Shown: positions 1 to 64,000 of the stretch, piece by piece
Layout of the letters: every line of letters starts with the position of its first letter
How positions within the stretch are numbered: the stretch's first letter is position 1
DNA from: Nitrosopumilus sp.
Lineage (GTDB): Archaea; Thermoproteota; Nitrososphaeria; Nitrososphaerales; Nitrosopumilaceae
Direction: 5' to 3'
DNA length: 64,000 bases
NCBI GenBank assembly: GCA_965205215.1
Contig: OZ242041.1
Coordinates: 1,856,001 to 1,920,000 of the forward strand
Notes under the pieces: generated by a model
Database searches by the model: none
What the model was told of the DNA's origin: nothing
What the model saw: the letters and a program-made list of their open reading frames with translations, nothing else
Position numbers and translations under genes: made by a program

Positions 1-7
1 CAGAGGT

Positions 8-310
8 GTGCCGGCTCATGGAAAATGCGAGGGGCAGAATGAAGTGATGCCGCACGGGAACCACAAGCCCTCAGAGGAAATGCTAAAGGATATGGACAAC
101 ACGCTCTCAAGGCTCAACGCCATGGAGATAGTTGCCTCTGACGAACTTCAAAAGGATACGGTAAGGATAATGAGGATGCTAGTAGAGGGGCAGATGCACT
201 CTATCAGGGAGTTTGACCACCTCAAAAAGGCCATGGACATAACGCTGGAGCAGATATTCAAGGTGCAGAACCAAGTAAACAAGCAGTCCTCTGGCGCAGG
301 CCAGAACTGA
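8..310 (+). CDS. Hypothetical helical protein
   Basis: 100-aa ORF with natural, helical composition; true start may be an internal ATG. Confidence 0.6.
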   Translation: MPAHGKCEGQNEVMPHGNHKPSEEMLKDMDNTLSRLNAMEIVASDELQKDTVRIMRMLVEGQMHSIREFDHLKKAMDITLEQIFKVQNQVNKQSSGAGQN

Positions 311-334
311 TCGTGCCCAACGCGTGGGACGTCG

Positions 335-973
335 TCAATCCAGGCGCGTCTCGCTCATGTTGCAGCCGGCGCACCGGTACAGGGCAGAGTTGGAACCGAT
401 CCTCTTTTCCAGATCCATGCCAGAGCCGCAGCACGGGCATAAGATCGCGTCCCGCGAGGAGTTTGGTTCTGATGGCGCGGCATCAGTGGCTTCTTTTGTT
501 GGAGGTGGCGGATCTGCAGGCTCGGACGGGGCAGGCTCGGCCACTTCAGGGCCGCCATTGTCGCCTCCATTGTCGACTCCATTGTCGCCGCCGGCATCAG
601 TGGCATCGGTCCGGCGCACGTTATAGCTGGGCTTTTGCTCAGGCAGGTCGGCGGCGGGATTGCACGGCGGCTTGTAGCTGCGGATGATGCGCTGCAGTAC
701 GGCCCGGCGCCGCTGCGCGCCAGAATCCTTCATTGGAAATACGGCCAGATACAGTGCCGAATCAGAGCCTGCCTTCTCAACCCAGCACTTGAACTGTTCG
801 TGCTGTATGAAGAAAGCCTTGTCGTCAGTATGCTCACAATCGCCCACATGCAGTATGTTAAAACGGTCACGGTCCCTCGACAGGACGGCATACAGGATCT
901 CGCCCATCGGAGGCCCCCACTCGGAGAGCGGCACGGGCCCCAGGAATTCGTACTGCAGTATCTGTATGCCCAT
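335..973 (-). CDS. Hypothetical protein with C-terminal zinc ribbon
   Basis: Globular N-terminus (MGIQILQYEFLGPVPLSEWGPPM), low-complexity linker with 12-bp repeats, then CPCC...CAGC. Confidence 0.7.
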   Translation of the reverse strand: MGIQILQYEFLGPVPLSEWGPPMGEILYAVLSRDRDRFNILHVGDCEHTDDKAFFIQHEQFKCWVEKAGSDSALYLAVFPMKDSGAQRRRAVLQRIIRSYKPPCNPAADLPEQKPSYNVRRTDATDAGGDNGVDNGGDNGGPEVAEPAPSEPADPPPPTKEATDAAPSEPNSSRDAILCPCCGSGMDLEKRIGSNSALYRCAGCNMSETRLD

Positions 974-1268
974 GCCATCAACAGGCGGCACAGGTTTTTC
1001 ACTGTTTCCCGCGCCGCGCACATGCAGAGATTACCAGAGGTGTGGGATGGATACTCGGGGTGCATCCCTGCAAGTCACACCAGTCTACTTCAAGACCATG
1101 CCGCACTTGCAGGATCGTCACACGCCGCGCAAATTTCACGAGAGCGGACGAAACCGTCACGTCGCGTCAGTCCCGATGCCCAGAAGGGGGACTTGGAACG
1201 GGATCAAACCTAGGCCGGCATTATTGACCTTGAAAGGATTAAATTCGAGGATCGGAGGCGCACAACAG

Positions 1269-1517
1269 ATGAGCAATCCCCACAACCACGCCAAGGTTGG
1301 ACATGCCATGATCGTAGTCTCTGCAAGCCTCGCTGCAATCGGCCTCTTGGCGCTTGCAATAGGCTCAGACGTGTTGTTTGCCGATAACATGCAGAGGGAT
1401 AGCACCATACACTTCAACGAATGCAAGGCCAACGACTTTAGAACCGAGGGATGCGAAAAGTACCACGACAGGATCAACAACGCCATATCTGGCATCTATG
1501 TCGACTTGGACGAGTGA
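1269..1517 (+). CDS. Small membrane protein
   Basis: ATG at 1269 after an AT-rich TATA-like stretch; one hydrophobic helix followed by a C-x8-C motif. Confidence 0.6.
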   Translation: MSNPHNHAKVGHAMIVVSASLAAIGLLALAIGSDVLFADNMQRDSTIHFNECKANDFRTEGCEKYHDRINNAISGIYVDLDE

Positions 1518-1647
1518 GGAGGCGCACCGCCCCGCGCGACGCTTCCGGCAGGCGTGATCTATCAGGGGAAGTGTCACACCTACGGACGGCCAAGGCGGGA
1601 CTCGGGGCATCCTTTTATTCCCCCGCTCCCCCGTGCCAAGGACGGGC

Positions 1648-1893
1648 ATGGCGAATAAGGCGACAGGCATCGCCAGAAAGGTGATGATGTACTCGGGGAT
1701 AGTAATGCTCGTGACGGGATTTGTATTTCTGCTGCAGAGTGAGGGAACGATCGGGCCCGAATCGTCGTTTATGTACAAGAATCCAGAATGGTATACAAAC
1801 GGCAAGGCCATAATGCTGGGAGGCGGCGGTCTGTGCCTTGCCGCACTTTTCATGCGCGGGACGCGGCAGCAAGAACAGTCCGGGCAGAAATAG
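1648..1893 (+). CDS. Small two-TM membrane protein
   Basis: Two hydrophobic segments flanking GPESSFMYKNPEW. Confidence 0.6.
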   Translation: MANKATGIARKVMMYSGIVMLVTGFVFLLQSEGTIGPESSFMYKNPEWYTNGKAIMLGGGGLCLAALFMRGTRQQEQSGQK

Positions 1894-1968
1894 ACAAGCA
1901 TACGCGTGTAGCCTGATAACGGCAAAACCAGCGGCAACGGCAGCAACAACAGCAGCGGCATCCAAAGC

Positions 1969-3384
1969 CTAGAACCCCGCGGATATGGGGTTTGGAGGCT
2001 TTATCAGCTCCCGGAGCAGCATCGTTGCAAAAGAGCCCCGGGCAAGTGAGAACTCCACGGTCTTGGCGTCATCATGCCATGCATAACCAGAGCACTGGAG
2101 TACGGCATCCCGGAACCCGCCCTCGCCGCTTGCCTCCTGCATCGCGTTTAGGAAGAAGGCACGCGGCTTTACTCCCTCGTCCACGAGCACGTCTGACACG
2201 TATGGCGCAAACCGCGTCTTTGAATAGTACGAATAGCCGACGATTGGTATCGCCACCGCGTCGCTGCGCACCCGTACAAGGCCGCCATGCGCGTCGACCT
2301 CCCGGCCGTTTTCGCCCCCGGATCCCGCCGTCGCCGCCGCAGACGCGGTCCCGTCATACTTGTGAAGATCACCGTGCCTGTCAAAACAGACGTCGCCGGG
2401 TTTGGGATCCAAGAGGCTCTCGCCTGCGGCAATGGCCGCGCTCAGGGTGCGGTTGAATACATACGACTGGTATGCGCTTACATACAGCCTGCGCAGCAGG
2501 AGCGGAACAGCGCGGAGCGCGCGGAGTGGGTCGCCGTGCCTGGCCAGTTCCTCCAGCACGGTTTTTTCTGTGTCCATGCCCGGCGGCAGCCGCCGCGCCG
2601 ACTGCGCGTACAACGCCGGGTCTGCAAGGTTCTCCCGTACCTCCCTGCGCTCCCGCGTGTCGTACGGCGACGCATACTCCAGTATCAGGCGCACGGCCTC
2701 GTCATAGTCACCCATTGTAAGGGCCCTGCCGACCATGTGCGTTACGGGGCGCCCCGAGCCAAACCTCTGATATCCGTAAAAGTTTGGGACCGAGTCTGCA
2801 TATGTCACAAAACCGGACGGATCGGGCGCGGTTGCCGCTTCAGTGGCATCCCCCCCGTTGCTGCCGCTGCCGGGATCTCTCCAGCCCCCGGATATCCGTA
2901 TGCGGAACCTGTTTCCAAGCATCTGTTTTTTTGTAAGTGGCCTCTTTGCATATCCGGCAAACGCCAGGCCGAACCTCGAGGCGCTGATGTCGCGGAGCCT
3001 CCTCCCCGCGGCCCCAGTCGAGCAGACATACTGCGTGGTGGCGGCCGATGCGTCCTTGAGTCCCAGTGGCTTTAGTTTGGCGCCCGTCATCTTGCGTATG
3101 GCGCCGAGCGCGTGCGCAGTGTCGATGCCCCTCTTGCGGAGCACGTACACTGCGTACCCTGTACCTTTCGCAGACGCGTCTGCGTCCGCGTTGCCGTTGT
3201 TGCTGCCGTTGCCGCCGGCGCCGTGATCGCATATCATCCTGAGGGCGGCCGGCGACAATATCTCCGACACTACAAAATCGTCCGGCGCCGCCCGTATGCC
3301 ATACCCGCGGCCGAGCCCGGGAAACGGCGTGGCATACACGCCTATTCCAATCGTGCGATCAATCTCGGGAACTGTGCCGCTCAC
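1969..3384 (-). CDS. truD: tRNA pseudouridine(13) synthase TruD
   Basis: DFVVSE, GLKDASAATTQY, GNRFRIRI, PNFYGYQRFG, LARGSFATMLLRE motifs. Confidence 0.95.
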   Translation of the reverse strand: MSGTVPEIDRTIGIGVYATPFPGLGRGYGIRAAPDDFVVSEILSPAALRMICDHGAGGNGSNNGNADADASAKGTGYAVYVLRKRGIDTAHALGAIRKMTGAKLKPLGLKDASAATTQYVCSTGAAGRRLRDISASRFGLAFAGYAKRPLTKKQMLGNRFRIRISGGWRDPGSGSNGGDATEAATAPDPSGFVTYADSVPNFYGYQRFGSGRPVTHMVGRALTMGDYDEAVRLILEYASPYDTRERREVRENLADPALYAQSARRLPPGMDTEKTVLEELARHGDPLRALRAVPLLLRRLYVSAYQSYVFNRTLSAAIAAGESLLDPKPGDVCFDRHGDLHKYDGTASAAATAGSGGENGREVDAHGGLVRVRSDAVAIPIVGYSYYSKTRFAPYVSDVLVDEGVKPRAFFLNAMQEASGEGGFRDAVLQCSGYAWHDDAKTVEFSLARGSFATMLLRELIKPPNPISAGF

Positions 3385-5111
3385 TGTACAATCACTGTGA
3401 CGAACCTGCCCACCGATATGTCGGGCGCCTGGGCGCCCAAGAGAACCTTGTATATCCCGCTTGGCGCGTCACCGGTGACGGCGATCATGACCGGAATGTC
3501 AGACAGCTTCGCGGCGTGTGCCTGGCCGTCGCCCCCGTAGCCGATGATGTCGTCTTGCGCCCCCGCATCTGACAGCATGGTGACAAGAACATGCGGGCTG
3601 CCGGACACCGCAAACGGCTCGATCTGCGCGGACGGGTCGCCACTGCTTGTGGCGGGGCCCGTAACGTCAAACGTCACACCTTCGATTCCGCCCAGGGCGA
3701 CAGAGACGTATGGCGTCGACGGCTCCACGTCAAAGGGCACCGGAATCGAGGTGTCCACCACCCCTATCTTGTTCTCGGCCCACTCCGTAAACCATATCCT
3801 GTCCCCGTGCACGTCAAAGTCAAAGACCTGTGCAACGCCGCACCTCTCAGGTGCCGCGCCCTCTGTCGCGTCCTGGCTTGCCCCGGACTGTGGGATTATG
3901 ACGTCCCCAACGTCACCACCATCGCCGGGCGCCCCCACGCAGTCGGCCCAGTGCGGGTTCTTTGACGGCACGTGGTACTCTACAATCTTCTGCTGTACTG
4001 GATCCAAGACCGAGATGTTGTTTGACGTCTGCGAGTTGAACACCAGGCGCCCCGCATCATCCGCGGCCATCCAGTACGGGCGCGACAGGGGGGACTTTAC
4101 CACCCCGGTCTTGTTTCCGTACGTCGACTCTGTCGGCGACGCGGTCACATACTGCGTGAAGAGCCCCGTTGCAGGATCAAACTCAAACACGGACGACGAC
4201 GTGGTGTCCGCGAGCCATACGCCACCGTCGCCGGATATCGCAATCCCGTTGGGAGTCTGGACGGTCGGAGGAAGCTCGATTAAATCCACAAAGTCGATTG
4301 GCGGCAGGTACGCCTGCCCCGTCGTCGCAGCGACGTCCACGTACCTGCCGTGATCAAACCTGACCAGATAGCCGTCTCCCCCCGGTCTCCCGTCCCACGC
4401 GGTATACCAGATATACCCGCCCGCGTCCGGGACAAAGCCGGCCGTAACCGTCCCGTCTATCGGTGACGGCGCCACCAAGAACTTGTCAGGCTGGCTGGGA
4501 TCCAAGAACACGAGCATGTTCCCGTAAAAGTCGTTCACCACAATCTGGGAGCCGTCCACGATCAGCCGCTGTGGCAGCGGATCCGACACCACTGCGGGCA
4601 CGGGGAGCCGGCCGTACTGCCCGGTTATCGGATGGAACACCCACATCGAGTCTGACGCGTCGTCAGTAAACCAGACCATCCCGTCGGGCGCATGGTCCAT
4701 TCCCCACATCATAGAGGTGGCGCCCTCAGGCCAGGAGGGGTTAGGATACTCTGTGAACGTCTCAGTCTCCAGGTCAAACGTCGCCACCCTGCCCGTGTTG
4801 GACTCGGCAAACCACGGGTTCCCGTCATAGTCCACGGCAATGGCAAGCGGGTTGGTGCACTCTGTCGGGATTGCAAACTCACGTATGTAGGCAGTCGACA
4901 GCGGCGGCAGCCCCGTGCCGCAGTACACAACCCGATCGGCCTCGTCATAGTTTGCAGAATAGTCACGGTCAAGGTCCGCGCCCGACGGCGCAAGGGGATC
5001 CATGCCACGCTCGGTCGGTTCCAGTCCCGGTATGGCAATTACCACAAGCGACGTGATCAGTATCCCTCCAAGAAACACAACCGCAAAGAGGCCCTTGGCG
5101 CGCTGCTTCAT
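3381..5111 (-). CDS. Membrane-anchored Vgb (virginiamycin B lyase)-like beta-propeller protein
   Basis: N-terminal TM; repeated 'D.DG..WF.E...G.I..FD' blades. Confidence 0.8.
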   Translation of the reverse strand: MKQRAKGLFAVVFLGGILITSLVVIAIPGLEPTERGMDPLAPSGADLDRDYSANYDEADRVVYCGTGLPPLSTAYIREFAIPTECTNPLAIAVDYDGNPWFAESNTGRVATFDLETETFTEYPNPSWPEGATSMMWGMDHAPDGMVWFTDDASDSMWVFHPITGQYGRLPVPAVVSDPLPQRLIVDGSQIVVNDFYGNMLVFLDPSQPDKFLVAPSPIDGTVTAGFVPDAGGYIWYTAWDGRPGGDGYLVRFDHGRYVDVAATTGQAYLPPIDFVDLIELPPTVQTPNGIAISGDGGVWLADTTSSSVFEFDPATGLFTQYVTASPTESTYGNKTGVVKSPLSRPYWMAADDAGRLVFNSQTSNNISVLDPVQQKIVEYHVPSKNPHWADCVGAPGDGGDVGDVIIPQSGASQDATEGAAPERCGVAQVFDFDVHGDRIWFTEWAENKIGVVDTSIPVPFDVEPSTPYVSVALGGIEGVTFDVTGPATSSGDPSAQIEPFAVSGSPHVLVTMLSDAGAQDDIIGYGGDGQAHAAKLSDIPVMIAVTGDAPSGIYKVLLGAQAPDISVGRFVTVIVQ

Positions 5112-5258
5112 GCCAGCAGTATCGCGACACCGTTAATATCTCTCTCTATGAACGGCTGGCCGGCGGGGCGCCCGGAAGGCGCGGATGCGGACAGACAAGG
5201 ATGGCACGGCCATGGCAAGTGACAGGCGGCGGCATGCGCGAACCCGGCCACACAAGGC

Positions 5259-5618
5259 TCAGAGCAGCTTGAGATCCCCGGTTATTCTGTCGACGGCACT
5301 CTCAGGCGCGGGACCCACCGACACGCAGGTGACGGTACCGGGATCAAGCTGGGTGTGGCCGGCGTCCGATACCTCGGCGTACGGCAGTCCGGCGCGTACT
5401 GCATCCATCTTCAGGCCGCGGAGACTCTCAAGTCCAGGGGCCTTTAACACAATCTTCTTCTGCCCGCCGTCCCACCAGTCCGCGTACCAGTCAGGGTGCG
5501 TCAGCCTTACGCGCTCGGCGCCCATCACAAAGGCGTGCCCAGCCTGGGCGGCCATCTTGCCGCGGCCCATCTTGAGATCCGTCCTCATTACAACCACCTG
5601 CTTTATCTCGCCGCCCAT
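5259..5618 (-). CDS. pth2: Peptidyl-tRNA hydrolase Pth2
   Basis: KQVVVMRTDLKMGRGKMAAQAGHA, DAGHTQLDPGT, ITGDLKLL. Confidence 0.95.
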   Translation of the reverse strand: MGGEIKQVVVMRTDLKMGRGKMAAQAGHAFVMGAERVRLTHPDWYADWWDGGQKKIVLKAPGLESLRGLKMDAVRAGLPYAEVSDAGHTQLDPGTVTCVSVGPAPESAVDRITGDLKLL

Positions 5619-6113
5619 GACGTGACACATAAGCGGAGCGTCAAAAACATTTGCAATCGCAGCAGGCGGGATCGAACGCCGGACACGCAAGTCCCTCAGG
5701 AGGCGTCGGGGCCGTCAGGCGCTGCTTGACGCCCTGCACAGGCGTCCAGACAGCCACGTATGCCCATACGGACAGGGAACGGCACCCAACACGTCGGGAC
5801 GTAAGTGCGTCGGGAGTCATCCCACAAGGCGTTCAAAGGAGTATGTATGACCGCGAGTGTTCGAATCCTGTCAAGATGCCGAAGTGACGCTTGCAGGAGC
5901 CCTTGCAGACTACCACTACCACAAAAACAACCAGCAGATGCACTCCGCTGCCGGGTATATGACGCCGACCGAGTCTGCCGCTCATCTGGATCTGAGAGAT
6001 AAAAGTGGTCCGCCGCATGGTTAGTCGTGGCAAAGACGGCCCCATTCTATAGGATCCGCCCCAAGAGCATTGCGGCACAAATCTTTTTTTGCACATTACG
6101 GGAATAAAACACA

Positions 6114-8627
6114 ATGAAGATCGCCATCGTATACAACAAAAAAAAGATTGACGACCAGGACGTGATCAACGTGTTTGGCGCGACCACGCTGGAGCACTAC
6201 TCGCACCGCACGGTGGAGCTGGTGGCCACCGCGCTGGAGCGCGGGGGGCATTCTGTAAAGATCATCGAGGGAGGAATGAGCTTTATCGAGGAGATGAAGG
6301 AGTTCATGCCGCGCGTGGTTTCGGGCAGCAGGCCCGGGATGGTCTTCAACATGGCGTACGGCATCCAGGGGCGCAACCGCTACACCCACGTTCCTGCCAT
6401 GCTCGAGATGCTCGGGATACCGTATGTGGGATCGGGACCCGAGGCCCACGCGGTGGTCCAGGACAAGGGAATGACTAAGATCGTCTTGCAGAGAAACGGC
6501 ATACCGACCCCCGGGTTCTGGATGTTTGGCTCCCCCGACGACGTGTTTGACGATCTGGTGTTTCCCGTGATCGTAAAGCCCAACATGGAGTCTACGTCCA
6601 TGGGGATGGACGTGGTAGACGACTGGGACAGCCTGCGCAGGTCGGTGCGAACCCAGATGGAAAAATACTCGCAGGAGATACTGGTGGAGCAGTTCATACC
6701 CGGCAGGGAGTTTGCAGTTGGGCTGCTTGGAAACGGGGCCAGCGTCGAGGTGCTGCCGATCGTGGAGATGGACCTTGGCGGCGATCCGAACCGCATACAG
6801 ACCATAACCGACAAGAAAGAGACGCCCGTTGAAAAGATCTGCCCCGCAGCTCTCGACGAGGAACAGTGCGCGCTCATGCGCAGGATTTGCCTTACGGCCT
6901 TTGGAAAGCTGGGTCTAAACGACTTTACCCGGGTAGACCTGCGCATGGCCGAAGACGGCAAGATCTACGTTTTGGAACTAAACTCGATGGCAAGCCTTGG
7001 CAAGACCGGTTCCTATTACACGGCTGCCAAGGCGGCGGGTTACTCGTATGACTCGCTGATCAACAAGATCCTCGACGTGGCGGCGATACGATACTTTGGG
7101 GAGTCTTCGCTCCAAGGCCGCTACAGCTACCACCACCACCAACATGACGACGACGGGGGCGGTGGCGCCGCGATCACGGGCATGGCAGCAGATGCGGCAC
7201 GCGCCGCGTCCGGGGGCGCAAGGCAGAGGGTGCAGGCGCGATCAAAGCCCGCGCCATCACCACACTCCGCGCCCCCGCTGCGCTCCATACTGCGGAGCTA
7301 TCTCAGGAGCCACCACACCACCAGTGAGAAACTGCTGCGACACCTAGTGATGACCAACTCCAGCGTCTACAACGTCGAGGAGGTCAACGAGATTGGCAGC
7401 ATCATGACCAAGAGGCTGGAGCACCTGGGGTTCGTGCCGCTCGTATACAAGGAGTTCGACGTGGGGGACATGATATACTATACTAACTATACGGGCGACT
7501 CTGCAGGCATTGACGTGCAGGCAGCAGCAGCGGCCGCAGCGGCCGCATCCCCCCCATCCGCTGCAGGCGGCTCGGGCGGCGCGGGCAGGACCGCCCGCAA
7601 GAACGACATCCTGATGCTGAGCCACCTCGACACGTGGTACTCCAACCGGGACTTTGCAGCGTTCCACAAGGCCGGCAGCAAGATGTACGGCTCGGGCATA
7701 GCCGAGTCCAAGGGGGGGCTTGTCACTATGCTGTCGGCGCTGCAGGCCCTGCGGTTTGCGCGCAGGCTCAAAAAGGCGCGGTGCGGCATACTGCTTGTAA
7801 CCGACGACTCGATAGGGGGGCGGTTCAGCAAGAAGCTGATCCGCGACATCGCGGCAGGCTACGACTACATAGTGGATCTCAAGTGGGGCATGCCAAACGG
7901 CGGCATCGCGACGTCGTGCTCTGGGATCACAAAGTATCACATCGACATGATGCACATAAGGCAGCGCGACGACACCATAAAGGACGTCATCCCGGACATG
8001 TGCAAAAAGGTCGTTGACTGGAAGAGGATGTCCGATTCGCACAACAGGGCAAGGGTCGTGATATCGGACATCTCGGCGCGCACCTCGTTTGGCAACTCGC
8101 CGGACTATGGCAGCCTCACGCTTACGACCAGGTACGTGACGCGGCGGCAGGGCGACGAGTTCGATTCCGAACTTCACAAGATCGCCAAAAAGAGGACAAA
8201 GTCCAAGCTTGACACGCACATCGTACAGCAGGCGAGGAGGAACCCCGTGGAAAAGACCGCAAAGACGCAGGGGTTCTTTGACATGGTCAGCAGGCTTGCC
8301 GACGAGTCCGACGTCGGGGTTTTGGAAGATCACAGGTATGCCTCATCCAGCCTCGGGGACATTGCGGACGCGGACAAGTTCGTGCTGGGCTCCATGGGCC
8401 CCGTGGGGGTCGACTACAGGACCCCGAATGAGCACATCATAAGCGACAGCATGATCGAGAGGGCCCTCCTGCTCGCGCTCGTCATCGACAAGCTTGCGTC
8501 TGAGAGGAACGAAGGCGGCGGCAAGAAGGGCGGAACGGCGGCGGCAAAAGAAGGGGCGCGGCGGCGGGCAGTGCATCGGATGCCGGCTGCAGACAACGCG
8601 GCCGCAGGTGGTGGGAGGCCGCAGTAG
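6114..8627 (+). CDS. D-Ala-D-Ala-ligase-like ATP-grasp domain fused to an M20-peptidase-like domain
   Basis: LEMLGIPYVGS, QDK, VKP, EQFIPGREF, RVDLR, LELN (ATP-grasp); C-terminal SHLDT, G.GIAESKGG (M20 fold). Confidence 0.85.
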   Translation: MKIAIVYNKKKIDDQDVINVFGATTLEHYSHRTVELVATALERGGHSVKIIEGGMSFIEEMKEFMPRVVSGSRPGMVFNMAYGIQGRNRYTHVPAMLEMLGIPYVGSGPEAHAVVQDKGMTKIVLQRNGIPTPGFWMFGSPDDVFDDLVFPVIVKPNMESTSMGMDVVDDWDSLRRSVRTQMEKYSQEILVEQFIPGREFAVGLLGNGASVEVLPIVEMDLGGDPNRIQTITDKKETPVEKICPAALDEEQCALMRRICLTAFGKLGLNDFTRVDLRMAEDGKIYVLELNSMASLGKTGSYYTAAKAAGYSYDSLINKILDVAAIRYFGESSLQGRYSYHHHQHDDDGGGGAAITGMAADAARAASGGARQRVQARSKPAPSPHSAPPLRSILRSYLRSHHTTSEKLLRHLVMTNSSVYNVEEVNEIGSIMTKRLEHLGFVPLVYKEFDVGDMIYYTNYTGDSAGIDVQAAAAAAAAASPPSAAGGSGGAGRTARKNDILMLSHLDTWYSNRDFAAFHKAGSKMYGSGIAESKGGLVTMLSALQALRFARRLKKARCGILLVTDDSIGGRFSKKLIRDIAAGYDYIVDLKWGMPNGGIATSCSGITKYHIDMMHIRQRDDTIKDVIPDMCKKVVDWKRMSDSHNRARVVISDISARTSFGNSPDYGSLTLTTRYVTRRQGDEFDSELHKIAKKRTKSKLDTHIVQQARRNPVEKTAKTQGFFDMVSRLADESDVGVLEDHRYASSSLGDIADADKFVLGSMGPVGVDYRTPNEHIISDSMIERALLLALVIDKLASERNEGGGKKGGTAAAKEGARRRAVHRMPAADNAAAGGGRPQ

Positions 8628-10331
8628 TTGGACATAGGCAGGGTCGAATCGTCGTTCTCCCCGTCCACATACGGCAGGAAGGCCGCATATTCCGCGAAGG
8701 GGGGCATGGTGGCGTCCGCGTTTCCAGACGCGACGCAGGCGGGAGTCGAGATGCTCAAAAAGGGCGGAAACGCAGTCGATGCGGCGTGCGCAACGGCCTT
8801 TGCGCTCGGCGTGTGCGAGCCGCAGGCATCCGGGATCGGGGGCCAGTCCATGTGCATAATGCACATGGACAGGAAGAGCGTGGCAATAGACGGCTCGAGC
8901 AGGTCCCCGTCGCGCGCTCACTCGTCGGCATACCATACAAAGAGGAGGCGCCTACTGGGCTACAAGGCGACCACGGTTCCAAGCACCGTGGCCGTGCTTG
9001 GGATAATGCACGAGCGTTACGGCGCCCTCGAGTGGCAAAAGGTGCTGGCGCCCGCCATACGTATAGCCAGGAGGGGGTACCGCATCACCAAGCTGCAGAG
9101 CCGCATCCAGGCAAAGGAGCTGGAAAACTTTCTGAGCATAAAGTCAAGGTCGGGTGCAAGGTACTTTCTAAAGGACGGACAGGCGCCGTACGAGGCGGGC
9201 GACAGGTTCGTGCAGGACGACCTGGCGCAGACGCTGAGGGCCATATCGGACAGCGGCTACCAGAGCTTTTACCGCGGAAGCATAGCAAAGCAGATAGACC
9301 TGGACATGCAGAGAAACGGGGGCCTCATACGGGAGGAGGACCTGACGTACATTCCGGAGCCCATAGAGAGGGCTCCGATCAGAAGACAGTACCGGGACGT
9401 CTCGGTGGTGACCATGCCCCCTCCCGCCGCGGGGCTGACGCTCCTGCTGACGCTGATGATGCTCAACCACCTGCCGTCCAGGTTCCTGCGCAGCAAGAAG
9501 CCGAGCTCCTACCACTTTGTCGCCGAGACGTTTAGAAAGGCGTTCTGGCACAGGGTGCTGCGCCCGTTCAACCCCCACACGTACAGCCAGATGCACGACA
9601 TGCACTACCACCACCTGAAGCGCTCGTTTGCAAGGCAGATGGCCGACTCCATACACAACTCGATGGACGACACGCTGCCGATCATGGACCATGCGTTTGG
9701 CGGGGACGAGGACGAGGGCGGGGAGACCACGCACCTGTCCGTAATGGACGACGAGGGGAACGCGGTAGGGATAACCCAGTCAATCGAGCTTCCATACGGC
9801 TCAAAGGCGGCGGCAGACGGGCTGGGGTTCCTGTACAACAACTACATGTCCGCCTTCGACTTTGAAAATACAATGAACCCGTTTTACATCAGGCCGAACG
9901 AGGTGCCGTGGACGTCGGTCTCGCCGGCGCTCATATTTCACGACAAGCGGCTGTGGATGGTGGTGGGAAGCCCGGGAAGCCAGAGGATCTTCTCGACGGT
10001 CGCCCAGTTTCTCATGGGGGTGGTCGACGGGAGCCTTCCGATTGACGCCTCGATGTACCTGCCGCGGCTCCACTGCACGATAGGGGGGGAGATCGGCATA
10101 GAGGACGGCGCGTTTGAGAAGCCCGTGATGAGGTATCTGGAGGGGCTGGGATACAAGGTCGTGGTCAGGGACCGGTTCTCGTTTTACCACGGGGCCGTCC
10201 ACGCCGTCATGAAGATGCAGACCCGGGACGGATTCCAGGGGGTGGCGGAGGTGAGGCGGGACGGCACCGCCGCATCCGCGGGTGGCGGCGTCGACAAAAG
10301 CGGCAACAGGCGCAGCGGTGATCGCCCCTGA
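8628..10331 (+). CDS. ggt: Gamma-glutamyltransferase
   Basis: GGNAVDAA, EPQASGIGG, nucleophile region ETTHLSVMD, GFLYNN, GSPGS; TTG start abuts the upstream stop. Confidence 0.92.
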   Translation: MDIGRVESSFSPSTYGRKAAYSAKGGMVASAFPDATQAGVEMLKKGGNAVDAACATAFALGVCEPQASGIGGQSMCIMHMDRKSVAIDGSSRSPSRAHSSAYHTKRRRLLGYKATTVPSTVAVLGIMHERYGALEWQKVLAPAIRIARRGYRITKLQSRIQAKELENFLSIKSRSGARYFLKDGQAPYEAGDRFVQDDLAQTLRAISDSGYQSFYRGSIAKQIDLDMQRNGGLIREEDLTYIPEPIERAPIRRQYRDVSVVTMPPPAAGLTLLLTLMMLNHLPSRFLRSKKPSSYHFVAETFRKAFWHRVLRPFNPHTYSQMHDMHYHHLKRSFARQMADSIHNSMDDTLPIMDHAFGGDEDEGGETTHLSVMDDEGNAVGITQSIELPYGSKAAADGLGFLYNNYMSAFDFENTMNPFYIRPNEVPWTSVSPALIFHDKRLWMVVGSPGSQRIFSTVAQFLMGVVDGSLPIDASMYLPRLHCTIGGEIGIEDGAFEKPVMRYLEGLGYKVVVRDRFSFYHGAVHAVMKMQTRDGFQGVAEVRRDGTAASAGGGVDKSGNRRSGDRP

Positions 10332-11170
10332 AGGCGCTGCCCGTTCTGATCTCAATCCCCCACGGGGGAACCGAGGCGCCGCGGGAGCTTGACGGGCGCC
10401 TCTGCATTACCGAGTCCGCGCAGTTCGACGACTCGGATCCGTTCACGGCCGAGATCTATGACATCGGGGAGTCGGCCCTCCACGTCGTAAGGGCCGAGGT
10501 CGCAAGGGCGTACGTCGACCTGAACAGGTCAAGGACGCAGCTGCCGCCAAGTGATCCAGACGGACTGGTCAAGAGCGTCACGTGCTACAACGAGCCCATC
10601 TACATACGCGGGATGGAACCGGGCCCGCAACTCGTAGAGCAGCTCATCAGAAGGTACTATGATCCGTACTACGACGCGATAGAACGAGCGTGCACGGACC
10701 CGCAGGGCGGGCTGCGACTGTGCCTCGACTGCCATTCCATGGCTCCCACCACGCCCCCGGTCAGCAATAATAGCAGCGGCGGCGGCACGGGCCAGGACGG
10801 CGCGCGCGATGGCCGCGGCTCCGCACGCGGGAACGGCGCGGCCCGCCCGCTCTTCTGCCTCTCAAACCGCGACGGCGAGACGTGCCCCGACGATCAGCTG
10901 GAAACGCTTGCATGCTGCATATCAGAGTCCTTTGGGATGCCCAGGGACCGCATACTCCTTAACCGCCCGTTCCGCGGCGGGCACATCACCGAATGGTTCG
11001 GGACAATGTATGGTGCAGTAATCCCGTGGGTGCAGGTCGAGATGAACCGCATGCTGTACCTAGACGAGCGGTGGTTTGACCGCGACTCTGCGAAAATGAC
11101 AGACGGGGCGCGGCTTGCCGAGCTAAACCGCATGTTCCGCGACTCGCTTGTCCGGTTTTTTGCCGCATGA
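10328..11170 (+). CDS. N-formylglutamate amidohydrolase family protein (probable CTG start)
   Basis: Reading frame upstream of the listed ORF gives LPVLISIPHGG...DSDPFT...RAYVDLNR, continuing to DCHSM, NRPFRGGHIT, QVEMNR. CTG at 10328 overlaps the ggt TGA. Confidence 0.85.
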   Translation: MKALPVLISIPHGGTEAPRELDGRLCITESAQFDDSDPFTAEIYDIGESALHVVRAEVARAYVDLNRSRTQLPPSDPDGLVKSVTCYNEPIYIRGMEPGPQLVEQLIRRYYDPYYDAIERACTDPQGGLRLCLDCHSMAPTTPPVSNNSSGGGTGQDGARDGRGSARGNGAARPLFCLSNRDGETCPDDQLETLACCISESFGMPRDRILLNRPFRGGHITEWFGTMYGAVIPWVQVEMNRMLYLDERWFDRDSAKMTDGARLAELNRMFRDSLVRFFAA

Positions 11171-11360
11171 CGCCCCGGGTGCAGGGGTCTGGACCGGCCG
11201 GGCGCGTGGTGGCCCGTGGCATATTATACGCGCGCGCCTTGTAAAGCCCATCTTTGTGTATGACTCCCGCAGTCCCCACCCTCCTTCCTGCTCAACCCAG
11301 GTATGTAACTCCCGCCGAACCGGTTCTAGCAGTTAAATAATTGGGTGCGGGCTCACGTCC

Positions 11361-12572
11361 ATGCGCGACGCCTCATACGACGTGGTGGTTGCAGGAGGCA
11401 GCATATCAGGACTGCTCTGCGCAAGGGAGATTGCGGCAGGCGGGCACTCCGTGCTGGTGGTGGAGGAAGACTATGAGATAGGCACGCCGGAGCACTGCGG
11501 CGGGCTGGTAAGCAGCAGAGGCCTCGAGGAGCTAGGGATGATACCGTTTGGAGGCACGCTAATGCACCGCGTCGAGAGGGCCCGCATCACCTCGCCGGAC
11601 GGCACCCACATTACAATCGACGCCAAGAGGCAGAACGTACTGTGCGTAAGCAGGAGGGAGCTTGACAAGCAGGCAGCGCACCAGGCCCAGAGGGAGGGGG
11701 CCGACATAATGATCAGGACGAGCCTACACGAGAGGACGCGGGAGGGGGTCAGGATCAGCGGGGTTGGAGGCGCCGCCGATGCCAATATCATAAACTGCAG
11801 GATAATGGTGGACGCGCGGGGGGCCGCGGCGCTTGCCCAGAGGGACAGGGACGGAATAATCCCGTCTGCGCAGTATGAGGTGTATGCCGACTGGATAGAG
11901 GACGGGAGGGTGGAGGTGCTGCCGGATCGGCTAAAGTATCCCGGGTTCTTTGCGTGGGTCATACCGTCCGGGCGCGGAAGGGGACGCGTCGGCGCAGCGG
12001 GAAGGGGGATCAACGCGGCCGCAGCGCTCGAATCGTTTCTTGCGGACAGGGGCAGGGGCGACGGCCGCGGGTGCTGCGTAATCAGGAAGATATTTGCCCC
12101 GATCTGGATAAAGGGCCCGATCAAGAGATTCCACGACGCCGGCAGCGGCGTCATAACAGTCGGAGACGCGGCCGGGCAGGCAAAGCCGACCACTGCGGGC
12201 GGCATATTCTCAAGCGGCATGGGCGGCATCCTTGCAGGGCGCGCCATATCCAGGCATCTGGACGGGGCGGATGGCGGCACGCAGGACATGGACGGGCTCG
12301 GCGACTCGTACCGCGCAGCATGGTACAAGCGGTTTGGCGGCGAGTTTGAGAGGCAGTCGATTGCAAGAAGGATACTTGAGAGGGCAGACAACGGAGCCAT
12401 AAACGACGTGATAAGGCGGGTCTCACCAGAGGCGCTCAGAGAGATATCGGCGGAGGACGACTTTGACTTTCACGTCTCAGGCATCATAAAGCTGCTTGGC
12501 GCTGCGGGAACAGCAAGGGCGGCCGGAAGCATGCTGGGCGCGGAGCTCAGAAGGCTGATCCCGGGCCAGTAG
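11361..12572 (+). CDS. Geranylgeranyl reductase family FAD-dependent oxidoreductase
   Basis: VVVAGGSISG, PEHCGG, FAWVIP, VGDAAGQAKPTTAGGI. Confidence 0.88.
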   Translation: MRDASYDVVVAGGSISGLLCAREIAAGGHSVLVVEEDYEIGTPEHCGGLVSSRGLEELGMIPFGGTLMHRVERARITSPDGTHITIDAKRQNVLCVSRRELDKQAAHQAQREGADIMIRTSLHERTREGVRISGVGGAADANIINCRIMVDARGAAALAQRDRDGIIPSAQYEVYADWIEDGRVEVLPDRLKYPGFFAWVIPSGRGRGRVGAAGRGINAAAALESFLADRGRGDGRGCCVIRKIFAPIWIKGPIKRFHDAGSGVITVGDAAGQAKPTTAGGIFSSGMGGILAGRAISRHLDGADGGTQDMDGLGDSYRAAWYKRFGGEFERQSIARRILERADNGAINDVIRRVSPEALREISAEDDFDFHVSGIIKLLGAAGTARAAGSMLGAELRRLIPGQ

Positions 12573-12708
12573 TACAGTGGTGGCGGCGGTGGCGACGGAG
12601 GCGTCAGCGGCAGCAACAATGGCGCCTGCATGTGTCAAGCCTTCTTCCCCCCAGCCTGATCAGATCCGATAATAAAGGTATAAATGATGTTTTTTGGTAA
12701 TCGCGCCA

Positions 12709-12891
12709 TTGTCCTCATCCACGATATCGCTGCCAGAGTGCAGCTGCTGCCTCAGGCACATAATGCCAAACGACAAGTGTGTAAAGTTCAACTGCCCCAA
12801 CTGTGGCGCCACGCTGATATGGAGGTGCCAGAGCTGCAGGGAGGCTGCAAGAAGCTACAAGTGTTCCGCGTGCGGCTTTGAGGGGCCATGA
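12709..12891 (+). CDS. Small archaeal zinc-finger protein (DUF1610/HVO_2753-like)
   Basis: Four CxxC pairs ending CGFEGP; lies just upstream of EF-1beta, a conserved archaeal arrangement. Confidence 0.88.
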
Positions 12892-12916
12892 CCGGAGAAA
12901 GGGGCGGCGACGGCAC

Positions 12917-13198
12917 ATGGCACAGCTATTACTAATCACAAAGATACTCCCGGAAGGGATAGACGTGGATCTTGACGAGACGGCCCGATCCATACAGTCC
13001 GCGCTAAAGGAAGGAATAACCCTAAAGAGATACGAAAAGGAACCGCTTGCGTTCGGACTGCACTTTCTAAAGGCAGAATTCGTCCTAGACGACAAGGAGG
13101 GGCAGATGGACTCGCTTGAGGAGTCAGTCAGGAGCGCAAAGGGCGTCAGCGAGTTCGAAGTCCTCAACATGAGCAGGATGTCAGTGGACGTCAAGTGA
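12917..13198 (+). CDS. ef1b: Translation elongation factor 1-beta
   Basis: [19 protein letters not shown] motif, size and context. Confidence 0.92.
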
Positions 13199-13214
13199 CG
13201 GATGGTGGGTCCGC

Positions 13215-15497
13215 TTGGCGCACCAGGACAAAGACGGCCAGCACTCGGTACTGCGCGTCGGCGAGGCAAAGCAGCGTGACATAGGCAAGAGGCGTGCCAG
13301 GATGGATCCCGGCGCCATGAAGAGCATAGGGGCAGAGCCCGGCGACATCATAACCATAACAGGCTCAAGGACGAGCTGCGCGGCCGCGTGGCCTGCCGAC
13401 GAAGACGAGAGGCGCGCAGACGTGGTAAGGATAGACGGCCAGACAAGGAAGAATTCAGGGGCCGCAGTAGGCGAGACCGTGCGCATAACAAAGGCGGCGG
13501 CGCAACCTGCAAGATCCGTCTCACTTGTGCCGCTCGGCGGCGTGGGCGGTGGCAGCGGGGGCGGAGACGGCATCACCAGCACGGACAGCGACTTTGTCGA
13601 GTTCGTAAGGGGCAAGATTGCGGGGCTTCCAGTAGTCGGCGGCGACGAGATATCAGTAATGATACTCGGAAGCCCCAGGGAGTTCAGGGTGTCCGGCACC
13701 CAGCCGCGTGGAACGGTCGTGGTATCAGAGGACACCAGAGTGTCCATATCGGCAGAGCCCGACAGCGGGAAGGGGACGCACGTAACATATGACGGAGTTG
13801 GAGGGCTGGTAAAAGAGGTCAAGTCCATGAGGGAGATAGTCGAGCTTCCCCTCAGGCACCCGGAGATATTCGCAATGCTGGGGGTGGAGCCGCACAGCGG
13901 CATACTGCTGTACGGGCCGCCCGGATGCGGCAAGACCCTGCTTGCAAAGGCACTGGCAAGCGAGTCGGGGGCAAGGATGTTCACGATAAACGGCCCCGAG
14001 ATCATCACCAAGTATTACGGGGACACGGAGGCGAGACTCAGGGAGATATTCGAGGAGGCAAAGGGCGCGTCGCCGAGCATGATATTCATCGACGAGATCG
14101 ACGCGATAGCCCCGAGGCGCGAAGAGTCACGCGGGGACGTCGAGAAGCGCGTAGTGGCCCAGCTGCTGGCCCTGATGGACGGGCTCAACGACAGGGGAAA
14201 CGTGATGGTGCTCGGCGCCACCAACAGGCCCGACGGCGTGGATCCCGCCCTGAGGCGCCCCGGCAGGTTTGACAGGGAGTTTGAGATATCCGTCCCAAAC
14301 GAGGACGGGCGGCACGAGATACTGCTCATACACACAAGGGGCATGCCCATGGCGCCGGACGTGGACGTCAAGAAGCTGGCGCCCCAGCTGCACGGATACA
14401 CGGGGGCGGACATAAAGTCGCTGTGCAGGGAGGCCGCAATGAAGGCCATCAGGAGGTACCTGCCCGGCATGGCGGACCCCGAGTCGGAGGGGGGCAAGGA
14501 GAGAGAGGAGGAGGTGGTCCCAACCGACGTGCTGCGCTCCATGCAGGTCACGCTTGCCGACTTTTATGACGCGATGCAGGAGGTCGTGCCCACCGCGATG
14601 AGGGAGTTTTATGTTGAAAGGCCCACAATCAGGTGGGGCGACATAGGCGGGCTTGACGACGTCAAGGAGTCGCTTGCAGACAACCTGGTGACGGCCGTGA
14701 TGGATCCGGACAGGTTTACAAAGATGGGCGTCAGGGCCCCCAGGGGCGCCCTGGTGTACGGGCCTCCGGGATGCGGCAAGACGATGCTCGGCATGGCGCT
14801 CGCCGCCGAGACGGGGGCAAACATGATACTGGTGAGGGGCCCCGAGATACTCTCAAAGTGGGTCGGCGAGTCCGAAAAGGCCGTCCGCGAGATATTCCGC
14901 AAGGCAAAGTCGTCGGCCCCGTGCGTCATAATATTTGACGAGCTCGACTCGATTGCGCGGCACAGATCCCCGGCCGGGGGTGCGGGAGCAGGGGGCGGCC
15001 ACGGCGGCGACCAGCCCGCATCCGGCGCGGGCGAGACGGTGCTGAGCCAGCTCCTCACGGAGATAGAGGGGGCCTCCCCGAGGGTTGTCGTGATGGGGAT
15101 AACAAACAGGCCCGACATGCTTGACAGGTCGCTCCTGAGGACGGGCCGGCTCGACCTGTCCCTGTACGCGGCCCCTCCCGACGAGGCGGGGCGCCGCAAG
15201 ATAATAGAGATACTGACGTCCAGAATGCCCCTTGCCGGCGACGTGCACACGGACGAGATTGCGGCCACCACCCAGAACTACACGGGCGCCGACCTGGCGG
15301 CGCTCTGCAGGGAGGCTGCAGTGTCCGCCATAAAGTCCGGTTCGGAAACCGTATCGGGCAGCGACTTTGAGGCCGCCCTCAAGCAGACGGGCCCCTCCAT
15401 CACGGAGGAGATGGAGAAGTGGTACGGCTCCGTCAGGGAAGGTATATCTAACGTCGTTACGCCAGCGGCAGGTGACAACAACACGTTCTACGGATAG
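13215..15497 (+). CDS. cdc48: CDC48/VCP family AAA+ ATPase
   Basis: N-domain plus two AAA modules (GPPGCGKT x2, FIDEID/FDELD, ALRRPGRFD). Confidence 0.95.
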   Translation: MAHQDKDGQHSVLRVGEAKQRDIGKRRARMDPGAMKSIGAEPGDIITITGSRTSCAAAWPADEDERRADVVRIDGQTRKNSGAAVGETVRITKAAAQPARSVSLVPLGGVGGGSGGGDGITSTDSDFVEFVRGKIAGLPVVGGDEISVMILGSPREFRVSGTQPRGTVVVSEDTRVSISAEPDSGKGTHVTYDGVGGLVKEVKSMREIVELPLRHPEIFAMLGVEPHSGILLYGPPGCGKTLLAKALASESGARMFTINGPEIITKYYGDTEARLREIFEEAKGASPSMIFIDEIDAIAPRREESRGDVEKRVVAQLLALMDGLNDRGNVMVLGATNRPDGVDPALRRPGRFDREFEISVPNEDGRHEILLIHTRGMPMAPDVDVKKLAPQLHGYTGADIKSLCREAAMKAIRRYLPGMADPESEGGKEREEEVVPTDVLRSMQVTLADFYDAMQEVVPTAMREFYVERPTIRWGDIGGLDDVKESLADNLVTAVMDPDRFTKMGVRAPRGALVYGPPGCGKTMLGMALAAETGANMILVRGPEILSKWVGESEKAVREIFRKAKSSAPCVIIFDELDSIARHRSPAGGAGAGGGHGGDQPASGAGETVLSQLLTEIEGASPRVVVMGITNRPDMLDRSLLRTGRLDLSLYAAPPDEAGRRKIIEILTSRMPLAGDVHTDEIAATTQNYTGADLAALCREAAVSAIKSGSETVSGSDFEAALKQTGPSITEEMEKWYGSVREGISNVVTPAAGDNNTFYG

Positions 15498-15505
15498 CGA
15501 TTGCA

Positions 15506-15895
15506 ATGGTCTCACTGATAAAGAATGAACTGCTCGAGAAGGTAAGGGGCGCGGGCGCGCTTACCGACGTCGATCTCTACAAGAGCATGACAAAGGAGGG
15601 CAGGATCATACCAGAGGACAGGTTCAACAAGCTGCTGCTCGACCTGGAGATACTCGGGCTGGTAAAGATCGCGTGGGTGACAAAGGACGAGCGCCGCATA
15701 GAGGCGGCCGAGGAGGAGGAAGACTCTGCAGGGTACGGCGACGCGCAGGGGGGCGGGTCCGAGGACGGCGCCAGTGGGGGCGCCCGATCCAAGTCGGGAT
15801 CCTCCAGGGGCTCCTCGGCATCAGGCGGCAACGGAGGCGGCGACAGCGACGCGGACAAGTCGTACGAGGCCAGCTTTCCGGGACTCGAAAAGTGA
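15506..15895 (+). CDS. Hypothetical protein (winged-helix-like N-terminus)
   Basis: FNKLLLDLEILGLVKIAW; acidic/Gly-rich linker; ends YEASFPG. Confidence 0.7.
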   Translation: MVSLIKNELLEKVRGAGALTDVDLYKSMTKEGRIIPEDRFNKLLLDLEILGLVKIAWVTKDERRIEAAEEEEDSAGYGDAQGGGSEDGASGGARSKSGSSRGSSASGGNGGGDSDADKSYEASFPGLEK

Positions 15896-15927
15896 CGCCG
15901 CGCGCCGGCCGACCCGCGGCCGCGCAT

Positions 15928-16818
15928 TCAGAACAGCGGCACGTGAAACGCGGCGTCCAGCACGACTGCCGCGAATATTATAGTCAGGTACGGGGCCGTC
16001 ACCTTGTACGCCTTCCACGCAAACTCCGACGTCGGGTTCTTTGTAAGCTTGTAGTGGTACGCGAGCATCAGCCCCCCCGAGACCGCCGCGATTGCAAGGT
16101 ATACGGCCCCCATCCCGGCGGGAATAAAGGAGAGGGCAAGCGAGTACGGCACCAGTATGACGGTGTTGGCAAGTATGTACCGGGAGGTCTTTTGCATGCC
16201 TATTACAACGGGCAGCATCGGCACGTTTGCCTGCGCGTACTCGTCGCGGATCTTCATTGCAAGGCACCAGAAATGCGACGGCGTCCAGACAAACACCAGG
16301 AACCCCACCAGGAATCCCAGCAGGTCCATGCCCCCGGTGGCCCCGGCCCAGCCGGCCCACGCAGCCGCGCTTCCGGCAATGCCGCCTATCACGATATTTG
16401 ACGTGTTGAGCCGCTTCAGCCAGGCCGTGTATATTATGACATAGGAGAATATTCCCAGCGCGATGAACGCTGCAGACGCGGGGTTGAGCGCGACGTACCC
16501 ATACACGACCGAGGCGCAGCTCGTGGCCAGCCCGTACGCAAAGACGGTGCGCGGCGAGAGGCGCCCCGCAGGAATGGGCCTCTTGCTTGTGCGCCCCATC
16601 ATCGAGTCTATATCGCGGTCATAGTAGTGGTTCAGTGCGCTAGAGCCGGCCGAGGCCATGGCTCCCGCCATTATGATATGCAGGTACTGCACGTATCCGA
16701 CGTCCGGGGCTCCCTCGACCAGCCTGCTTGCCCCGTACATGGACGCGACGGCGGTGATAACCAGCAGCACCACGATCCTGGGCTTTGACACCTCAACTAT
16801 GTCTGCCAGCAACGCCAT
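15928..16818 (-). CDS. cyoE: Protoheme IX farnesyltransferase (heme O synthase)
   Basis: KPRIV, NHYYDRDID..M.RT..RPIPAG, WTPSHFW, PMLPV. Confidence 0.93.
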   Translation of the reverse strand: MALLADIVEVSKPRIVVLLVITAVASMYGASRLVEGAPDVGYVQYLHIIMAGAMASAGSSALNHYYDRDIDSMMGRTSKRPIPAGRLSPRTVFAYGLATSCASVVYGYVALNPASAAFIALGIFSYVIIYTAWLKRLNTSNIVIGGIAGSAAAWAGWAGATGGMDLLGFLVGFLVFVWTPSHFWCLAMKIRDEYAQANVPMLPVVIGMQKTSRYILANTVILVPYSLALSFIPAGMGAVYLAIAAVSGGLMLAYHYKLTKNPTSEFAWKAYKVTAPYLTIIFAAVVLDAAFHVPLF

Positions 16819-16994
16819 TGGATGTGTCACCTTGCAATGCCATTTAATCCCTTTTAAAATAATGGCGGCGGCGATGGAGAAGGGGAGGTGTAACGGACGG
16901 AGAAGTGTGGGGAGAAGGGGAGGAATGTCGCGACACACCCCGGACAACGGCGGGGTGTAAACGGTTATTTAACTAGATTCTGAAGCAACAGCAA

Positions 16995-17804
16995 ATGAGC
17001 AACTGGGATCTCATGATGCCCGGCATGGGACTTACATCCATAGGACTGGCGGGCCTCGTCATCTCGTACGCGGAGATCGCCCACACGTTCATAGACGGCA
17101 TGCACGCCCTGACGGGACTTACCATGTTCATGGGACTGATCTTCCTGGCGACCGGGATACTTGACGGAGGCATATCTACAAGCAACAGGGCAAAGGCCAC
17201 TGCGCTGGTCATACTCTCGATATCACTGGGCTTTGGAATGTATGCAATGACCATGAACACGTCAAACTATACCATCACCATAGCAGGAATACTCATGGCA
17301 ATCGCGTTTCCGGCAATCATAATATCATACCTGGCAATGAAGCATCCGGTGTACCTAAAGCCGGTCGGCTCCATAGTGGCGATAGCCGGCGCGACTGGCA
17401 TCATAATGTGGATCTCGTTTGGATTTGTAAGCCCCGACACGTACATCATACCGCAGGAGGTGGTAGAGGTCCCAGAGGAGGAAGAGGTAGCGGCAGGCCC
17501 GCAGGGCCCCGTGTATGAGATTGCCATACTGGTAGGCTCAGACACCCCGGACAATCCCGACTATGACCCCGACGTTGCAAACGTACCGCTCGGAAGCAGC
17601 ATAGTGTGGACCAACGACGACATAGTGGCGCATACAGTGACCAGCACCGCGGACCAGGGCGAGACGTTCAACTCGGGCCTGATGGCAGAGGGCGAGACGT
17701 TCATTGTAGAGACCGCGGAGATAGGTGTGGGCGAGTTCGAGTATTGGTGCATCGTGCATCCGTGGATGGTCTCCACAATCGTGGTGGAAGAGGCCGCGGA
17801 GTGA
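16995..17804 (+). CDS. Multi-TM protein with C-terminal cupredoxin (blue copper) domain
   Basis: Several TM helices, then WTNDD..AHTVT and YWCIVHPWM type-1 copper ligands. Confidence 0.88.
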   Translation: MSNWDLMMPGMGLTSIGLAGLVISYAEIAHTFIDGMHALTGLTMFMGLIFLATGILDGGISTSNRAKATALVILSISLGFGMYAMTMNTSNYTITIAGILMAIAFPAIIISYLAMKHPVYLKPVGSIVAIAGATGIIMWISFGFVSPDTYIIPQEVVEVPEEEEVAAGPQGPVYEIAILVGSDTPDNPDYDPDVANVPLGSSIVWTNDDIVAHTVTSTADQGETFNSGLMAEGETFIVETAEIGVGEFEYWCIVHPWMVSTIVVEEAAE

Positions 17805-17916
17805 GTGCCATGCGCGCTGGCGCGCACGGACATCATGGATACACACACGCGCATGCACGTACGCAATCAGCCGGACGAGCATCATGATATATTCATGACC
17901 GCCGCAGACACCACGT

Positions 17917-18378
17917 ATGCGGCCAAGCAGAGAGATCTCAATATCCAGAAAGCACATGGCAGAGCTGGCGGAACATGCAGAAAGGGCCGGCGCGCTCGAG
18001 TCCTGCGCCCTGCTGCTGGGCGCAAAGGGCGCGGTAAGGGACGTATTCTTTGCAGACAACGTGGATCCCAGACCGGAGCAATTCTTTAGCATGGCGCCGG
18101 ACCAGCTGCTTGGCTCATACAGGGCCGCGGAAAAGCGCGGCCTCGAGGTCATCGGCATATTCCACTCGCATCCCGCATCAGGCGCGGCCCCCTCAGATAC
18201 GGACATGCGGTTCATGCGCACAAATCCCGTGGTGTGGGTGATATATTCGGGACAGACCAAGGAGTTCAGGGCGCACGTGACGCCGGAGGGGGGCGGGGGC
18301 GGAACCGAGACCGTTGCAATAGTAGTAGCGGCGGCAGGGGAGTCGGAGGCCGGGGCGGAAGAACAGAAGGGCGTATGA
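17917..18378 (+). CDS. JAMM/MPN+ (M67) metalloprotease
   Basis: ESCALLLG and FHSHP...PSDTD JAMM motif. Confidence 0.9.
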   Translation: MRPSREISISRKHMAELAEHAERAGALESCALLLGAKGAVRDVFFADNVDPRPEQFFSMAPDQLLGSYRAAEKRGLEVIGIFHSHPASGAAPSDTDMRFMRTNPVVWVIYSGQTKEFRAHVTPEGGGGGTETVAIVVAAAGESEAGAEEQKGV

Positions 18379-18439
18379 TAGCATTCCACGACCATATACG
18401 GATATCGTGAATTAAATAGGACTGGATCAGAGTTGGCTC

Positions 18440-18697
18440 ATGGAAATCCACGTATACGACACCTACGTCGCTGCTGCAGACGGGCATACCATGCACTTTG
18501 ACGTGATTACGGGCGAAAAGGACCACGACAAGGCCATCGAGTATGGCAAGGAGTGGCTAGAATCCATCGGGGAGGGCGGCGCCACAATGACCACCAACGA
18601 GTGCAAGTTCTGCCATTCCCAGCATGCGCCAGAACCGGTCGAAAGATCCATCGAGGAAAAGGGATACTATATCCAAAAGATGGAAGGCTGTCCCTAG
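18440..18697 (+). CDS. DUF2024 family protein
   Basis: VYDTYV...MHFDV...ECKFCHS...MEGCP. Confidence 0.8.
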   Translation: MEIHVYDTYVAAADGHTMHFDVITGEKDHDKAIEYGKEWLESIGEGGATMTTNECKFCHSQHAPEPVERSIEEKGYYIQKMEGCP

Positions 18698-18903
18698 GCG
18701 CTAGGCAAACCCTCAACACCGATCTTTTTTCTTCTTCTTATTCTCCTTCCTACTGTTATTATATGATTATTATGATGTCCCGGCGGACGCCGCCCACGTG
18801 GCGTGCTCGGCTTTGCTGCTCTTGGCTTTGCCGCTCCCGGCGCGTCCCTTCCTCAAACGCCGCGCAAGCCGCGCAAGCCGCTCATGCCTCCATGCCGGCC
18901 GAA

Positions 18904-20943
18904 TCACAGCACCAGCACAGCCACAAACGCGGACACGAACACGATTGCAATCGTGTTTAGCAGCTTGATCACGGTGTTCAGCGCGGGCCCCGCCGTATCC
19001 TTGTACGGATCCCCGATTATGTCGCCCACCACGGCCACCTTGTGCTCCTCGGTGCCCTTTTGGCCCCTCATCTCCACCAGCTTCTTTGCGTTGTCCCACG
19101 CGCCGCCGGTGTTTGCCAGGTGGTACGCCAGGAATATCCCCGTGACCACGGCGCCCATGAGCAGCCCCGCCACGGCCGTCGGCCCTAGCAGCACCCCTAG
19201 TATGATCGGGGCGATGATTGCGACGATTGCGGACTTCCACAGCTCCTTTATCGACGCCACCGTCGCAATGTCGACGCACTTTGCATAGTCCGGCTTGGAC
19301 TTGCCCGTGAGTATCTCGGGGTCGGCCTTGAACTGCCTGCGGACCTCGTCGACCATCTTGCCGGCCGCCCTGGAGACCCCGTTTATCAGCTGCCCGGTTA
19401 TTATAAACGGCACCAGTCCGCCCACAAGCAGCCCCACTATAACGGCGGGGTTTGTGAGGCTGTAGTTCAGCTCCAGCACGCCTTCAAACACGTGGGCCGC
19501 CTCGAACTGGAATGCCTGTATCATGGCCAGCGCCGCAAGGGCCGCGCTTGCAATCGCGAACCCCTTTGTGACCGCCTTTGTGGTGTTTCCGACCGCGTCT
19601 ATCTCGTCTGTCACCTTGCGGTTCTCCTCCCCCATGCCGGTCATCTCCACGATTCCGCCGGCGTTGTCCGCGATCGGCCCGAACGCGTCGATGCTCAGCA
19701 CGATTCCGGCAAGGCTCAGCATCGCCATTGCAGTAAGCGACGTGCCGAATATCCCGTACAGGACGGGATCCGCGCCCTCGGGGGCGGCAGACGATGACAC
19801 CGCATACGATATGATTATTGCGGCAACGAGGGCAATCATGAACGGCCCCGTCGACTGCAGCCCCTTTATGATCCCCATCAGGGTCAGCGACGCATAGCCC
19901 CAGCGCGCCGACTCGGCGATCTCCACGACGGGCCCGTACTTGTAGTTGGTGTACCGGTCCGTTATCTTCTGTATGACCGGGACCAGCAGCACCCCGATGA
20001 CGGTGGTGCCAAACAGGGCGTACGACGCTGCGGTGTCGCCCACAAACCACATCGTAAAGGCAAAGTTCAGTACAATGGCAATCCCGGCCGAGACGTAGAA
20101 CGACCGGTCGAGGGGCTTCATCACGTCCGTGATGTTCTTTGAGCCGACTATGGCTATGCCGATTATGGAGGCAATCATGCCGGAGGTGCCAATCAGTATC
20201 GGGTACAGGAACAGCTCGGGGGCCCCGATGAGGGCCGCTATCAGGATTGCCGCCAGTATGGTCACGATGTAGGACTCGTACACGTCAGAACCCATTCCCG
20301 CCGCGTCCCCCACGTTGTCGCCCACGTTGTCAGCAATCGTGGCGGGGTTGCGGGGATCGTCCTCGGGAATGTTGGCCTCCACCTTGCCGACCAGGTCGGC
20401 CCCCATGTCGGCGGCCTTTGTGAATATGCCGCCGCCTATCCTGATGAACAGCGCAATCAGGCTGGCGCCTATCCCGACGCCGGCAATGGTGATCGGATCC
20501 TCATATATGAGGTACAGCCCGGTTATCGCAAGCAGCGCCATTGCGGGTATCGCAAGCCCCACGGTCGCTCCCCCCCGGAACGCCATCGCAAAGGTCTTGC
20601 CAAGCCCGCTGCCGCTCAGGTTTGCTGCCCGCACGGCGGCCTTTACCGTAATCTTTAGTGATATGAGCCCCGCAACGGCCGACAGCGTCGCCCCCACCGC
20701 AAACGCAATGCCGTTTGAGGGCTGCAGAAACGCTCCGATTATAACGGACAGCGCTATTGCCACGGGCACTATAACCTTCATCTCCCTCTTGAGAAATGCG
20801 GCGGCTCCCACGCGCACCGCGTCGGATATCTCCATCATCTGCTTTGTCCCGGCAGGCTGCCTTGAGATCCAGCCGACCAGCACGCCCGCCACTATAAACG
20901 AGGCAGCCCCCGCCGCAAAGGGCAGGATCTCGGAGAACTCCAT
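18904..20943 (-). CDS. hppA: Membrane-bound pyrophosphatase, probably K+-independent H+-PPase
   Basis: DMGADLVGKVE, DNVGDNVGD, GNTTKA (Lys at the K+-dependence site), GDPYKDT. Confidence 0.93.
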   Translation of the reverse strand: MEFSEILPFAAGAASFIVAGVLVGWISRQPAGTKQMMEISDAVRVGAAAFLKREMKVIVPVAIALSVIIGAFLQPSNGIAFAVGATLSAVAGLISLKITVKAAVRAANLSGSGLGKTFAMAFRGGATVGLAIPAMALLAITGLYLIYEDPITIAGVGIGASLIALFIRIGGGIFTKAADMGADLVGKVEANIPEDDPRNPATIADNVGDNVGDAAGMGSDVYESYIVTILAAILIAALIGAPELFLYPILIGTSGMIASIIGIAIVGSKNITDVMKPLDRSFYVSAGIAIVLNFAFTMWFVGDTAASYALFGTTVIGVLLVPVIQKITDRYTNYKYGPVVEIAESARWGYASLTLMGIIKGLQSTGPFMIALVAAIIISYAVSSSAAPEGADPVLYGIFGTSLTAMAMLSLAGIVLSIDAFGPIADNAGGIVEMTGMGEENRKVTDEIDAVGNTTKAVTKGFAIASAALAALAMIQAFQFEAAHVFEGVLELNYSLTNPAVIVGLLVGGLVPFIITGQLINGVSRAAGKMVDEVRRQFKADPEILTGKSKPDYAKCVDIATVASIKELWKSAIVAIIAPIILGVLLGPTAVAGLLMGAVVTGIFLAYHLANTGGAWDNAKKLVEMRGQKGTEEHKVAVVGDIIGDPYKDTAGPALNTVIKLLNTIAIVFVSAFVAVLVL

Positions 20944-21076
20944 GTATGCGGACTGCCCGGGCATGTAAATATAAATCAAAAAACGGACAAACCCAGGCCG
21001 TGCACGCACAGGGCCGGCGGACCTGCTAATTCTCGGAATATGCCATACGCCGTTGCCGCGCCTGCAGTTGCCACTA

Positions 21077-21478
21077 CTACTTCCCGCGCCCCGATGCTCG
21101 CCTGCGGTACGGGGCAAACCTAGCGCCTGCCAAGCCGCGCCTGACGAGCCTGTTGAACCGCCTGCCGTGGGACATGTATCGGAACCTCATGTGGATGAGC
21201 TCGTGTACGATGGTGTTCTCAAGCACCCTCTCATTTGGAATCTTCCGCACGTTGATGAATATGGTGTTGTGCTGCAGATACGAGACGCCATAGTACTTGT
21301 ATGCAGACGTGCGCCTGCCCGCAGTCATCTCCCTCGGGGCGTCAAGCACCTCCCTCGTGGTCAGGAGCACCCTGGGCTCCGATATCGAAAAGCGGGCAGA
21401 GTATATCCCGACCTTTTCAAGTATGGCAAGGCGCAGCTCCGGTCCCAGCTTCATGGTGTCGGGTCGTGCGACCCGCAT
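21077..21478 (-). CDS. Small SprT/YgjP-like HExxH metalloprotein
   Basis: TIVHELIH...HGRRF. Confidence 0.75.
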   Translation of the reverse strand: MRVARPDTMKLGPELRLAILEKVGIYSARFSISEPRVLLTTREVLDAPREMTAGRRTSAYKYYGVSYLQHNTIFINVRKIPNERVLENTIVHELIHMRFRYMSHGRRFNRLVRRGLAGARFAPYRRRASGRGK

Positions 21479-21672
21479 ATATGGCTCAATGTCAACCCCA
21501 GCGACTCATTTGGTTTATTTTTTGAGATGGCGTGTATCCCGGCCGTTAATGCGGCGGGCCCGCGTTGGCGCGTACCCCGGATCACATGCCGGGACTCGCC
21601 TCGGGGTGGATAAGAGGATCAGGCATTGGTGGATAATCACCGCTCATACAGCCACCGTCTCATCACGTCCTG

Positions 21673-22254
21673 TCATCCCATGTTGGACATGATGCCACGG
21701 GTCTTATTTCTAATTTCGTCGGTGACCGGCGTGACGACCAGCCCCTCGTCCGGCTGCCCGTACAGCACCACGGTATTATCAGGCGCGTAGACGCATACTG
21801 GAATGACGAGCAGATCCTCCTCGCCATTTACGCGTATCCGGACGGGCGGCCTCGCCGCGAAGGCCTTGCGTATGGCCGAGACGCTCTCCCGCGTGATCTG
21901 GGCGGGCGGGTTTGACACCTCCATCACAGTGGTCTTTATTCCGACGCGGCTGCCCGCATGCCGCGCGCCGGCGCCGCGGCCTTCGCCCTCCTTGCCGTCG
22001 TCGTCGTCGGCGCCGCCCGTCTCTGCAAGCCGCGGATGGGGACGGATCCGCCTCTTCTCGAGCCCGTCCGTTATCTGGAGGGACGGGACTATGCCAAACT
22101 GTATCATCCTCTCGGTGGTGCGATCGCCTACGGTCACCACGTACGAGCCGGGGCGTATCATGCCTGCGACCTGCTCTTTTGTGATGCCGGCATCGGGTAG
22201 CAGGACGCCCAGCGGCGTCTTTAGATCTTCACGGCACGACTCCGGCAGCCTCAC
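21673..22254 (-). CDS. GTP-dependent dephospho-CoA kinase (DUF359)
   Basis: LK.PLG, TVGD, NPPAQIT, GEEDL, VLYGQPDEG. Confidence 0.9.
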   Translation of the reverse strand: MRLPESCREDLKTPLGVLLPDAGITKEQVAGMIRPGSYVVTVGDRTTERMIQFGIVPSLQITDGLEKRRIRPHPRLAETGGADDDDGKEGEGRGAGARHAGSRVGIKTTVMEVSNPPAQITRESVSAIRKAFAARPPVRIRVNGEEDLLVIPVCVYAPDNTVVLYGQPDEGLVVTPVTDEIRNKTRGIMSNMG

Positions 22255-23501
22255 GGGGAATCAGCCTTGCCGCCGTATGACGCAGTGGATAAGGGTGGCG
22301 AATCGGCTGCCGTCGTCTGCGCCGCCAGTGGGGCGTCAGAGGGCGGCGGGGCATCCGCGGCCTGGGCGGCGGCCGTGCCGGGCGCCGCAGGCGCGTCGGG
22401 GGCGGCGGCAGAAGGTTCCGCGACCTCTGCACTCGCCGCTTCCTCCTGCTGCAGCCTCGCCGCAAGAATGCTGCACTGCGCCGCTATGTTGCGGGCCGCG
22501 CTCCTGAACGCGGCCCCGCCTGGAGAGTCGGGGCCCGTAATCATTATGGGCTTGCCCAGGTCGGAGCCGGACATTATGCCGGAATTGAGCGGAATCTCCC
22601 CGAGGAACGGGATGTCGAACTTTTCGCTTATCTTTTTGGCGCCGCCGTCGCCGAATATGCGGTGCTTTGCATCGCAGTTGGTGCATACAAAGTGGCTCAT
22701 GTTCTCCACCACCCCGAGTATCGGGACGTTGAGTTTTTCAAACATGCCGATCGCCTTCACGGCCACGTTGCTTGCCACCTCCTGCGGGGTGGTTATCACC
22801 AGTATTCCGGTAATCGGTATGGTCTGCGCCAGCGTCAGCGGTATGTCGCCGGTTCCGGGCGGCAGGTCCACTATCAGATAGTCCAGATCCGACCAGTCGG
22901 TGTCCACCAGGAACTGCTTGAGTATCCCGGATATTATGGGGCCCCTGTATATTGCGGCCTGGTGCGCCTGGTCGGCAAAGAACCCGAACGAGACAACCTT
23001 GAGCCCGTTGGACTCGGCCGGTTGGAGCTTGTTGTTGTCCACCTCCATGCCGCCCTCCTTTATCCCAAGCATCAGCGGAATGCTGGGGCCGTATATGTCG
23101 GCGTCAAGCAGCCCCACCTTGGCCCCGGCCTGCTGCAGTGCAAGGGCCAGGTTCAGCGACACGGTGGACTTGCCGACACCGCCCTTGCCGCTCGCGACCC
23201 CGATGACGTTCTTGACGGTCGCCAGGCCGGTGTCGTCGTCAAGGGAGCGCCCCTCCATGACCTTTGCGGTCACGTTCATGTCAAAGCTCTTCAGGCCGCC
23301 AAGCTCGCCCATCACGCGCCGCACGTCCTCCTCAATCTCCACGTTGAACGGGCAGGCGGGGGTGGTGAGCTCAAGCGTAAACTTTAGGTTGTCGTCCACC
23401 AGCTCCATGTCCTTTATCATCCCCATCGAGACGATGTCCTTTTTGAGATCCGGGTCAATCACGGTCTCAAGCTTGCCGATTACCTCTCCAATCTCAACCA
23501 T
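22251..23501 (-). CDS. mrp: Mrp/NBP35 (ApbC) Fe-S cluster carrier with N-terminal DUF59 domain
   Basis: LTTPACP, SGKGGVGKST, DADIYGPS, DLPPGTGD, ENMS..CxxC. Confidence 0.93.
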   Translation of the reverse strand: MVEIGEVIGKLETVIDPDLKKDIVSMGMIKDMELVDDNLKFTLELTTPACPFNVEIEEDVRRVMGELGGLKSFDMNVTAKVMEGRSLDDDTGLATVKNVIGVASGKGGVGKSTVSLNLALALQQAGAKVGLLDADIYGPSIPLMLGIKEGGMEVDNNKLQPAESNGLKVVSFGFFADQAHQAAIYRGPIISGILKQFLVDTDWSDLDYLIVDLPPGTGDIPLTLAQTIPITGILVITTPQEVASNVAVKAIGMFEKLNVPILGVVENMSHFVCTNCDAKHRIFGDGGAKKISEKFDIPFLGEIPLNSGIMSGSDLGKPIMITGPDSPGGAAFRSAARNIAAQCSILAARLQQEEAASAEVAEPSAAAPDAPAAPGTAAAQAADAPPPSDAPLAAQTTAADSPPLSTASYGGKADSP

Positions 23502-23860
23502 ACCCGGGAAAATCTGCATTCTATATTTATAGATAAACGGCGCGGGCACTGGACGCCGCGGGGCGTTCCCCGGCAGGGCCGCGGGCCCGCAGGCAGGGCC
23601 GCGACAAGACGCGCGTCGCCGGCATGGCCGGTGGCGGCCAAAGGTGCGCGCGACGCGGGCCCCGGCCGTCGACGGATCACGCGCGTGTGTCCGGAGACGG
23701 CACACCGTGAAGGCGCCAAGCGCCCGGGCATGCACGGAGTACGGACTAGGCCCCGGCCCGTGAAATCCGAAAACGAGGGCCGGCAGGCACGAACTTTCAA
23801 GGGACTTGGTTCCATACAATGTCCAAAGATTCATAAATTAACCCTCAAGAGGAGCGACAG

Positions 23861-24475
23861 TTGTTTTCAATATCGACCCTGGCCGATGTAGTCAGAATTC
23901 CCCCCGACCAGTTTGGAACCACGCTTCGAAGGGCCGCCATCACCATACTAAAGGAAAAGTACGAGAGCATGATAAACGCGGAGCTCGGATACATAATCAT
24001 GATTCTGGACGCAAAGGTCGACGAGATGGGCAAGATGGTCGCCGGAGACGGGGGCACGTTCCACAGGGTCAGGTTCAAGGCGCTCACGTTTTATCCGAAG
24101 ATGCAGGAGATCGTGCACGGCGAGATCGTGGACATTACGGACTTTGGCGCGTTCGTCAGGATAGGCCCCACTGATGCCTTGCTGCACCTCTCGCAGGTCA
24201 TGGACGACTACCTGAAGAGCGACGTAAAGTCCGGAATTATAATAGCCAACCAGAGCGGCAGAACGCTCAGGGTGGGATCGGCGCTGCGCTCCAGGATCAC
24301 GGCCGTGTCGCTTGGAAAGGCGGCGGCGATGGGAAAGATAGGAATCACGTGCAGGCAGCCGTTTCTTGGCACCGACGAATGGATAGCAGAGGAGATCAAG
24401 AAGGCAGAGGGGGGCGAAGACGAAGGCGACGGCGCCAAGCAGGCTAGCAAAAAGACAGAGGGAGGTAAAAAGTAG
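23861..24475 (+). CDS. rpoE1: DNA-directed RNA polymerase subunit E' (Rpo7)
   Basis: DVVRIPP, GDGG, FGAFVRIGP.DALLH.SQ, CRQPFLG. Confidence 0.95.
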   Translation: MFSISTLADVVRIPPDQFGTTLRRAAITILKEKYESMINAELGYIIMILDAKVDEMGKMVAGDGGTFHRVRFKALTFYPKMQEIVHGEIVDITDFGAFVRIGPTDALLHLSQVMDDYLKSDVKSGIIIANQSGRTLRVGSALRSRITAVSLGKAAAMGKIGITCRQPFLGTDEWIAEEIKKAEGGEDEGDGAKQASKKTEGGKK

Positions 24476-24477
24476 CG

Positions 24478-24666
24478 ATGCCAAGAGAGATGGCCTGCCG
24501 CAACTGCAAGTATGTCACCACCGCCAAGGTGTGCCCCGTATGCAAGTCGTCGGATCTGACCCCGGACTGGAACGGGATAGTTCTGGTGGTGGATCCCACC
24601 AACTCCAAGATATCAAAGACGCTCGGCATAACCCAGAGGGGCAAGTACGCAATCAAGGTTACATAA
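24478..24666 (+). CDS. spt4: Transcription elongation factor Spt4 (RpoE'')
   Basis: ACRNC...CPVC...W.G...GKYAIKV directly after rpoE1. Confidence 0.95.
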   Translation: MPREMACRNCKYVTTAKVCPVCKSSDLTPDWNGIVLVVDPTNSKISKTLGITQRGKYAIKVT

Positions 24667-24867
24667 CTAGCCTACGGCCGGACGAAACGTGACGGACGGG
24701 CGCACGCGCTGTGAAAGCATGCACGCCATAACCATATCACAGCCGCAACCAACGTCATTGTCATCATACCATAACAGCATCACACCACGGCGGCATCACG
24801 GATCAGGCATGGCAGGACTTTTTGCCGACGGCAAATGTTTAAGGAAAACAGGCAGATACGGCATGTG

Positions 24868-25719
24868 ATGAGGATCACACAGGATGCACGGCGCCACCTA
24901 CGCAGGTTCCTAGCAGAGGACGTTGGACGGGGGGACGTTACGGGCGCGCTCCTGCCAAGGGGCGTGATTACGGCAAGCATAATCACAAGGCAGGGCGCGA
25001 CTGTGGCCGGAACCGCGCACGCGAGGGAGATATTCAGGCTGAAGGGATGCAGGTGCAGGACGCTCAAGCCCGACGGATCCAGGGCGTCGGCAGGCGACAC
25101 GATAATGAAGGTCAGGGGGGAGGCGAGGGCCGTGCTTGCGTGCGAGCGGACCGCGCTCAACCTGCTCTCAAGGATGAGCGGCATTGCAACCAGGACCGCC
25201 GAGATTGCAGGCAAGCTGCCGGCAGGAGTCGGGATATACGCGACCAGAAAGACCGCGCCCGGGCTGCGCATGTTTGACAAGGAGGCAGTAGAGATTGGCG
25301 GTGGCAGGAGGCACAGGATGGGACTTGACGAGTCCATAATGATAAAGGACAACCATGTCGCGGCCGCCTCTCTGCTGATGGCAGGCCTCGCCCCAGAGGC
25401 GGCGCTCGAGCATCTGATAAGAAAGGCAGGGGACAGGCGCGGCGACCTGGAGGCCGAGGCCGACAGCGTGAGTGGAGCCATTATTGCGGCGCGCGCCGGG
25501 GCGGGCACCATAATGCTGGACAACTTTACGCCACGGCAGGTCAGGACGGCAATACGGCGCCTGGAATCAGAGGGACTCCGCGACGGGGTGCGCATAGAGG
25601 CGTCGGGCGGGATAACTGGCAGGAACATATCGGCGTACGCGAACAGCGGGGCCGACATGATATCTGTGGGGTTCATAACGCATTCGGTGTCCGGAATAGA
25701 CATGAGTCTGGAGATCTAG
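24868..25719 (+). CDS. nadC: Quinolinate phosphoribosyltransferase
   Basis: ED.GRGDVT, ERTALN, TRKTAPG, HRMGL, IKDNH, MLDN, EASGGI. Confidence 0.95.
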   Translation: MRITQDARRHLRRFLAEDVGRGDVTGALLPRGVITASIITRQGATVAGTAHAREIFRLKGCRCRTLKPDGSRASAGDTIMKVRGEARAVLACERTALNLLSRMSGIATRTAEIAGKLPAGVGIYATRKTAPGLRMFDKEAVEIGGGRRHRMGLDESIMIKDNHVAAASLLMAGLAPEAALEHLIRKAGDRRGDLEAEADSVSGAIIAARAGAGTIMLDNFTPRQVRTAIRRLESEGLRDGVRIEASGGITGRNISAYANSGADMISVGFITHSVSGIDMSLEI

Positions 25720-26126
25720 CGCCCTTTCGGACGCTTCATCGAGTCAAGTATGCTCATAGCCTCCTCGTGCCCTGGGTCGATCTCTTGTATCTTCCTGCAC
25801 GACTGTTCCGCCTTGGTCTTTTGGCCGAGAATCATGTGGGCCCTGGCCTTTAGCAAGAGCGCCTCCGTGTCGTACGAGCCGATCTCGAGCGCCCTGTCCA
25901 GATACTCGAGTGACTGCCCATAACGCTTCTGCGTGTAGTATATGGCCCCCATCGTAAAGAAGAGGTCGTGGTTGTGATCCCCTATCTGGCGTATGTAGTT
26001 TTTGCCGCATCGGAGGGCCTCATCATACTTTTTGTCCCTGACGAGCTTCTTGAACTCCTTGAGAAGCCTGCCGCCCATTCCCTTTTTGGGGTTGTCCGAG
26101 CCGCGCCGCCATAAGAGCCCCGTCAT
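25716..26126 (-). CDS. TPR repeat protein
   Basis: Helical repeats with TPR consensus (GAIYY...YLDRALEI). Confidence 0.8.
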   Translation of the reverse strand: MTGLLWRRGSDNPKKGMGGRLLKEFKKLVRDKKYDEALRCGKNYIRQIGDHNHDLFFTMGAIYYTQKRYGQSLEYLDRALEIGSYDTEALLLKARAHMILGQKTKAEQSCRKIQEIDPGHEEAMSILDSMKRPKGR

Positions 26127-26131
26127 CTCAA

Positions 26132-27145
26132 TCAGCCGATCTCAAGCATCCGCTCTATTGCGAGGCGCGCCCTGTCGGCTATGTGCGGGGGGACGCTCAC
26201 GACGCTGCGCTCGTTTAGAAGCGAGTCGTACACCTTTTGGAGCGTTATCATCTTCATGTACTGGCACTCTGCGTTTTCAGACGCAGGCACAAAGTTCTTT
26301 GTGGGGTTCTGCTTTCTCATGCGGTACAGGATTCCGACCTCCGTCGCCACGACAAAGTTCCGCGAGGGTGACGCGGCCACGTGCTTGAGCATGCCTTCGG
26401 TGGACAGCACGGACACCTTTGCGTCCCCGAACCCGCCGGATGCAGCATCGTACATCATCGGGGTGGTGCAGCTGCACTCTGGGTGTATTACAAACTCCGA
26501 GTTCCTGAGGGAGGCCAGCTTCTCCTCTATGTCCTGCGGCGTGATTCCGGCGTGCACGTGGCACTCGCCGGCCCATATGCGCATGTTCTTCCGTCCGGTC
26601 ACCTTCGCCACGTACGACCCAAGGAACATGTCAGGCAGGAAGAGTATCTCCTTCTCGGCAGGGATAGAGTCCACCACCTTTACCGCGTTTGAGGAGGTGC
26701 AGCAGTAGTCAAGCTCCGCCTTTATCTCCGCGGTCGTGTTGACGTACCCGACCGATATGGAGCCGGGGTGCGCCGCCTTCCAGTCGCGGAGCTCCTCTAC
26801 GGTTATGGAGTCCGACAGGGAGCATCCGGCGTCAAGCTCCGGGATGAGCACCCTCTTGTGCGGACTGATGATGGCGGCAGTCTCGGCCATAAAGTGCACG
26901 CCGCAGAACAGTATGGTCTGCCGGTCCACTTGCGCGGCCTGCCGGGAGAGCCCAAGCGAGTCGCCCGTATAGTCGGCCACGTCCTGGACGTCGGGCACCT
27001 GGTAGTTGTGGGCCAGTATGACCACGTCCTTTTCCTCCTTGAGGCGCAGGATCTCCTCCTTGAGGGCGGACACCTGCTGTTGCTGTTGTTGCTGTTGTTG
27101 CTGCTGTTGTTGTTGTTGACGGCGTTCAGAGATGAGCATGGTCAT
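26132..27145 (-). CDS. nadA: Quinolinate synthase A
   Basis: LAHNYQ, GDSLGL, FCGVHFMAET, YVNT, C.VH, HPEC, C.YMK; N-terminal poly-Gln. Confidence 0.96.
   Translation of the reverse strand: MTMLISERRQQQQQQQQQQQQQQQVSALKEEILRLKEEKDVVILAHNYQVPDVQDVADYTGDSLGLSRQAAQVDRQTILFCGVHFMAETAAIISPHKRVLIPELDAGCSLSDSITVEELRDWKAAHPGSISVGYVNTTAEIKAELDYCCTSSNAVKVVDSIPAEKEILFLPDMFLGSYVAKVTGRKNMRIWAGECHVHAGITPQDIEEKLASLRNSEFVIHPECSCTTPMMYDAASGGFGDAKVSVLSTEGMLKHVAASPSRNFVVATEVGILYRMRKQNPTKNFVPASENAECQYMKMITLQKVYDSLLNERSVVSVPPHIADRARLAIERMLEIG
27074..27118. repeat. CAG/CAA microsatellite encoding poly-Gln (~15) in NadA
   Basis: ctg/ttg triplet run on the + strand. Confidence 0.9.
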
Positions 27146-27304
27146 TTGTCAGATAGGCCCAAAGGTGATTTAAAGCGTTACAAACAGACCATTACGTGAC
27201 TAAAACCGCAGGCGTGCGGCAATAATTGCCATATTATACGCTTGAGCGGTACCGTTCAGCATGGATTACGCGGCAGCGGCGGGCAACCGGGGCAGGCACT
27301 GCCG

Positions 27305-28147
27305 TCACCTATTGCGCGTGGCGTCATTCCTGCCACGGCTGCCGTCATCCGAGCAGTATCCCGCAAGCGCCTCGACTGCGGAGAGCACGGCAAGCCAGCT
27401 CGTCTTCGGGTTTGTCGGGGACGGCACGTTCTCAATCTCAAACGTCATCCTCCCAAAGGCCCCGGACGCCTCGACCCTGTGGGTGTTCCTGTCCGTGTTG
27501 GGATCGGCCACCATGCGCACGATGGTCCTGCTCCCCCCTATCCCCGCAAGCGAGAGGGCGGCGGCAACGTTCACGTTTGCGGGAAACAGGGAGACGGCGT
27601 CCACTGCGGGGCCCTCGTACAGCACGGCAGGCGAGGTGGTTACGTCGGGGACGGCGTCCGACTTGTCAAAGAACGGCGCCCCCCGCAGCGAGTCGGGGTG
27701 CTTCGTGGTGGTCAGCGTGACGCGCTCCAGCTTGTCGCGAACCGCACGTATGCCGTCAAGCCCGGCTATGGCCCCGCTCGGGATGATGATGCGGGTGCCG
27801 AACTCCTTTGCAGCCTCAAATATCACGTCATGGATCGAGTCGTCAAGCAGGGCCCCGACGGACATTATCATGAGGTCCTTGCGGTTCTGTATCACTGCCA
27901 GGGCCGAGTCCCGGAGGGCCTGCTGGGCGGCGGCCTCTACTATAATGTCGGTGCGGCTTGTAAACAGCAGGTTCGGGTTGGACGTTATCTCAGGCCTGGA
28001 TTCCGGAAGGCGGGACGCAAGCGACTCTGCGGCGGCGCGTGAAGCGTCATAAACGTGGGTCAGTTCGGCCCGTATGGAGCGGTCCTCTATCGCAAGCGCG
28101 ATTGCAGAACCGATTGTGCCGCAGCCCAGCAGTCCGACCCTCTTCAA
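27305..28147 (-). CDS. nadX: L-aspartate dehydrogenase
   Basis: GCGTIG, MSVGAL, SGAIAGLD, FPANVNVA, NPKTS; next to nadA. Confidence 0.93.
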   Translation of the reverse strand: MKRVGLLGCGTIGSAIALAIEDRSIRAELTHVYDASRAAAESLASRLPESRPEITSNPNLLFTSRTDIIVEAAAQQALRDSALAVIQNRKDLMIMSVGALLDDSIHDVIFEAAKEFGTRIIIPSGAIAGLDGIRAVRDKLERVTLTTTKHPDSLRGAPFFDKSDAVPDVTTSPAVLYEGPAVDAVSLFPANVNVAAALSLAGIGGSRTIVRMVADPNTDRNTHRVEASGAFGRMTFEIENVPSPTNPKTSWLAVLSAVEALAGYCSDDGSRGRNDATRNR

Positions 28148-28261
28148 TACGTGCGTTGCGGTGCGATGCTAATTAAGTTTAGATTATGCGCAGGCAAAAG
28201 CTGCGCGCCATCCGGGCACCCGGTGCCCAATACTTTTATGACAAATGCGACAAAACCAGAC

Positions 28262-29713
28262 ATGGATTGCCGTTACTGGATGGCGGCGGCAGCGTGCTGT
28301 ACCTTGCTATGCGCCGGGGCCATGGCAGCGTACGTAACCCACAGCGGCGGCCACGGCGGCGGCAGCAGCAGTGTACTGCAAGACTATCATGATTATGCGC
28401 AGAGCGCGTTTGCAGACGCCGAGGATGGGCAGCCACTGCCGTCTTCTGAGACGAACCTCGAGCCACCAAAAAAACAGACAGAGTCTGGCGTCATGCCGCA
28501 CGACGTCACATGCCGTGCGCATCACGTGCTTGCAATCAGGGTGAGCCAAGAGCCGGTGTGCGTCACGCCAAGAACCGCGGAGATACTGGTAGAGAGGGGC
28601 ATAATCGAGAGGATAGTAGGACCCAGCACGGCCACCGCCGGGACCGCATCAGAGGAGACAGACCGGGCGCAGGGCGGAGCGGGGGCCGGCGCAGGCGAGT
28701 CACGCGGGGCTCCGCCAGGAGACGGCCACGGCACGTCCCTTGGCGCGGACAACTCCACAAGCGGAGCTGCAGTGGGCGGCAACAGCGGCGCCATAACTGG
28801 CAGCAACGCGACAACCGGCGCGGCGGATGCCGTCGGGGGCCCGGAGTCTGGGGCCCAGACGCCACACGCGGAGCAGAACAGTACGGATAGCACCACTGCA
28901 GGGCCGGAATCAGGGGCGGTGGCAGAACCGGCCACCAATTCGTCATCATCGCCGTCAGCGTCACCAACGGCATCAAAGACGGACGAGCAGGAGCGGCGCA
29001 GCGCACACCAGGGCAGCGTCAGTACGATCCCCGCATCAAGCTCGACGGTCTTGAACTTTTACGTCACAGACGACGATCTGAACGTCGCCTCGAACGCGGC
29101 AGAGACCATACCCACAAAGGGGTTGCTCAAGTTTGCCATAAACGGCATTCCAATAGAGGGCCCCGACACCATGACTGAGACGGGCCCCGACACGGGGCAG
29201 TTCCACGTCAGGCTGGAGCTTCCGCCCACGGTAGACGGGCGGCCGATTACCCACAACGACGTGGTGGACGTCACGTATATCGACCAGGCGGGCAGATCGG
29301 GCGAGAGCCAATCTGTCACAAAATCGTTCACGCTCTCAAGCACGTATGCCCACATGCAGTCGGAGGGTGACGGCAAGAAGCGCATAGGGCACGAGTTCAC
29401 GCTCAGGATATACGAGCCTGACGCGAACACGGACTCGAAGGAGGAGAACAGGATACCGCTGAACAGATTCGAGTTCAGGAGCGAGGGCAACATCAGGGTG
29501 ACGCTTGACCACGGCGCGTTTAATGCCAACCGGAGCCACATGGTGGAGACGGGCCCCAACACGGGGACGTTCGAGGTGACGATCAAGATACCGCGCCAGA
29601 TCGACGGCAAGGTCATACACATCGGTGACTGGTACGAGATCACATATTACGACATGTCCACGCCGTCAGGAACCTCAGAGGAGATAGTCCTGAGGGGAGA
29701 GATAGGGGTGTGA
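28262..29713 (+). CDS. Secreted/surface protein
   Basis: Signal/TM segment, low-complexity linker, two 'ETGP.TG.F' repeats like those of thaumarchaeal surface proteins. Confidence 0.75.
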   Translation: MDCRYWMAAAACCTLLCAGAMAAYVTHSGGHGGGSSSVLQDYHDYAQSAFADAEDGQPLPSSETNLEPPKKQTESGVMPHDVTCRAHHVLAIRVSQEPVCVTPRTAEILVERGIIERIVGPSTATAGTASEETDRAQGGAGAGAGESRGAPPGDGHGTSLGADNSTSGAAVGGNSGAITGSNATTGAADAVGGPESGAQTPHAEQNSTDSTTAGPESGAVAEPATNSSSSPSASPTASKTDEQERRSAHQGSVSTIPASSSTVLNFYVTDDDLNVASNAAETIPTKGLLKFAINGIPIEGPDTMTETGPDTGQFHVRLELPPTVDGRPITHNDVVDVTYIDQAGRSGESQSVTKSFTLSSTYAHMQSEGDGKKRIGHEFTLRIYEPDANTDSKEENRIPLNRFEFRSEGNIRVTLDHGAFNANRSHMVETGPNTGTFEVTIKIPRQIDGKVIHIGDWYEITYYDMSTPSGTSEEIVLRGEIGV

Positions 29714-29759
29714 TGGCGCAGCCCGCAGGGGCCGCGTGCCACTAGCATCACGGCCGTTA

Positions 29760-30251
29760 TCACGACACTGTAATTATTCCGGTCATCCACGGATGGACTA
29801 TGCAGAAATAGTCGTAGGTGCCGGCCTCGTCAAACACGTACTCAAACGAGGCCTCTGGTATGACAAGCCCGGAGTCAAACAGCCCGGTTATGCCCTCCGT
29901 CGACCCGCTGGTTACGGTATGGGCCGCAGTGTCATCGTTGACCCACGTGACGGCGGTGCCGGCTGCCACCTCCAGAGTGTACGGCAGGTAGCAGGTATTG
30001 TCGGCCTTGCATTCAGGAGTGGACGTTCCAAGGGGCATCGAGACGATTGGCGGCGGCGATTCTACAACCTCCACTTCATCGACGGGCGGCAAGTCCAGCA
30101 CCATTGGGGCCGGCACGGGCGCCCTCTCGGCGACAATCTCGTCAGGATCCATCGCGACAAACCCGAGGGATACCGCAACCAAGATGCCCACTGCCGCAAT
30201 CACGCCATAGGAAAAGTTTGCCAGCAGTTCATCCCCCCGTGAGCTTTGCAA
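29760..30251 (-). CDS. Plastocyanin/azurin-type blue copper protein
   Basis: WVNDDTAAHTVTSG, FDSGL, YFCIVHPWM; start uncertain. Confidence 0.9.
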   Translation of the reverse strand: MQSSRGDELLANFSYGVIAAVGILVAVSLGFVAMDPDEIVAERAPVPAPMVLDLPPVDEVEVVESPPPIVSMPLGTSTPECKADNTCYLPYTLEVAAGTAVTWVNDDTAAHTVTSGSTEGITGLFDSGLVIPEASFEYVFDEAGTYDYFCIVHPWMTGIITVS

Positions 30252-30759
30252 ACTGCTCGTTTTTGCAGAGCGTCTCCATGAAGCGTATGTTTGAAAGAGC
30301 CACTACGGCGGAGTCCACCACCGGCTTGTCGGGATCCGACAGCGCGCCCTGCAGCGCCTCCTTTGCCTCGCTTGATCCCACCACGCCCAGGGCGATTGCC
30401 GCCTCGTGCCGGACAAAGAGGCTCGGATCGTTGAGGGTGGCGTCGGCAAGGGGCGGTATTCCCGTCGAATGCCCCATCTGGCCCAGCGAAAAGGCCGCCT
30501 CGTGCCGGACCAGCTCGTTCTCGTCGTTCTTTAGAACCCGCGCAATGTACTCGACCTTGTCCTCCCCGCCAAAGTCCACCAGTATGCAGGTGGCCCTGGT
30601 CCTTACCACGTAATCCGGATGGTCCAGGAGATTCACAAAGTATTCGGTGTCGCGCGACTCGTACTTTGACTCCATCTCAGAGAAAAGCGTCATCCTATCC
30701 TCTGGCACTACTTGCAATTTGGCTTGACGGACTATGCGGCCTATATTAGTTACGCTCAT
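30229..30759 (-). CDS. HEAT-repeat (PBS lyase/DOHH-like) protein
   Basis: Two VRHEAA repeats. Confidence 0.85.
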   Translation of the reverse strand: MSVTNIGRIVRQAKLQVVPEDRMTLFSEMESKYESRDTEYFVNLLDHPDYVVRTRATCILVDFGGEDKVEYIARVLKNDENELVRHEAAFSLGQMGHSTGIPPLADATLNDPSLFVRHEAAIALGVVGSSEAKEALQGALSDPDKPVVDSAVVALSNIRFMETLCKNEQFAKLTGG

Positions 30760-30929
30760 CAGGCGCAGGGCCGCTCACGCGGACCACGGAGAAGAGGCGG
30801 TACATACTGCAGCAGGGCCTGCGGCCGGGCTGCGCCCACCGTCGGCGTCTGACTAACTGGAATGACCAGAGCGCGTACGCGCAGGCAGTGACAAACCGTT
30901 AAATCTCACGCGGCGTCATTGAGAAAAGA

Positions 30930-31050
30930 GGAGGAGTAATCAAGCCTGGCCAAAGCAAGCCGTAACGGCTTTTGGACATGCAGGACTTAAGATCAAACAT
31001 GGGCGATCCTGTCTCTCAGGAGTTCGTGGGTTCAAATCCCGCCTCCTCCA
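30930..31050 (+). tRNA. tRNA-Leu(TAA) with two introns (about 30956-30977 and 30992-31005)
   Basis: GGAGGAG/CTCCTCC acceptor stem and GGTTCAAATCC T-arm. Removing the two inserts restores the D-stem (ATC/GAT) and the anticodon arm CAGGA-CTTAAGA-TCCTG. Confidence 0.88.
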
Positions 31051-31173
31051 CCTAGAGGTCGCCGGCCTGCATCCGATGGCCACGGACTCGGCGGCATGAG
31101 GGCGCCGCCGCATGGGCTGCAGACGGCCGGCTGCACGTATAGGATTAAACGGTACGTGCAAGACACCCGCGTG

Positions 31174-31488
31174 ATGAAGATGGGCAAACCGCCGGCCTGG
31201 CCCGCCGCATCGTCGACTGCCGTGCCGCTTGCAGGCGTCACATGCATGGTGCTGGGGGCCCTGATCATGACGTTTGACTATCCGCAGATCGAGTACCTGG
31301 GCGGATTTGGCGCGGATGCAGGTGACGCGGTAATGTCGGCCGCAGGTGACGCGGAGCAGAGATCGCTACACGGCCGGCTTGTAACAGAGTTTATCATCGG
31401 GGCCGCAATATTTGGCGCGGGTGCCGTAATGTGCGTACCCAGGGCGGCCTCGGCACTGCTACGCCGCAGCAGGCGGCACGTCAGGTAG
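31174..31488 (+). CDS. Small two-TM membrane protein
   Basis: Two hydrophobic helices around FDYPQIEYL; overlaps the pheT 3' end. Confidence 0.55.
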   Translation: MKMGKPPAWPAASSTAVPLAGVTCMVLGALIMTFDYPQIEYLGGFGADAGDAVMSAAGDAEQRSLHGRLVTEFIIGAAIFGAGAVMCVPRAASALLRRSRRHVR

Positions 31489-33252
31489 CGACACCTCAAA
31501 TCCGGCTGCCGGAACCCTGATCCTATATGCAGACAGTATGGCGGGGTCTATCTCGCCCGCGTATCCTATGACGCGGCGGCGTCCGCGCGCGCGGCCCATG
31601 CCGGCGCCATCGCGTATGATGATGGAGACCTTTGCGCACCTGCCGTCTGCAAACATGTGGTGCATCGCAGGCGCGGTGCGCATCTCCGACGCGTCTGAAA
31701 CGGCCGCGCCAAGGACGGTCTGCAGCACGGACTTTGCCTCTGAAAAGCCCGAGTCGGTGTGCGCCGCGACGGCCGCCACGTGCGTCCTCTCAGACACTGG
31801 GGGGGCATCAACTGCCCGCTTGCTGGAACCCGCCGCCCTGCGCCCGCCCCTCAGGAACACGGTTCCGGTCTCGTACAGCTTCTGGGGGTATTCCTCGTGT
31901 ATGTTCCTGGACAGGTTCTCTACGAGCCCGGGGAGTATCGAGTCGCGCAGCACGGAATGCTCGCGGCTCTTCGAATCGACTGCCGAGATCATGCGGCTCC
32001 GGGGGGGCGTCCGGCGGCCTGCCATCTCGTACAGTATGCGCGCGTTGCTCAGTCCGGGGTTAAGGGCCTCGACGTACCCCATCCCGACCATTGCCATGTC
32101 GATCGCGTCATGTGCAACCGACGCGGTGTCGTAGGCCCCGAACGTCTTGGACGGCGACAGTACGGGCCGTATGCGCCACGTGCCGTATCCCAGGGCGATC
32201 TCCTCGACCAGGTCGACCTCCGACACTATGTCTGGCCTGTACGGCGGCACCAAACACCGTATGACGCCGTCCCCGCCGTTTTGGCCGCCGCTGCCATCCT
32301 GCGGCACGGGCTGCAGCCTGCATCTCTCAAGGCACGACGCCGCGTCTGACACGGACAGCCCCAGTCCGAGCATCTCGTTGGCACGTCCTACCGATACTGG
32401 TATGGTGCGGGTCTCAAGCGGTGGGGTCCTGTTCCGGCCGCCCCCGATCCCGAGCCGCTTCAGGGAGAACCCCGCGGCGCGCAGCGTGACCGCCACTATG
32501 GCAAGGGCGTCCTCCGCCGCATGCCGGGATACGCCCGTGACATCCACAAAGATGTCAGTCGTGCCAGTTGTAACCGCAGTCATTGCCGAGTTTATAATCG
32601 GGGGCAGCGATACGGTGTTGCCGCCGCCATCAAGGATGGCGGGGAACCTTTCATGCCCCGCCACCAGATGGCCGTACGCGCGGCCCGCCTTCGTCCCCTT
32701 TATGATCTGGGATACTGTCATCTCCTTCGTCTCGTTGAGCGGCACAAACCTGTGGCCCACGGGCACGGCCGTATACGTGAGGGGGAACCCGCCGGATATC
32801 TTTGAGGCGTCGTGAAGCCCTATGGCGACCTTTCTGCGGCCGCGGCCCAGCCCGAGGTGCAGGTCCTCCTGCAGCGCGACCAGCTGCCGCAGCATGTGGT
32901 CGTCGAGCGTCCCGCCCCTTGCCATTATGCCCGTGATGACCGGGCGCACGCCGGCCACCGACCGCCTTGCTACGATCCGGTCCGGCCCCGATGGGGCGGG
33001 GGGGCCCGCATCAAGCGGCACCGGCCCTACCCTGACGCCAAGCAGGCCCTGCAGCGCAAGCGACACCCCCACGTCGGTGGCATAGTCCGGCCTGTTGGGG
33101 CTGTACTCTATGCGCACCGCGTCGCCGTCATCAGACTCTATGTCAAGCCCCAGGTACGGGAGTTTCTCGGATATCTCGTCTCGTGACACGCGCGTGCCGC
33201 CTTGGGACACCAGTCCCTCCAGCCTCTCGTACGACAGCTCCACTACCGGCAT
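31459..33252 (-). CDS. pheT: Phenylalanyl-tRNA synthetase beta subunit
   Basis: MPVV, PNRPD, QEDLH, PPIINS, RPDI..EVDLVEEIA.GYG. Confidence 0.95.
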   Translation of the reverse strand: MPVVELSYERLEGLVSQGGTRVSRDEISEKLPYLGLDIESDDGDAVRIEYSPNRPDYATDVGVSLALQGLLGVRVGPVPLDAGPPAPSGPDRIVARRSVAGVRPVITGIMARGGTLDDHMLRQLVALQEDLHLGLGRGRRKVAIGLHDASKISGGFPLTYTAVPVGHRFVPLNETKEMTVSQIIKGTKAGRAYGHLVAGHERFPAILDGGGNTVSLPPIINSAMTAVTTGTTDIFVDVTGVSRHAAEDALAIVAVTLRAAGFSLKRLGIGGGRNRTPPLETRTIPVSVGRANEMLGLGLSVSDAASCLERCRLQPVPQDGSGGQNGGDGVIRCLVPPYRPDIVSEVDLVEEIALGYGTWRIRPVLSPSKTFGAYDTASVAHDAIDMAMVGMGYVEALNPGLSNARILYEMAGRRTPPRSRMISAVDSKSREHSVLRDSILPGLVENLSRNIHEEYPQKLYETGTVFLRGGRRAAGSSKRAVDAPPVSERTHVAAVAAHTDSGFSEAKSVLQTVLGAAVSDASEMRTAPAMHHMFADGRCAKVSIIIRDGAGMGRARGRRRVIGYAGEIDPAILSAYRIRVPAAGFEVSLPDVPPAAA

Positions 33253-34701
33253 CTACGCGTCGTCCCTCCGCCTCATGCCGCGCAGCAGCCCCAGGTTGTT
33301 CGCGTAAAACTCCCGTACGTCGTCCACGCCGTACTTTAGCATAGCAATGCGCTCCACCCCGCCGCCCCAGGCCAGCACGGGATGCCTCAGCCCCCGGGTC
33401 ACGTGCGGGTGGAATATGCCCATGCCGAACAGCTCGACCCACTTGCCGAGCCTCTCATTGTATACCATCGACTGGAAGGAGGGCTCCGTATACGGGAAGA
33501 AAGTGGGCCAGAACCTTACTTTCGGGAGTCCGAGCCTGCGATAAAACTCCGCCTGTATCCCCATCAGGCCCCGTATGGTGGAGCCGGCCTCGTGTACCAC
33601 GCCCTCCACCTGGGTAAACTCGGCCAAGTGCTTGTAGCTGGTCTTCTCGTTCCTAAACACGCGCCCAAGCGAGAATATCCGCGCGTCGCCCAGGGCGCCC
33701 GGCGACTGCAGGAGGCGACGCAGCGTGACGCAGGTGGTGTGCGTGCGCAGCACCATCCTCCCTGCCTCCGCGGCATCCCACTTCTGGTGCCACGTGTCCC
33801 TGTGCGCCTTTGAGATGCGCCTGACGTGCGCCGGCGTCGAGTCGAGCCCGCCCGGCGCAACGTCCAGGTAGAACGTGTCCTGCATCTCCCTAGAGGGGTG
33901 GTCCTGAGGGGTGAGCAGCGCGTCAAAGTTCCAAAAGCACGGCTGCACCACGCGGCCGGACACTTCTGAGAACCCCATGGTGACAAATATCTCCCTTATT
34001 TCGGATATGACCTCCTTGAGCGGGTGCCTGCGCCCACGCGGCGCGGCCGGTACGTCTGCCCCCACGTCTATCGCGCCCGCCTTGGCTTCCCCCTCCCGGC
34101 CCTCCTCATCGTATGACGCGTCGACGCTCCCGGCGGCCTCGGACAGCGAGACGTGCTTTGTCTTTGTGACGGTCTTTGTGACTAGCTCGGGCCGCCGGAG
34201 CAGCGACTCCAGATCCGAGGGATCCACCGATTCTGCGCTTATGGGACCGCCCTTGGAGCCCGCAAGCGCGCGCAGGGTAGCCTCGCCGGGCAGCATCTTC
34301 GGGATGTCCTTGGGCGGGGCGGCGGATATGACTGTGCGCCCCTTCTTGGACTCCGCGGCGGCCCACCCGTTTCTCTTTACAATTCCCATGGCCGCCCCAA
34401 ACAGCGGGCCCATGCCGTCCCGAAGAACGGATATCTCCTGCGGCCCCCCCTTCAGCAGCAGGTCCAAGAGCCGTCTTTCCGGAAGCGTCGCGTGCGGGAG
34501 GCGCATACCGTTTTTACCAAGCGATATCGCGGCCTCCTCGGACTCCGACACCTCGGCGAGTCCCTTGTGGCGCAACCACTCGACCCCGCGGCGCGCCTGG
34601 TCAAGCGAGAGCCCGGCAGAACCGGCCAGCCTGTCGAGCGACTGTCGGGGCTCGGAGCGGAGGGACGAGATTATTTTTTTCTCTATTATGTGCAGCACCA
34701 T
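33253..34701 (-). CDS. pheS: Phenylalanyl-tRNA synthetase alpha subunit
   Basis: WNFDAL..PQDHP.REMQDTFY, LRTHTT, FRNE, FPYTEPS. Confidence 0.95.
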   Translation of the reverse strand: MVLHIIEKKIISSLRSEPRQSLDRLAGSAGLSLDQARRGVEWLRHKGLAEVSESEEAAISLGKNGMRLPHATLPERRLLDLLLKGGPQEISVLRDGMGPLFGAAMGIVKRNGWAAAESKKGRTVISAAPPKDIPKMLPGEATLRALAGSKGGPISAESVDPSDLESLLRRPELVTKTVTKTKHVSLSEAAGSVDASYDEEGREGEAKAGAIDVGADVPAAPRGRRHPLKEVISEIREIFVTMGFSEVSGRVVQPCFWNFDALLTPQDHPSREMQDTFYLDVAPGGLDSTPAHVRRISKAHRDTWHQKWDAAEAGRMVLRTHTTCVTLRRLLQSPGALGDARIFSLGRVFRNEKTSYKHLAEFTQVEGVVHEAGSTIRGLMGIQAEFYRRLGLPKVRFWPTFFPYTEPSFQSMVYNERLGKWVELFGMGIFHPHVTRGLRHPVLAWGGGVERIAMLKYGVDDVREFYANNLGLLRGMRRRDDA

Positions 34702-34872
34702 GCCCGGCATTGAACGCAGGGGGGGACGCAAGCATTATGAATGTAATTGCAAGGGCCGCGGCCAAAACCGCGGGCCGGCGCAGTCCGGCACCGCAGGCAT
34801 TGTAATCGGCACCCGCCCATGCTGCAAAACCCTTCAAAAAAGACTTTTTTAATCCCGCGCTGCATTGCGCAC

Positions 34873-36027
34873 ATGCCAGAAGACGAGTTTGTCGTGACGC
34901 CTTGGAGGACAGAGGGCAAGATAGACTACGACAGGCTCATCGAAAGGTTTGGGACGGAGCGCATCACCGACGAGCTGAGGTCGAGGCTCTTCAGGCTTGC
35001 CGGGGAGGATCACTACATGGTTCGCAGGCGCATATTCTTCTCCCACAGGGACCTCGGCAGCATACTTGACCGGTACGAGAGCGGGCAGAAGTTCTTCCTG
35101 TATACGGGAAGGGGCCCGTCCGGGCACACCCACATAGGGCACCTGCTCCCGTGGGTCTTTGCAAAGTGGCTGCAGGACAAGTTCGACGTCAAGATGTACT
35201 TTCAGCTTACGGACGACGAAAAGTTCTTCTCAAAGGACGCGCTTGCAATGGGCGATGCCACGCAGTACGCGCTCGAAAACGCGCTCGACTTTGTGGCGCT
35301 CGGGTTCAAGCCACGCAACACCAGGATCATAATAGACACGAAAAACATCAGGACGCTGTATCCGATTGCGGCCCAGGTCGCAAAGAGGCTGAACTTTTCA
35401 AACGCAAAGGCGGTGTTTGGGTTTACAAACGAGACCAACCTGGGCATGATATTCTACACGTCGCTCCAGTCGGCCCCCTGCTTTCTGGAGGACGATCCCG
35501 TGCTGATCCCGCTGGGGGTGGACCAGGACCCGCACTTTAGGCTGACGCGCGACGTGGCGCCCAGGATGGGCAGGCACAAGCCGGCCCTGATGCACAACGT
35601 GATGATGCCCGCGCTCGAGGGGCCCGGCGGCAAGATGTCGGCGTCGTCTGAGACGGGCACCATATACACCACCGACACGCCCGCGCAGGTCAGAAAGAAG
35701 GTAAACAAGTACGCCTTCTCGGGGGGGCAACCGGACGTAGAACAGCACCGCAGGCTGGGGGGCGACCCGGACGTGGACGTGTCATACCAGTATCTGAGGA
35801 TGTTCTTCGAGCCCGACGACGCAAAGCTGAAAAAGATCCACGACGATTACCGGTCAGGAAATATGCTGACCGGCGAGCTAAAGTCCATACTGATCGAGAA
35901 GATCAACACGTTTCTGGAGGTCCATCAGGCGCGGCGGGAAGAGGCAAGGGATGCGCTTGGCGAGTTCCTGCTGGAAGATGACTGTGGTAGCAGCTGGGAT
36001 AACGGCGGTAGCGGCGGCAACAGGTGA
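34873..36027 (+). CDS. trpS: Tryptophanyl-tRNA synthetase
   Basis: VTPW, YTGRGPS..HIGH, DQDPHFR, KMSAS, AFSGG. Confidence 0.96.
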   Translation: MPEDEFVVTPWRTEGKIDYDRLIERFGTERITDELRSRLFRLAGEDHYMVRRRIFFSHRDLGSILDRYESGQKFFLYTGRGPSGHTHIGHLLPWVFAKWLQDKFDVKMYFQLTDDEKFFSKDALAMGDATQYALENALDFVALGFKPRNTRIIIDTKNIRTLYPIAAQVAKRLNFSNAKAVFGFTNETNLGMIFYTSLQSAPCFLEDDPVLIPLGVDQDPHFRLTRDVAPRMGRHKPALMHNVMMPALEGPGGKMSASSETGTIYTTDTPAQVRKKVNKYAFSGGQPDVEQHRRLGGDPDVDVSYQYLRMFFEPDDAKLKKIHDDYRSGNMLTGELKSILIEKINTFLEVHQARREEARDALGEFLLEDDCGSSWDNGGSGGNR

Positions 36028-36452
36028 GGCGCGTGTCACGCGAGAAAGACACCACAATCGTAATACCCTGCGAGGACGGATACGAGGCGCAAAAGCTTGC
36101 AAGCCTGATACTGGTCAGAGACCCCGACACGGAGGAGGCGCAGACGTTCGTCAAGGCCGTTGTAAACTCCGTAGGAAACGAGGTGGTCATATCGCTTGCA
36201 GACGGCTCGTCACACAGCATACTGCTGAGGGACGAGTCGGCCGTGGAGGCGTTTGCGGACTTTGTCCAGTCGGTAACAGAACAGGAGCACAAGCTGGTCA
36301 TGGCTCGCACGTGCCGCGGTCCCCGTGGTGTGAACGGTGACGACTATGGCGGGAGTAGAGACGGCGCCAAACCCGACGACTCCGTCATAATTGCAAAGCG
36401 CCTACGTGAAAAAGACGACGTAGATTCCAACGATTCCGACCATGGCAATTAG
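36024..36452 (+). CDS. Hypothetical protein
   Basis: GTG start overlaps the trpS stop; natural composition. Confidence 0.65.
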   Translation: MRRVSREKDTTIVIPCEDGYEAQKLASLILVRDPDTEEAQTFVKAVVNSVGNEVVISLADGSSHSILLRDESAVEAFADFVQSVTEQEHKLVMARTCRGPRGVNGDDYGGSRDGAKPDDSVIIAKRLREKDDVDSNDSDHGN

Positions 36453-36645
36453 GGACAGTCCCAGTGCCTTTGTGTCCGAGTCCATGCGGTTGGTGCCCGA
36501 ATCGGGATAATTAAACATTGAGCGCTGCCGCTTGCCTCGCATGTTCCGCCGCCGCCGCTGCTGCTGCTGCGGCTGCTGCTGTTGTTGTTGCTGCTGCTGC
36601 TGCCACCATCGCCAAGACGGATGCCGCTCCCGCCGGACATTACAG

Positions 36646-37227
36646 CTAGCGCGGAAATCTCCGCTCCCTTGCCTTCTTGTCGGCGCGGGCGTTCCCCGAG
36701 TCCTTCCTTGAGATGGGCTCCCTTATGCGGTTGCAGTTGAGGCACAGCACCATCAGCTCCGATGATGCCAGCTCCGGATCCGACTCGTACCGGGACCAAG
36801 ACGACGAGATCGGCCCTCCCCTGCCGACGGAGTCAAACGGAGCATCCCCGTACCGGGAGGCGATGCCAAGGGCCCTAGGGTCCCTGAACCCGCAGCCTGA
36901 GCATACCTTGCCACCGAGCATCTCAAAGAGTTTCTCACGAACCGCGTCGTAAAATCCCGAGTTTTTCGGCGCGCCGGCGCCGCTGCTGCCGCCGCTGCGC
37001 GCGCCGTACCCGTTCCGGCGCGCCGGCTTGGCGCGACCCTGCTGGCGCGCGCCGCGCCGGGGCCCTCCGCGGTTGGCGCCGCGGCCGGCGCCGCCGTCGC
37101 GTGAATCGCCCTTGCCATATCCCGAGTTGCGGTACGAGCGCGCAGGCCTCTTCTTTCCCCCCGAGTCCCGGCGCACCTGCCTGCGGGGGCCTCCGGGCCT
37201 CTTTGATACGTAAGGGGACGGCATCAC
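36646..37227 (-). CDS. Hypothetical protein with CxxC...CxNC (HNH-like Zn module)
   Basis: Basic N-terminus; LGGKVCSGCGFRDPRAL ... LMVLCLNCN. Confidence 0.65.
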   Translation of the reverse strand: MMPSPYVSKRPGGPRRQVRRDSGGKKRPARSYRNSGYGKGDSRDGGAGRGANRGGPRRGARQQGRAKPARRNGYGARSGGSSGAGAPKNSGFYDAVREKLFEMLGGKVCSGCGFRDPRALGIASRYGDAPFDSVGRGGPISSSWSRYESDPELASSELMVLCLNCNRIREPISRKDSGNARADKKARERRFPR

Positions 37228-37257
37228 CGCACCGCCGCGCGCCGCATATTTTAAGCG

Positions 37258-37641
37258 TCACACAAGCGACTTGTCCATCTCCGATGATACCGCCTGCTGC
37301 ACCTTGAGAAAGTACAGCCGGGTGGTGCGCGGCATGTTCTCCATGTTCTTCTCCACCGCGATTGCAAAGTAGCGGACGGCCCGCCTCGATATGTCCAGGT
37401 CAAACTTCATCGGAAGTATCGGATCCTGCCTCACCGCAATCTTGTCCTGGAGCCAAGGAGGGGCCATCTCCACGGCGTCTGCCGTGACCTTTCCGTACCA
37501 GTACGCCAGGTTCTCCGGCAGCAGCCCGTCCCGGAGGCGGCCCACGTCGTCATCAAACTGCCGCATCATGCGGTCCATCAGTCCCATGGTGTACGGCCGC
37601 GGCCTCCCTTGATATGGCGCGTGATCAACCATATTAGACAA
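37258..37641 (-). CDS. Hypothetical protein
   Basis: Natural composition; start probably at MGLMD. Confidence 0.65.
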   Translation of the reverse strand: MSNMVDHAPYQGRPRPYTMGLMDRMMRQFDDDVGRLRDGLLPENLAYWYGKVTADAVEMAPPWLQDKIAVRQDPILPMKFDLDISRRAVRYFAIAVEKNMENMPRTTRLYFLKVQQAVSSEMDKSLV

Positions 37642-37651
37642 AAAGGCGCAG

Positions 37652-38164
37652 TCACGCGGCGTTGCCGTCCGCGTCTATCTCCCCGTTCCGTATGCGGCTT
37701 GACGATATGCGGCCGCCGTCGTATGCGGCCACCATCCCCACTACGACCGTCTCGACCGGCCCAAGCCCCCTTGAGAGCCTCATCTTGTTCAGCTTGCCCG
37801 CCTTGGAGGCGGTCTCCTCGCTTGCCACGAGCGCCTCCACCTCGCCGGTCAGGACGGCGGGCCCAAAGTCGTCGTCAAGCCCGCGTATCACGTAGGCCGA
37901 GTCCGGATGCGACCGGCGTATGTACTCTTGGAGGCCGGCAAGCCGCTCGGCATAGCTGCGCACGGCATGCCCCTTTTCCCTTGCGCCGCGGCCCCCCCTG
38001 CCTGCAAGCATCGCGTCGCTTGTCAGGCCTATTATCACCTTCTCTGACGCGGCGAACGCCGCGTCGAGCAGCGCGCGGTGTCCCCTGTGTATCGTGTCAA
38101 AGGTGCCGCCGGTGGCCGCCACCGCATACCTCTTCCTGTCTTCGCGTACGGACATGCCCTGCAT
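37652..38164 (-). CDS. coaD: Phosphopantetheine adenylyltransferase
   Basis: GGTFD.IHRGH, GLTSD, VASEET, ISSSRIRNGEID. Confidence 0.93.
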   Translation of the reverse strand: MQGMSVREDRKRYAVAATGGTFDTIHRGHRALLDAAFAASEKVIIGLTSDAMLAGRGGRGAREKGHAVRSYAERLAGLQEYIRRSHPDSAYVIRGLDDDFGPAVLTGEVEALVASEETASKAGKLNKMRLSRGLGPVETVVVGMVAAYDGGRISSSRIRNGEIDADGNAA

Positions 38165-38202
38165 GGCGCACTCGCCGTAAAGAAGCTTCTTCTTGTATGC
38201 AG

Positions 38203-39402
38203 TTACTCGACCAGTATGAGCATGTAGGGGCCGCGCTCGGCAAGCGGCACGTCGCTGCGGTCCCAGACAAACGTCTCTGCCACGTACAGCCCAGGATTCT
38301 CCGGAATCCAGTCCACGCTCTGCGTCTGGACGTTCTGGCCCACGACAAAGCGCCCGTCGTACTTTCCGATAAACTCGACTGGCGCATCAGGCGACGCCTC
38401 CCTTACCTGGACGTAGAACGTGTACGGTATCTCTGCCCCCTGCTCGCCCTCGTGCGCGGCAGGCAGTACCGACGTGTCGGCCCTGATGTAGACGGTCTGG
38501 CCCGCCTGCGCCGACGACAGGATGGTGCCCACGCCGTCACGGAGCGACACGCCCGAGATGGTCACTATGTTGGGGGGCAGGACAGGATAGGGGGGCGGCA
38601 GGTCGACTTCCACGTACCGCGCGCTCTGCTGCCCTGCAAGGTGGTAGATGTCGGTTTCCGCATGTATCGAGATCCTCTCCGTGCCGGGCGGCGCGACAAA
38701 GTCGGCCTCAAACTGGGCGGACTCGTGGCGCAGCATAGGGCCCACCGTAATTGTATCGATGCCCAGCGTCCGGGGCGGTTCAAAGGCGTCGTGGTACGCG
38801 ACGTGCACCGCCGCATATTCTGACGGCGCGGGCCCGTTGTATATGTCGCCCCTGATGGCCATGCGCACGTCCTGCCCGCTTGCATAGGGCTCGATGCGCT
38901 CCACCTCTACGGACAGCAGGGGTTCCTTTGTGGGGGCAGAGTCGAATCCCCCGATCCGCGCCGATGCGTCGGTTACGCCCAGGTTCGGCTCAGACGACAC
39001 GATCTCAAACGGCACCATGGAGTTGGGGGGGATCACCTCGATTGCAGGATAACCCACCTCCACGTCGACTGGCGCGCTTGCCGCGTCGTCGTAAAAGATG
39101 GCCCATATCCTGACGTTTGAGACGTAGCTGGTTCCCCTGTTCTCGACCATTCCAGTCAGCACCGCGTGCCCCTGCTCGTCCAGGGCGAGGTACCTGCTGT
39201 CCTGCACGAGCATTACCGCAAGCGCCTGCGGCGTGTCGTAATACTCCTGTGCCTGCGCCGCGCCGTCGTGCGTCACAATGGCAGCGGCGGATACGGCAGA
39301 GAGTACGATGGCGGCTGCCAGCGTCATCATGACGCCACACGCCTTGCGCGTCCGGTACAACATCTCGTCATAGCCCCGCAGGGGGATAACAGCCTTGGGC
39401 AA
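38203..39402 (-). CDS. Secreted Ig-fold (FxLYD-like) protein
   Basis: Signal peptide; G.VEN.G....NV.I...FYD...IPP...PF; start uncertain. Confidence 0.7.
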   Translation of the reverse strand: MPKAVIPLRGYDEMLYRTRKACGVMMTLAAAIVLSAVSAAAIVTHDGAAQAQEYYDTPQALAVMLVQDSRYLALDEQGHAVLTGMVENRGTSYVSNVRIWAIFYDDAASAPVDVEVGYPAIEVIPPNSMVPFEIVSSEPNLGVTDASARIGGFDSAPTKEPLLSVEVERIEPYASGQDVRMAIRGDIYNGPAPSEYAAVHVAYHDAFEPPRTLGIDTITVGPMLRHESAQFEADFVAPPGTERISIHAETDIYHLAGQQSARYVEVDLPPPYPVLPPNIVTISGVSLRDGVGTILSSAQAGQTVYIRADTSVLPAAHEGEQGAEIPYTFYVQVREASPDAPVEFIGKYDGRFVVGQNVQTQSVDWIPENPGLYVAETFVWDRSDVPLAERGPYMLILVE

Positions 39403-39492
39403 TTATAGTCGACTAGAAGATCAAAGGTTTTAGGCAAACGCGCACCATCCAGTGGGAGCGATCGAAAAAGGGTCAAATGGGCTTTAGCCCTA

Positions 39493-39594
39493 TTACTTTC
39501 TCTTTGCAGTAATTGCAAGCCAGTATACGAGCCCAGGCGCCAAACCTACGATCAGGGGAATCCACACAGGCCATCCATCTGCTACACTTGCCAT
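39493..39594 (-). CDS. Unlisted 33-aa membrane peptide MASVADGWPVWIPLIVGLAPGLVYWLAITAKRK
   Basis: ATG to TAA followed by TAG; single TM with basic tail; TTTAAATA box ~25 bp upstream. Confidence 0.65.
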   Translation of the reverse strand: MASVADGWPVWIPLIVGLAPGLVYWLAITAKRK

Positions 39595-39917
39595 GCTACG
39601 GTTCATAACTACATGCTATTTAAATCCACCCGTGGATTTCGTGCCTATCATATGAGTATATTCACGGCCGGATCTGCGGGACGTCCGCATGGGCTCCCGA
39701 TGCCGCTGATCGCAGGCTGCAGGGACGGCTGCAGGGGCGACACCGGCGCGGTACCCGCCGCCATGATCCAGGGTGCGGCCGCTGTGCGACTTTTGGCATG
39801 ATCGCACATGCAAGACGAGTCCAGAGGCAAGATCCTGTCAGTGGTGATGGCGTGGGATCAGGAACCATGTAACCCAAAACCGGACGGGCGCGGGGCTCCG
39901 CATGCGGCAACACTGAT

Positions 39918-39994
39918 TGGTGGACCGGACGGAATTTGAATCCGCGACCCCCCGCGTGCAAGGCGGGTATACTACCAGGCTATACTACCGGCCC
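39918..39994 (-). tRNA. tRNA-Ala(TGC) with encoded CCA
   Basis: Reverse complement folds to a cloverleaf with anticodon TGC and a G3:U70 pair. Confidence 0.95.
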
Positions 39995-40248
39995 CCACGC
40001 CGTGCCTCCATGTGCGGACTTTAATTGTTGCTGCCCTCCGCGCACGCCGGTCCGGCGGCGTCCGGAGCCTGCATCCTAGACGGCACCGTGCGTCGGGCAC
40101 ACGACGGATTGCGCGGCCTGCGCACGCCGGTCCCTTGCCTGCGCCGTACGTATGACACCGCGCGGCTGCCGCAAATCCCGCAGGACGCTTGCTGCGAGGG
40201 GCCGCACCCTTGCGCGGTAAAAACAGATAAGGACACTCGGGCCACACA

Positions 40249-40761
40249 ATGGCGATGAATAATTACGGCGATGCCGGGGGCGGGCATGGTACTACGAGTG
40301 ACGCGGCAAGTGACGCGGCAAGTGACGGCATAACGGTAAGGCCCCTGCGGAGGGACGACATGCACAACGGGCTCTTGGAGACGCTTGACGCGCTGAGGCC
40401 CGCGAGCGCCATGTCCCGCGAAAGGGCCGAGCGCGTAATGGACACAGTCATGTCCGATGGGAACCGCCTGGTCGCGGTGGCGGAACTCGGCGGAAAGGTG
40501 GTGGGGACTGCCACCGTACTGTTTGAGACAAAGTTCATCCACGACGGCGGGGTGGCGGGGCACATAGAGGATGTTGCAGTCCGCCAAGAGTACCAGAAAA
40601 AGGGCATCGGCGGAATGATTGTCAGGTACCTGCTCGACGCGGCGCGGGAGCGCGGATGCTACAAGACCGTTCTTGACTGCGAGAGCGGATTGGTGGACTT
40701 TTACACAGATCTGGGGTTCAAGCACACGTCTAGCGGAATGCGTTACAGCCACAAGGGCTGA
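40249..40761 (+). CDS. GNA1-like GNAT N-acetyltransferase
   Basis: ETKFIH.GG..GHIEDVAV...Q.KGIG, GCYK..LDC, FY...GF. Confidence 0.9.
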   Translation: MAMNNYGDAGGGHGTTSDAASDAASDGITVRPLRRDDMHNGLLETLDALRPASAMSRERAERVMDTVMSDGNRLVAVAELGGKVVGTATVLFETKFIHDGGVAGHIEDVAVRQEYQKKGIGGMIVRYLLDAARERGCYKTVLDCESGLVDFYTDLGFKHTSSGMRYSHKG

Positions 40762-40854
40762 CCGCTGCATGCCGCGCGCGGCGACGGCGCGGCCGGAATG
40801 CGCGCGGCGCAGCTGACTGGCAAGGGTTTTATTTGCAGGCCGCGCACGCCGCGC

Positions 40855-41403
40855 ATGGTACTGCTGGAGTCCCAGACAAAGCTGAAAACGGGTGACGAGG
40901 CCCCGGACTTTTCACTCATCGGGATAGACGACAAGCGCCACTCTCCCACCGACTACGACGGATACAAGGGACTCTTGGTGATATTCATGTGCAACCACTG
41001 CCCGTACGTCAAGGCAAAGACGGACGCGCTCAACGAGCTGTACGACAGGTACGGCTCCGAGATTGCCATAATAGGAATCAACAGCAACGACTCGACTGAC
41101 TATCCCGAGGACAGCTTTGATGCAATGAAGAAGACGGCAGGGGAGAAGGGGTTCAAGTTCGACTATCTGGTTGATGAGACGCAGGACGTGGCACGCGCGT
41201 ACGGGGCCGTATGCACGCCCGACCCGTTTCTGTTTGACGCAAACCGCAGGCTGGTATTCCACGGCAGGATAGACGACGCCCCCGGGCCGGATAACTCACC
41301 GACAGAAAAGACCATGATTGAGAACATCGGCAGGATGCTTGCAGGGGAACCCGTTCCAAAGGACTTTGATCCGTCAATAGGGTGCTCCATAAAGTGGCGC
41401 TGA
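40855..41403 (+). CDS. Thioredoxin-fold peroxiredoxin-like (AhpC/TSA) protein
   Basis: APDFSL, FMCNHCPYV, YPEDSF, YGAVCTPD, GCSIKW. Confidence 0.9.
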   Translation: MVLLESQTKLKTGDEAPDFSLIGIDDKRHSPTDYDGYKGLLVIFMCNHCPYVKAKTDALNELYDRYGSEIAIIGINSNDSTDYPEDSFDAMKKTAGEKGFKFDYLVDETQDVARAYGAVCTPDPFLFDANRRLVFHGRIDDAPGPDNSPTEKTMIENIGRMLAGEPVPKDFDPSIGCSIKWR

Positions 41404-41618
41404 GCGTGCATTCGATGCACTGCATGGCGGACCGCGGTGATTCCGTGCAGGACAGATGCCGGTGCGCGTCCCGATACGGCACCTGTCACGATCATACAGC
41501 ATGAATCTTGAGGGGGACACCGGGTGACAGAGGGACATGCGCCCGTCCCGCAGATACGCGCAGGGTGCCAAAAGTGTTCGAATTACTTAAATGACACTTG
41601 TGTGGTTTGAGCAAGAGT

Positions 41619-41693
41619 GGGCTCGTAGCTCAGCTTGGCTGGAGCGTTCGACTGATAATCGAAAGGTCATGAGTTCGAATCTCATCGGGCCCA
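41619..41693 (+). tRNA. tRNA-Ile(GAT); probable integration site
   Basis: GGGCTCG/CGGGCCC acceptor, TTCGA-CTGATAA-TCGAA anticodon arm, TTCGAAT T-loop. Confidence 0.95.
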
Positions 41694-42338
41694 TTTCCAT
41701 CATATTCGAGTCGGTTTTGATTCGAATTTTGCCGTCCGAACCCGTGCCTGCCATCACATAGATTCAAAGGTATCCGACTTTTAACCCTGCTGGTTGAGTT
41801 CGAATTACCCGCGATTCGATTTCTGCAAGGCATGGATCCGGCTGCGGCTAGCTTGGACGAACGGGCAGGATCGGAGGAGATGTGCGCGAAGGGCGGCAGC
41901 TGCCGTCAGTGGTAACCAGAAACAGGCGTCCCGCATGCAGGTGCATTCCGCCGCGGCCGCCGCCGACGCAGATGCGCGCAAAGAATCATAGAGCTCTATG
42001 ACACTTTGCGTGTAACCGCCGCGGCTTGTTCCTGCCGTCGTGTTGCAGGTTCTACCACAGAATGCCCCCGGACATCCCAAGCACGCCCCTGAGAACGGAC
42101 ATGACGCATGGATATGCAGGCGTATGGGACGGAGGACGCCAAGGTGGAGGCCGGACAAGGCGGACAAGAATCAAGGGGGAGGATGCAAGGACGGGCGATA
42201 AAGAGTACTGAGAACCATGACGTGTCCGTGGGGGGCCTTGGAGATCAGTCTGAAAATGACAGACAATGGCTGTCCGGCTACCGGACCGCACGCGAATCGG
42301 AGAAACGCCCCTTTTATCATATCGAGTACATGCCATGC

Positions 42339-42623
42339 ATGGTACTTTCTGAAAAGGATCCGGAAGACAAGCAGAAGATGAAGAACGGCGTGATCGGCGT
42401 GGTGGTGCTACTCGTGCTGGGCTCCCTCTCGCCGCTGATAATCGAGGAGTTCACCGACGTCGACCTGGAGACGCTGTGCGAAAAGAGCCAGAACGGCACC
42501 GACATCGAATGCCTGGAGGACGGGGGCATAAAGTCAACCGTCCTTGAGGGCCTCGGCTACGTGTCGATCATCATCGCCATCGTCGGTTTCGTCGGGTTCG
42601 TCATAGTGGGCGTCAAATATTGA
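42339..42623 (+). CDS. Small two-helix hydrophobic protein (pilin- or capsid-like architecture)
   Basis: Two hydrophobic helices joined by a short Cys-containing loop; TATA-like TTTTAT at ~42312. Confidence 0.6.
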   Translation: MVLSEKDPEDKQKMKNGVIGVVVLLVLGSLSPLIIEEFTDVDLETLCEKSQNGTDIECLEDGGIKSTVLEGLGYVSIIIAIVGFVGFVIVGVKY

Positions 42624-43042
42624 GGATGTCAAGCGCCCTTGCGTGCCTCGCGGGTGCGCTGCTCGGGATCGCGTACATCTCCGGGTGGTGGGTTCCGGCA
42701 GGCTGGGCCTGGGGCCCCGTCGTGTTCTGGCTTGCGGCCTGCGGGACGGACATGGCATATACGGTGAGATACAGCCGATTTTTATCAAAACACGAGCAGA
42801 GCCCCGTGCTCCGCTTCCTGGCAGGGCGCCTCCGCCTCGGGTTTGCCGTGCCGGCAACGCTTGCGGCCGAGTCGGCGCTCGTCGTTTTTTCGCCGTTTCT
42901 GGTCACGCACAAGTGGGATCCAAGTTTCCTCGGCATGGCGGCCGTTTTAGCAGGCATGGTGCACCTGTCAGGACTTGTCGAGAGCATGTCGTTTGTGCGC
43001 CGCATGGGCGCGGGGCCCGCCGGCCAAGGCCGGTACGCTTGA
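42620..43042 (+). CDS. Multi-TM membrane protein (DUF5658-like)
   Basis: D..YT...E.SP motif between hydrophobic helices; overlaps the previous stop. Confidence 0.55.
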   Translation: MRMSSALACLAGALLGIAYISGWWVPAGWAWGPVVFWLAACGTDMAYTVRYSRFLSKHEQSPVLRFLAGRLRLGFAVPATLAAESALVVFSPFLVTHKWDPSFLGMAAVLAGMVHLSGLVESMSFVRRMGAGPAGQGRYA

Positions 43043-43131
43043 TCAGGCCGGAAATTACCTCGTATTTCGCATGCCTGCAGAAAGACAGGCCCGCCATCCA
43101 ACCGTGGAAAAATCCGGCTTAAACGCAACCG

Positions 43132-43974
43132 GTGTCTGACATTACAATGAAGATCGGCCTCGACGTCGGCACAGGATTCGTAAAGTGTGTCTCAGACTAC
43201 GGTGCGGTGCGCTTTCCGTCCGTATACGTGAGGCGCGTCCACGGGCTGTGGACGGAAAAGGCGACGGAGGCGGTGGGCTCCAAGGCAGGCTCGCTGCTTG
43301 ACACCATGGGCGCCACCGCCATAAGCCCGATAGTCAGGGGCAGGCCGGACCCCAGATACTACAAGCAGGTGGACATGCTCCTGGCCGAGATGCTGCGCCA
43401 GATACACAAGCTGGCAAAGACCCCGGTCGATGCGGACGCAAAGCTCCGCATCGTGGTGGGCCTGCCGTACCACGCGTTTGGCTACCGCGAGTCCATGGTC
43501 AGGGTGATGCAAAAGGTGCTGAACGTGGAGACGTGCACCGTGGTCGCCCAGGCTTCGGGGACGCTGGTGGACCTAGACCTTGAGAGCGCCATAGTGGTGT
43601 CCATCGGGCAGGGGACGACGGAAATCGTGGTGATCGACGAAATGGAGGTGATAGACGGGGAGAGCTCCAGGTGGGCGTCGGATTTCGTGACAAAAAAGAT
43701 TGGCAGGTACGCCCATCTCAACGTGGACTTGCTGCACAAGAACCAGGACGTGTGCCAAAAGTACGCGAGGGTGATGGCAGAGAATTTGGCCCGCGAGGTA
43801 CGCGACATGTCCGGGCAGTACGACGACAGGTACCCCATAGCGCTTTCGGGGGGCGGCCTGCTGATCCCCGGCATGCAGGAGAGGCTGGCCGCCCGGCTAA
43901 AGGAGTTCAAGGTGGTGGTCCCAGACGACCCCGTGATGAGTAACGCAAACGGGCTCTACAAGCTGGTGGAATAG
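43132..43974 (+). CDS. ParM/StbA-family actin-like ATPase
   Basis: Phosphate-1 GLDVGTGFVK, VVGLP, connect AQASG, phosphate-2 SIGQGTTE, adenosine LSGGG, NANG. Confidence 0.85.
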   Translation: MSDITMKIGLDVGTGFVKCVSDYGAVRFPSVYVRRVHGLWTEKATEAVGSKAGSLLDTMGATAISPIVRGRPDPRYYKQVDMLLAEMLRQIHKLAKTPVDADAKLRIVVGLPYHAFGYRESMVRVMQKVLNVETCTVVAQASGTLVDLDLESAIVVSIGQGTTEIVVIDEMEVIDGESSRWASDFVTKKIGRYAHLNVDLLHKNQDVCQKYARVMAENLAREVRDMSGQYDDRYPIALSGGGLLIPGMQERLAARLKEFKVVVPDDPVMSNANGLYKLVE

Positions 43975-44135
43975 TACGCCGCCTGCAGGGCGTGTGCCGC
44001 TTATGCGGGTCGCCAAGCAGCCAGCCGCAAGGATGTAGATGCAGTTCTTCACAGGCAGTGGAATGCCCGGTGGCGCGTCGCATCCTCCGCCGTCTTGGAA
44101 GAGTATGGTTCCAGGAATATCATCATAGAACGGGG

Positions 44136-44411
44136 TCAGTCCCTGCCGTAGACGTACTTGTGATCTCCCACCACCAACAGCAGGATCATCTTTTGCCGAC
44201 TGACGACCTTGTAGATCAGCCGGTGCGAGCGCCCGATCTCATACGCAAAGTATCCCTTGAGTCGGCCCTTTTTTGGGATGCCTGCATCTGCGGGATTTTC
44301 GTATGTTGCAAGGTGTGATATGGCCTCGTCCACCCTGCCTTGCATCGGGGAAGAAAGTTTTCTATAGCTGCTGTCAAACAGGTCGGATAGCTCTACGCGC
44401 CACAAATTCAT
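44136..44411 (-). CDS. RelE/ParE-family toxin
   Basis: 91 aa; F...YRKL, KGRLKG, HRLIYKV, VGDHKYVY. Confidence 0.88.
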   Translation of the reverse strand: MNLWRVELSDLFDSSYRKLSSPMQGRVDEAISHLATYENPADAGIPKKGRLKGYFAYEIGRSHRLIYKVVSRQKMILLLVVGDHKYVYGRD

Positions 44412-44551
44412 TCGGGCCTGTGAAGATATTCTATCAGTGCTTCTGGGGTTTCAAATATTTTTGTCTTGACCTTTCCGGACTCATACTGTTCTATTGCATC
44501 CTCTTCGTTTGGCCACAGTTCGTCATCTGATGCCTGTTTCGTCTCTGACAT
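44408..44551 (-). CDS. 47-aa acidic antitoxin (not in the ORF track)
   Basis: MSETKQASDDELWPNEEDAIEQYESGKVKTKIFETPEALIEYLHRPE; ATGA overlap with the toxin. Confidence 0.78.
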   Translation of the reverse strand: MSETKQASDDELWPNEEDAIEQYESGKVKTKIFETPEALIEYLHRPE

Positions 44552-44716
44552 GTATTGCAATATTTTTAATTACTTTTAAAGATATCCACAGCGAGTCGAT
44601 TCTGCGCATTCTCCCTCCTCCCCCTGCTTCCCCCAAGTCCCGATCCGGATGCAGGCAGGGAACGCGGATGAAGCTGCGCGTCTGCGGGCTTAAAAGGAAA
44701 ATGCCGTCCTGACTGC

Positions 44717-45955
44717 ATGTCGAGGTGGCGCATCTCAAACAAAAGTATGCCCCGGGGGCAGCTGGTAGACGTCAAGAAATTCATGAGCGGCCCCGAGAGG
44801 CTGGCCGCCCGCTCGGTGACAATACCGATAGAGTCGGACCCGCAGGGGGCGGCAGGCGTCGCCGGGGGCCTGGCAGGCGATCAGATACGGAGCTTTGAGA
44901 TGTGGTGGGACGCGGCAGAGTCGAGGCTCCGGTTCGTCATCGTATCGGACGAGAGGGACGCGGACGACTTTGAGCGGGCGTTCCAGGTCATGTACCCCAA
45001 CGCGGCGTTCGGCGGCATGAGCGAGACGGTCCCCCCATGGTTTGACCGCGGGTCCGCCGAATACCGCGTGTTTGACGTGGGCACGCGCCACGGCCACTAC
45101 GCGACCGTATTTGACGGGCCGGGGGCGCGCAGCCTCATCACCGGGATGGCAAGCGCCGTCCAGTCGGCCGACCGCGCGTGGATACAGTTCGTGTTCGTGC
45201 GGTTTGACTGCACGCCGTTTCTCCGCACGCACATGGCGCGCTTGGACGGGCGGTTTGCAGAGATAAACTGGGGTGGCTACACGTCGTGGGGGGACGAGAT
45301 CACGGGAAGAAAGCCGCGTACACATCCGGAACTCGGGTACGACCTTACAAGCAACTACAAGGGCCTCAAAAAGCACGTTACGGCAAAGATGCAGGGCGCG
45401 CATATGATAATGAGCGTAAGGGGGCTGGTACGGGGCAGTGACGGCGGCAATGGCAGGGACGTCGACCTGCCGTTTGACAAGGTCTCGGCGCTGTCGGTTG
45501 ACGGCATCGACTCATCGTACGAGCACCTGGCAAAGTTCCGCTATAGATACGACAGGTTCTTCTCAGATACGAAAAAGTCACGGGTCGGGGTGCTGGGGCC
45601 GCGCGGCTCGTACGACCACAGGATATGCATGTTCGAGTCGCGGCACCTGCCGGACCCCGACAGGTATTTTGGCCGCGCCACATCCCAGTATTTCGACAAG
45701 GGGTGGTGGGGGCTCCGCGGGTACCAGGCCAGAAGACCCCTGCCGTTTCTGATCCTGAACCCAGCGGAGGTGCCGCTGTTCGTGCACCTGCCCGACCCGT
45801 CGACGCCCAACATCGACACGACGCGCAGCGTGCGCCTGCCCTCAAAGCCGTCCGAGAAGACGGGCGCGGGCGTCGGCTTTTTTGACTCGCTGGACGGTCC
45901 CGGTCAGCCCGGCCCTGCACGGGAAGACGCGGCGCGGGATGCTGGTATATCTTGA
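44717..45955 (+). CDS. Hypothetical protein coupled to the VirD4-like ATPase
   Basis: SFEMWW and LNPAEVPLFVHLP segments resemble partners/N-domains of conjugative ATPases; 4-bp overlap with the next gene. Confidence 0.6.
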   Translation: MSRWRISNKSMPRGQLVDVKKFMSGPERLAARSVTIPIESDPQGAAGVAGGLAGDQIRSFEMWWDAAESRLRFVIVSDERDADDFERAFQVMYPNAAFGGMSETVPPWFDRGSAEYRVFDVGTRHGHYATVFDGPGARSLITGMASAVQSADRAWIQFVFVRFDCTPFLRTHMARLDGRFAEINWGGYTSWGDEITGRKPRTHPELGYDLTSNYKGLKKHVTAKMQGAHMIMSVRGLVRGSDGGNGRDVDLPFDKVSALSVDGIDSSYEHLAKFRYRYDRFFSDTKKSRVGVLGPRGSYDHRICMFESRHLPDPDRYFGRATSQYFDKGWWGLRGYQARRPLPFLILNPAEVPLFVHLPDPSTPNIDTTRSVRLPSKPSEKTGAGVGFFDSLDGPGQPGPAREDAARDAGIS

Positions 45956-47910
45956 CCACAGTACGGAAGGGCAGGGAACGCCGGTGGGGCGGGATGGCAA
46001 GGTCCAAGGATATAGGCGCGGCGGTCATATCCCCCACCGACTTTGCAAACCACCTGTATGTAGTGGGCGCGTCCGGCTCCGGCAAGACCTCGCTCATCCG
46101 CCTGCTTGCAAAGCACCTGGAGGCGTGGAACCGCAACGGCACGTTCCAGAACGCGTTCATCTACGTGGACCCAAAGGGGGACGACTCCCACAAGTTCGTC
46201 AGGCAGTGCAGCCCCGACACGGTAGGTCGCGGCCTCGTGCACTTTCTGGACCCGCAAAAGACCAAATTTTCGATCAACCCGCTTGAGCTGCCCAGGTACC
46301 AGGAGCAGGAGCGCGAGGAGCTGGTGTCCCGATACGTCGGTTATTTCATGAAGACCATAGAGGAGTGGTACCAGCAGTCGGCCACGTTCGTCCAGATGGA
46401 GCGCATATTCCGCGCCCTGCTGTTCTACGTGTACATGAAGCACGACTCCCCCACGTTCCTTGACATACACGACATGATACTGAAGATGCAGGAGAGCGGG
46501 CACGACGCCCTGCCGCAGATAGCAAGCACGTTCGGGGAGCCGAATCCCGAGATGAAGCAGGCGCTCCTGAGCATAGCGGCGCTAAAGGGCGACGCGTTCG
46601 TCCCGCTGCTCAACCGCATCGAGCAGTTCGCGACCGACCCGGTGCTCAAGCGCATGTTTTCGGTCCGCAAGGGCACCGTGGACTTTGGGGAGCTGATCAA
46701 ACCCGGCATGTATACCGTGGTGCGCATATCGCCCCTGAACATGCCCCACCACGTGCAGCCTCTGGCGATGCAGGCGTTCATACTAAAGCTGTGGTTTGCC
46801 ATCCAGGAGCGCGCAAACCGCATGCTGGGGGAGGAGAGGACGCAGGTGGTGCTGGCGCTCGACGAGTTCCAGATAGTCAAGGATTTGCAGGTGCTCCAGC
46901 TGATGCTCGAGCAGGCAAGGTCGCTGGGCCTGGGGCTGGTACTGTCGCACCAGACCACCGAGCAGATATCCGACACCCAGCTCGGGCTGATCACCGGCAA
47001 CTCGGGGACGCAGCTGGTCGGCAAGGTAAACGGCAAGGACGCCACCAGGATGGCCCAGATCTGGGACCCCCAGTTCAAGCGGGAGCTTACCCAGATGCTT
47101 GCAAGCCAGGAGTACTTTCACTGGTCCATACGGGAAAAGGCGCCGCCCGGAAGGGAGCAGCCGCTGCCCGTCCAGTTCTGGCTGGGCGCGCCGCCCGAAC
47201 TGCAGGTGTCTGCCGCCGCGTACGACGAGTTCCTGGCCGCCCAGCTTGCAAAGTACGGCCGCGGCGCAGTGGAGGATACCATGGTCAGGCAGACGATCGC
47301 CGCCCGCAACAAGTGGCTTGAGAGCATAACGGTGCGGTTCCCGGCGCACATGGAGTGGAGGATAATGGTCATGCTGCTCGGAAGGCCGCTCCAGCAGACG
47401 GACATGGTGGCGCAGCTGCCCGTGTCAAACAGGTCCGAGGTGCTTGACATACTCAAAAAGATGCAGGCGGACCGGCTCGTCAGAAAGACCGATCCCGGAA
47501 ACAGGATGTCAAAGTACGAGCTGACACCGGACGCCAGGTCCGCGTATTTTGAGCCCAGGTTCGACGAGGTCGGCTCCGCCGCCGAGATCGAGGGCCTGAC
47601 GCGGCGCGTGTTTTACAGCTATCTTGAGCTGGGGATGTTCGTGGCGGTGGCGTCTCAAAAGGTGACAAAGGGCCGCGACAGGACCGACCTGGTGGCGTAC
47701 GACTATAACAACGGCACGCCCATAAGCGTGGAGATCGAGTCGGTGGTCGAGGTGCAGAGCCACCCCGAGCACGTCCGGTACAACATGGTAAAGTGGCGGG
47801 ACATGGGGTTCGGGCAGTGCCACGTGTGGTCCAAGAGCCCGAAGGCGCGGCAGATCTACGACCGCCTCTCAGACGAGGAGAAGCGCGGGGTTCTAGTTAC
47901 CGTCACTTGA
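45952..47910 (+). CDS. VirD4/TraD-like (HerA/FtsK superfamily) ATPase with C-terminal wHTH and PD-(D/E)xK-like domain
   Basis: HLYVVGASGSGKT, DPKGD, INPL, LDEFQ, ARSLGL..SHQ; C-terminal TDLVAY...SVEIES. Confidence 0.85.
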   Translation: MTTVRKGRERRWGGMARSKDIGAAVISPTDFANHLYVVGASGSGKTSLIRLLAKHLEAWNRNGTFQNAFIYVDPKGDDSHKFVRQCSPDTVGRGLVHFLDPQKTKFSINPLELPRYQEQEREELVSRYVGYFMKTIEEWYQQSATFVQMERIFRALLFYVYMKHDSPTFLDIHDMILKMQESGHDALPQIASTFGEPNPEMKQALLSIAALKGDAFVPLLNRIEQFATDPVLKRMFSVRKGTVDFGELIKPGMYTVVRISPLNMPHHVQPLAMQAFILKLWFAIQERANRMLGEERTQVVLALDEFQIVKDLQVLQLMLEQARSLGLGLVLSHQTTEQISDTQLGLITGNSGTQLVGKVNGKDATRMAQIWDPQFKRELTQMLASQEYFHWSIREKAPPGREQPLPVQFWLGAPPELQVSAAAYDEFLAAQLAKYGRGAVEDTMVRQTIAARNKWLESITVRFPAHMEWRIMVMLLGRPLQQTDMVAQLPVSNRSEVLDILKKMQADRLVRKTDPGNRMSKYELTPDARSAYFEPRFDEVGSAAEIEGLTRRVFYSYLELGMFVAVASQKVTKGRDRTDLVAYDYNNGTPISVEIESVVEVQSHPEHVRYNMVKWRDMGFGQCHVWSKSPKARQIYDRLSDEEKRGVLVTVT

Positions 47911-48214
47911 GCCTGAGGCGCTCCAGCTTGCTCTTCCCGGACGCGGCCCTTGTGCCCGCGGGCCTCTCGGACTTGGCGCCCTTTGCCATCATGTCGGTTA
48001 TGGCCCTCTTGTACGGGTCGAGGCCATCGGGGTCCGCAGCGCCGCCGCTGTCCACGACATCCGTGGGGCTGATTACGATCTTCCCGTCCGTGACCTCGAA
48101 CCTGACGCTCTGGCCGTTGCAGATCCCCGCCTTTCTTACTATGGACTGCGGGATTGTCAGTATGAAGGAGCTCCTCCTCATGTGCACCCTGCGCTCCATT
48201 ACGTCTTTTTCCAT
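47903..48214 (-). CDS. AbrB/MazE/SpoVT-family DNA-binding protein
   Basis: SFILTIPQSIVRKAGI..GQSVRFEV.DGKIVISP. Confidence 0.85.
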   Translation of the reverse strand: MEKDVMERRVHMRRSSFILTIPQSIVRKAGICNGQSVRFEVTDGKIVISPTDVVDSGGAADPDGLDPYKRAITDMMAKGAKSERPAGTRAASGKSKLERLRLK

Positions 48215-48246
48215 GACCCCAATGCCCCGGATCCACTTAAGGGGAA

Positions 48247-48515
48247 ACGCGCGCTAAGCATGTGAAGCGCGCTCGCGGCACGCGCGCTAAGCATGTGAAG
48301 CGCGCTCGCGGCACGCTGTGGCGCGCTAAGCATGTGAAGCGCGCTCGCGGCACGCGCGCTAAGCATGTGAAGCGCGCTCGCGGCACGCGCGCTAAGCATG
48401 TGAAGCGCGCTCGCGGCACGCGCGCTAAGCATGTGAAGCGCGCTCGCGGCACGCGCGCTAAGCATGTGAAGCGCGCTCGCGGCACGCGCGCTAAGCATGT
48501 GAAGCGCGCTCGCGG
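48247..48515. repeat. 8 x 33-bp tandem repeat ACGCGCGCTAAGCATGTGAAGCGCGCTCGCGGC
   Basis: Copies at 48247, 48280, 48313 (with 6-bp insertion), 48352, 48385, 48418, 48451, 48484; internal inverted repeat GCGCGCT...AGCGCGC. Confidence 0.95.
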
Positions 48516-49202
48516 GCTGATGGCATTTATCTGCTACCCCCTTCGCACATAACACAACACCTGAACGACGGCCAGCTCTTCTCCCGACACATTCCACATG
48601 GGGAGTCATCTTGGAGCGCCACGCGCTCACCCCCCCAAGCTGGCATTCATCGTGGGCGCGCCGGGGGGGCTGGTCCGCCGGCTAAATGTCGCGCGTCGTG
48701 GGGATGGGGGGTTTCCCGCGCCCTCGTCGGTTCCCTCCGAGGTCGCTCAGTTGTCCCCCTCGGCCAGCAGGCGCCCCGCGCTCAGCTGTCAATTTCTCAA
48801 ACATCTTCCAGCCCACACTCTTCCAGACGCGCGGTTGTCATTCAACACCCTCGCGCGCCGACGACCCGGATCGGGCAGGTCAACGGCGCCCCGCCAACTC
48901 GTCTTCCACATACGCGACGCGCCACCGGTATACCGCGCAGTCATTTCGCGGCATCCAACTGTCCGGATGTCCCTTTTTGGCAGACCCCTAGTTCCTTGCC
49001 CAAACTCGCCCGGAAGCACCAAAAATCACCGGTCGATCCTCCCAATGTACGCCGATCGCACTATGGCGACACGCACTTCGCGCACGGGTACGTTCTGGAT
49101 CGGATCGTTCCAACCCCGTTCCCGGCGCAGACTTCCCGAGGCATCCGTGGTCCTACCGCCGTCAGCCAGCCAGATCACGAGACGTCTCGGGCATGTCCCG
49201 CG

Positions 49203-49229
49203 GCCGCCCTGGGCTCCGCCCAGGGCGGC
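49203..49229. other. Perfect 12-bp stem / TCC loop hairpin
   Basis: GCCGCCCTGGGC-TCC-GCCCAGGGCGGC. Confidence 0.85.
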
Positions 49230-49249
49230 ATTTGCCCATCCTGTCTACC

Positions 49250-49412
49250 CAGTCGGCTCCGCCGACCCTAGGGGGGCTCCAGCACAGGCTCAGTCGGCTC
49301 CGCCGACCCTAGGGGGGCTCCAGCACAGGCTCAGTCGGCTCCGCCGACCCTAGGGGGGCTCCAGCACAGGCTCAGTCGGCTCCGCCGACCCTAGGGGGGC
49401 TCCAGCACAGGC
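49250..49412. repeat. 4 x 41-bp tandem repeat CAGTCGGCTCCGCCGACCCTAGGGGGGCTCCAGCACAGGCT
   Basis: Copies at 49250, 49291, 49332, 49373. Confidence 0.95.
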
Positions 49413-49427
49413 ATCGTCAATGTCTTC

Positions 49428-49518
49428 GACTTTGTAGACTTTGTAGACTTTGTAGACTTGGCAGGCAGGCAGGCACAAGAGTCGACAATGTTGTCGACTT
49501 TGTCGACTTTGTCGACTT
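49428..49518. repeat. Compound short repeats: (GACTTTGTA)x3, (GGCA)n, (TTGTCGACT)x3
   Basis: Read directly; includes the inverted GTCGACAA-TG-TTGTCGAC. Confidence 0.88.
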
Positions 49519-49632
49519 GAATCCACGAGGCCGGCTTTTCCACGGCGGAGTATATCCCTGATTGTACGTCAATAGGAGATCAAGCCGCTCGAACAGTACA
49601 TCCACAGGCCTGGGACAGCTCGCCCGTCACCA

Positions 49633-51918
49633 TCATTCGGATTCGACGACAACTATGACCCCGCTCTGTACGAGGAACTGTATGGACCGCACGAACGTGT
49701 CGTCGTCAATGGCGCCTTCGGCCCACCACCCGGCGCTGGCCCTCACCCACGTCGGTATCTTGCCCGCGCCCTCGGCGCCCCCGGCCTCGGTTGCCGGGAT
49801 CTGTATGATTCCCTGGTCGATCATATACTGTATGGACTGTAGGAACGCGCCGTCGTCCAGCGCGCCCCCGGCCCACCACCCGGCGCTGATCTTTACCCAC
49901 TCGGGCATGGACGCCTGGCCGGTCGCGGGCTCGGAAACGGTCGCGGGCGCGTCGTCCACGGCCGGCGGCGGTACGTTTGCGCCATCGTCCTCATCCGCGC
50001 CGTCCTCATCCGCGCCCGCGATAACCGGAGTCTTCGTATCGGCGTCCGCGCCATCCCCGTCCGAGTCCTTCACGGTGGCGGGCGGCGCCGGCGCCGGCGC
50101 GGGTTCTGGCTGCCTGTCCGTCACCTCGAACGTCACAATCCCGATCAGCCGGTTGTTCAGCGAGGCAAGCGCCTCGTACGTTCCGCGCGGGGAGTCCCTG
50201 TCCAGGGCAAGCAGCGCCTCAAAGTATCCGTCCTTGGTCGGGTACACCAAGTTCCCGTTCGTCGTGCCGTCCGGATACGTGTACGTGATCGCTATCTTGT
50301 CGCCCTTCTTGACCTCTCCCGCCGTGCCCGAGATCTTTGCATACGTGGTGATGGCCGCGGGGCCCACCACATAGACGTCCTGATCCGCGCCCACGTCGCC
50401 GATCTTCAGGGGGGGCGGGGGCGCCCCGGATCCGGGGACGGGCTCCTGCGGGACCGGAACCCGCTCCGTCTGGCCGGCCCGGGGCTCGGAGGTACTGGTC
50501 AGCTGGAACGAGGCGATCGAGTCTGCCAGCAGCTCCGAATACAGCTCAAACGCGGACACGTCCGAGTCTGCGATGACGTTCCATATGCTGTCGCCGTCGT
50601 GCAGCTCCGTCACCACCGTAACTGTGGGGTACTCGCCGGAAAACAGGGGATCGTCGTATTGGCGGATGGACGAATACGCCACGGCGTAGACGGGCCGCCC
50701 CGACTCTTGTGCGTATACGTCGTGTGAAATCACCTCAAAACCATAACAGATCTGGCCGTCTACGGGGTAGGTCAGCCCGTTGCAGTAGTCCCGCTCATAC
50801 CCTATGAGCGCGTCAAGGATCTCGTCGTCCGAGTACCCCGCATAGTCGCCGTCAAACAGGAATACGCTTAGTGCGGCAGTCCAGGCCTGATGATCGTAAA
50901 AGCTTACCTGGTGCGCCCCGTAAGCCTCGTCGTCCACGATCCACGTCGACGGGTACTGTATCGTGTATCTATTCTGCGGGTCGACGAACAGGTTGTAAGA
51001 GTCGACTATGCCGGAGGGGTCCGCATCCTGCAGCCTCACGGGAAAGGACTGGGACACCTCGTACGTCCTGGCCTCGGACACCTCTTGGAGCTGGACGGTT
51101 ATCGTAGTCAGTGGGCTGCTCTGCACGTCGTGCGTGACGATCAGCAGCCCGCTGTCGCCTGCCACGCCCTCGCAGGTGGAGCCGTACTGGAGGTAGCCCT
51201 CCCCGAAGCAGGAGTCGTCTGCATAGTAGTCAAACGGCCGGTTCTCGCTCCACTGGTCAAACGATTCCGGGCCGGGCACAAAGTACACGTCAAACCCGTA
51301 TGCCGGGTCGTCGGTTGAGACGTGAAAGCTGAAGGAGGTGACCTGCTTTGTGGAGAATACCGGGACGTAATGCCCGTAACCCTTTGCAGACGAGGCCTCG
51401 TACTCGACAATCCCGTACTCCTTGTTGAGGGCGACGGGGTACATGATGTCGTTCGGGTCGTCGACATGCCCGTACCCGAGCACGTGCCCGATCTCGTGCG
51501 TCATTATTTCCGACACGTAGTTGGCCGAGAACGGGTTCCATTGGTCCAGGTAGTTGCTGTCCCCCAGGCCGACCTCTATGAAGTGGGAGCCGAGCGCGTA
51601 CCCGACGTGCTCCACGCCGAAGTCCTTTACCCACGATACTTGGAAGTTTGCCTGTGACGGATCATTGACCTCGTAAAACTCCAGTCCCGGAACCCGCTCC
51701 TCCCAGTATTTGGTCGACTCGTACATCACGTTTGACGCGTACGACGCCCAGTCGGGCAGGTCGTCTACGTATACGTACAGCTCGGTATCGCCGGCCTGGC
51801 CGAGCGCGGACTGGGCCGGGAAGACAGCTAGTATCCCCACCGCCACTGCAAGGGCCAAAAGCGGCGGCGGGCGCCTGCATACGGCCCGGGAGTCACCGCG
51901 GCGCACCTGGACGCCCAT
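49633..51918 (-). CDS. Secreted matrixin-like (M10) zinc metalloprotease with two C-terminal thaumarchaeal 'PxWV..AGWWA' domains
   Basis: HEIGHVLGYGH...DIMYP (metzincin motif with Met-turn); signal peptide; PsbP-like 'YTIQYPSTW' segment. Confidence 0.85.
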   Translation of the reverse strand: MGVQVRRGDSRAVCRRPPPLLALAVAVGILAVFPAQSALGQAGDTELYVYVDDLPDWASYASNVMYESTKYWEERVPGLEFYEVNDPSQANFQVSWVKDFGVEHVGYALGSHFIEVGLGDSNYLDQWNPFSANYVSEIMTHEIGHVLGYGHVDDPNDIMYPVALNKEYGIVEYEASSAKGYGHYVPVFSTKQVTSFSFHVSTDDPAYGFDVYFVPGPESFDQWSENRPFDYYADDSCFGEGYLQYGSTCEGVAGDSGLLIVTHDVQSSPLTTITVQLQEVSEARTYEVSQSFPVRLQDADPSGIVDSYNLFVDPQNRYTIQYPSTWIVDDEAYGAHQVSFYDHQAWTAALSVFLFDGDYAGYSDDEILDALIGYERDYCNGLTYPVDGQICYGFEVISHDVYAQESGRPVYAVAYSSIRQYDDPLFSGEYPTVTVVTELHDGDSIWNVIADSDVSAFELYSELLADSIASFQLTSTSEPRAGQTERVPVPQEPVPGSGAPPPPLKIGDVGADQDVYVVGPAAITTYAKISGTAGEVKKGDKIAITYTYPDGTTNGNLVYPTKDGYFEALLALDRDSPRGTYEALASLNNRLIGIVTFEVTDRQPEPAPAPAPPATVKDSDGDGADADTKTPVIAGADEDGADEDDGANVPPPAVDDAPATVSEPATGQASMPEWVKISAGWWAGGALDDGAFLQSIQYMIDQGIIQIPATEAGGAEGAGKIPTWVRASAGWWAEGAIDDDTFVRSIQFLVQSGVIVVVESE

Positions 51919-52075
51919 CTTGTGCCGTACGTCGCATTCTCCGCCCTCAGCCAACCACAAGACCCAGAGTCCGCGCGCCGCGCAGCGCAAATAAAGTTAC
52001 CTTGGACGGGTTTCCACACGGCCCGCCGGGATCCTCGATGCGGCGCCCTGCCTGCCTTCCCGCGGCGGTGGCCCG

Positions 52076-52462
52076 TCAGCCCGCCCCGGAGGGGGGCGGT
52101 GCAATCTTGCGGGCGGCCAGGACCTCCCTGACGTCGGGGATCTCCCACGCGTACTGTATGTGGACGCACATGTGCTCGTCGCAATATTCACACCACGCCT
52201 TTGCCTCGCGAAAGTACACCGACACTATCCGGCCCGCGCGCTCAAGCTTGTTGTCCAGTATCTTTACGTGGTCCTCGTACATGTTGATGTGCTCAAACCG
52301 CCTGCGCTCGAACTTTTCGAGCGCTTCGCGCAGCGCCAGATCCACGAACTGCGCCGCGTTGGTTATCCCGGCCTTTTTTGCCTCGTCGGTTCGCTGCACC
52401 CTCTCGACCTCGTCCAGGAGGCTCTTCTTGACGTTGACTGTCTTCCAGTCTTCCTTTCCCAT
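52076..52462 (-). CDS. Ribbon-helix-helix regulator with C-terminal Cys/His metal site
   Basis: TVNVKKSLLDEVE...AQFVDLALREAL; WCEYC....CVH. Confidence 0.75.
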   Translation of the reverse strand: MGKEDWKTVNVKKSLLDEVERVQRTDEAKKAGITNAAQFVDLALREALEKFERRRFEHINMYEDHVKILDNKLERAGRIVSVYFREAKAWCEYCDEHMCVHIQYAWEIPDVREVLAARKIAPPPSGAG

Positions 52463-52806
52463 GTGATATTATTGTTATATGTAGTTATTATGCCTTGTGT
52501 TATGATCTAATACGCCCGGCGCACCACTAGGCACGGTTCGGAGCAAACATCCGGTGTCACGCCGCGCCGGACGACCCCTGCCGACCATTTCTTACAACAT
52601 ATTTATCATAAAGAATAAATACAAAATTGCCATTGTTACTGCGTGAATGGATTGGGGGTGGCTCAGGCCGAGGCGGCGGTTCCTGAGAGGACAGATCGAT
52701 GTCTGGGCAGCGGGGGGAAAGCCGCGAGGGGGGCCATGTGGAACGGCTGCCGCGGGACGTCGTTTTTTTACACAGCAACGCACAGCAGGGGGGCGCGCCC
52801 GGCATA

Positions 52807-52977
52807 ATGGCCTGCCACGGAACGTGCGTCCGGCACCAGGCAGGCAAGCCGGGCAGGCAGAGCAGGTATGAAGCGGGCCAGGTGCGCTGCCAGCAGTGCA
52901 ACATCTGGATGGTCAGGGAGGAGCCGGGGTGCCCGTGCTGCGGCCTAAAGCTGCGGCGCAATGCCAGGCGCCGGTAG
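52807..52977 (+). CDS. Small zinc-ribbon protein
   Basis: MACHGTCVRH...RY..GQVRCQQC...CPCCGLKLR. Confidence 0.75.
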   Translation: MACHGTCVRHQAGKPGRQSRYEAGQVRCQQCNIWMVREEPGCPCCGLKLRRNARRR

Positions 52978-53001
52978 GGCGCGCCGGCCGACGCGGCGCA
53001 T

Positions 53002-56000
53002 ATGGCTCAAAAGCGATTGCAGGCGGGGATGGTGATGACAAGTGGTGCGGGGGGGCGGACGGCGCGTGCGCGCATACGCGGGCCGCGCAGGCGCGCCGGC
53101 AACGGTGGCAGCAGAAACGGGGCCGGGACGGCCATGCACATCTTTGTCGGGAAGCGGGGCAGGGGGCGCACCGGCGTGGCGCGTGCCAGAAGAACGGCGC
53201 GTAACGTATGGCGCGCGTCGTGCGGGCCGTGCCATGCCGTCATCGTAATGGCCGCAATAGTCGCGGCATCGTGCGCCGCGGCAGACACCGCGGTCTGGGC
53301 GGACCACTCGCCGACCAGCTGCATACTGCACGTGCGCGGCGAGTCACACCCCGTCACGTACCGGGGCGAGCCGCGGCAGAACCCCGACGGCACCTACTAC
53401 CCGGGGGACGCGTTCTACTACATATTCAGGTGGGAGGACAGGTCCGACGAACCCGGCGACTGTATAGTCCATGCGCCGCTCCTTGAGAGCGGTAGGCTTC
53501 TGCTTGGCCACCATACCGTACGGGTGGACGGCGAGGGCCGCATGTTTCGCAGCGCGCCATTAACGCACACCGACCTCGATCCGGCAGTCGGGTTCCTGAG
53601 CGAGACGGACTTTTACGCCGGCAAGATGCAGGTGGAGTGCCAGGCGTCGTTTGCAAAGCCCGGCGAGTCCTGGCGTACGCGGTGGGAGCAGTGGACCGTG
53701 TATGACAGGGTGTTCCTCACAAAGGACGGCACAGACAGGCTGACGGAGTTTGAAATGACGCTCAAGTCCAAGGCGTACCGCGGGGAGCCCGCCTGGGAGT
53801 GGTGGGAGGATAAGGGCAAGATGAGGAGCGGCCACCCGGAGCTGCCAGAGTGCCCGTTCAAGTCGCGGCCAGGGGGTCCGGGGGAGCCGCAGGCGGGACT
53901 GCCCGCGTACATGAGGCACTACGGCGGCGGCATATTCTACGCCACGTCGTACGCGTGGGGGATCATGACAGGCAGTGGCAACGCGTCGCACGCGCACCTG
54001 GCCGCGATGCCCGCCGACCCCGACAGCACGACGTGGTTTGGAGAGCGCGTGCAGGAGATGTGCGGCAGGTCCGCCCTGCCCGCCCGTGCAGGCTGCGTGT
54101 ACGGGACGGCCGAGGTACGGCCTGACAGGGAGGTGTGCATGTCCGATGCAGTCGACTCGTACGCGCGACTGCTGGACGCGTGGCACACGGGGCTGCCGCC
54201 GTACGACGTCGCCGGTGCAGACGGCAGACCTGTTGAACCGCCGCCGGAACCGCCGCCCGGGTACCCGGCGTCGTCGTGGGGGCACCTGCTGGCCAACCGG
54301 ACGTATCCGTTTGACGTGCGGACGCCGCCGCCCGGCATTGCATCTGAGACATACGGGGCGCCGGCAGGCGACATATGCGCAACCGCGTCGTCCGACGGGG
54401 CAAAGCTCGAGCTGACCGTGTCGGGCACCTATCTGACGCCACACCACCGCGCAAACGACATACCGGTAAAGGGGATCAAGGAGGTCGCAAGGGATGTAGG
54501 GCCGCCTCTACAGGACGGCGAGCTGCGCATCATACTGACAAAGCCGCCGCTGCATCATATGGAGGGGTATGACGCCAAGAATGCCGACGGCACATACTAC
54601 CATAACGACCCGATATACGTGCGCCACGAACCGTCGTGGAAGTGGAAGGACGAGCGCAGCGCTCACGTAAGCTTTGCGACGCACCGCCTGCTCCCATTCA
54701 CGCTCCCGGTAATAGACGAGTTTGACTGTCCTCCGCCGCCGCCGTCAGATGACGGGAACGGCGCCGCCGCGCCCGCCCCACATACGGCGGCTCCGCCGTG
54801 CGAACATACGGTCGGGGTGGACTCGCCGCCGTGGCTGGCCGAAAAGATGCGGTTCGGCAACGGCGATGGGCTGACGGTCCGGACCGCCAACGCGTCGCAC
54901 GGTTTCGGCACGTACACATTCTCATACAGCATGACCGCTTACAACCTCGGCAAACAGGTCGCAGACGCGACAAACTCCACCGAGGCCGAGGTCGTGCCGT
55001 ACGAGCCGTTCTACGAGACGGTGTACTCGTATCCAGTGCTTGCGGACGCCCGCGAGTACGCCTTTGACGACCGGCACGGGATCGCCATAAGGTACGGCGG
55101 GAGCTGGCAGGACGACGTACTGCATCCGATGCGTCGCTCGTTCATCAACGGGTGGGACGGGGCGGGCGGGGGGCACGACCCGTACGCCTTCAACCGCTTT
55201 GGGCAGGAACACATGCTCGACACGGGCCGCAACGCCTCGCCCAACCGCACCGCGCTGGAGCACGCACGGGGCACGCAGACTGCCATGTTCGTGCAGAGCG
55301 GGCACGGTACGGTCCTGTTTGAGTGGCCCGTATCCGGATGGGTGTTCTCCGCGCATAACCAGACTGCAGTGGGGGAACCGGCCCTCGCCACTGCTGCAAA
55401 GGCGGCAGTCCACGAGAATGTCACGGCGCATCTGCAGGTCTACAGCCGCGACTTTGCGGACAAGGACACCCTGCTGTACGAGACTACGATGCGCTATCCA
55501 GAAATGCCGTTTGCAAAGCAAGTGACGATACAGTCGATAGATCATACCGGCGCCGTACAGACTACGGATGACATAACGTTGCGGGTGACGCCATATGCGG
55601 AATTAGGAGCCGAATATTTGACGGACTACATACGAGACAAGATAACGTGGGATACGGGTGACCCTGTCATATCCCAGATCGTCGTAAACGACACTCATCC
55701 CATGGCGCAGGAGTGGCGCGCGTCCGGCGGCATGATCAACACCACGGTGCTGCGCACGTCCGTCCACTTTGGCGACATTGCGATGCAGAACGGCACGGGA
55801 CTACAGTTCAGCGGTAGGCTGACTGATATCCACAAGCTGGCAGAGCACCCCGAGACGCTCCGTCTTACCGCCCCGTACGACCTGGGACTAAGCGTGGTGG
55901 CCCCGACGTCCCTGCACATTATGATAAACGGCTCCGGCGGGCATGTCATCCACCACAAGTACTATCCGTTTGGCGGCAGCGAGACTGTCAGCATCAACGC

Positions 56001-56340
56001 CCAAAAGGACAACCCAGCAGACGTCTCAAGGGAACAGGGCCGCATCGTCATAAAACCACCCGAAAACTTTGGGATCATCAAGCATGTCGAGATAAACGGC
56101 ACGCGCCTACAACAACCGTGCCCCACGGGGTGCACCGCGTCGTTCCAGCCCGACACCGCCTTGGACATAGTACTATACAACGAGTGGGGTGGCGAGGCCC
56201 GCGGCATAGTCAACGTGTCGAGAACCGTTAATCCCTCACAGGCGAGTGAACCTGGGTGGCAGATCGTGGGATTGGCCGCTACATTGCTGGCGCTGTCATA
56301 CGCGGCATACAAAAGGCTGACAAAGAAATTCCGATGGTGA
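53002..56340 (+). CDS. Large secreted protein with C-terminal membrane anchor
   Basis: Signal-like segment near aa 75-100 (true start probably downstream); C-terminal TM plus YKRLTKK; duplicated N.DGTYY motif. Confidence 0.75.
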   Translation: MAQKRLQAGMVMTSGAGGRTARARIRGPRRRAGNGGSRNGAGTAMHIFVGKRGRGRTGVARARRTARNVWRASCGPCHAVIVMAAIVAASCAAADTAVWADHSPTSCILHVRGESHPVTYRGEPRQNPDGTYYPGDAFYYIFRWEDRSDEPGDCIVHAPLLESGRLLLGHHTVRVDGEGRMFRSAPLTHTDLDPAVGFLSETDFYAGKMQVECQASFAKPGESWRTRWEQWTVYDRVFLTKDGTDRLTEFEMTLKSKAYRGEPAWEWWEDKGKMRSGHPELPECPFKSRPGGPGEPQAGLPAYMRHYGGGIFYATSYAWGIMTGSGNASHAHLAAMPADPDSTTWFGERVQEMCGRSALPARAGCVYGTAEVRPDREVCMSDAVDSYARLLDAWHTGLPPYDVAGADGRPVEPPPEPPPGYPASSWGHLLANRTYPFDVRTPPPGIASETYGAPAGDICATASSDGAKLELTVSGTYLTPHHRANDIPVKGIKEVARDVGPPLQDGELRIILTKPPLHHMEGYDAKNADGTYYHNDPIYVRHEPSWKWKDERSAHVSFATHRLLPFTLPVIDEFDCPPPPPSDDGNGAAAPAPHTAAPPCEHTVGVDSPPWLAEKMRFGNGDGLTVRTANASHGFGTYTFSYSMTAYNLGKQVADATNSTEAEVVPYEPFYETVYSYPVLADAREYAFDDRHGIAIRYGGSWQDDVLHPMRRSFINGWDGAGGGHDPYAFNRFGQEHMLDTGRNASPNRTALEHARGTQTAMFVQSGHGTVLFEWPVSGWVFSAHNQTAVGEPALATAAKAAVHENVTAHLQVYSRDFADKDTLLYETTMRYPEMPFAKQVTIQSIDHTGAVQTTDDITLRVTPYAELGAEYLTDYIRDKITWDTGDPVISQIVVNDTHPMAQEWRASGGMINTTVLRTSVHFGDIAMQNGTGLQFSGRLTDIHKLAEHPETLRLTAPYDLGLSVVAPTSLHIMINGSGGHVIHHKYYPFGGSETVSINAQKDNPADVSREQGRIVIKPPENFGIIKHVEINGTRLQQPCPTGCTASFQPDTALDIVLYNEWGGEARGIVNVSRTVNPSQASEPGWQIVGLAATLLALSYAAYKRLTKKFRW

Positions 56341-56479
56341 AAAGTTGGAGCTAGACGTCAAGTATTCCGTTGCACCATCTTACATACCCTACGTGAACTC
56401 CACCCTTACGACATGACGCTCATCTATGTAAGCTCGGCCGCCACCAACCACGCGGCCACACACCGCTTCGAGAACTTAC

Positions 56480-56843
56480 AGATAGCTAACGGCTACTATA
56501 GCGACAAGGTTCTACGACAAGCTCAGCACGGAAAACTACAACGGCTTTCTGACAAGGACATACGGCCAATGCGACGGGTTCGTGACGTTCTCGGATAACA
56601 CCTCGCACTACAAGTCAAAAACACCAAGGAGGTCCATCAAGCGCATGAACGGAAGATCAAGGCATACTGCTTCCCGCCGTACACGCCAGAGCTGAAACCG
56701 GCAGAGGCGAAATACAAATAGCTCAGAAAAACAGCCGTGAGCCGCCCATATGAGAACGCAGAGAAGTGCAAGGATTCACCAATACAATGCCGCGTGAGAA
56801 AGAGATTCCGGTTGTAAAGGCATTTGACTACCTAGCTTGTTGA
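56480..56843 (+). pseudogene. Degraded IS630-family transposase fragment
   Basis: FSDNTSHYKSK (DNAxYH-like) and FPPYTPELKPAE (PxYSPELNPIE-like) with frameshifts and an in-frame TAG; boundaries approximate. Confidence 0.8.
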
Positions 56844-56869
56844 CTAAGCACTACGAGATCACGATCAAG

Positions 56870-57547
56870 TCAATGTCTGGGAGGTTTGTTATTTTTCCAT
56901 ATGTTGCAAATTTTTTCACCATTGCTCCAAACGTCAACCTGCACAACATAATTTTTAATATCCGGAATTCCATAGTCAACTGCCAACTCCACAACTGCAT
57001 CTCCGCTTTTTTTCTTGTATTCATCGAATGGATAGTCTTTAATTCGTTTAAATGATTGTGGTCCTCGTCTTCCCTTGTTGTATATGATTGCTCCCGAATT
57101 AATTTTGCACAGTGTTATTTTGTTCTCATACTTTTGAACCAATTTTTTGGTATCAACAGTCAGCACGTCGTGAGATTTGTCCTTATATGCACGAGCTTTG
57201 AGTAAGGCAACTAGCCGTTTTTCCTTCACCCAGAAGAATGTCCGTTTATTAAGTAGTCTGTAAAATTGGCTGGTGGTAGTGTTGTCCTCCAATAAATTAA
57301 TCAGTTTTCTTTCAGGTAATGGCTTTTGATCTCTTATTACCGCATCTTCATATTTTTCGTTACTAATAGGTACGCTCTCAGGCCGGAAACATGACTCAAT
57401 TTCATTTCTTCGCTTCCCCCGTATGTCGTACATATCAAGTAGGGCCGTAGTACTCAGAAGCCCATATTTTTTGATACTAGGCCAACTTCCCAATTCGGCC
57501 ATATGGTACAAACAAGGATAATTACTAACTAGATCATCTACCTCCAA
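56870..57547 (-). CDS. DarT-like ADP-ribosyltransferase-fold protein (DUF7002-like)
   Basis: N-terminal LYHMAELGSWPSIKKYGLLS, central TFFW strand and C-terminal VVELAV match the H...E layout of DarT-type ARTs. Confidence 0.7.
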   Translation of the reverse strand: MEVDDLVSNYPCLYHMAELGSWPSIKKYGLLSTTALLDMYDIRGKRRNEIESCFRPESVPISNEKYEDAVIRDQKPLPERKLINLLEDNTTTSQFYRLLNKRTFFWVKEKRLVALLKARAYKDKSHDVLTVDTKKLVQKYENKITLCKINSGAIIYNKGRRGPQSFKRIKDYPFDEYKKKSGDAVVELAVDYGIPDIKNYVVQVDVWSNGEKICNIWKNNKPPRH

Positions 57548-57553
57548 CGGCTT

Positions 57554-59155
57554 TCACCATGTTCTCCTGTCTATTATACTTCTGTCATTAAAACCCGTCA
57601 CAATCAACGAAACTTTGACTTTTGTAACCTGCTCGATTTCCTCAATCATTTTAACGGTTTCAGAAGTTAGCTGTTCAACTCTCTGAACAGACTCATTTTC
57701 TGCAGAAATATAATCAGTAAATGTCAAAGCAATGTCCGTAGCTCCATTTAGAAACGCAGCCTTTTTGATACAAGTCCAATCAAATTCACCAATTCTACGA
57801 CGTCTTCCGGTTGTAGATGTTCTTTCGGTTTTTCTTAGCTCCGTTAAATTTTTGCCCGAACGCCTAGCCACTTCTTCTAGTGTTATTTCTAGAGGCAATA
57901 GGCCGGAAGTACCTTCTGGAGGGTCTTGAACACGTATAGGATATGTTCGGGCGACCATTATGACGCGTCTTATCAAGCGCGGCGGAATTCCTGCATCGGC
58001 CATACACCCTGAGACGGTAGTTTCTCTAGATGTAACATGTGGATAAAGTCCATGATGAATGCTCAGTCCGGTTCCCTGCGTGCCTTCAAGTAGAATTCTT
58101 TTGTTATTTGCAATTGCAGCTTCTAGTACTTCAATTGCTGGTCTAAGATAGGGTTTTAGTTTTGGAATATCTTTGGCTAGTTTTACGTTATTACAGCGTA
58201 AAATTTTACGGGAAGTTGCATATCCCACCCCTTGGCCTGTCGAACCAATCGTTTTTACAATAGTTCTTTTTTCATTTCTTATATCCGATTCCTTTATGAT
58301 CATGGCATTAGGATCAATGCTCAGTCGTTCATGATCAACATTACACTCAGATATTTCTTTTTGTAGTTTCTTTACATTGATTACCATTCCAGGCCCAAGT
58401 AAAATTTTAGCATCACCTCTACGCGTTCCTGAAGGAAGTTGGTTGTGGGTGTAACTTGTTGGAACTTCAGGGACTTTGTGGCCTGCATTCGGCCCACCGA
58501 CCCTAACCAACAGGTCATACTCTTGTGACAGATATGCTGCAATTTGCCCTTTTCCCTCACTGCCAAATTGTCCACCGATTATAACATCCACATATCCTGT
58601 TTTATTTTTATCATGCAGAGATATTCTACTAGCAGCTCGCACCAACACATCGTCTTTACGAGAGCGGCGTGTGTCTATTACAACATCAGCATCGCGAGAT
58701 AGGGATTCGATGGTTTTTTCAGTTTTGGTTCTGCATACCGCGTCATATGTTGGCATTTGATTATTTTTTTTGGGTCGCTTGCAATATCTTTTCTGTAATT
58801 CTTCACGAGGCGCTGTAAGATGCAAATGGACTATAGGGCCAAACGATTTTCTTATTTCGCTGATTTGTTTTTTGGTTCGAACCGAGTCTACAATAAAGAT
58901 TGGTTGTTCTTTTTCCCTCATTGCTTTGCTAAGTAGATTTCTTACCCATTTACCATTCGTCTGTCTATCTAATCGATCACTTGTTTTTTGTAGAGACAAT
59001 TGATCGTTAGGAGCACCGGGGTATAGATTAATTAATTCATCACAGGTTTTAACTACAAATGCATCAAAGCTTTTTTCGAGGCGTTCTGCAAGTTCGGATT
59101 TTCCCGAGGCAACAGGACCAGAAATGACAATGATCTTCTTGGACAAAAGGAACAT
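57554..59155 (-). CDS. P-loop nucleotide kinase fused to a PurZ0-like adenylosuccinate synthetase
   Basis: ISGPVASGKS and IVDSVR (kinase); GGQFGSEGKG, GGPNAGH, IGSTGQGVG, EGTQG, YPHVTSR, RTYPIRV, TTGRRRR, LTFTDY. Confidence 0.88.
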   Translation of the reverse strand: MFLLSKKIIVISGPVASGKSELAERLEKSFDAFVVKTCDELINLYPGAPNDQLSLQKTSDRLDRQTNGKWVRNLLSKAMREKEQPIFIVDSVRTKKQISEIRKSFGPIVHLHLTAPREELQKRYCKRPKKNNQMPTYDAVCRTKTEKTIESLSRDADVVIDTRRSRKDDVLVRAASRISLHDKNKTGYVDVIIGGQFGSEGKGQIAAYLSQEYDLLVRVGGPNAGHKVPEVPTSYTHNQLPSGTRRGDAKILLGPGMVINVKKLQKEISECNVDHERLSIDPNAMIIKESDIRNEKRTIVKTIGSTGQGVGYATSRKILRCNNVKLAKDIPKLKPYLRPAIEVLEAAIANNKRILLEGTQGTGLSIHHGLYPHVTSRETTVSGCMADAGIPPRLIRRVIMVARTYPIRVQDPPEGTSGLLPLEITLEEVARRSGKNLTELRKTERTSTTGRRRRIGEFDWTCIKKAAFLNGATDIALTFTDYISAENESVQRVEQLTSETVKMIEEIEQVTKVKVSLIVTGFNDRSIIDRRTW

Positions 59156-59158
59156 CTC

Positions 59159-60538
59159 CTAATTAGTTACCAGATTGTCATGGGCGTAATCTAGTAATAT
59201 GCTTTGATCAGCGTTCGGTTGTTTTTTCCATACTAAATCATAAACTGTAACTGCAACGTTGTTTTTAACCAGATGGCCGTCAATTAGTTCACTAATAATT
59301 TTCCAATCGCCACCAGCAAACCCAGTTCCTATTCGTGGCATATGAACTGAAGCAGATTTTTCTTTAGCTTCAGCGGCCAATGACTCTAAGCATTTTGCAA
59401 GATGCCTATAGCGTATTTTTGGATGAGGTGATGCTGCAAGCCCATGTTGTGCAACCATGCTAAAAATAGTCAGGTCCTCCGAAATGCAGAAAGAATGTGA
59501 TTGTCCTAATTTAAGATTATTTGGCTCAGTAGCCCACCTCACAAACGATGTCCGGAGTTCCGGCCATTCAGTGGAAATGACTTTGCCAAACCCTCTGCCC
59601 CATCTTTTGCTTTTATCATTTGCAATATGCGCAATAATTTTATGGTTTTTTCCGCGCGGTTTTGTAGCATCGCCAACTACGTAGGCAATCTTAAGTGGTT
59701 CTGAAGCTGTATTTGCTTTGGATTTTATGATTGCAAGCACTCTGGGGTAAATACTGCCAGAATATGGAGAAACGCCAATGCACTCAATCTCTAAGTAAGG
59801 TAATTCGCTGAATAATTTTTCACGACGTTTGGAAGAAGTCCACCCAACAGCTGTACACTCTGACAAAACGCTATCCGATGAAATTTTCGAGCCCGCATAA
59901 ATTGGCAAGGTCGAGGTGTGCGAGCGAACCACATACTCAATTCTATACGGCGCATTATCAGTATCTGTTGTTTTTGCAGCTGAAAACATGGTTACGGGCT
60001 GATCTGTAATTTTTATCATACGGAGCAGTGCCGCTTCGGTGGAAACGTGATATTTATCTTTAATTGCAATTATGTTACTCATTTTAATTGGAATTTTTTG
60101 TATTTCTGATGCTGGTCCAAATGGCATAAGAATCTCAGCAGCTGAAACATTACAAAGAAGTTCTATTTGCCAATCATCAGATCGTTTTAAACGACCCGAC
60201 CTATTATGGATCGATTTTTTATAATCGGGAAATAATGTATGTGCAATCTCATGAGCAAGTGAAAATCTAATTCTTGCATATGACCGATTTGGGTTAAATT
60301 CAATTTCTGGATTCCCAGAAGTTGGCATTATCCTTGCGTCAGGAATATCGGTGTTTGGAACGACAGAAATTTTCCTTAGTTCAGCAAGTTGAAATGGATC
60401 GTATGGAGGACCATCCCAACCATTATCCATTGCATCCAAAACCAGTTGCCGTGTTTTGTCAACTATTGTCTCCAAGGGATCATCTTGTCCAGCTAATTCT
60501 TTTACAGAAGGATTAGTCCATTGAATTTTGTTAGGCAT
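59159..60538 (-). CDS. ImmA/IrrE (M78) zinc peptidase fused to a DarG/Poa1-like macrodomain
   Basis: RIRFSLAHEIAH, ELLCNVSAAEILMP, YHVSTEAA; C-terminal VVGDAT, IAHIAND...WGRGF, MPRIGTGFAGGDW. Confidence 0.88.
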   Translation of the reverse strand: MPNKIQWTNPSVKELAGQDDPLETIVDKTRQLVLDAMDNGWDGPPYDPFQLAELRKISVVPNTDIPDARIMPTSGNPEIEFNPNRSYARIRFSLAHEIAHTLFPDYKKSIHNRSGRLKRSDDWQIELLCNVSAAEILMPFGPASEIQKIPIKMSNIIAIKDKYHVSTEAALLRMIKITDQPVTMFSAAKTTDTDNAPYRIEYVVRSHTSTLPIYAGSKISSDSVLSECTAVGWTSSKRREKLFSELPYLEIECIGVSPYSGSIYPRVLAIIKSKANTASEPLKIAYVVGDATKPRGKNHKIIAHIANDKSKRWGRGFGKVISTEWPELRTSFVRWATEPNNLKLGQSHSFCISEDLTIFSMVAQHGLAASPHPKIRYRHLAKCLESLAAEAKEKSASVHMPRIGTGFAGGDWKIISELIDGHLVKNNVAVTVYDLVWKKQPNADQSILLDYAHDNLVTN

Positions 60539-61265
60539 TACTTAAAGTCTGAGATAACAGGAAATATACTTTTCCACAAAGAACCGGAAAGGCCTAGGGA
60601 CATGATCGTCTCTGGAGAACAAGAGACATGGCGATAGGCTAGACACGTAGGCGGCAGGGTTCCGAGGTTCTACCCCCGAACACGTGCTCAAAGCCTAGGT
60701 AGTGCTCGTTGTATGCTTTGGGTTGCCACCAGTGCTCAAACTTGTCCCTCTGGTAGGTACGGGTTATCTGCTTGGCGGGCTCCGGCTTGAGCACGACAAG
60801 GTTTGGGATTGATGTCATGTTGTTGCATACGACAAAGTAGTCGATGCGGTCAAGGACGCCCAACCCGGTCAGAAACGGCACGAGATTCTCGCGTGAAAAT
60901 ACCCTAATTTTCAGCACGAAATGTGTGTCGTCGCCGAATATCTTAGAGCGCCTGCATGCCCTCCTTGACCACGTCTATCTTTCAACCGAGGACAGCTCGC
61001 CTGCCGCGTACGTAGAGAACACCGGCGGCCCGGACATCTAAATTTGAACCCATCGCATCGCAAAACGTCGTGTGATTATTAAGCATTATAGCAATCAAGA
61101 CGGAGGCGAACAAAACAGCAATGAGCATGCTAGTGCCACATTGTGAAGAGGCGCCTCCACCCTAACTCCGATGTGCCCCGTTTTCCAGTGAAGAGCATGT
61201 CTCTAGGCATTTCCAATCCCTACCTGTCACAAAACCCAAGTTGGTGGTTTCTTGTTTGTATATTT

Positions 61266-61865
61266 TTACTGGCTTGAGGTGTTATCTTGAGATCGTTCCA
61301 ATACGATGTCACCTATGGTTCCACGTCCCCGTCCAGTATAATATTGCCCGCATAGAGTAGAACCTGTAAGTCTCAATCTTGCTGTGCCGCTATGAATCTG
61401 CATTGATTTAGGCGCCATAGCCATTGGATCGTTCTCATAAACATACACCAGCTCTGGTGATGTGGGATCATCTGTCAGAAAGCTAGCTGCAACGCTTCTG
61501 GAATGAGACTCTTCGGCCTCAAGTCGAACCAGTATTTTAGTCCACTGCTGTGTTATAACTAAAGATATAGAATGGACATTGCCATCTGACTCGTATGAAG
61601 AGGTAAGCTGGCCTTCCCACCGTCCATTTAGATTGGGTACCGTAACAAGACCGCGATTTCGTAGCAGCGGCCACTTCCATATGAAATGATCGAATGCGTA
61701 GTAGAGCACCCGATATATTCCAACAGCTGAAAATGCATCGATTAGCCACTGAAACTCCAAATTGATAGCACTTAGCGCATTATGTACATATCCTGTCAAC
61801 AGGACGCTTATTGTCAACAAGAAAACGATTACGGTTTTACTACGGCTCGGACTATAGACATTCAT
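61266..61865 (-). CDS. cap15: CBASS Cap15 effector (2TM + beta-barrel)
   Basis: Two TM helices, FDHFIWKW, PNLNGRWEG.L.SS, I.QQW, Y.YENDP, H.GTA, GQYYTGR. Confidence 0.88.
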   Translation of the reverse strand: MNVYSPSRSKTVIVFLLTISVLLTGYVHNALSAINLEFQWLIDAFSAVGIYRVLYYAFDHFIWKWPLLRNRGLVTVPNLNGRWEGQLTSSYESDGNVHSISLVITQQWTKILVRLEAEESHSRSVAASFLTDDPTSPELVYVYENDPMAMAPKSMQIHSGTARLRLTGSTLCGQYYTGRGRGTIGDIVLERSQDNTSSQ

Positions 61866-61874
61866 GTAGGTTAG

Positions 61875-62750
61875 TCAACCCCAATCGTTCCACAATGTTA
61901 CAAGATGATCAGAGAGTTCCACGGCATGCTCAATGGACCATTGCTCGGCACTTGAACCAAACAAGTACTCTTGGTTGTTCTGACAAACAGCCTCGTTTAG
62001 ATCGCACATGCGCATCCACTTTACTATGGAATAGTAAATGTCTTGAAGACGGCCTTGAAAGGCACGATTCGGGGCATTGTATATGAGACACTCCAAAAAG
62101 TAAGACGGAGCAAGATTCTGACTGATCTTTTTGGTATCCACCAAACGATTTCGGGCGTTCTTAAACATTCGGACTGTTTGTTTGTATAGGCCGTCCGTGC
62201 GCCAGTTCTTTTCTGCGCCCCATTTATAATGTTCATTGGGATAATTGATTACACAACGCTTGTCGCGTAAGGTAAAAAATTTGATGCCTTTCACAAAAGA
62301 GTCTAGAGAATTATACTTGCGATACTCTGTGCAGACGACCACGTCTGCCGCCAGCCTAGACGAGCCTGATTTAATTTTGATAGATTTGTTTCCTTCTTCT
62401 ACAGATGCGCCGAATTCACTACGTAGTGCATCAAGAGTAGCGGTTCTGAATTCAGTCCACGTATACGCGGAAGTTCGAAACGAGCCTTCTAGTTTGTGGC
62501 GATCGGATAGAGACAACGAACTGCAATCATGATAAAAAGCATGGTTTAGTTTTATGACCACATCTACGTCACTGTCGCCCCGGATATTGGTGTCGTTTTT
62601 GTAAGAACCCTGTAGGAAGAAATCATAAGTCATTTGCTCGGGCCATGAATAAGAGTCAAGTGCATCGCGTATGGACTCATGAGTTAACTTAGAATTGGTT
62701 TGGGATCCATGATGAGACCATCGTCCTAATTGTGACTCTGGAATAGTCAT
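61875..62750 (-). CDS. CBASS cGAS/DncV-like nucleotidyltransferase, CdnE-like
   Basis: FLQGSYKNDTNIRGDSDVDVV, GNKSIKI, ADVV, INYP..H, YKQTVRMFKN, PSYFLECLIYNAP. Confidence 0.92.
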   Translation of the reverse strand: MTIPESQLGRWSHHGSQTNSKLTHESIRDALDSYSWPEQMTYDFFLQGSYKNDTNIRGDSDVDVVIKLNHAFYHDCSSLSLSDRHKLEGSFRTSAYTWTEFRTATLDALRSEFGASVEEGNKSIKIKSGSSRLAADVVVCTEYRKYNSLDSFVKGIKFFTLRDKRCVINYPNEHYKWGAEKNWRTDGLYKQTVRMFKNARNRLVDTKKISQNLAPSYFLECLIYNAPNRAFQGRLQDIYYSIVKWMRMCDLNEAVCQNNQEYLFGSSAEQWSIEHAVELSDHLVTLWNDWG

Positions 62751-63126
62751 CTTTGAAGTTAGCCATCCACTCACAAATATATCCATACGCTCAGACATGT
62801 CCTATGATCTAACGCAAGCGGGCATTGGCATCCACACGCGCACAAACCAAACCGTACCCTGACACCTAGGAAAGTCGAAAAACCCCAACCAACAGCGTTT
62901 GGAAGAGCGCCAATATCCAACAGTGTACGGTGCGATACAGCTATCCCTACATCCCAAAGTCGATTCTTGTCACGCTTGACAACCTCAGGAGGCCGCAGTT
63001 AGTCATACAGGGAACCAAGATACCAGTCACCGTCTAGACTAGTTATGGATAGCTCAGACGCACGTTAGATCCGTACCAACCATAGTTTCTAGAGAATCCG
63101 CGCGCGCAGTCGCTTAAAAATGAACT

Positions 63127-64000
63127 GTGGCACCCACCGCGTTGAAGAACAACGACAATTATGCCATATGCAGATTCGATGACCGGGCGCCTGACCCGGA
63201 CGTAGTCCAAGAGTACGTAGTGGGGCAGACAGGGGCAAAAGCCCGCGTCCACATTACTCGAGACGGCCGCTATATCATAAGGGAGCCGCCCCTCACCGTA
63301 CGCGCCGAAATGGCGTACAGGCGGCTCATGCAGAACATACACCACTCCTTCACATACCGTAGCATATCCCGCGACGACGTCATCCCGCTGCTAAAGCGCA
63401 CGCTAGAGGAGGAGTCAAAGGCGACAAACGACTTTGAGGTGTGGAGGCGCGAAAAAGAGGCAGTCGAGTACTACCTGGTCCGCGATATAGCCGGATACGC
63501 CGAGCTTGACGTCCTGATAAGGGACCCGCACATAGAGGACATCCTGTGCCTCCACTGGAACAGGCCCGTGGCAGTAGTGCACCGCGAGTATCCCCACCAC
63601 ACCTTGCTGAGCACGAACGTCACGTTCCAGACCGAATCGGCGCTGGAGCGGCTCATCCAGCGGATATCCCAAAAGTATGGCGAGCCGCCCAGCGAGACCC
63701 GCCCCATGACCTCGTTTTCCGACGAGCGCGGCATACGCTACACGTTCACCGGGAACAGGAAGATCACGCCGGACAGCCCGACCGCATCCATCAGAAAGCC
63801 GTCCGTATCGGCCGTTACGATATGCCACCTGCTGCAGAGCGGCCTGCTCTCCGTGCTGGCGGCCTCATACCTCTGGTGCGTAATGGACCTCAAGGGGTTC
63901 GGCCTGGTGATCGGGGCTCCATCAGCTGGTAAGACCACCATGATAAACGCCATATTTACGATGTCAAACCCCAACTGGCACTACTTTACCATAGAGGACG
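63127..64000 (+). CDS. Type II/IV secretion ATPase (VirB11/FlaI/CpaF family), truncated by the window end
   Basis: Hand-translated from GTG 63127: YYLVRDIAGYAELDVLIRDPHIEDI, SIRK, GAPSAGKTT, TIED. Confidence 0.88.
   Translation, partial: MAPTALKNNDNYAICRFDDRAPDPDVVQEYVVGQTGAKARVHITRDGRYIIREPPLTVRAEMAYRRLMQNIHHSFTYRSISRDDVIPLLKRTLEEESKATNDFEVWRREKEAVEYYLVRDIAGYAELDVLIRDPHIEDILCLHWNRPVAVVHREYPHHTLLSTNVTFQTESALERLIQRISQKYGEPPSETRPMTSFSDERGIRYTFTGNRKITPDSPTASIRKPSVSAVTICHLLQSGLLSVLAASYLWCVMDLKGFGLVIGAPSAGKTTMINAIFTMSNPNWHYFTIED

Follow-up and report, generated by a model that had tools for sequence, protein, structure and literature searches.

PurZ-type enzymes have so far been known as a phage means of replacing adenine with 2-aminoadenine. 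Phage PurZ (from phiVC8, S-2L, and Acinetobacter and Salmonella phages) carries Ser at the position of the PurA catalytic Asp13, together with IGSTGQG, PIRV, and GTSG segments, and the accessible part of one report describes a role in PurZ for the loop equivalent to the YPIRV region and states that Asn or Gln at the position of PurA Asp333 sets the donor use, ATP or dATP (PMC8342488). Phage PurZ0 (Gordonia phage Archimedes, PDB 7VF6; Arthrobacter phage Wayne) has a short archaeal-type PurA scaffold with Ser13, a YPIRV loop with a small insertion and xxSG, and the GTP-type Asp333. In antiviral defence, AvcD and the antiviral dCTP deaminases join a P-loop kinase-like N terminus to a nucleotide-base-converting enzyme, and AvcD-type depletion of the deoxynucleotide pool is an established mechanism, according to the available text of PMC10511110.

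The DarTG systems, in turn, combine DarT1 or DarT2 with DarG or NADAR. A further ADP-ribosyltransferase (ART) family, 'Lmac_3114', is characterized in the available portion of a 2025 BMC Genomics paper by Hxx, FFW, and xxE motifs, by the presence, in 60% of cases, of a neighbouring adenylosuccinate-synthetase domain, by an operon of AAA, AdSS, and NUDIX genes, and by a variant in Pseudomonas aeruginosa where NUDIX replaces the macrodomain gene (PMC12522546). In that portion the synthetase is assigned to ordinary purine metabolism, and no mention is made of the Asp13-to-Ser change, the PurZ kinship, the identity of the kinase, the M78-macrodomain protein, or archaeal hosts. Cellular sequences with a Ser/Gly catalytic site appear in the accessible part of PMC12884076 only as four basal archaeal rows of a tree. 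Our literature search found no paper naming DUF7002, none tying an adenylosuccinate synthetase to an anti-phage kinase or a defence island, and nothing relevant joining PurZ with an ADP-ribosyltransferase.

Here, we analysed a 64,000-nucleotide stretch of Nitrosopumilus sp. DNA (contig OZ242041.1 of assembly GCA_965205215.1), referred to as the window, and describe what alignments and trees place as a large kinase-fused clade beside PurZ and PurZ0, found across archaea and many bacterial phyla. The features of the window are as follows.

59159..60538, minus strand: M78 protease-macrodomain gene, first gene of the cassette, 459 aa (Pfam, PADLOC, PDB profile, AF2/Foldseek)
57554..59155, minus strand: kinase-PurZ-like fusion gene, the target and middle gene of the cassette, 533 aa (ORF; Pfam, PADLOC, and NCBIfam matches)
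58601..59155, minus strand: predicted kinase domain, aa 1-185 (Pfam, PDB profile, hhalign, and PADLOC matches)
59096-59119, minus strand: P-loop GPVASGKS, aa 13-20, within the kinase domain
57557..58600, minus strand: predicted PurZ-like synthetase domain, aa 186-533 (phmmer against PDB; PHROG match)
58547..58564, minus strand: GSEGKG, aa 198-203, with Ser199 at the position of PurA catalytic Asp13 (alignments)
57929..57943, minus strand: YPIRV, aa 405-409, then a 6-residue insertion and GTSG; corresponds to the PurA 'Y[ST]TRVG' loop in its PurZ/PurZ0-type form (alignment)
57713..57715, minus strand: codon of Asp481 in TFTDY, aligned with PurA Asp333, which specifies the guanine of GTP (alignments)
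56870..57547, minus strand: DUF7002 gene, third gene of the cassette, 225 aa (Pfam DUF7002, 5.5e-63; AF2 model with pLDDT 93.4)
56341..63042, no strand: low-GC island with the cassette and a CBASS operon, 43.2% GC versus 61.3% for positions 1-56340; borders approximate

The fusion protein compared with PurA, PurZ, and PurZ0

The synthetase part of the target, a PF00709 domain and not a cytidine/dCMP deaminase catalytic domain, matched Pfam Adenylsucc_synt over residues ~189-531 (5.5e-61, 207 bits) and the PHROG 'aminooxy adenylosuccinate synthetase' (9.6e-71). Against the PDB, phmmer returned Pyrococcus horikoshii PurA (4.5e-54), phiVC8 PurZ (5e-35), S-2L PurZ (3e-28), and PurZ0 7VF6 (4e-28). 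The protein thus shares with housekeeping archaeal PurA (P. horikoshii 5K7X/2D7U, its top-scoring solved relatives, and the genome's own copy) a short architecture and an end-to-end alignment, but it differs in having Ser for Asp13, in being an extra, horizontally acquired, kinase-fused copy, and in missing the PurA equivalog cut-offs (NF003295, 294.4 versus 368; TIGR00184, 215 versus 395.55). It also scored 194.5 bits with the NCBIfam PurZ model NF038379, under the cut-off of 300.

The motifs that an earlier note had picked out from the letters of this DNA were examined in alignments. The note's reading of GSEGKG in place of GDEGKG held, since S199 aligned with Asp13 of E. coli PurA and all six residues, G198-S199-E200-G201-K202-G203, were invariant in 24/24 aligned fused homologues. 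The YPIRV segment, which the note had taken as PurZ-like, was common to the target and the phage PurZ and PurZ0 sequences compared, in contrast to YSTRV in E. coli PurA and YVTRV in the genome's own PurA, and the note was likewise correct that the guanine-specifying Asp is kept: D481 of TFTDY aligned with E. coli D333 and was invariant in the 24-sequence alignment of the fused family, with Asp also in PurZ0 and Asn in the PurZ rows. Its use of STGxG as a PurZ-like marker had to be dropped; the target has IGSTGQG, but the genome's own housekeeping PurA has IGSTGSG, and thus the STG motif is not discriminating.

In addition to D333, the fused family retains the PurA-numbered residues H41, K16, Q224, and the Asp-loop residues T300/T301/R303/R305. 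The R303 position, whose PurA counterpart contacts the ribose 2'-OH, is Arg or Lys throughout the family, and this retention provides neither support for deoxy-specificity nor an argument against it. Nor is the Ser13 state by itself proof of guanine specificity. At positions 13/331/333, all fused rows were S/FD, while the PurZ0 rows had S with MD; hence the target departs from PurZ0 in its Phe (not Met) at 331, and also in its PurA-like T300/T301/R303, in its N-terminal adenylate-kinase-like domain, and in being found in cellular genomes within an ART/macrodomain cassette, not beside dutZ/dmtZ/DpoZ. With phage PurZ it shares Ser13, IGSTGQG, PIRV, and GTSG, and it differs from that enzyme in having Asp at the D333 position, in scoring below the PurZ cut-off, and in its clade and genomic context.

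Phylogenetic analysis separated the Ser/Gly13 sequences from housekeeping archaeal PurA with 100/94 support. Within this superclade, the kinase-fused sequences (62 rows, including the target) formed a clade with 100/98 support, and phage PurZ0, ~30% identical to the target, formed a clade of its own (100/100) from which the target was excluded. Grouping of the target with housekeeping PurA, an outcome set in advance as the refutation point of the earlier note's proposal, was rejected by the AU test (delta lnL 243.9, p 1.4e-64). The genome encodes a second, canonical PurA homologue (GDEGKG, 495 bits) and one purB, and among 121 genomes sampled from the phylum the fused paralogue occurred in this genome only and was absent from the other 120. 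By alignment and tree, the target enzyme is not a housekeeping PurA, and the kinase-fused clade lies beside, not within, phage PurZ and PurZ0. The earlier assignment as PurZ0-type is thus retained in part: Ser13 with the retained Asp333 fits a GTP-type donor site, but the target falls outside the phage PurZ0 clade and in the kinase-fused one.

The N-terminal part (residues 6-185) matched the P-loop kinase families AAA_18 (1e-11), AAA_33 (5.9e-9), and Zeta_toxin (3.4e-6) in Pfam, and its profile found SSO1041/AdkA-like (2.5e-10) and adenylate kinases as the best matches in the PDB. Comparison with E. coli Adk by hhalign gave a probability of 89% (E 2.3e-6), in which D90/R93/Q97 and R123/R127 of the target were the aligned equivalents of Adk D84/R88/Q92 and R119/R123. 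As judged from these matches, the domain is an adenylate-kinase-like P-loop domain. The PADLOC dCTPase model was matched at positions ~155-320, its kinase part, by 18/21 kinase domains of the family, with a best E of 2.5e-10, and by this profile evidence the domain is related to the kinase part of antiviral dCTP deaminase. Consequently, the parallel with AvcD/dCTP deaminase that had been noticed earlier, a kinase joined to a base-converting enzyme, extends beyond layout. Unlike AvcD, the target has a PurA-family ligase in place of a deaminase, belongs to an ADP-ribosylation cassette, and shows no sign of an RNA antitoxin.

The cassette partners and their linkage

The three genes are ordered IrrE/CapP-like protease-macrodomain, kinase-PurZ-like, and DarT-like ADP-ribosyltransferase. 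Their linkage was surveyed in the best 79 related loci, with raw counts and no control set of loci, and DUF7002 adjoined kinase-PurZ in 78 of the 79, while the M78-macrodomain gene lay upstream of it in 74; with few exceptions the genes abutted and shared a strand, and in one locus (L068) kinase-PurZ and DUF7002 were merged in one ORF. No further neighbour cluster occurred in more than 7 of the 79 loci. The gene is thus the middle of a conserved three-gene operon, which the earlier note had missed, and not a stand-alone AvcD-like effector. In these loci the gene is almost always bound into an operon with the DarT-like ART and the sensor-protease-macrodomain protein, and it is often located in defence or mobile-element islands.

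The DUF7002 model was most similar to DarT1 with NAD by Foldseek (1.5e-4). Structural alignment of the model with VIA-align gave DarT in all of the top seven rows (Z 10.3-8.2, ~150-160 residues), headed by DarT1 (Z 10.3, rmsd 3.4, 160 residues), and Tpt1/KptA were the next-best folds (Z 7.5-7.7, ~97 residues). Scabin, a guanine-N2-modifying toxin, was also listed. H15, FFW104-106, and E187 are invariant in DUF7002. Going by the predicted structure, DUF7002 has a DarT-like ADP-ribosyltransferase fold with His, aromatic, and Glu motifs, the likeness being at the level of the fold: the sequence profile of DUF7002 found DarT1 in the PDB with an E of 0.54 only, and single-sequence scans of 25 DUF7002 members yielded no Pfam DarT or Tpt1 family at E <= 1. 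The DUF7002 protein of the window had no match in PADLOC or NCBIfam, and PADLOC holds no model for the cassette. The Hxx, FFW, and xxE motifs of 'Lmac_3114' given in the available portion of PMC12522546 equal these invariant residues, and thus DUF7002 is, on motif grounds, almost certainly the same ART family.

The first protein is composed of an M78 metalloprotease part, a beta-rich middle domain, and a C-terminal macrodomain (aa ~284-435). It matched Pfam M78 (2.3e-8) and PADLOC capP (6e-20), with HEIAH at aa 96-100, and its N-terminal part matched IrrE/PprI/CapP over ~260-300 alignment columns. In the PDB, its profile found BT1257 (4.5e-50), a Streptomyces macrodomain (4.8e-46), ALC1 (6e-21), TARG1 (2e-11), IrrE (3.7e-10), and CapP (2e-9), and its AF2 model (pLDDT 82.8) matched the DarG macrodomain by Foldseek (5.5e-7). 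The macrodomain is of the TARG1/ALC1/DarG type; the ADP-ribose-1''-phosphate phosphatase Poa1p was also among its matches. In pairing a DarT-like fold with a TARG1/DarG-like macrodomain protein, the cassette resembles DarTG; it differs in that DUF7002/'Lmac_3114' is a distinct family, the macrodomain forms one protein with an IrrE/CapP-like protease, and kinase-PurZ lies between the two genes.

A version with kinase-PurZ and DUF7002 and no macrodomain gene was found on an Agrobacterium plasmid, and stand-alone DUF7002 versions also exist; thus, the transferase can in some cases be tolerated without the macrodomain protein, and this makes a simple toxin-antitoxin pair less likely. An additional adenylosuccinate-lyase paralogue lay beside the cassette in 3 of the 79 loci, all cellular, each of whose genomes has a second purB match elsewhere (only partial, on a contig fragment, in G123); these loci may not be independent, since all are Dehalococcoidia MAGs. 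Complex prediction for kinase-PurZ and DUF7002 gave a score of 0.17, the mark being 0.32.

Island, spread, and viral members

A foreign, defence-type setting was evident from the 43% GC island and from the CD-NTase+Cap15 CBASS operon that adjoins the cassette there. No tRNA gene was present in 50-64 kb, and direct repeats at the island borders were only short and chance-like. The 6.7-kb island contained no polymerase, dATPase, MazG/DUF550, capsid, or integrase gene, nor the PurZ0 partner genes dutZ/dmtZ and a Z-specific polymerase. We considered the M78-macrodomain gene as a CapP regulator of the neighbouring CBASS operon and rejected this assignment, because the gene travels with kinase-PurZ in 74/79 loci in which no CD-NTase cluster recurs.

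Searches of one-genome-per-species collections with tblastn (E <= 1e-3) yielded 514 confirmed relatives in many bacterial and archaeal phyla. DUF7002 was present in 24 plasmid records, and in the one inspected (L169) kinase-PurZ was directly upstream. Among 142 ORFs scanned as nearest neighbours elsewhere, 14 were of restriction-modification or abortive-infection type and 7 of mobile-element type, given as raw counts. A search of sequencing runs for matches listed no RNA run and four runs of DNA or unknown type, from 3 studies. The cassette is widespread and horizontally moving.

Among the 45 IMG/VR loci, cassette genes were found in three, two of which (L125 and L129) have all three genes and one (L128) kinase-PurZ with DUF7002; some viral contigs have kinase-PurZ without partner genes. 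The same fusion adjoins family-A DNA polymerases in viral contigs L126 and L127 and an NDT-like+MazG-like gene in L131, and these partner genes resemble the Z-genome phage clusters in the accessible part of PMC12884076. The fused homologues of these three contigs are placed by the tree either within the cassette clade or adjacent to it. No description of a kinase-fused PurZ in apparent Z-type phage clusters was found in the literature searched.

Proposed function and competing explanations

We propose, with a probability of about one half, that the target is a bifunctional nucleotide enzyme central to a mobile, DarTG-like three-gene conflict cassette with a toxin-antitoxin or anti-phage character, and that it turns (d)GMP into N6-succino-2-amino-(d)AMP. 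The C-terminal domain would act in the manner of PurZ0, using GTP as the donor to phosphorylate a guanine nucleotide at O6 (dGMP most probably, GMP perhaps), after which the phosphate would be exchanged for L-aspartate to give N6-succino-2-amino-(d)AMP. The cell's adenylosuccinate lyase would convert this product to the 2-aminoadenine nucleotide (d)ZMP, and the adenylate-kinase-like domain would phosphorylate (d)ZMP or, less likely, supply the monophosphate substrate, so that guanine nucleotides would be drained and 2-aminoadenine nucleotides made. The DarT-like enzyme would ADP-ribosylate a target, either nucleic acid or nucleotide; the first protein would reverse or prevent this modification through its macrodomain, and its IrrE/CapP-type protease part would sense infection or DNA damage and release the system. 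We infer a defence role for the cassette; the substrate (ribo or deoxy; GMP or other), the phosphate donor, and the product are deduced from motifs and relatives.

The presence of a kinase and PurZ-like fusion in a mobile cassette with an ART and a sensor protease suggests that cells may make the precursor of the "Z" base for conflict with viruses. If the deduced chemistry is right, cells themselves make Z-pathway intermediates, nucleotide immunity gains an effector logic of base conversion as opposed to depletion or chain termination, NAD-dependent DNA modification is tied to purine conversion, and the cassette bears on the origin of phage Z-genome biosynthesis. A bolder version, which we hold to be rather improbable, is a 'mark-then-block' mechanism that uses Z nucleotides as an immune weapon in archaea and bacteria: the protease would sense single-stranded DNA or damage, kinase-PurZ and the lyase would fill the nucleotide pool with dZ, to be incorporated into viral DNA as it replicates, the DarT-like enzyme would add ADP-ribose to Z (or G) at the exocyclic 2-amino group, and host DNA would be spared or repaired by the macrodomain. 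Were it true, the cellular cassette would be a candidate source or sink for the phage Z-genome pathway.

Other explanations were weighed against the proposed conversion within one conflict cassette. The target could be an effector acting alone as a nucleotide sink, which upon infection depletes dGMP/dGTP to the succino-adduct in the manner of AvcD, with the ART and macrodomain as a separate DarTG-like module riding along. The kinship of its kinase with that of antiviral dCTP deaminase, the precedent of deoxynucleotide depletion, and the viral contigs with kinase-PurZ only agree with this, and with D333 retained the reaction would use up guanine nucleotide in two roles, substrate and donor. We nevertheless regard it as unlikely: the near-constant DUF7002 linkage with abutting or overlapping frames, the fused ORF of L068, and the two-gene plasmid form argue for one functional unit, and the purB paralogues found next to the cassette point to further processing of the succino-product, in place of a dead end. 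Small-molecule or RNA-end chemistry is another account that seems unlikely to us, in which a DarT/Tpt1-like transferase ADP-ribosylates either an RNA end or the phosphate or base of a mononucleotide, conceivably the one made by the PurZ-like domain. The adduct would then be handled by the kinase and by the macrodomain, the latter as an ADP-ribose-1''-phosphate phosphatase type, and the outcome would be a signal, a toxic nucleotide, or a repaired RNA. The Tpt1/KptA and Scabin matches of DUF7002, the Poa1p match of the macrodomain, and the replacement of the macrodomain gene by NUDIX in P. aeruginosa (PMC12522546, available portion) are in its favour. Nonetheless, the DarT matches rank above Tpt1 and span ~150-160 versus ~97 residues, the kinase is adenylate-kinase-like, not polynucleotide-kinase-like, and the conserved neighbours include no RNA ligase or cyclic phosphodiesterase.

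The idea of a Z-DNA gene displaced from a virus or mobile element, a leftover or cargo of a Z-genome virus or plasmid which modifies the element's own DNA with 2-aminoadenine and does not defend the cell, draws on the fused homologues in phage replication/nucleotide clusters and on the three IMG/VR loci with cassette genes. We find it hard to reconcile with an island devoid of the replication, nucleotide, capsid, and integrase genes sought there and with a cassette kept as a self-contained unit in the chromosomes of many phyla in varied surroundings, and hence give it little credence. Least probable by far is an ordinary metabolic paralogue, a second adenylosuccinate synthetase plus adenylate kinase for AMP/ADP synthesis or salvage. 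Its attractions are that archaeal PurA is the best solved-structure sequence match, that databases label the family 'adenylosuccinate synthase', and that a kinase-synthetase fusion is sensible for IMP to AMP to ADP; the uniform replacement of Asp13, the missed equivalog cut-offs, the AU test, the canonical PurA in the same genome, the foreign island, the absence from the other genomes of the phylum, and the tight linkage to the ART and macrodomain all weigh against it.

As a minor observation, the recurrent unnamed neighbours that were scanned comprised ~240-aa ORFs after DUF7002 in Dehalococcoidia, ~310-aa ORFs in three loci (L028, L034, and L036), and a 92-aa ORF at 60639-60917 in the window, and lenient Pfam scans of them gave only weak ECF-sigma matches.

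Placement of the window gene outside housekeeping PurA

The gene carries a kinase domain fused to a PurZ-like synthetase domain (kinase-PurZ):

57554-59155, minus strand, kinase-PurZ ORF, 533 aa

Pfam assigned the synthetase part to PF00709 (5.5e-61, residues ~189-531) and residues 6-185 to the P-loop kinase families AAA_18 (1e-11), AAA_33, AAA_17 and Zeta_toxin. The motifs that the earlier note had read from the sequence were found in place: GSEGKG at aa 198-203, with Ser199 aligned with Asp13 of E. coli PurA, YPIRV at aa 405-409, and the Asp in TFTDY (Asp481), aligned with E. coli Asp333. Across 24 aligned fused homologues (53-84% identical), G198-S199-E200-G201-K202-G203, P406-I407-R408-V409 and D481 were invariant, and Y405 was kept in at least 90%. 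The STG segment, put forward there as PurZ-like, proved non-diagnostic, because the PurA encoded elsewhere in the same genome carries IGSTGSG too.

That second PF00709 locus lies ~154 kb from the window gene within the 2.10-Mb genome, and its product (GDEGKG, YVTRVG, TKLD) cleared the cut-off of 368 of the archaeal PurA equivalog model with 495 bits. On this model the window gene reached 294-296 bits (294.4 with hmmscan; 296.1 in the genome search), and it also stayed under the bacterial purA (215 vs 395.55) and PurZ (194.5 vs 300) cut-offs. It is an extra copy on a foreign island, with a GC content of 43.2% over the 6.7-kb stretch holding it versus 61.3% for the window up to position 56340. 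The fused paralogue was confined to the window's genome in a sample of 121 genomes of its phylum, which included 3 from its genus and a further 12 from its family.

When 1.84 billion cluster representatives were searched with the synthetase domain, 8432 matched at E <= 1e-3. In 143 full-length alignable rows (drawn from the best 150 representatives, selected first-search homologues and reference sequences), position 13 was mostly Ser, with a few Gly, Asn or Cys, and Asp was limited to E. coli PurA, the genome's own PurA and five representatives. In a first tree of 105 rows (IQ-TREE, LG+G4, quick search), 12 housekeeping archaeal PurAs formed one side (support 91), every Ser/Gly13 row lay behind a branch of support 97, phage PurZ (100) and PurZ0 (100) were distinct clades, and the kinase-fused clade (99) held 31 fused rows and 6 lacking the kinase part, 37 in all. 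A second tree of 76 rows, run to completion (1000 ultrafast bootstraps / SH-aLRT), separated the Ser/Gly13 side from housekeeping PurA at 100/94 and recovered the fused clade (62 rows, 100/98), PurZ (100/100) and PurZ0 (100/100). Forcing the window protein together with housekeeping PurAs cost 243.9 log-likelihood units (AU p 1.4e-64). The separate canonical copy, the missed cut-offs and the AU test all bear out the earlier claim that this is not the housekeeping enzyme. Its assignment to the PurZ0 type held for the active site but not for descent: from the tree placement and the AU result, the window protein is PurZ/PurZ0-like in its active site yet belongs to its own lineage, outside the phage PurZ0 clade.

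Active-site residues and candidate substrates

Mapped onto E. coli PurA (numbering without Met), the fused family keeps the phosphate-loop Gly and Lys, N38, G40, H41 and Q224, and the aspartate-loop positions T300, T301, R303 (Arg or Lys) and R305; the roles of these loop residues we take to be those of the PurA literature. Since the aspartate-loop residues are kept, an amino-dicarboxylate is a plausible co-substrate. E. coli R143 fell in a gap of the automated alignment, and an ungapped count from the STG motif puts the invariant R320 there. Likeness to PurZ/PurZ0 lies in D13S, in YPIRV replacing Y[ST]TRV, with an insertion (6 residues in the window protein) and an xTSG motif after it, and in GxGAA replacing GxGPA. 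In PurZ, the loop after the conserved Val presses on C2' and disfavours ribonucleotides, according to PMC8342488.

Asp333 is retained in the fused family, which is the state of PurA and of the four PurZ0 sequences compared, whereas three PurZ sequences and a Bacillus phage homologue show Asn. According to PMC8342488, the Gln/Asn that PurZ has at this position reads adenine and would clash with guanine. Two papers conflict on the phosphate donor: an ATP/dATP switch is presented as a PurZ adaptation relative to PurZ0 in bioRxiv 10.1101/2025.10.22.683976, and the preferences of PurZ0 and PurZ are worded the opposite way round in PMC12884076. The residue pattern, Asp333 kept in PurZ0 and Asn in PurZ, fits GTP for PurZ0. 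The original PurZ0 paper reportedly points to GTP as well, and on these two grounds we favour GTP as the donor for PurZ0 and the fused family.

A profile of 21 family kinase domains matched Sulfolobus SSO1041 (AdkA-like, 2.5e-10) and adenylate kinases down to 4e-5. Against E. coli Adk, hhalign (probability 89%, E 2.3e-6) placed 'VDSVR...Q' on Adk 'LDGFPR...Q' (D84/R88/Q92) and R123/R127 on Adk R119/R123. The equivalent residues of adenylate kinase bind the monophosphate substrate, with Q92 recognising the 6-amino group; therefore, a 6-aminopurine monophosphate, for example (d)ZMP (Z, 2-aminoadenine) or the succino-adduct, is favoured as the kinase substrate. The parallel with AvcD drawn in the earlier note has a basis in homology, because 18 of the 21 domains matched the kinase region of the PADLOC antiviral dCTP-deaminase model (best E 2.5e-10) and 19 matched 'VakA'.

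Nine of 45 IMG/VR viral loci carried the fused form; among the nine, L130 and L136 are opposite ends of a single contig. The whole cassette (M78-macro, kinase-PurZ and DUF7002 genes) is present in L125 and L129, and an extra kinase followed by kinase-PurZ and DUF7002 in L128. A family-A DNA polymerase adjoins the fusion in L126 and L127, with a 5'-nucleotidase and a dNMP kinase also in L126, and L131 has a gene for an NDT-like and MazG-like fusion protein after kinase-PurZ:

L126:5986-7674, kinase-fused PurZ-like gene on a viral contig
L127:5998-7578, kinase-fused PurZ-like gene on a viral contig
L131:1020-2672, kinase-fused PurZ-like gene on a viral contig

These neighbours resemble in kind the partners of Z-genome phages, listed in PMC12884076 as DpoZ, DmtZ and MazZ. 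In the tree, the cassette clade includes L126, whose enzyme is 64% identical to that of a Sorangium cassette, while the branches of L127 and L131 lie just outside it. The three may represent a so far undescribed Z-genome phage cluster type in which PurZ brings its own nucleotide kinase.

An adenylosuccinate lyase gene adjoins the cassette in three cellular loci, all in Dehalococcoidia MAGs:

L018:8452-9792, extra adenylosuccinate-lyase paralogue
L025:8950-10284, extra adenylosuccinate-lyase paralogue
L072:3052-4545, extra adenylosuccinate-lyase paralogue

All three genomes contain another purB match away from the cassette (adjacent versus elsewhere: 293 vs 516, 511 vs 504, and 245 vs a partial 293 bits on a contig fragment), and the window's genome has one purB (414 bits). 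Given the viral partners, the purB neighbours and the single host purB, the most parsimonious interpretation of the fusion would be a PurZ-type reaction, then a lyase step and lastly a kinase step; for each of its two domains, substrates and products are putative.

A three-gene cassette conserved across domains of life

A pattern scan of 185,579 species genomes confirmed 514 relatives, whose best 79 distinct loci were surveyed for neighbours. These span archaea (Nitrososphaerota, Bathyarchaeia, Thermoplasmata, Methanobacteriota) and bacteria (Dehalococcoidia, Acidobacteriota, Verrucomicrobiota, Planctomycetota, Myxococcota, Actinomycetota, Pseudomonadota and other groups). With the window's flanking proteins as tblastn queries, the upstream M78-macro protein was found in 74/79 loci and the downstream DUF7002 protein in 68/79, the latter rising to 78/79 after Pfam added 10 loci with divergent genes. 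Nearly all of the 79 carry M78-macro, kinase-PurZ and DUF7002 in this order on the same strand, their frames abutting or overlapping, and no further recurring neighbour around them formed a cluster beyond 7 loci.

The DUF7002 protein has invariant H15, GL-ST (29-33), R55, R72-D73, FFW (104-106), NxG and E187. Its model (pLDDT 93.4) had E. coli C7 DarT1 with NAD+ as top PDB match in Foldseek (E 1.5e-4, TM 0.48/0.51); in VIA-align, rows 1-7 were DarT without exception (Z 10.3 to 8.2 over 146-160 aligned residues), followed by Tpt1 (Z ~7.6, ~97 residues) and cholera/LT-type toxins (Z ~7). The modelled fold is DarT-like. The 'Lmac_3114' ART family, with motifs Hxx/FFW/xxE, is evidently the same family; a published survey (PMC12522546) reports that 60% of cases have an adenylosuccinate-synthetase domain in the vicinity, and proposes only a vague tie to purine or NAD supply. 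In the M78-macro protein, HExxH is intact (H96, E97 and H100 invariant). Profiles matched its N-terminal part to IrrE (3.7e-10) and CapP (2e-9) and its C-terminal part to BT1257 (4.5e-50), a Streptomyces macrodomain (4.8e-46), ALC1 (6e-21) and TARG1 (2e-11). Its AF2 model (pLDDT 82.8) matches PprI/IrrE, including the PprI-ssDNA complex, and CapP over ~260-300 alignment columns, so the match spans the protease and the beta-rich middle domain. Further matches of the model are the macrodomains of DarG, TARG1 and Poa1p.

The island is shared with two further genes:

61875-62798, minus strand, CD-NTase (PADLOC cyclase 2.3e-105; NCBIfam 'DS2_2 anti-phage nucleotidyltransferase' 296 bits, below the cut-off of 350)
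61266-61865, minus strand, Cap15 two-TM effector (5.9e-61)

They form a compact CBASS operon (61266-62798, minus strand) directly adjoining the cassette within the same low-GC island, which is flanked by two genes at host GC:

53002-56340, plus strand, 1112-aa ORF with a hydrophobic C-terminal tail (from translation)
63127-63999, plus strand, partial ORF with a GAPSAGKTT P-loop (from translation), running off the window

Around the 79 loci, 142 nearest ORFs of at least 150 aa were scanned (149 selected; five dropped for size and two as duplicates of one locus, L016). Restriction-modification or abortive-infection types made up 14/142 (MvaI, XamI, MmeI, HsdM twice, HsdR, ResIII and two further methylases; HNH_2, AIPR, Schlafen/AlbA_2, KAP NTPase and DUF3644), and transposase, integrase or ArdC genes 7/142. 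Taken from the 79 loci alone, these counts are only suggestive of a defence or mobile context.

We infer that the cassette would be an anti-phage or toxin-antitoxin system, in which the DUF7002 transferase would be a toxin acting on nucleic acid, the macrodomain would antagonise it, and the M78 protease may sense ssDNA. A bolder guess is that, once Z is incorporated, the transferase would act on the 2-amino group of either Z or G. Phage PurZ/PurZ0 biology, the ART-adenylosuccinate synthetase neighbourhood (PMC12522546) and the basal position, relative to PurZ/PurZ0, of four archaeal sequences whose catalytic site has Ser or Gly (PMC12884076) are already in print. In the main-text passages covered by our literature search, we found no mention of the kinase-PurZ fusion or its clade or of the M78-macro partner, no description of kinase-PurZ in Z-type phage clusters, and no proposal that the fusion is a PurZ-like enzyme belonging to a cellular conflict cassette. 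The main text of PMC12884076 nowhere uses the word 'kinase'. The finding joins two known kinds, PurZ-type enzymes and DarTG-like modules, in a system of unproven function.

Variants of the cassette

Kinase-PurZ and DUF7002 form a single continuous ORF at one locus (L068), and stand-alone diverged DUF7002 genes also occur. A conjugative plasmid of Agrobacterium rubi carries a two-gene form (kinase-PurZ and DUF7002), preceded by a gene of the dCTP-deaminase/dUTPase fold and one for a SAM methyltransferase (L169:3433-5024, 7744-8292); a weak YfbR-like 5'-deoxynucleotidase match follows on the other strand, and the neighbourhood is rich in nucleotide metabolism genes. A Nitrososphaerota MAG (L035:6001-7605, 8384-11375) has two kinase-PurZ genes in opposite orientation, the second with its own M78-macro gene, so the cassette there is duplicated or doubly inserted.

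Several Acidobacteriota loci have a gene resembling ECF-type sigma factors (Sigma70_r2, 5e-9 to 6e-6) immediately upstream of M78-macro, which may be a regulator specific to the lineage. In Dehalococcoidia loci, ~236-258-aa ORFs without a Pfam match recur immediately after DUF7002 and may be an optional fourth gene; at L022, the ORF at this position has an HNH_2 domain.

Recurring genes beside the cassette
L075:3783-4439, ECF-type sigma-factor-like (Sigma70_r2)
L081:3761-4426, the same
L084:3747-4418, the same
L086:3762-4412, the same; further members in a 7-locus neighbour cluster
L031:8314-9042, ORF after DUF7002
L033:4441-5169, the same
L040:8323-9051, the same
L059:8326-9054, the same; similar ORFs elsewhere
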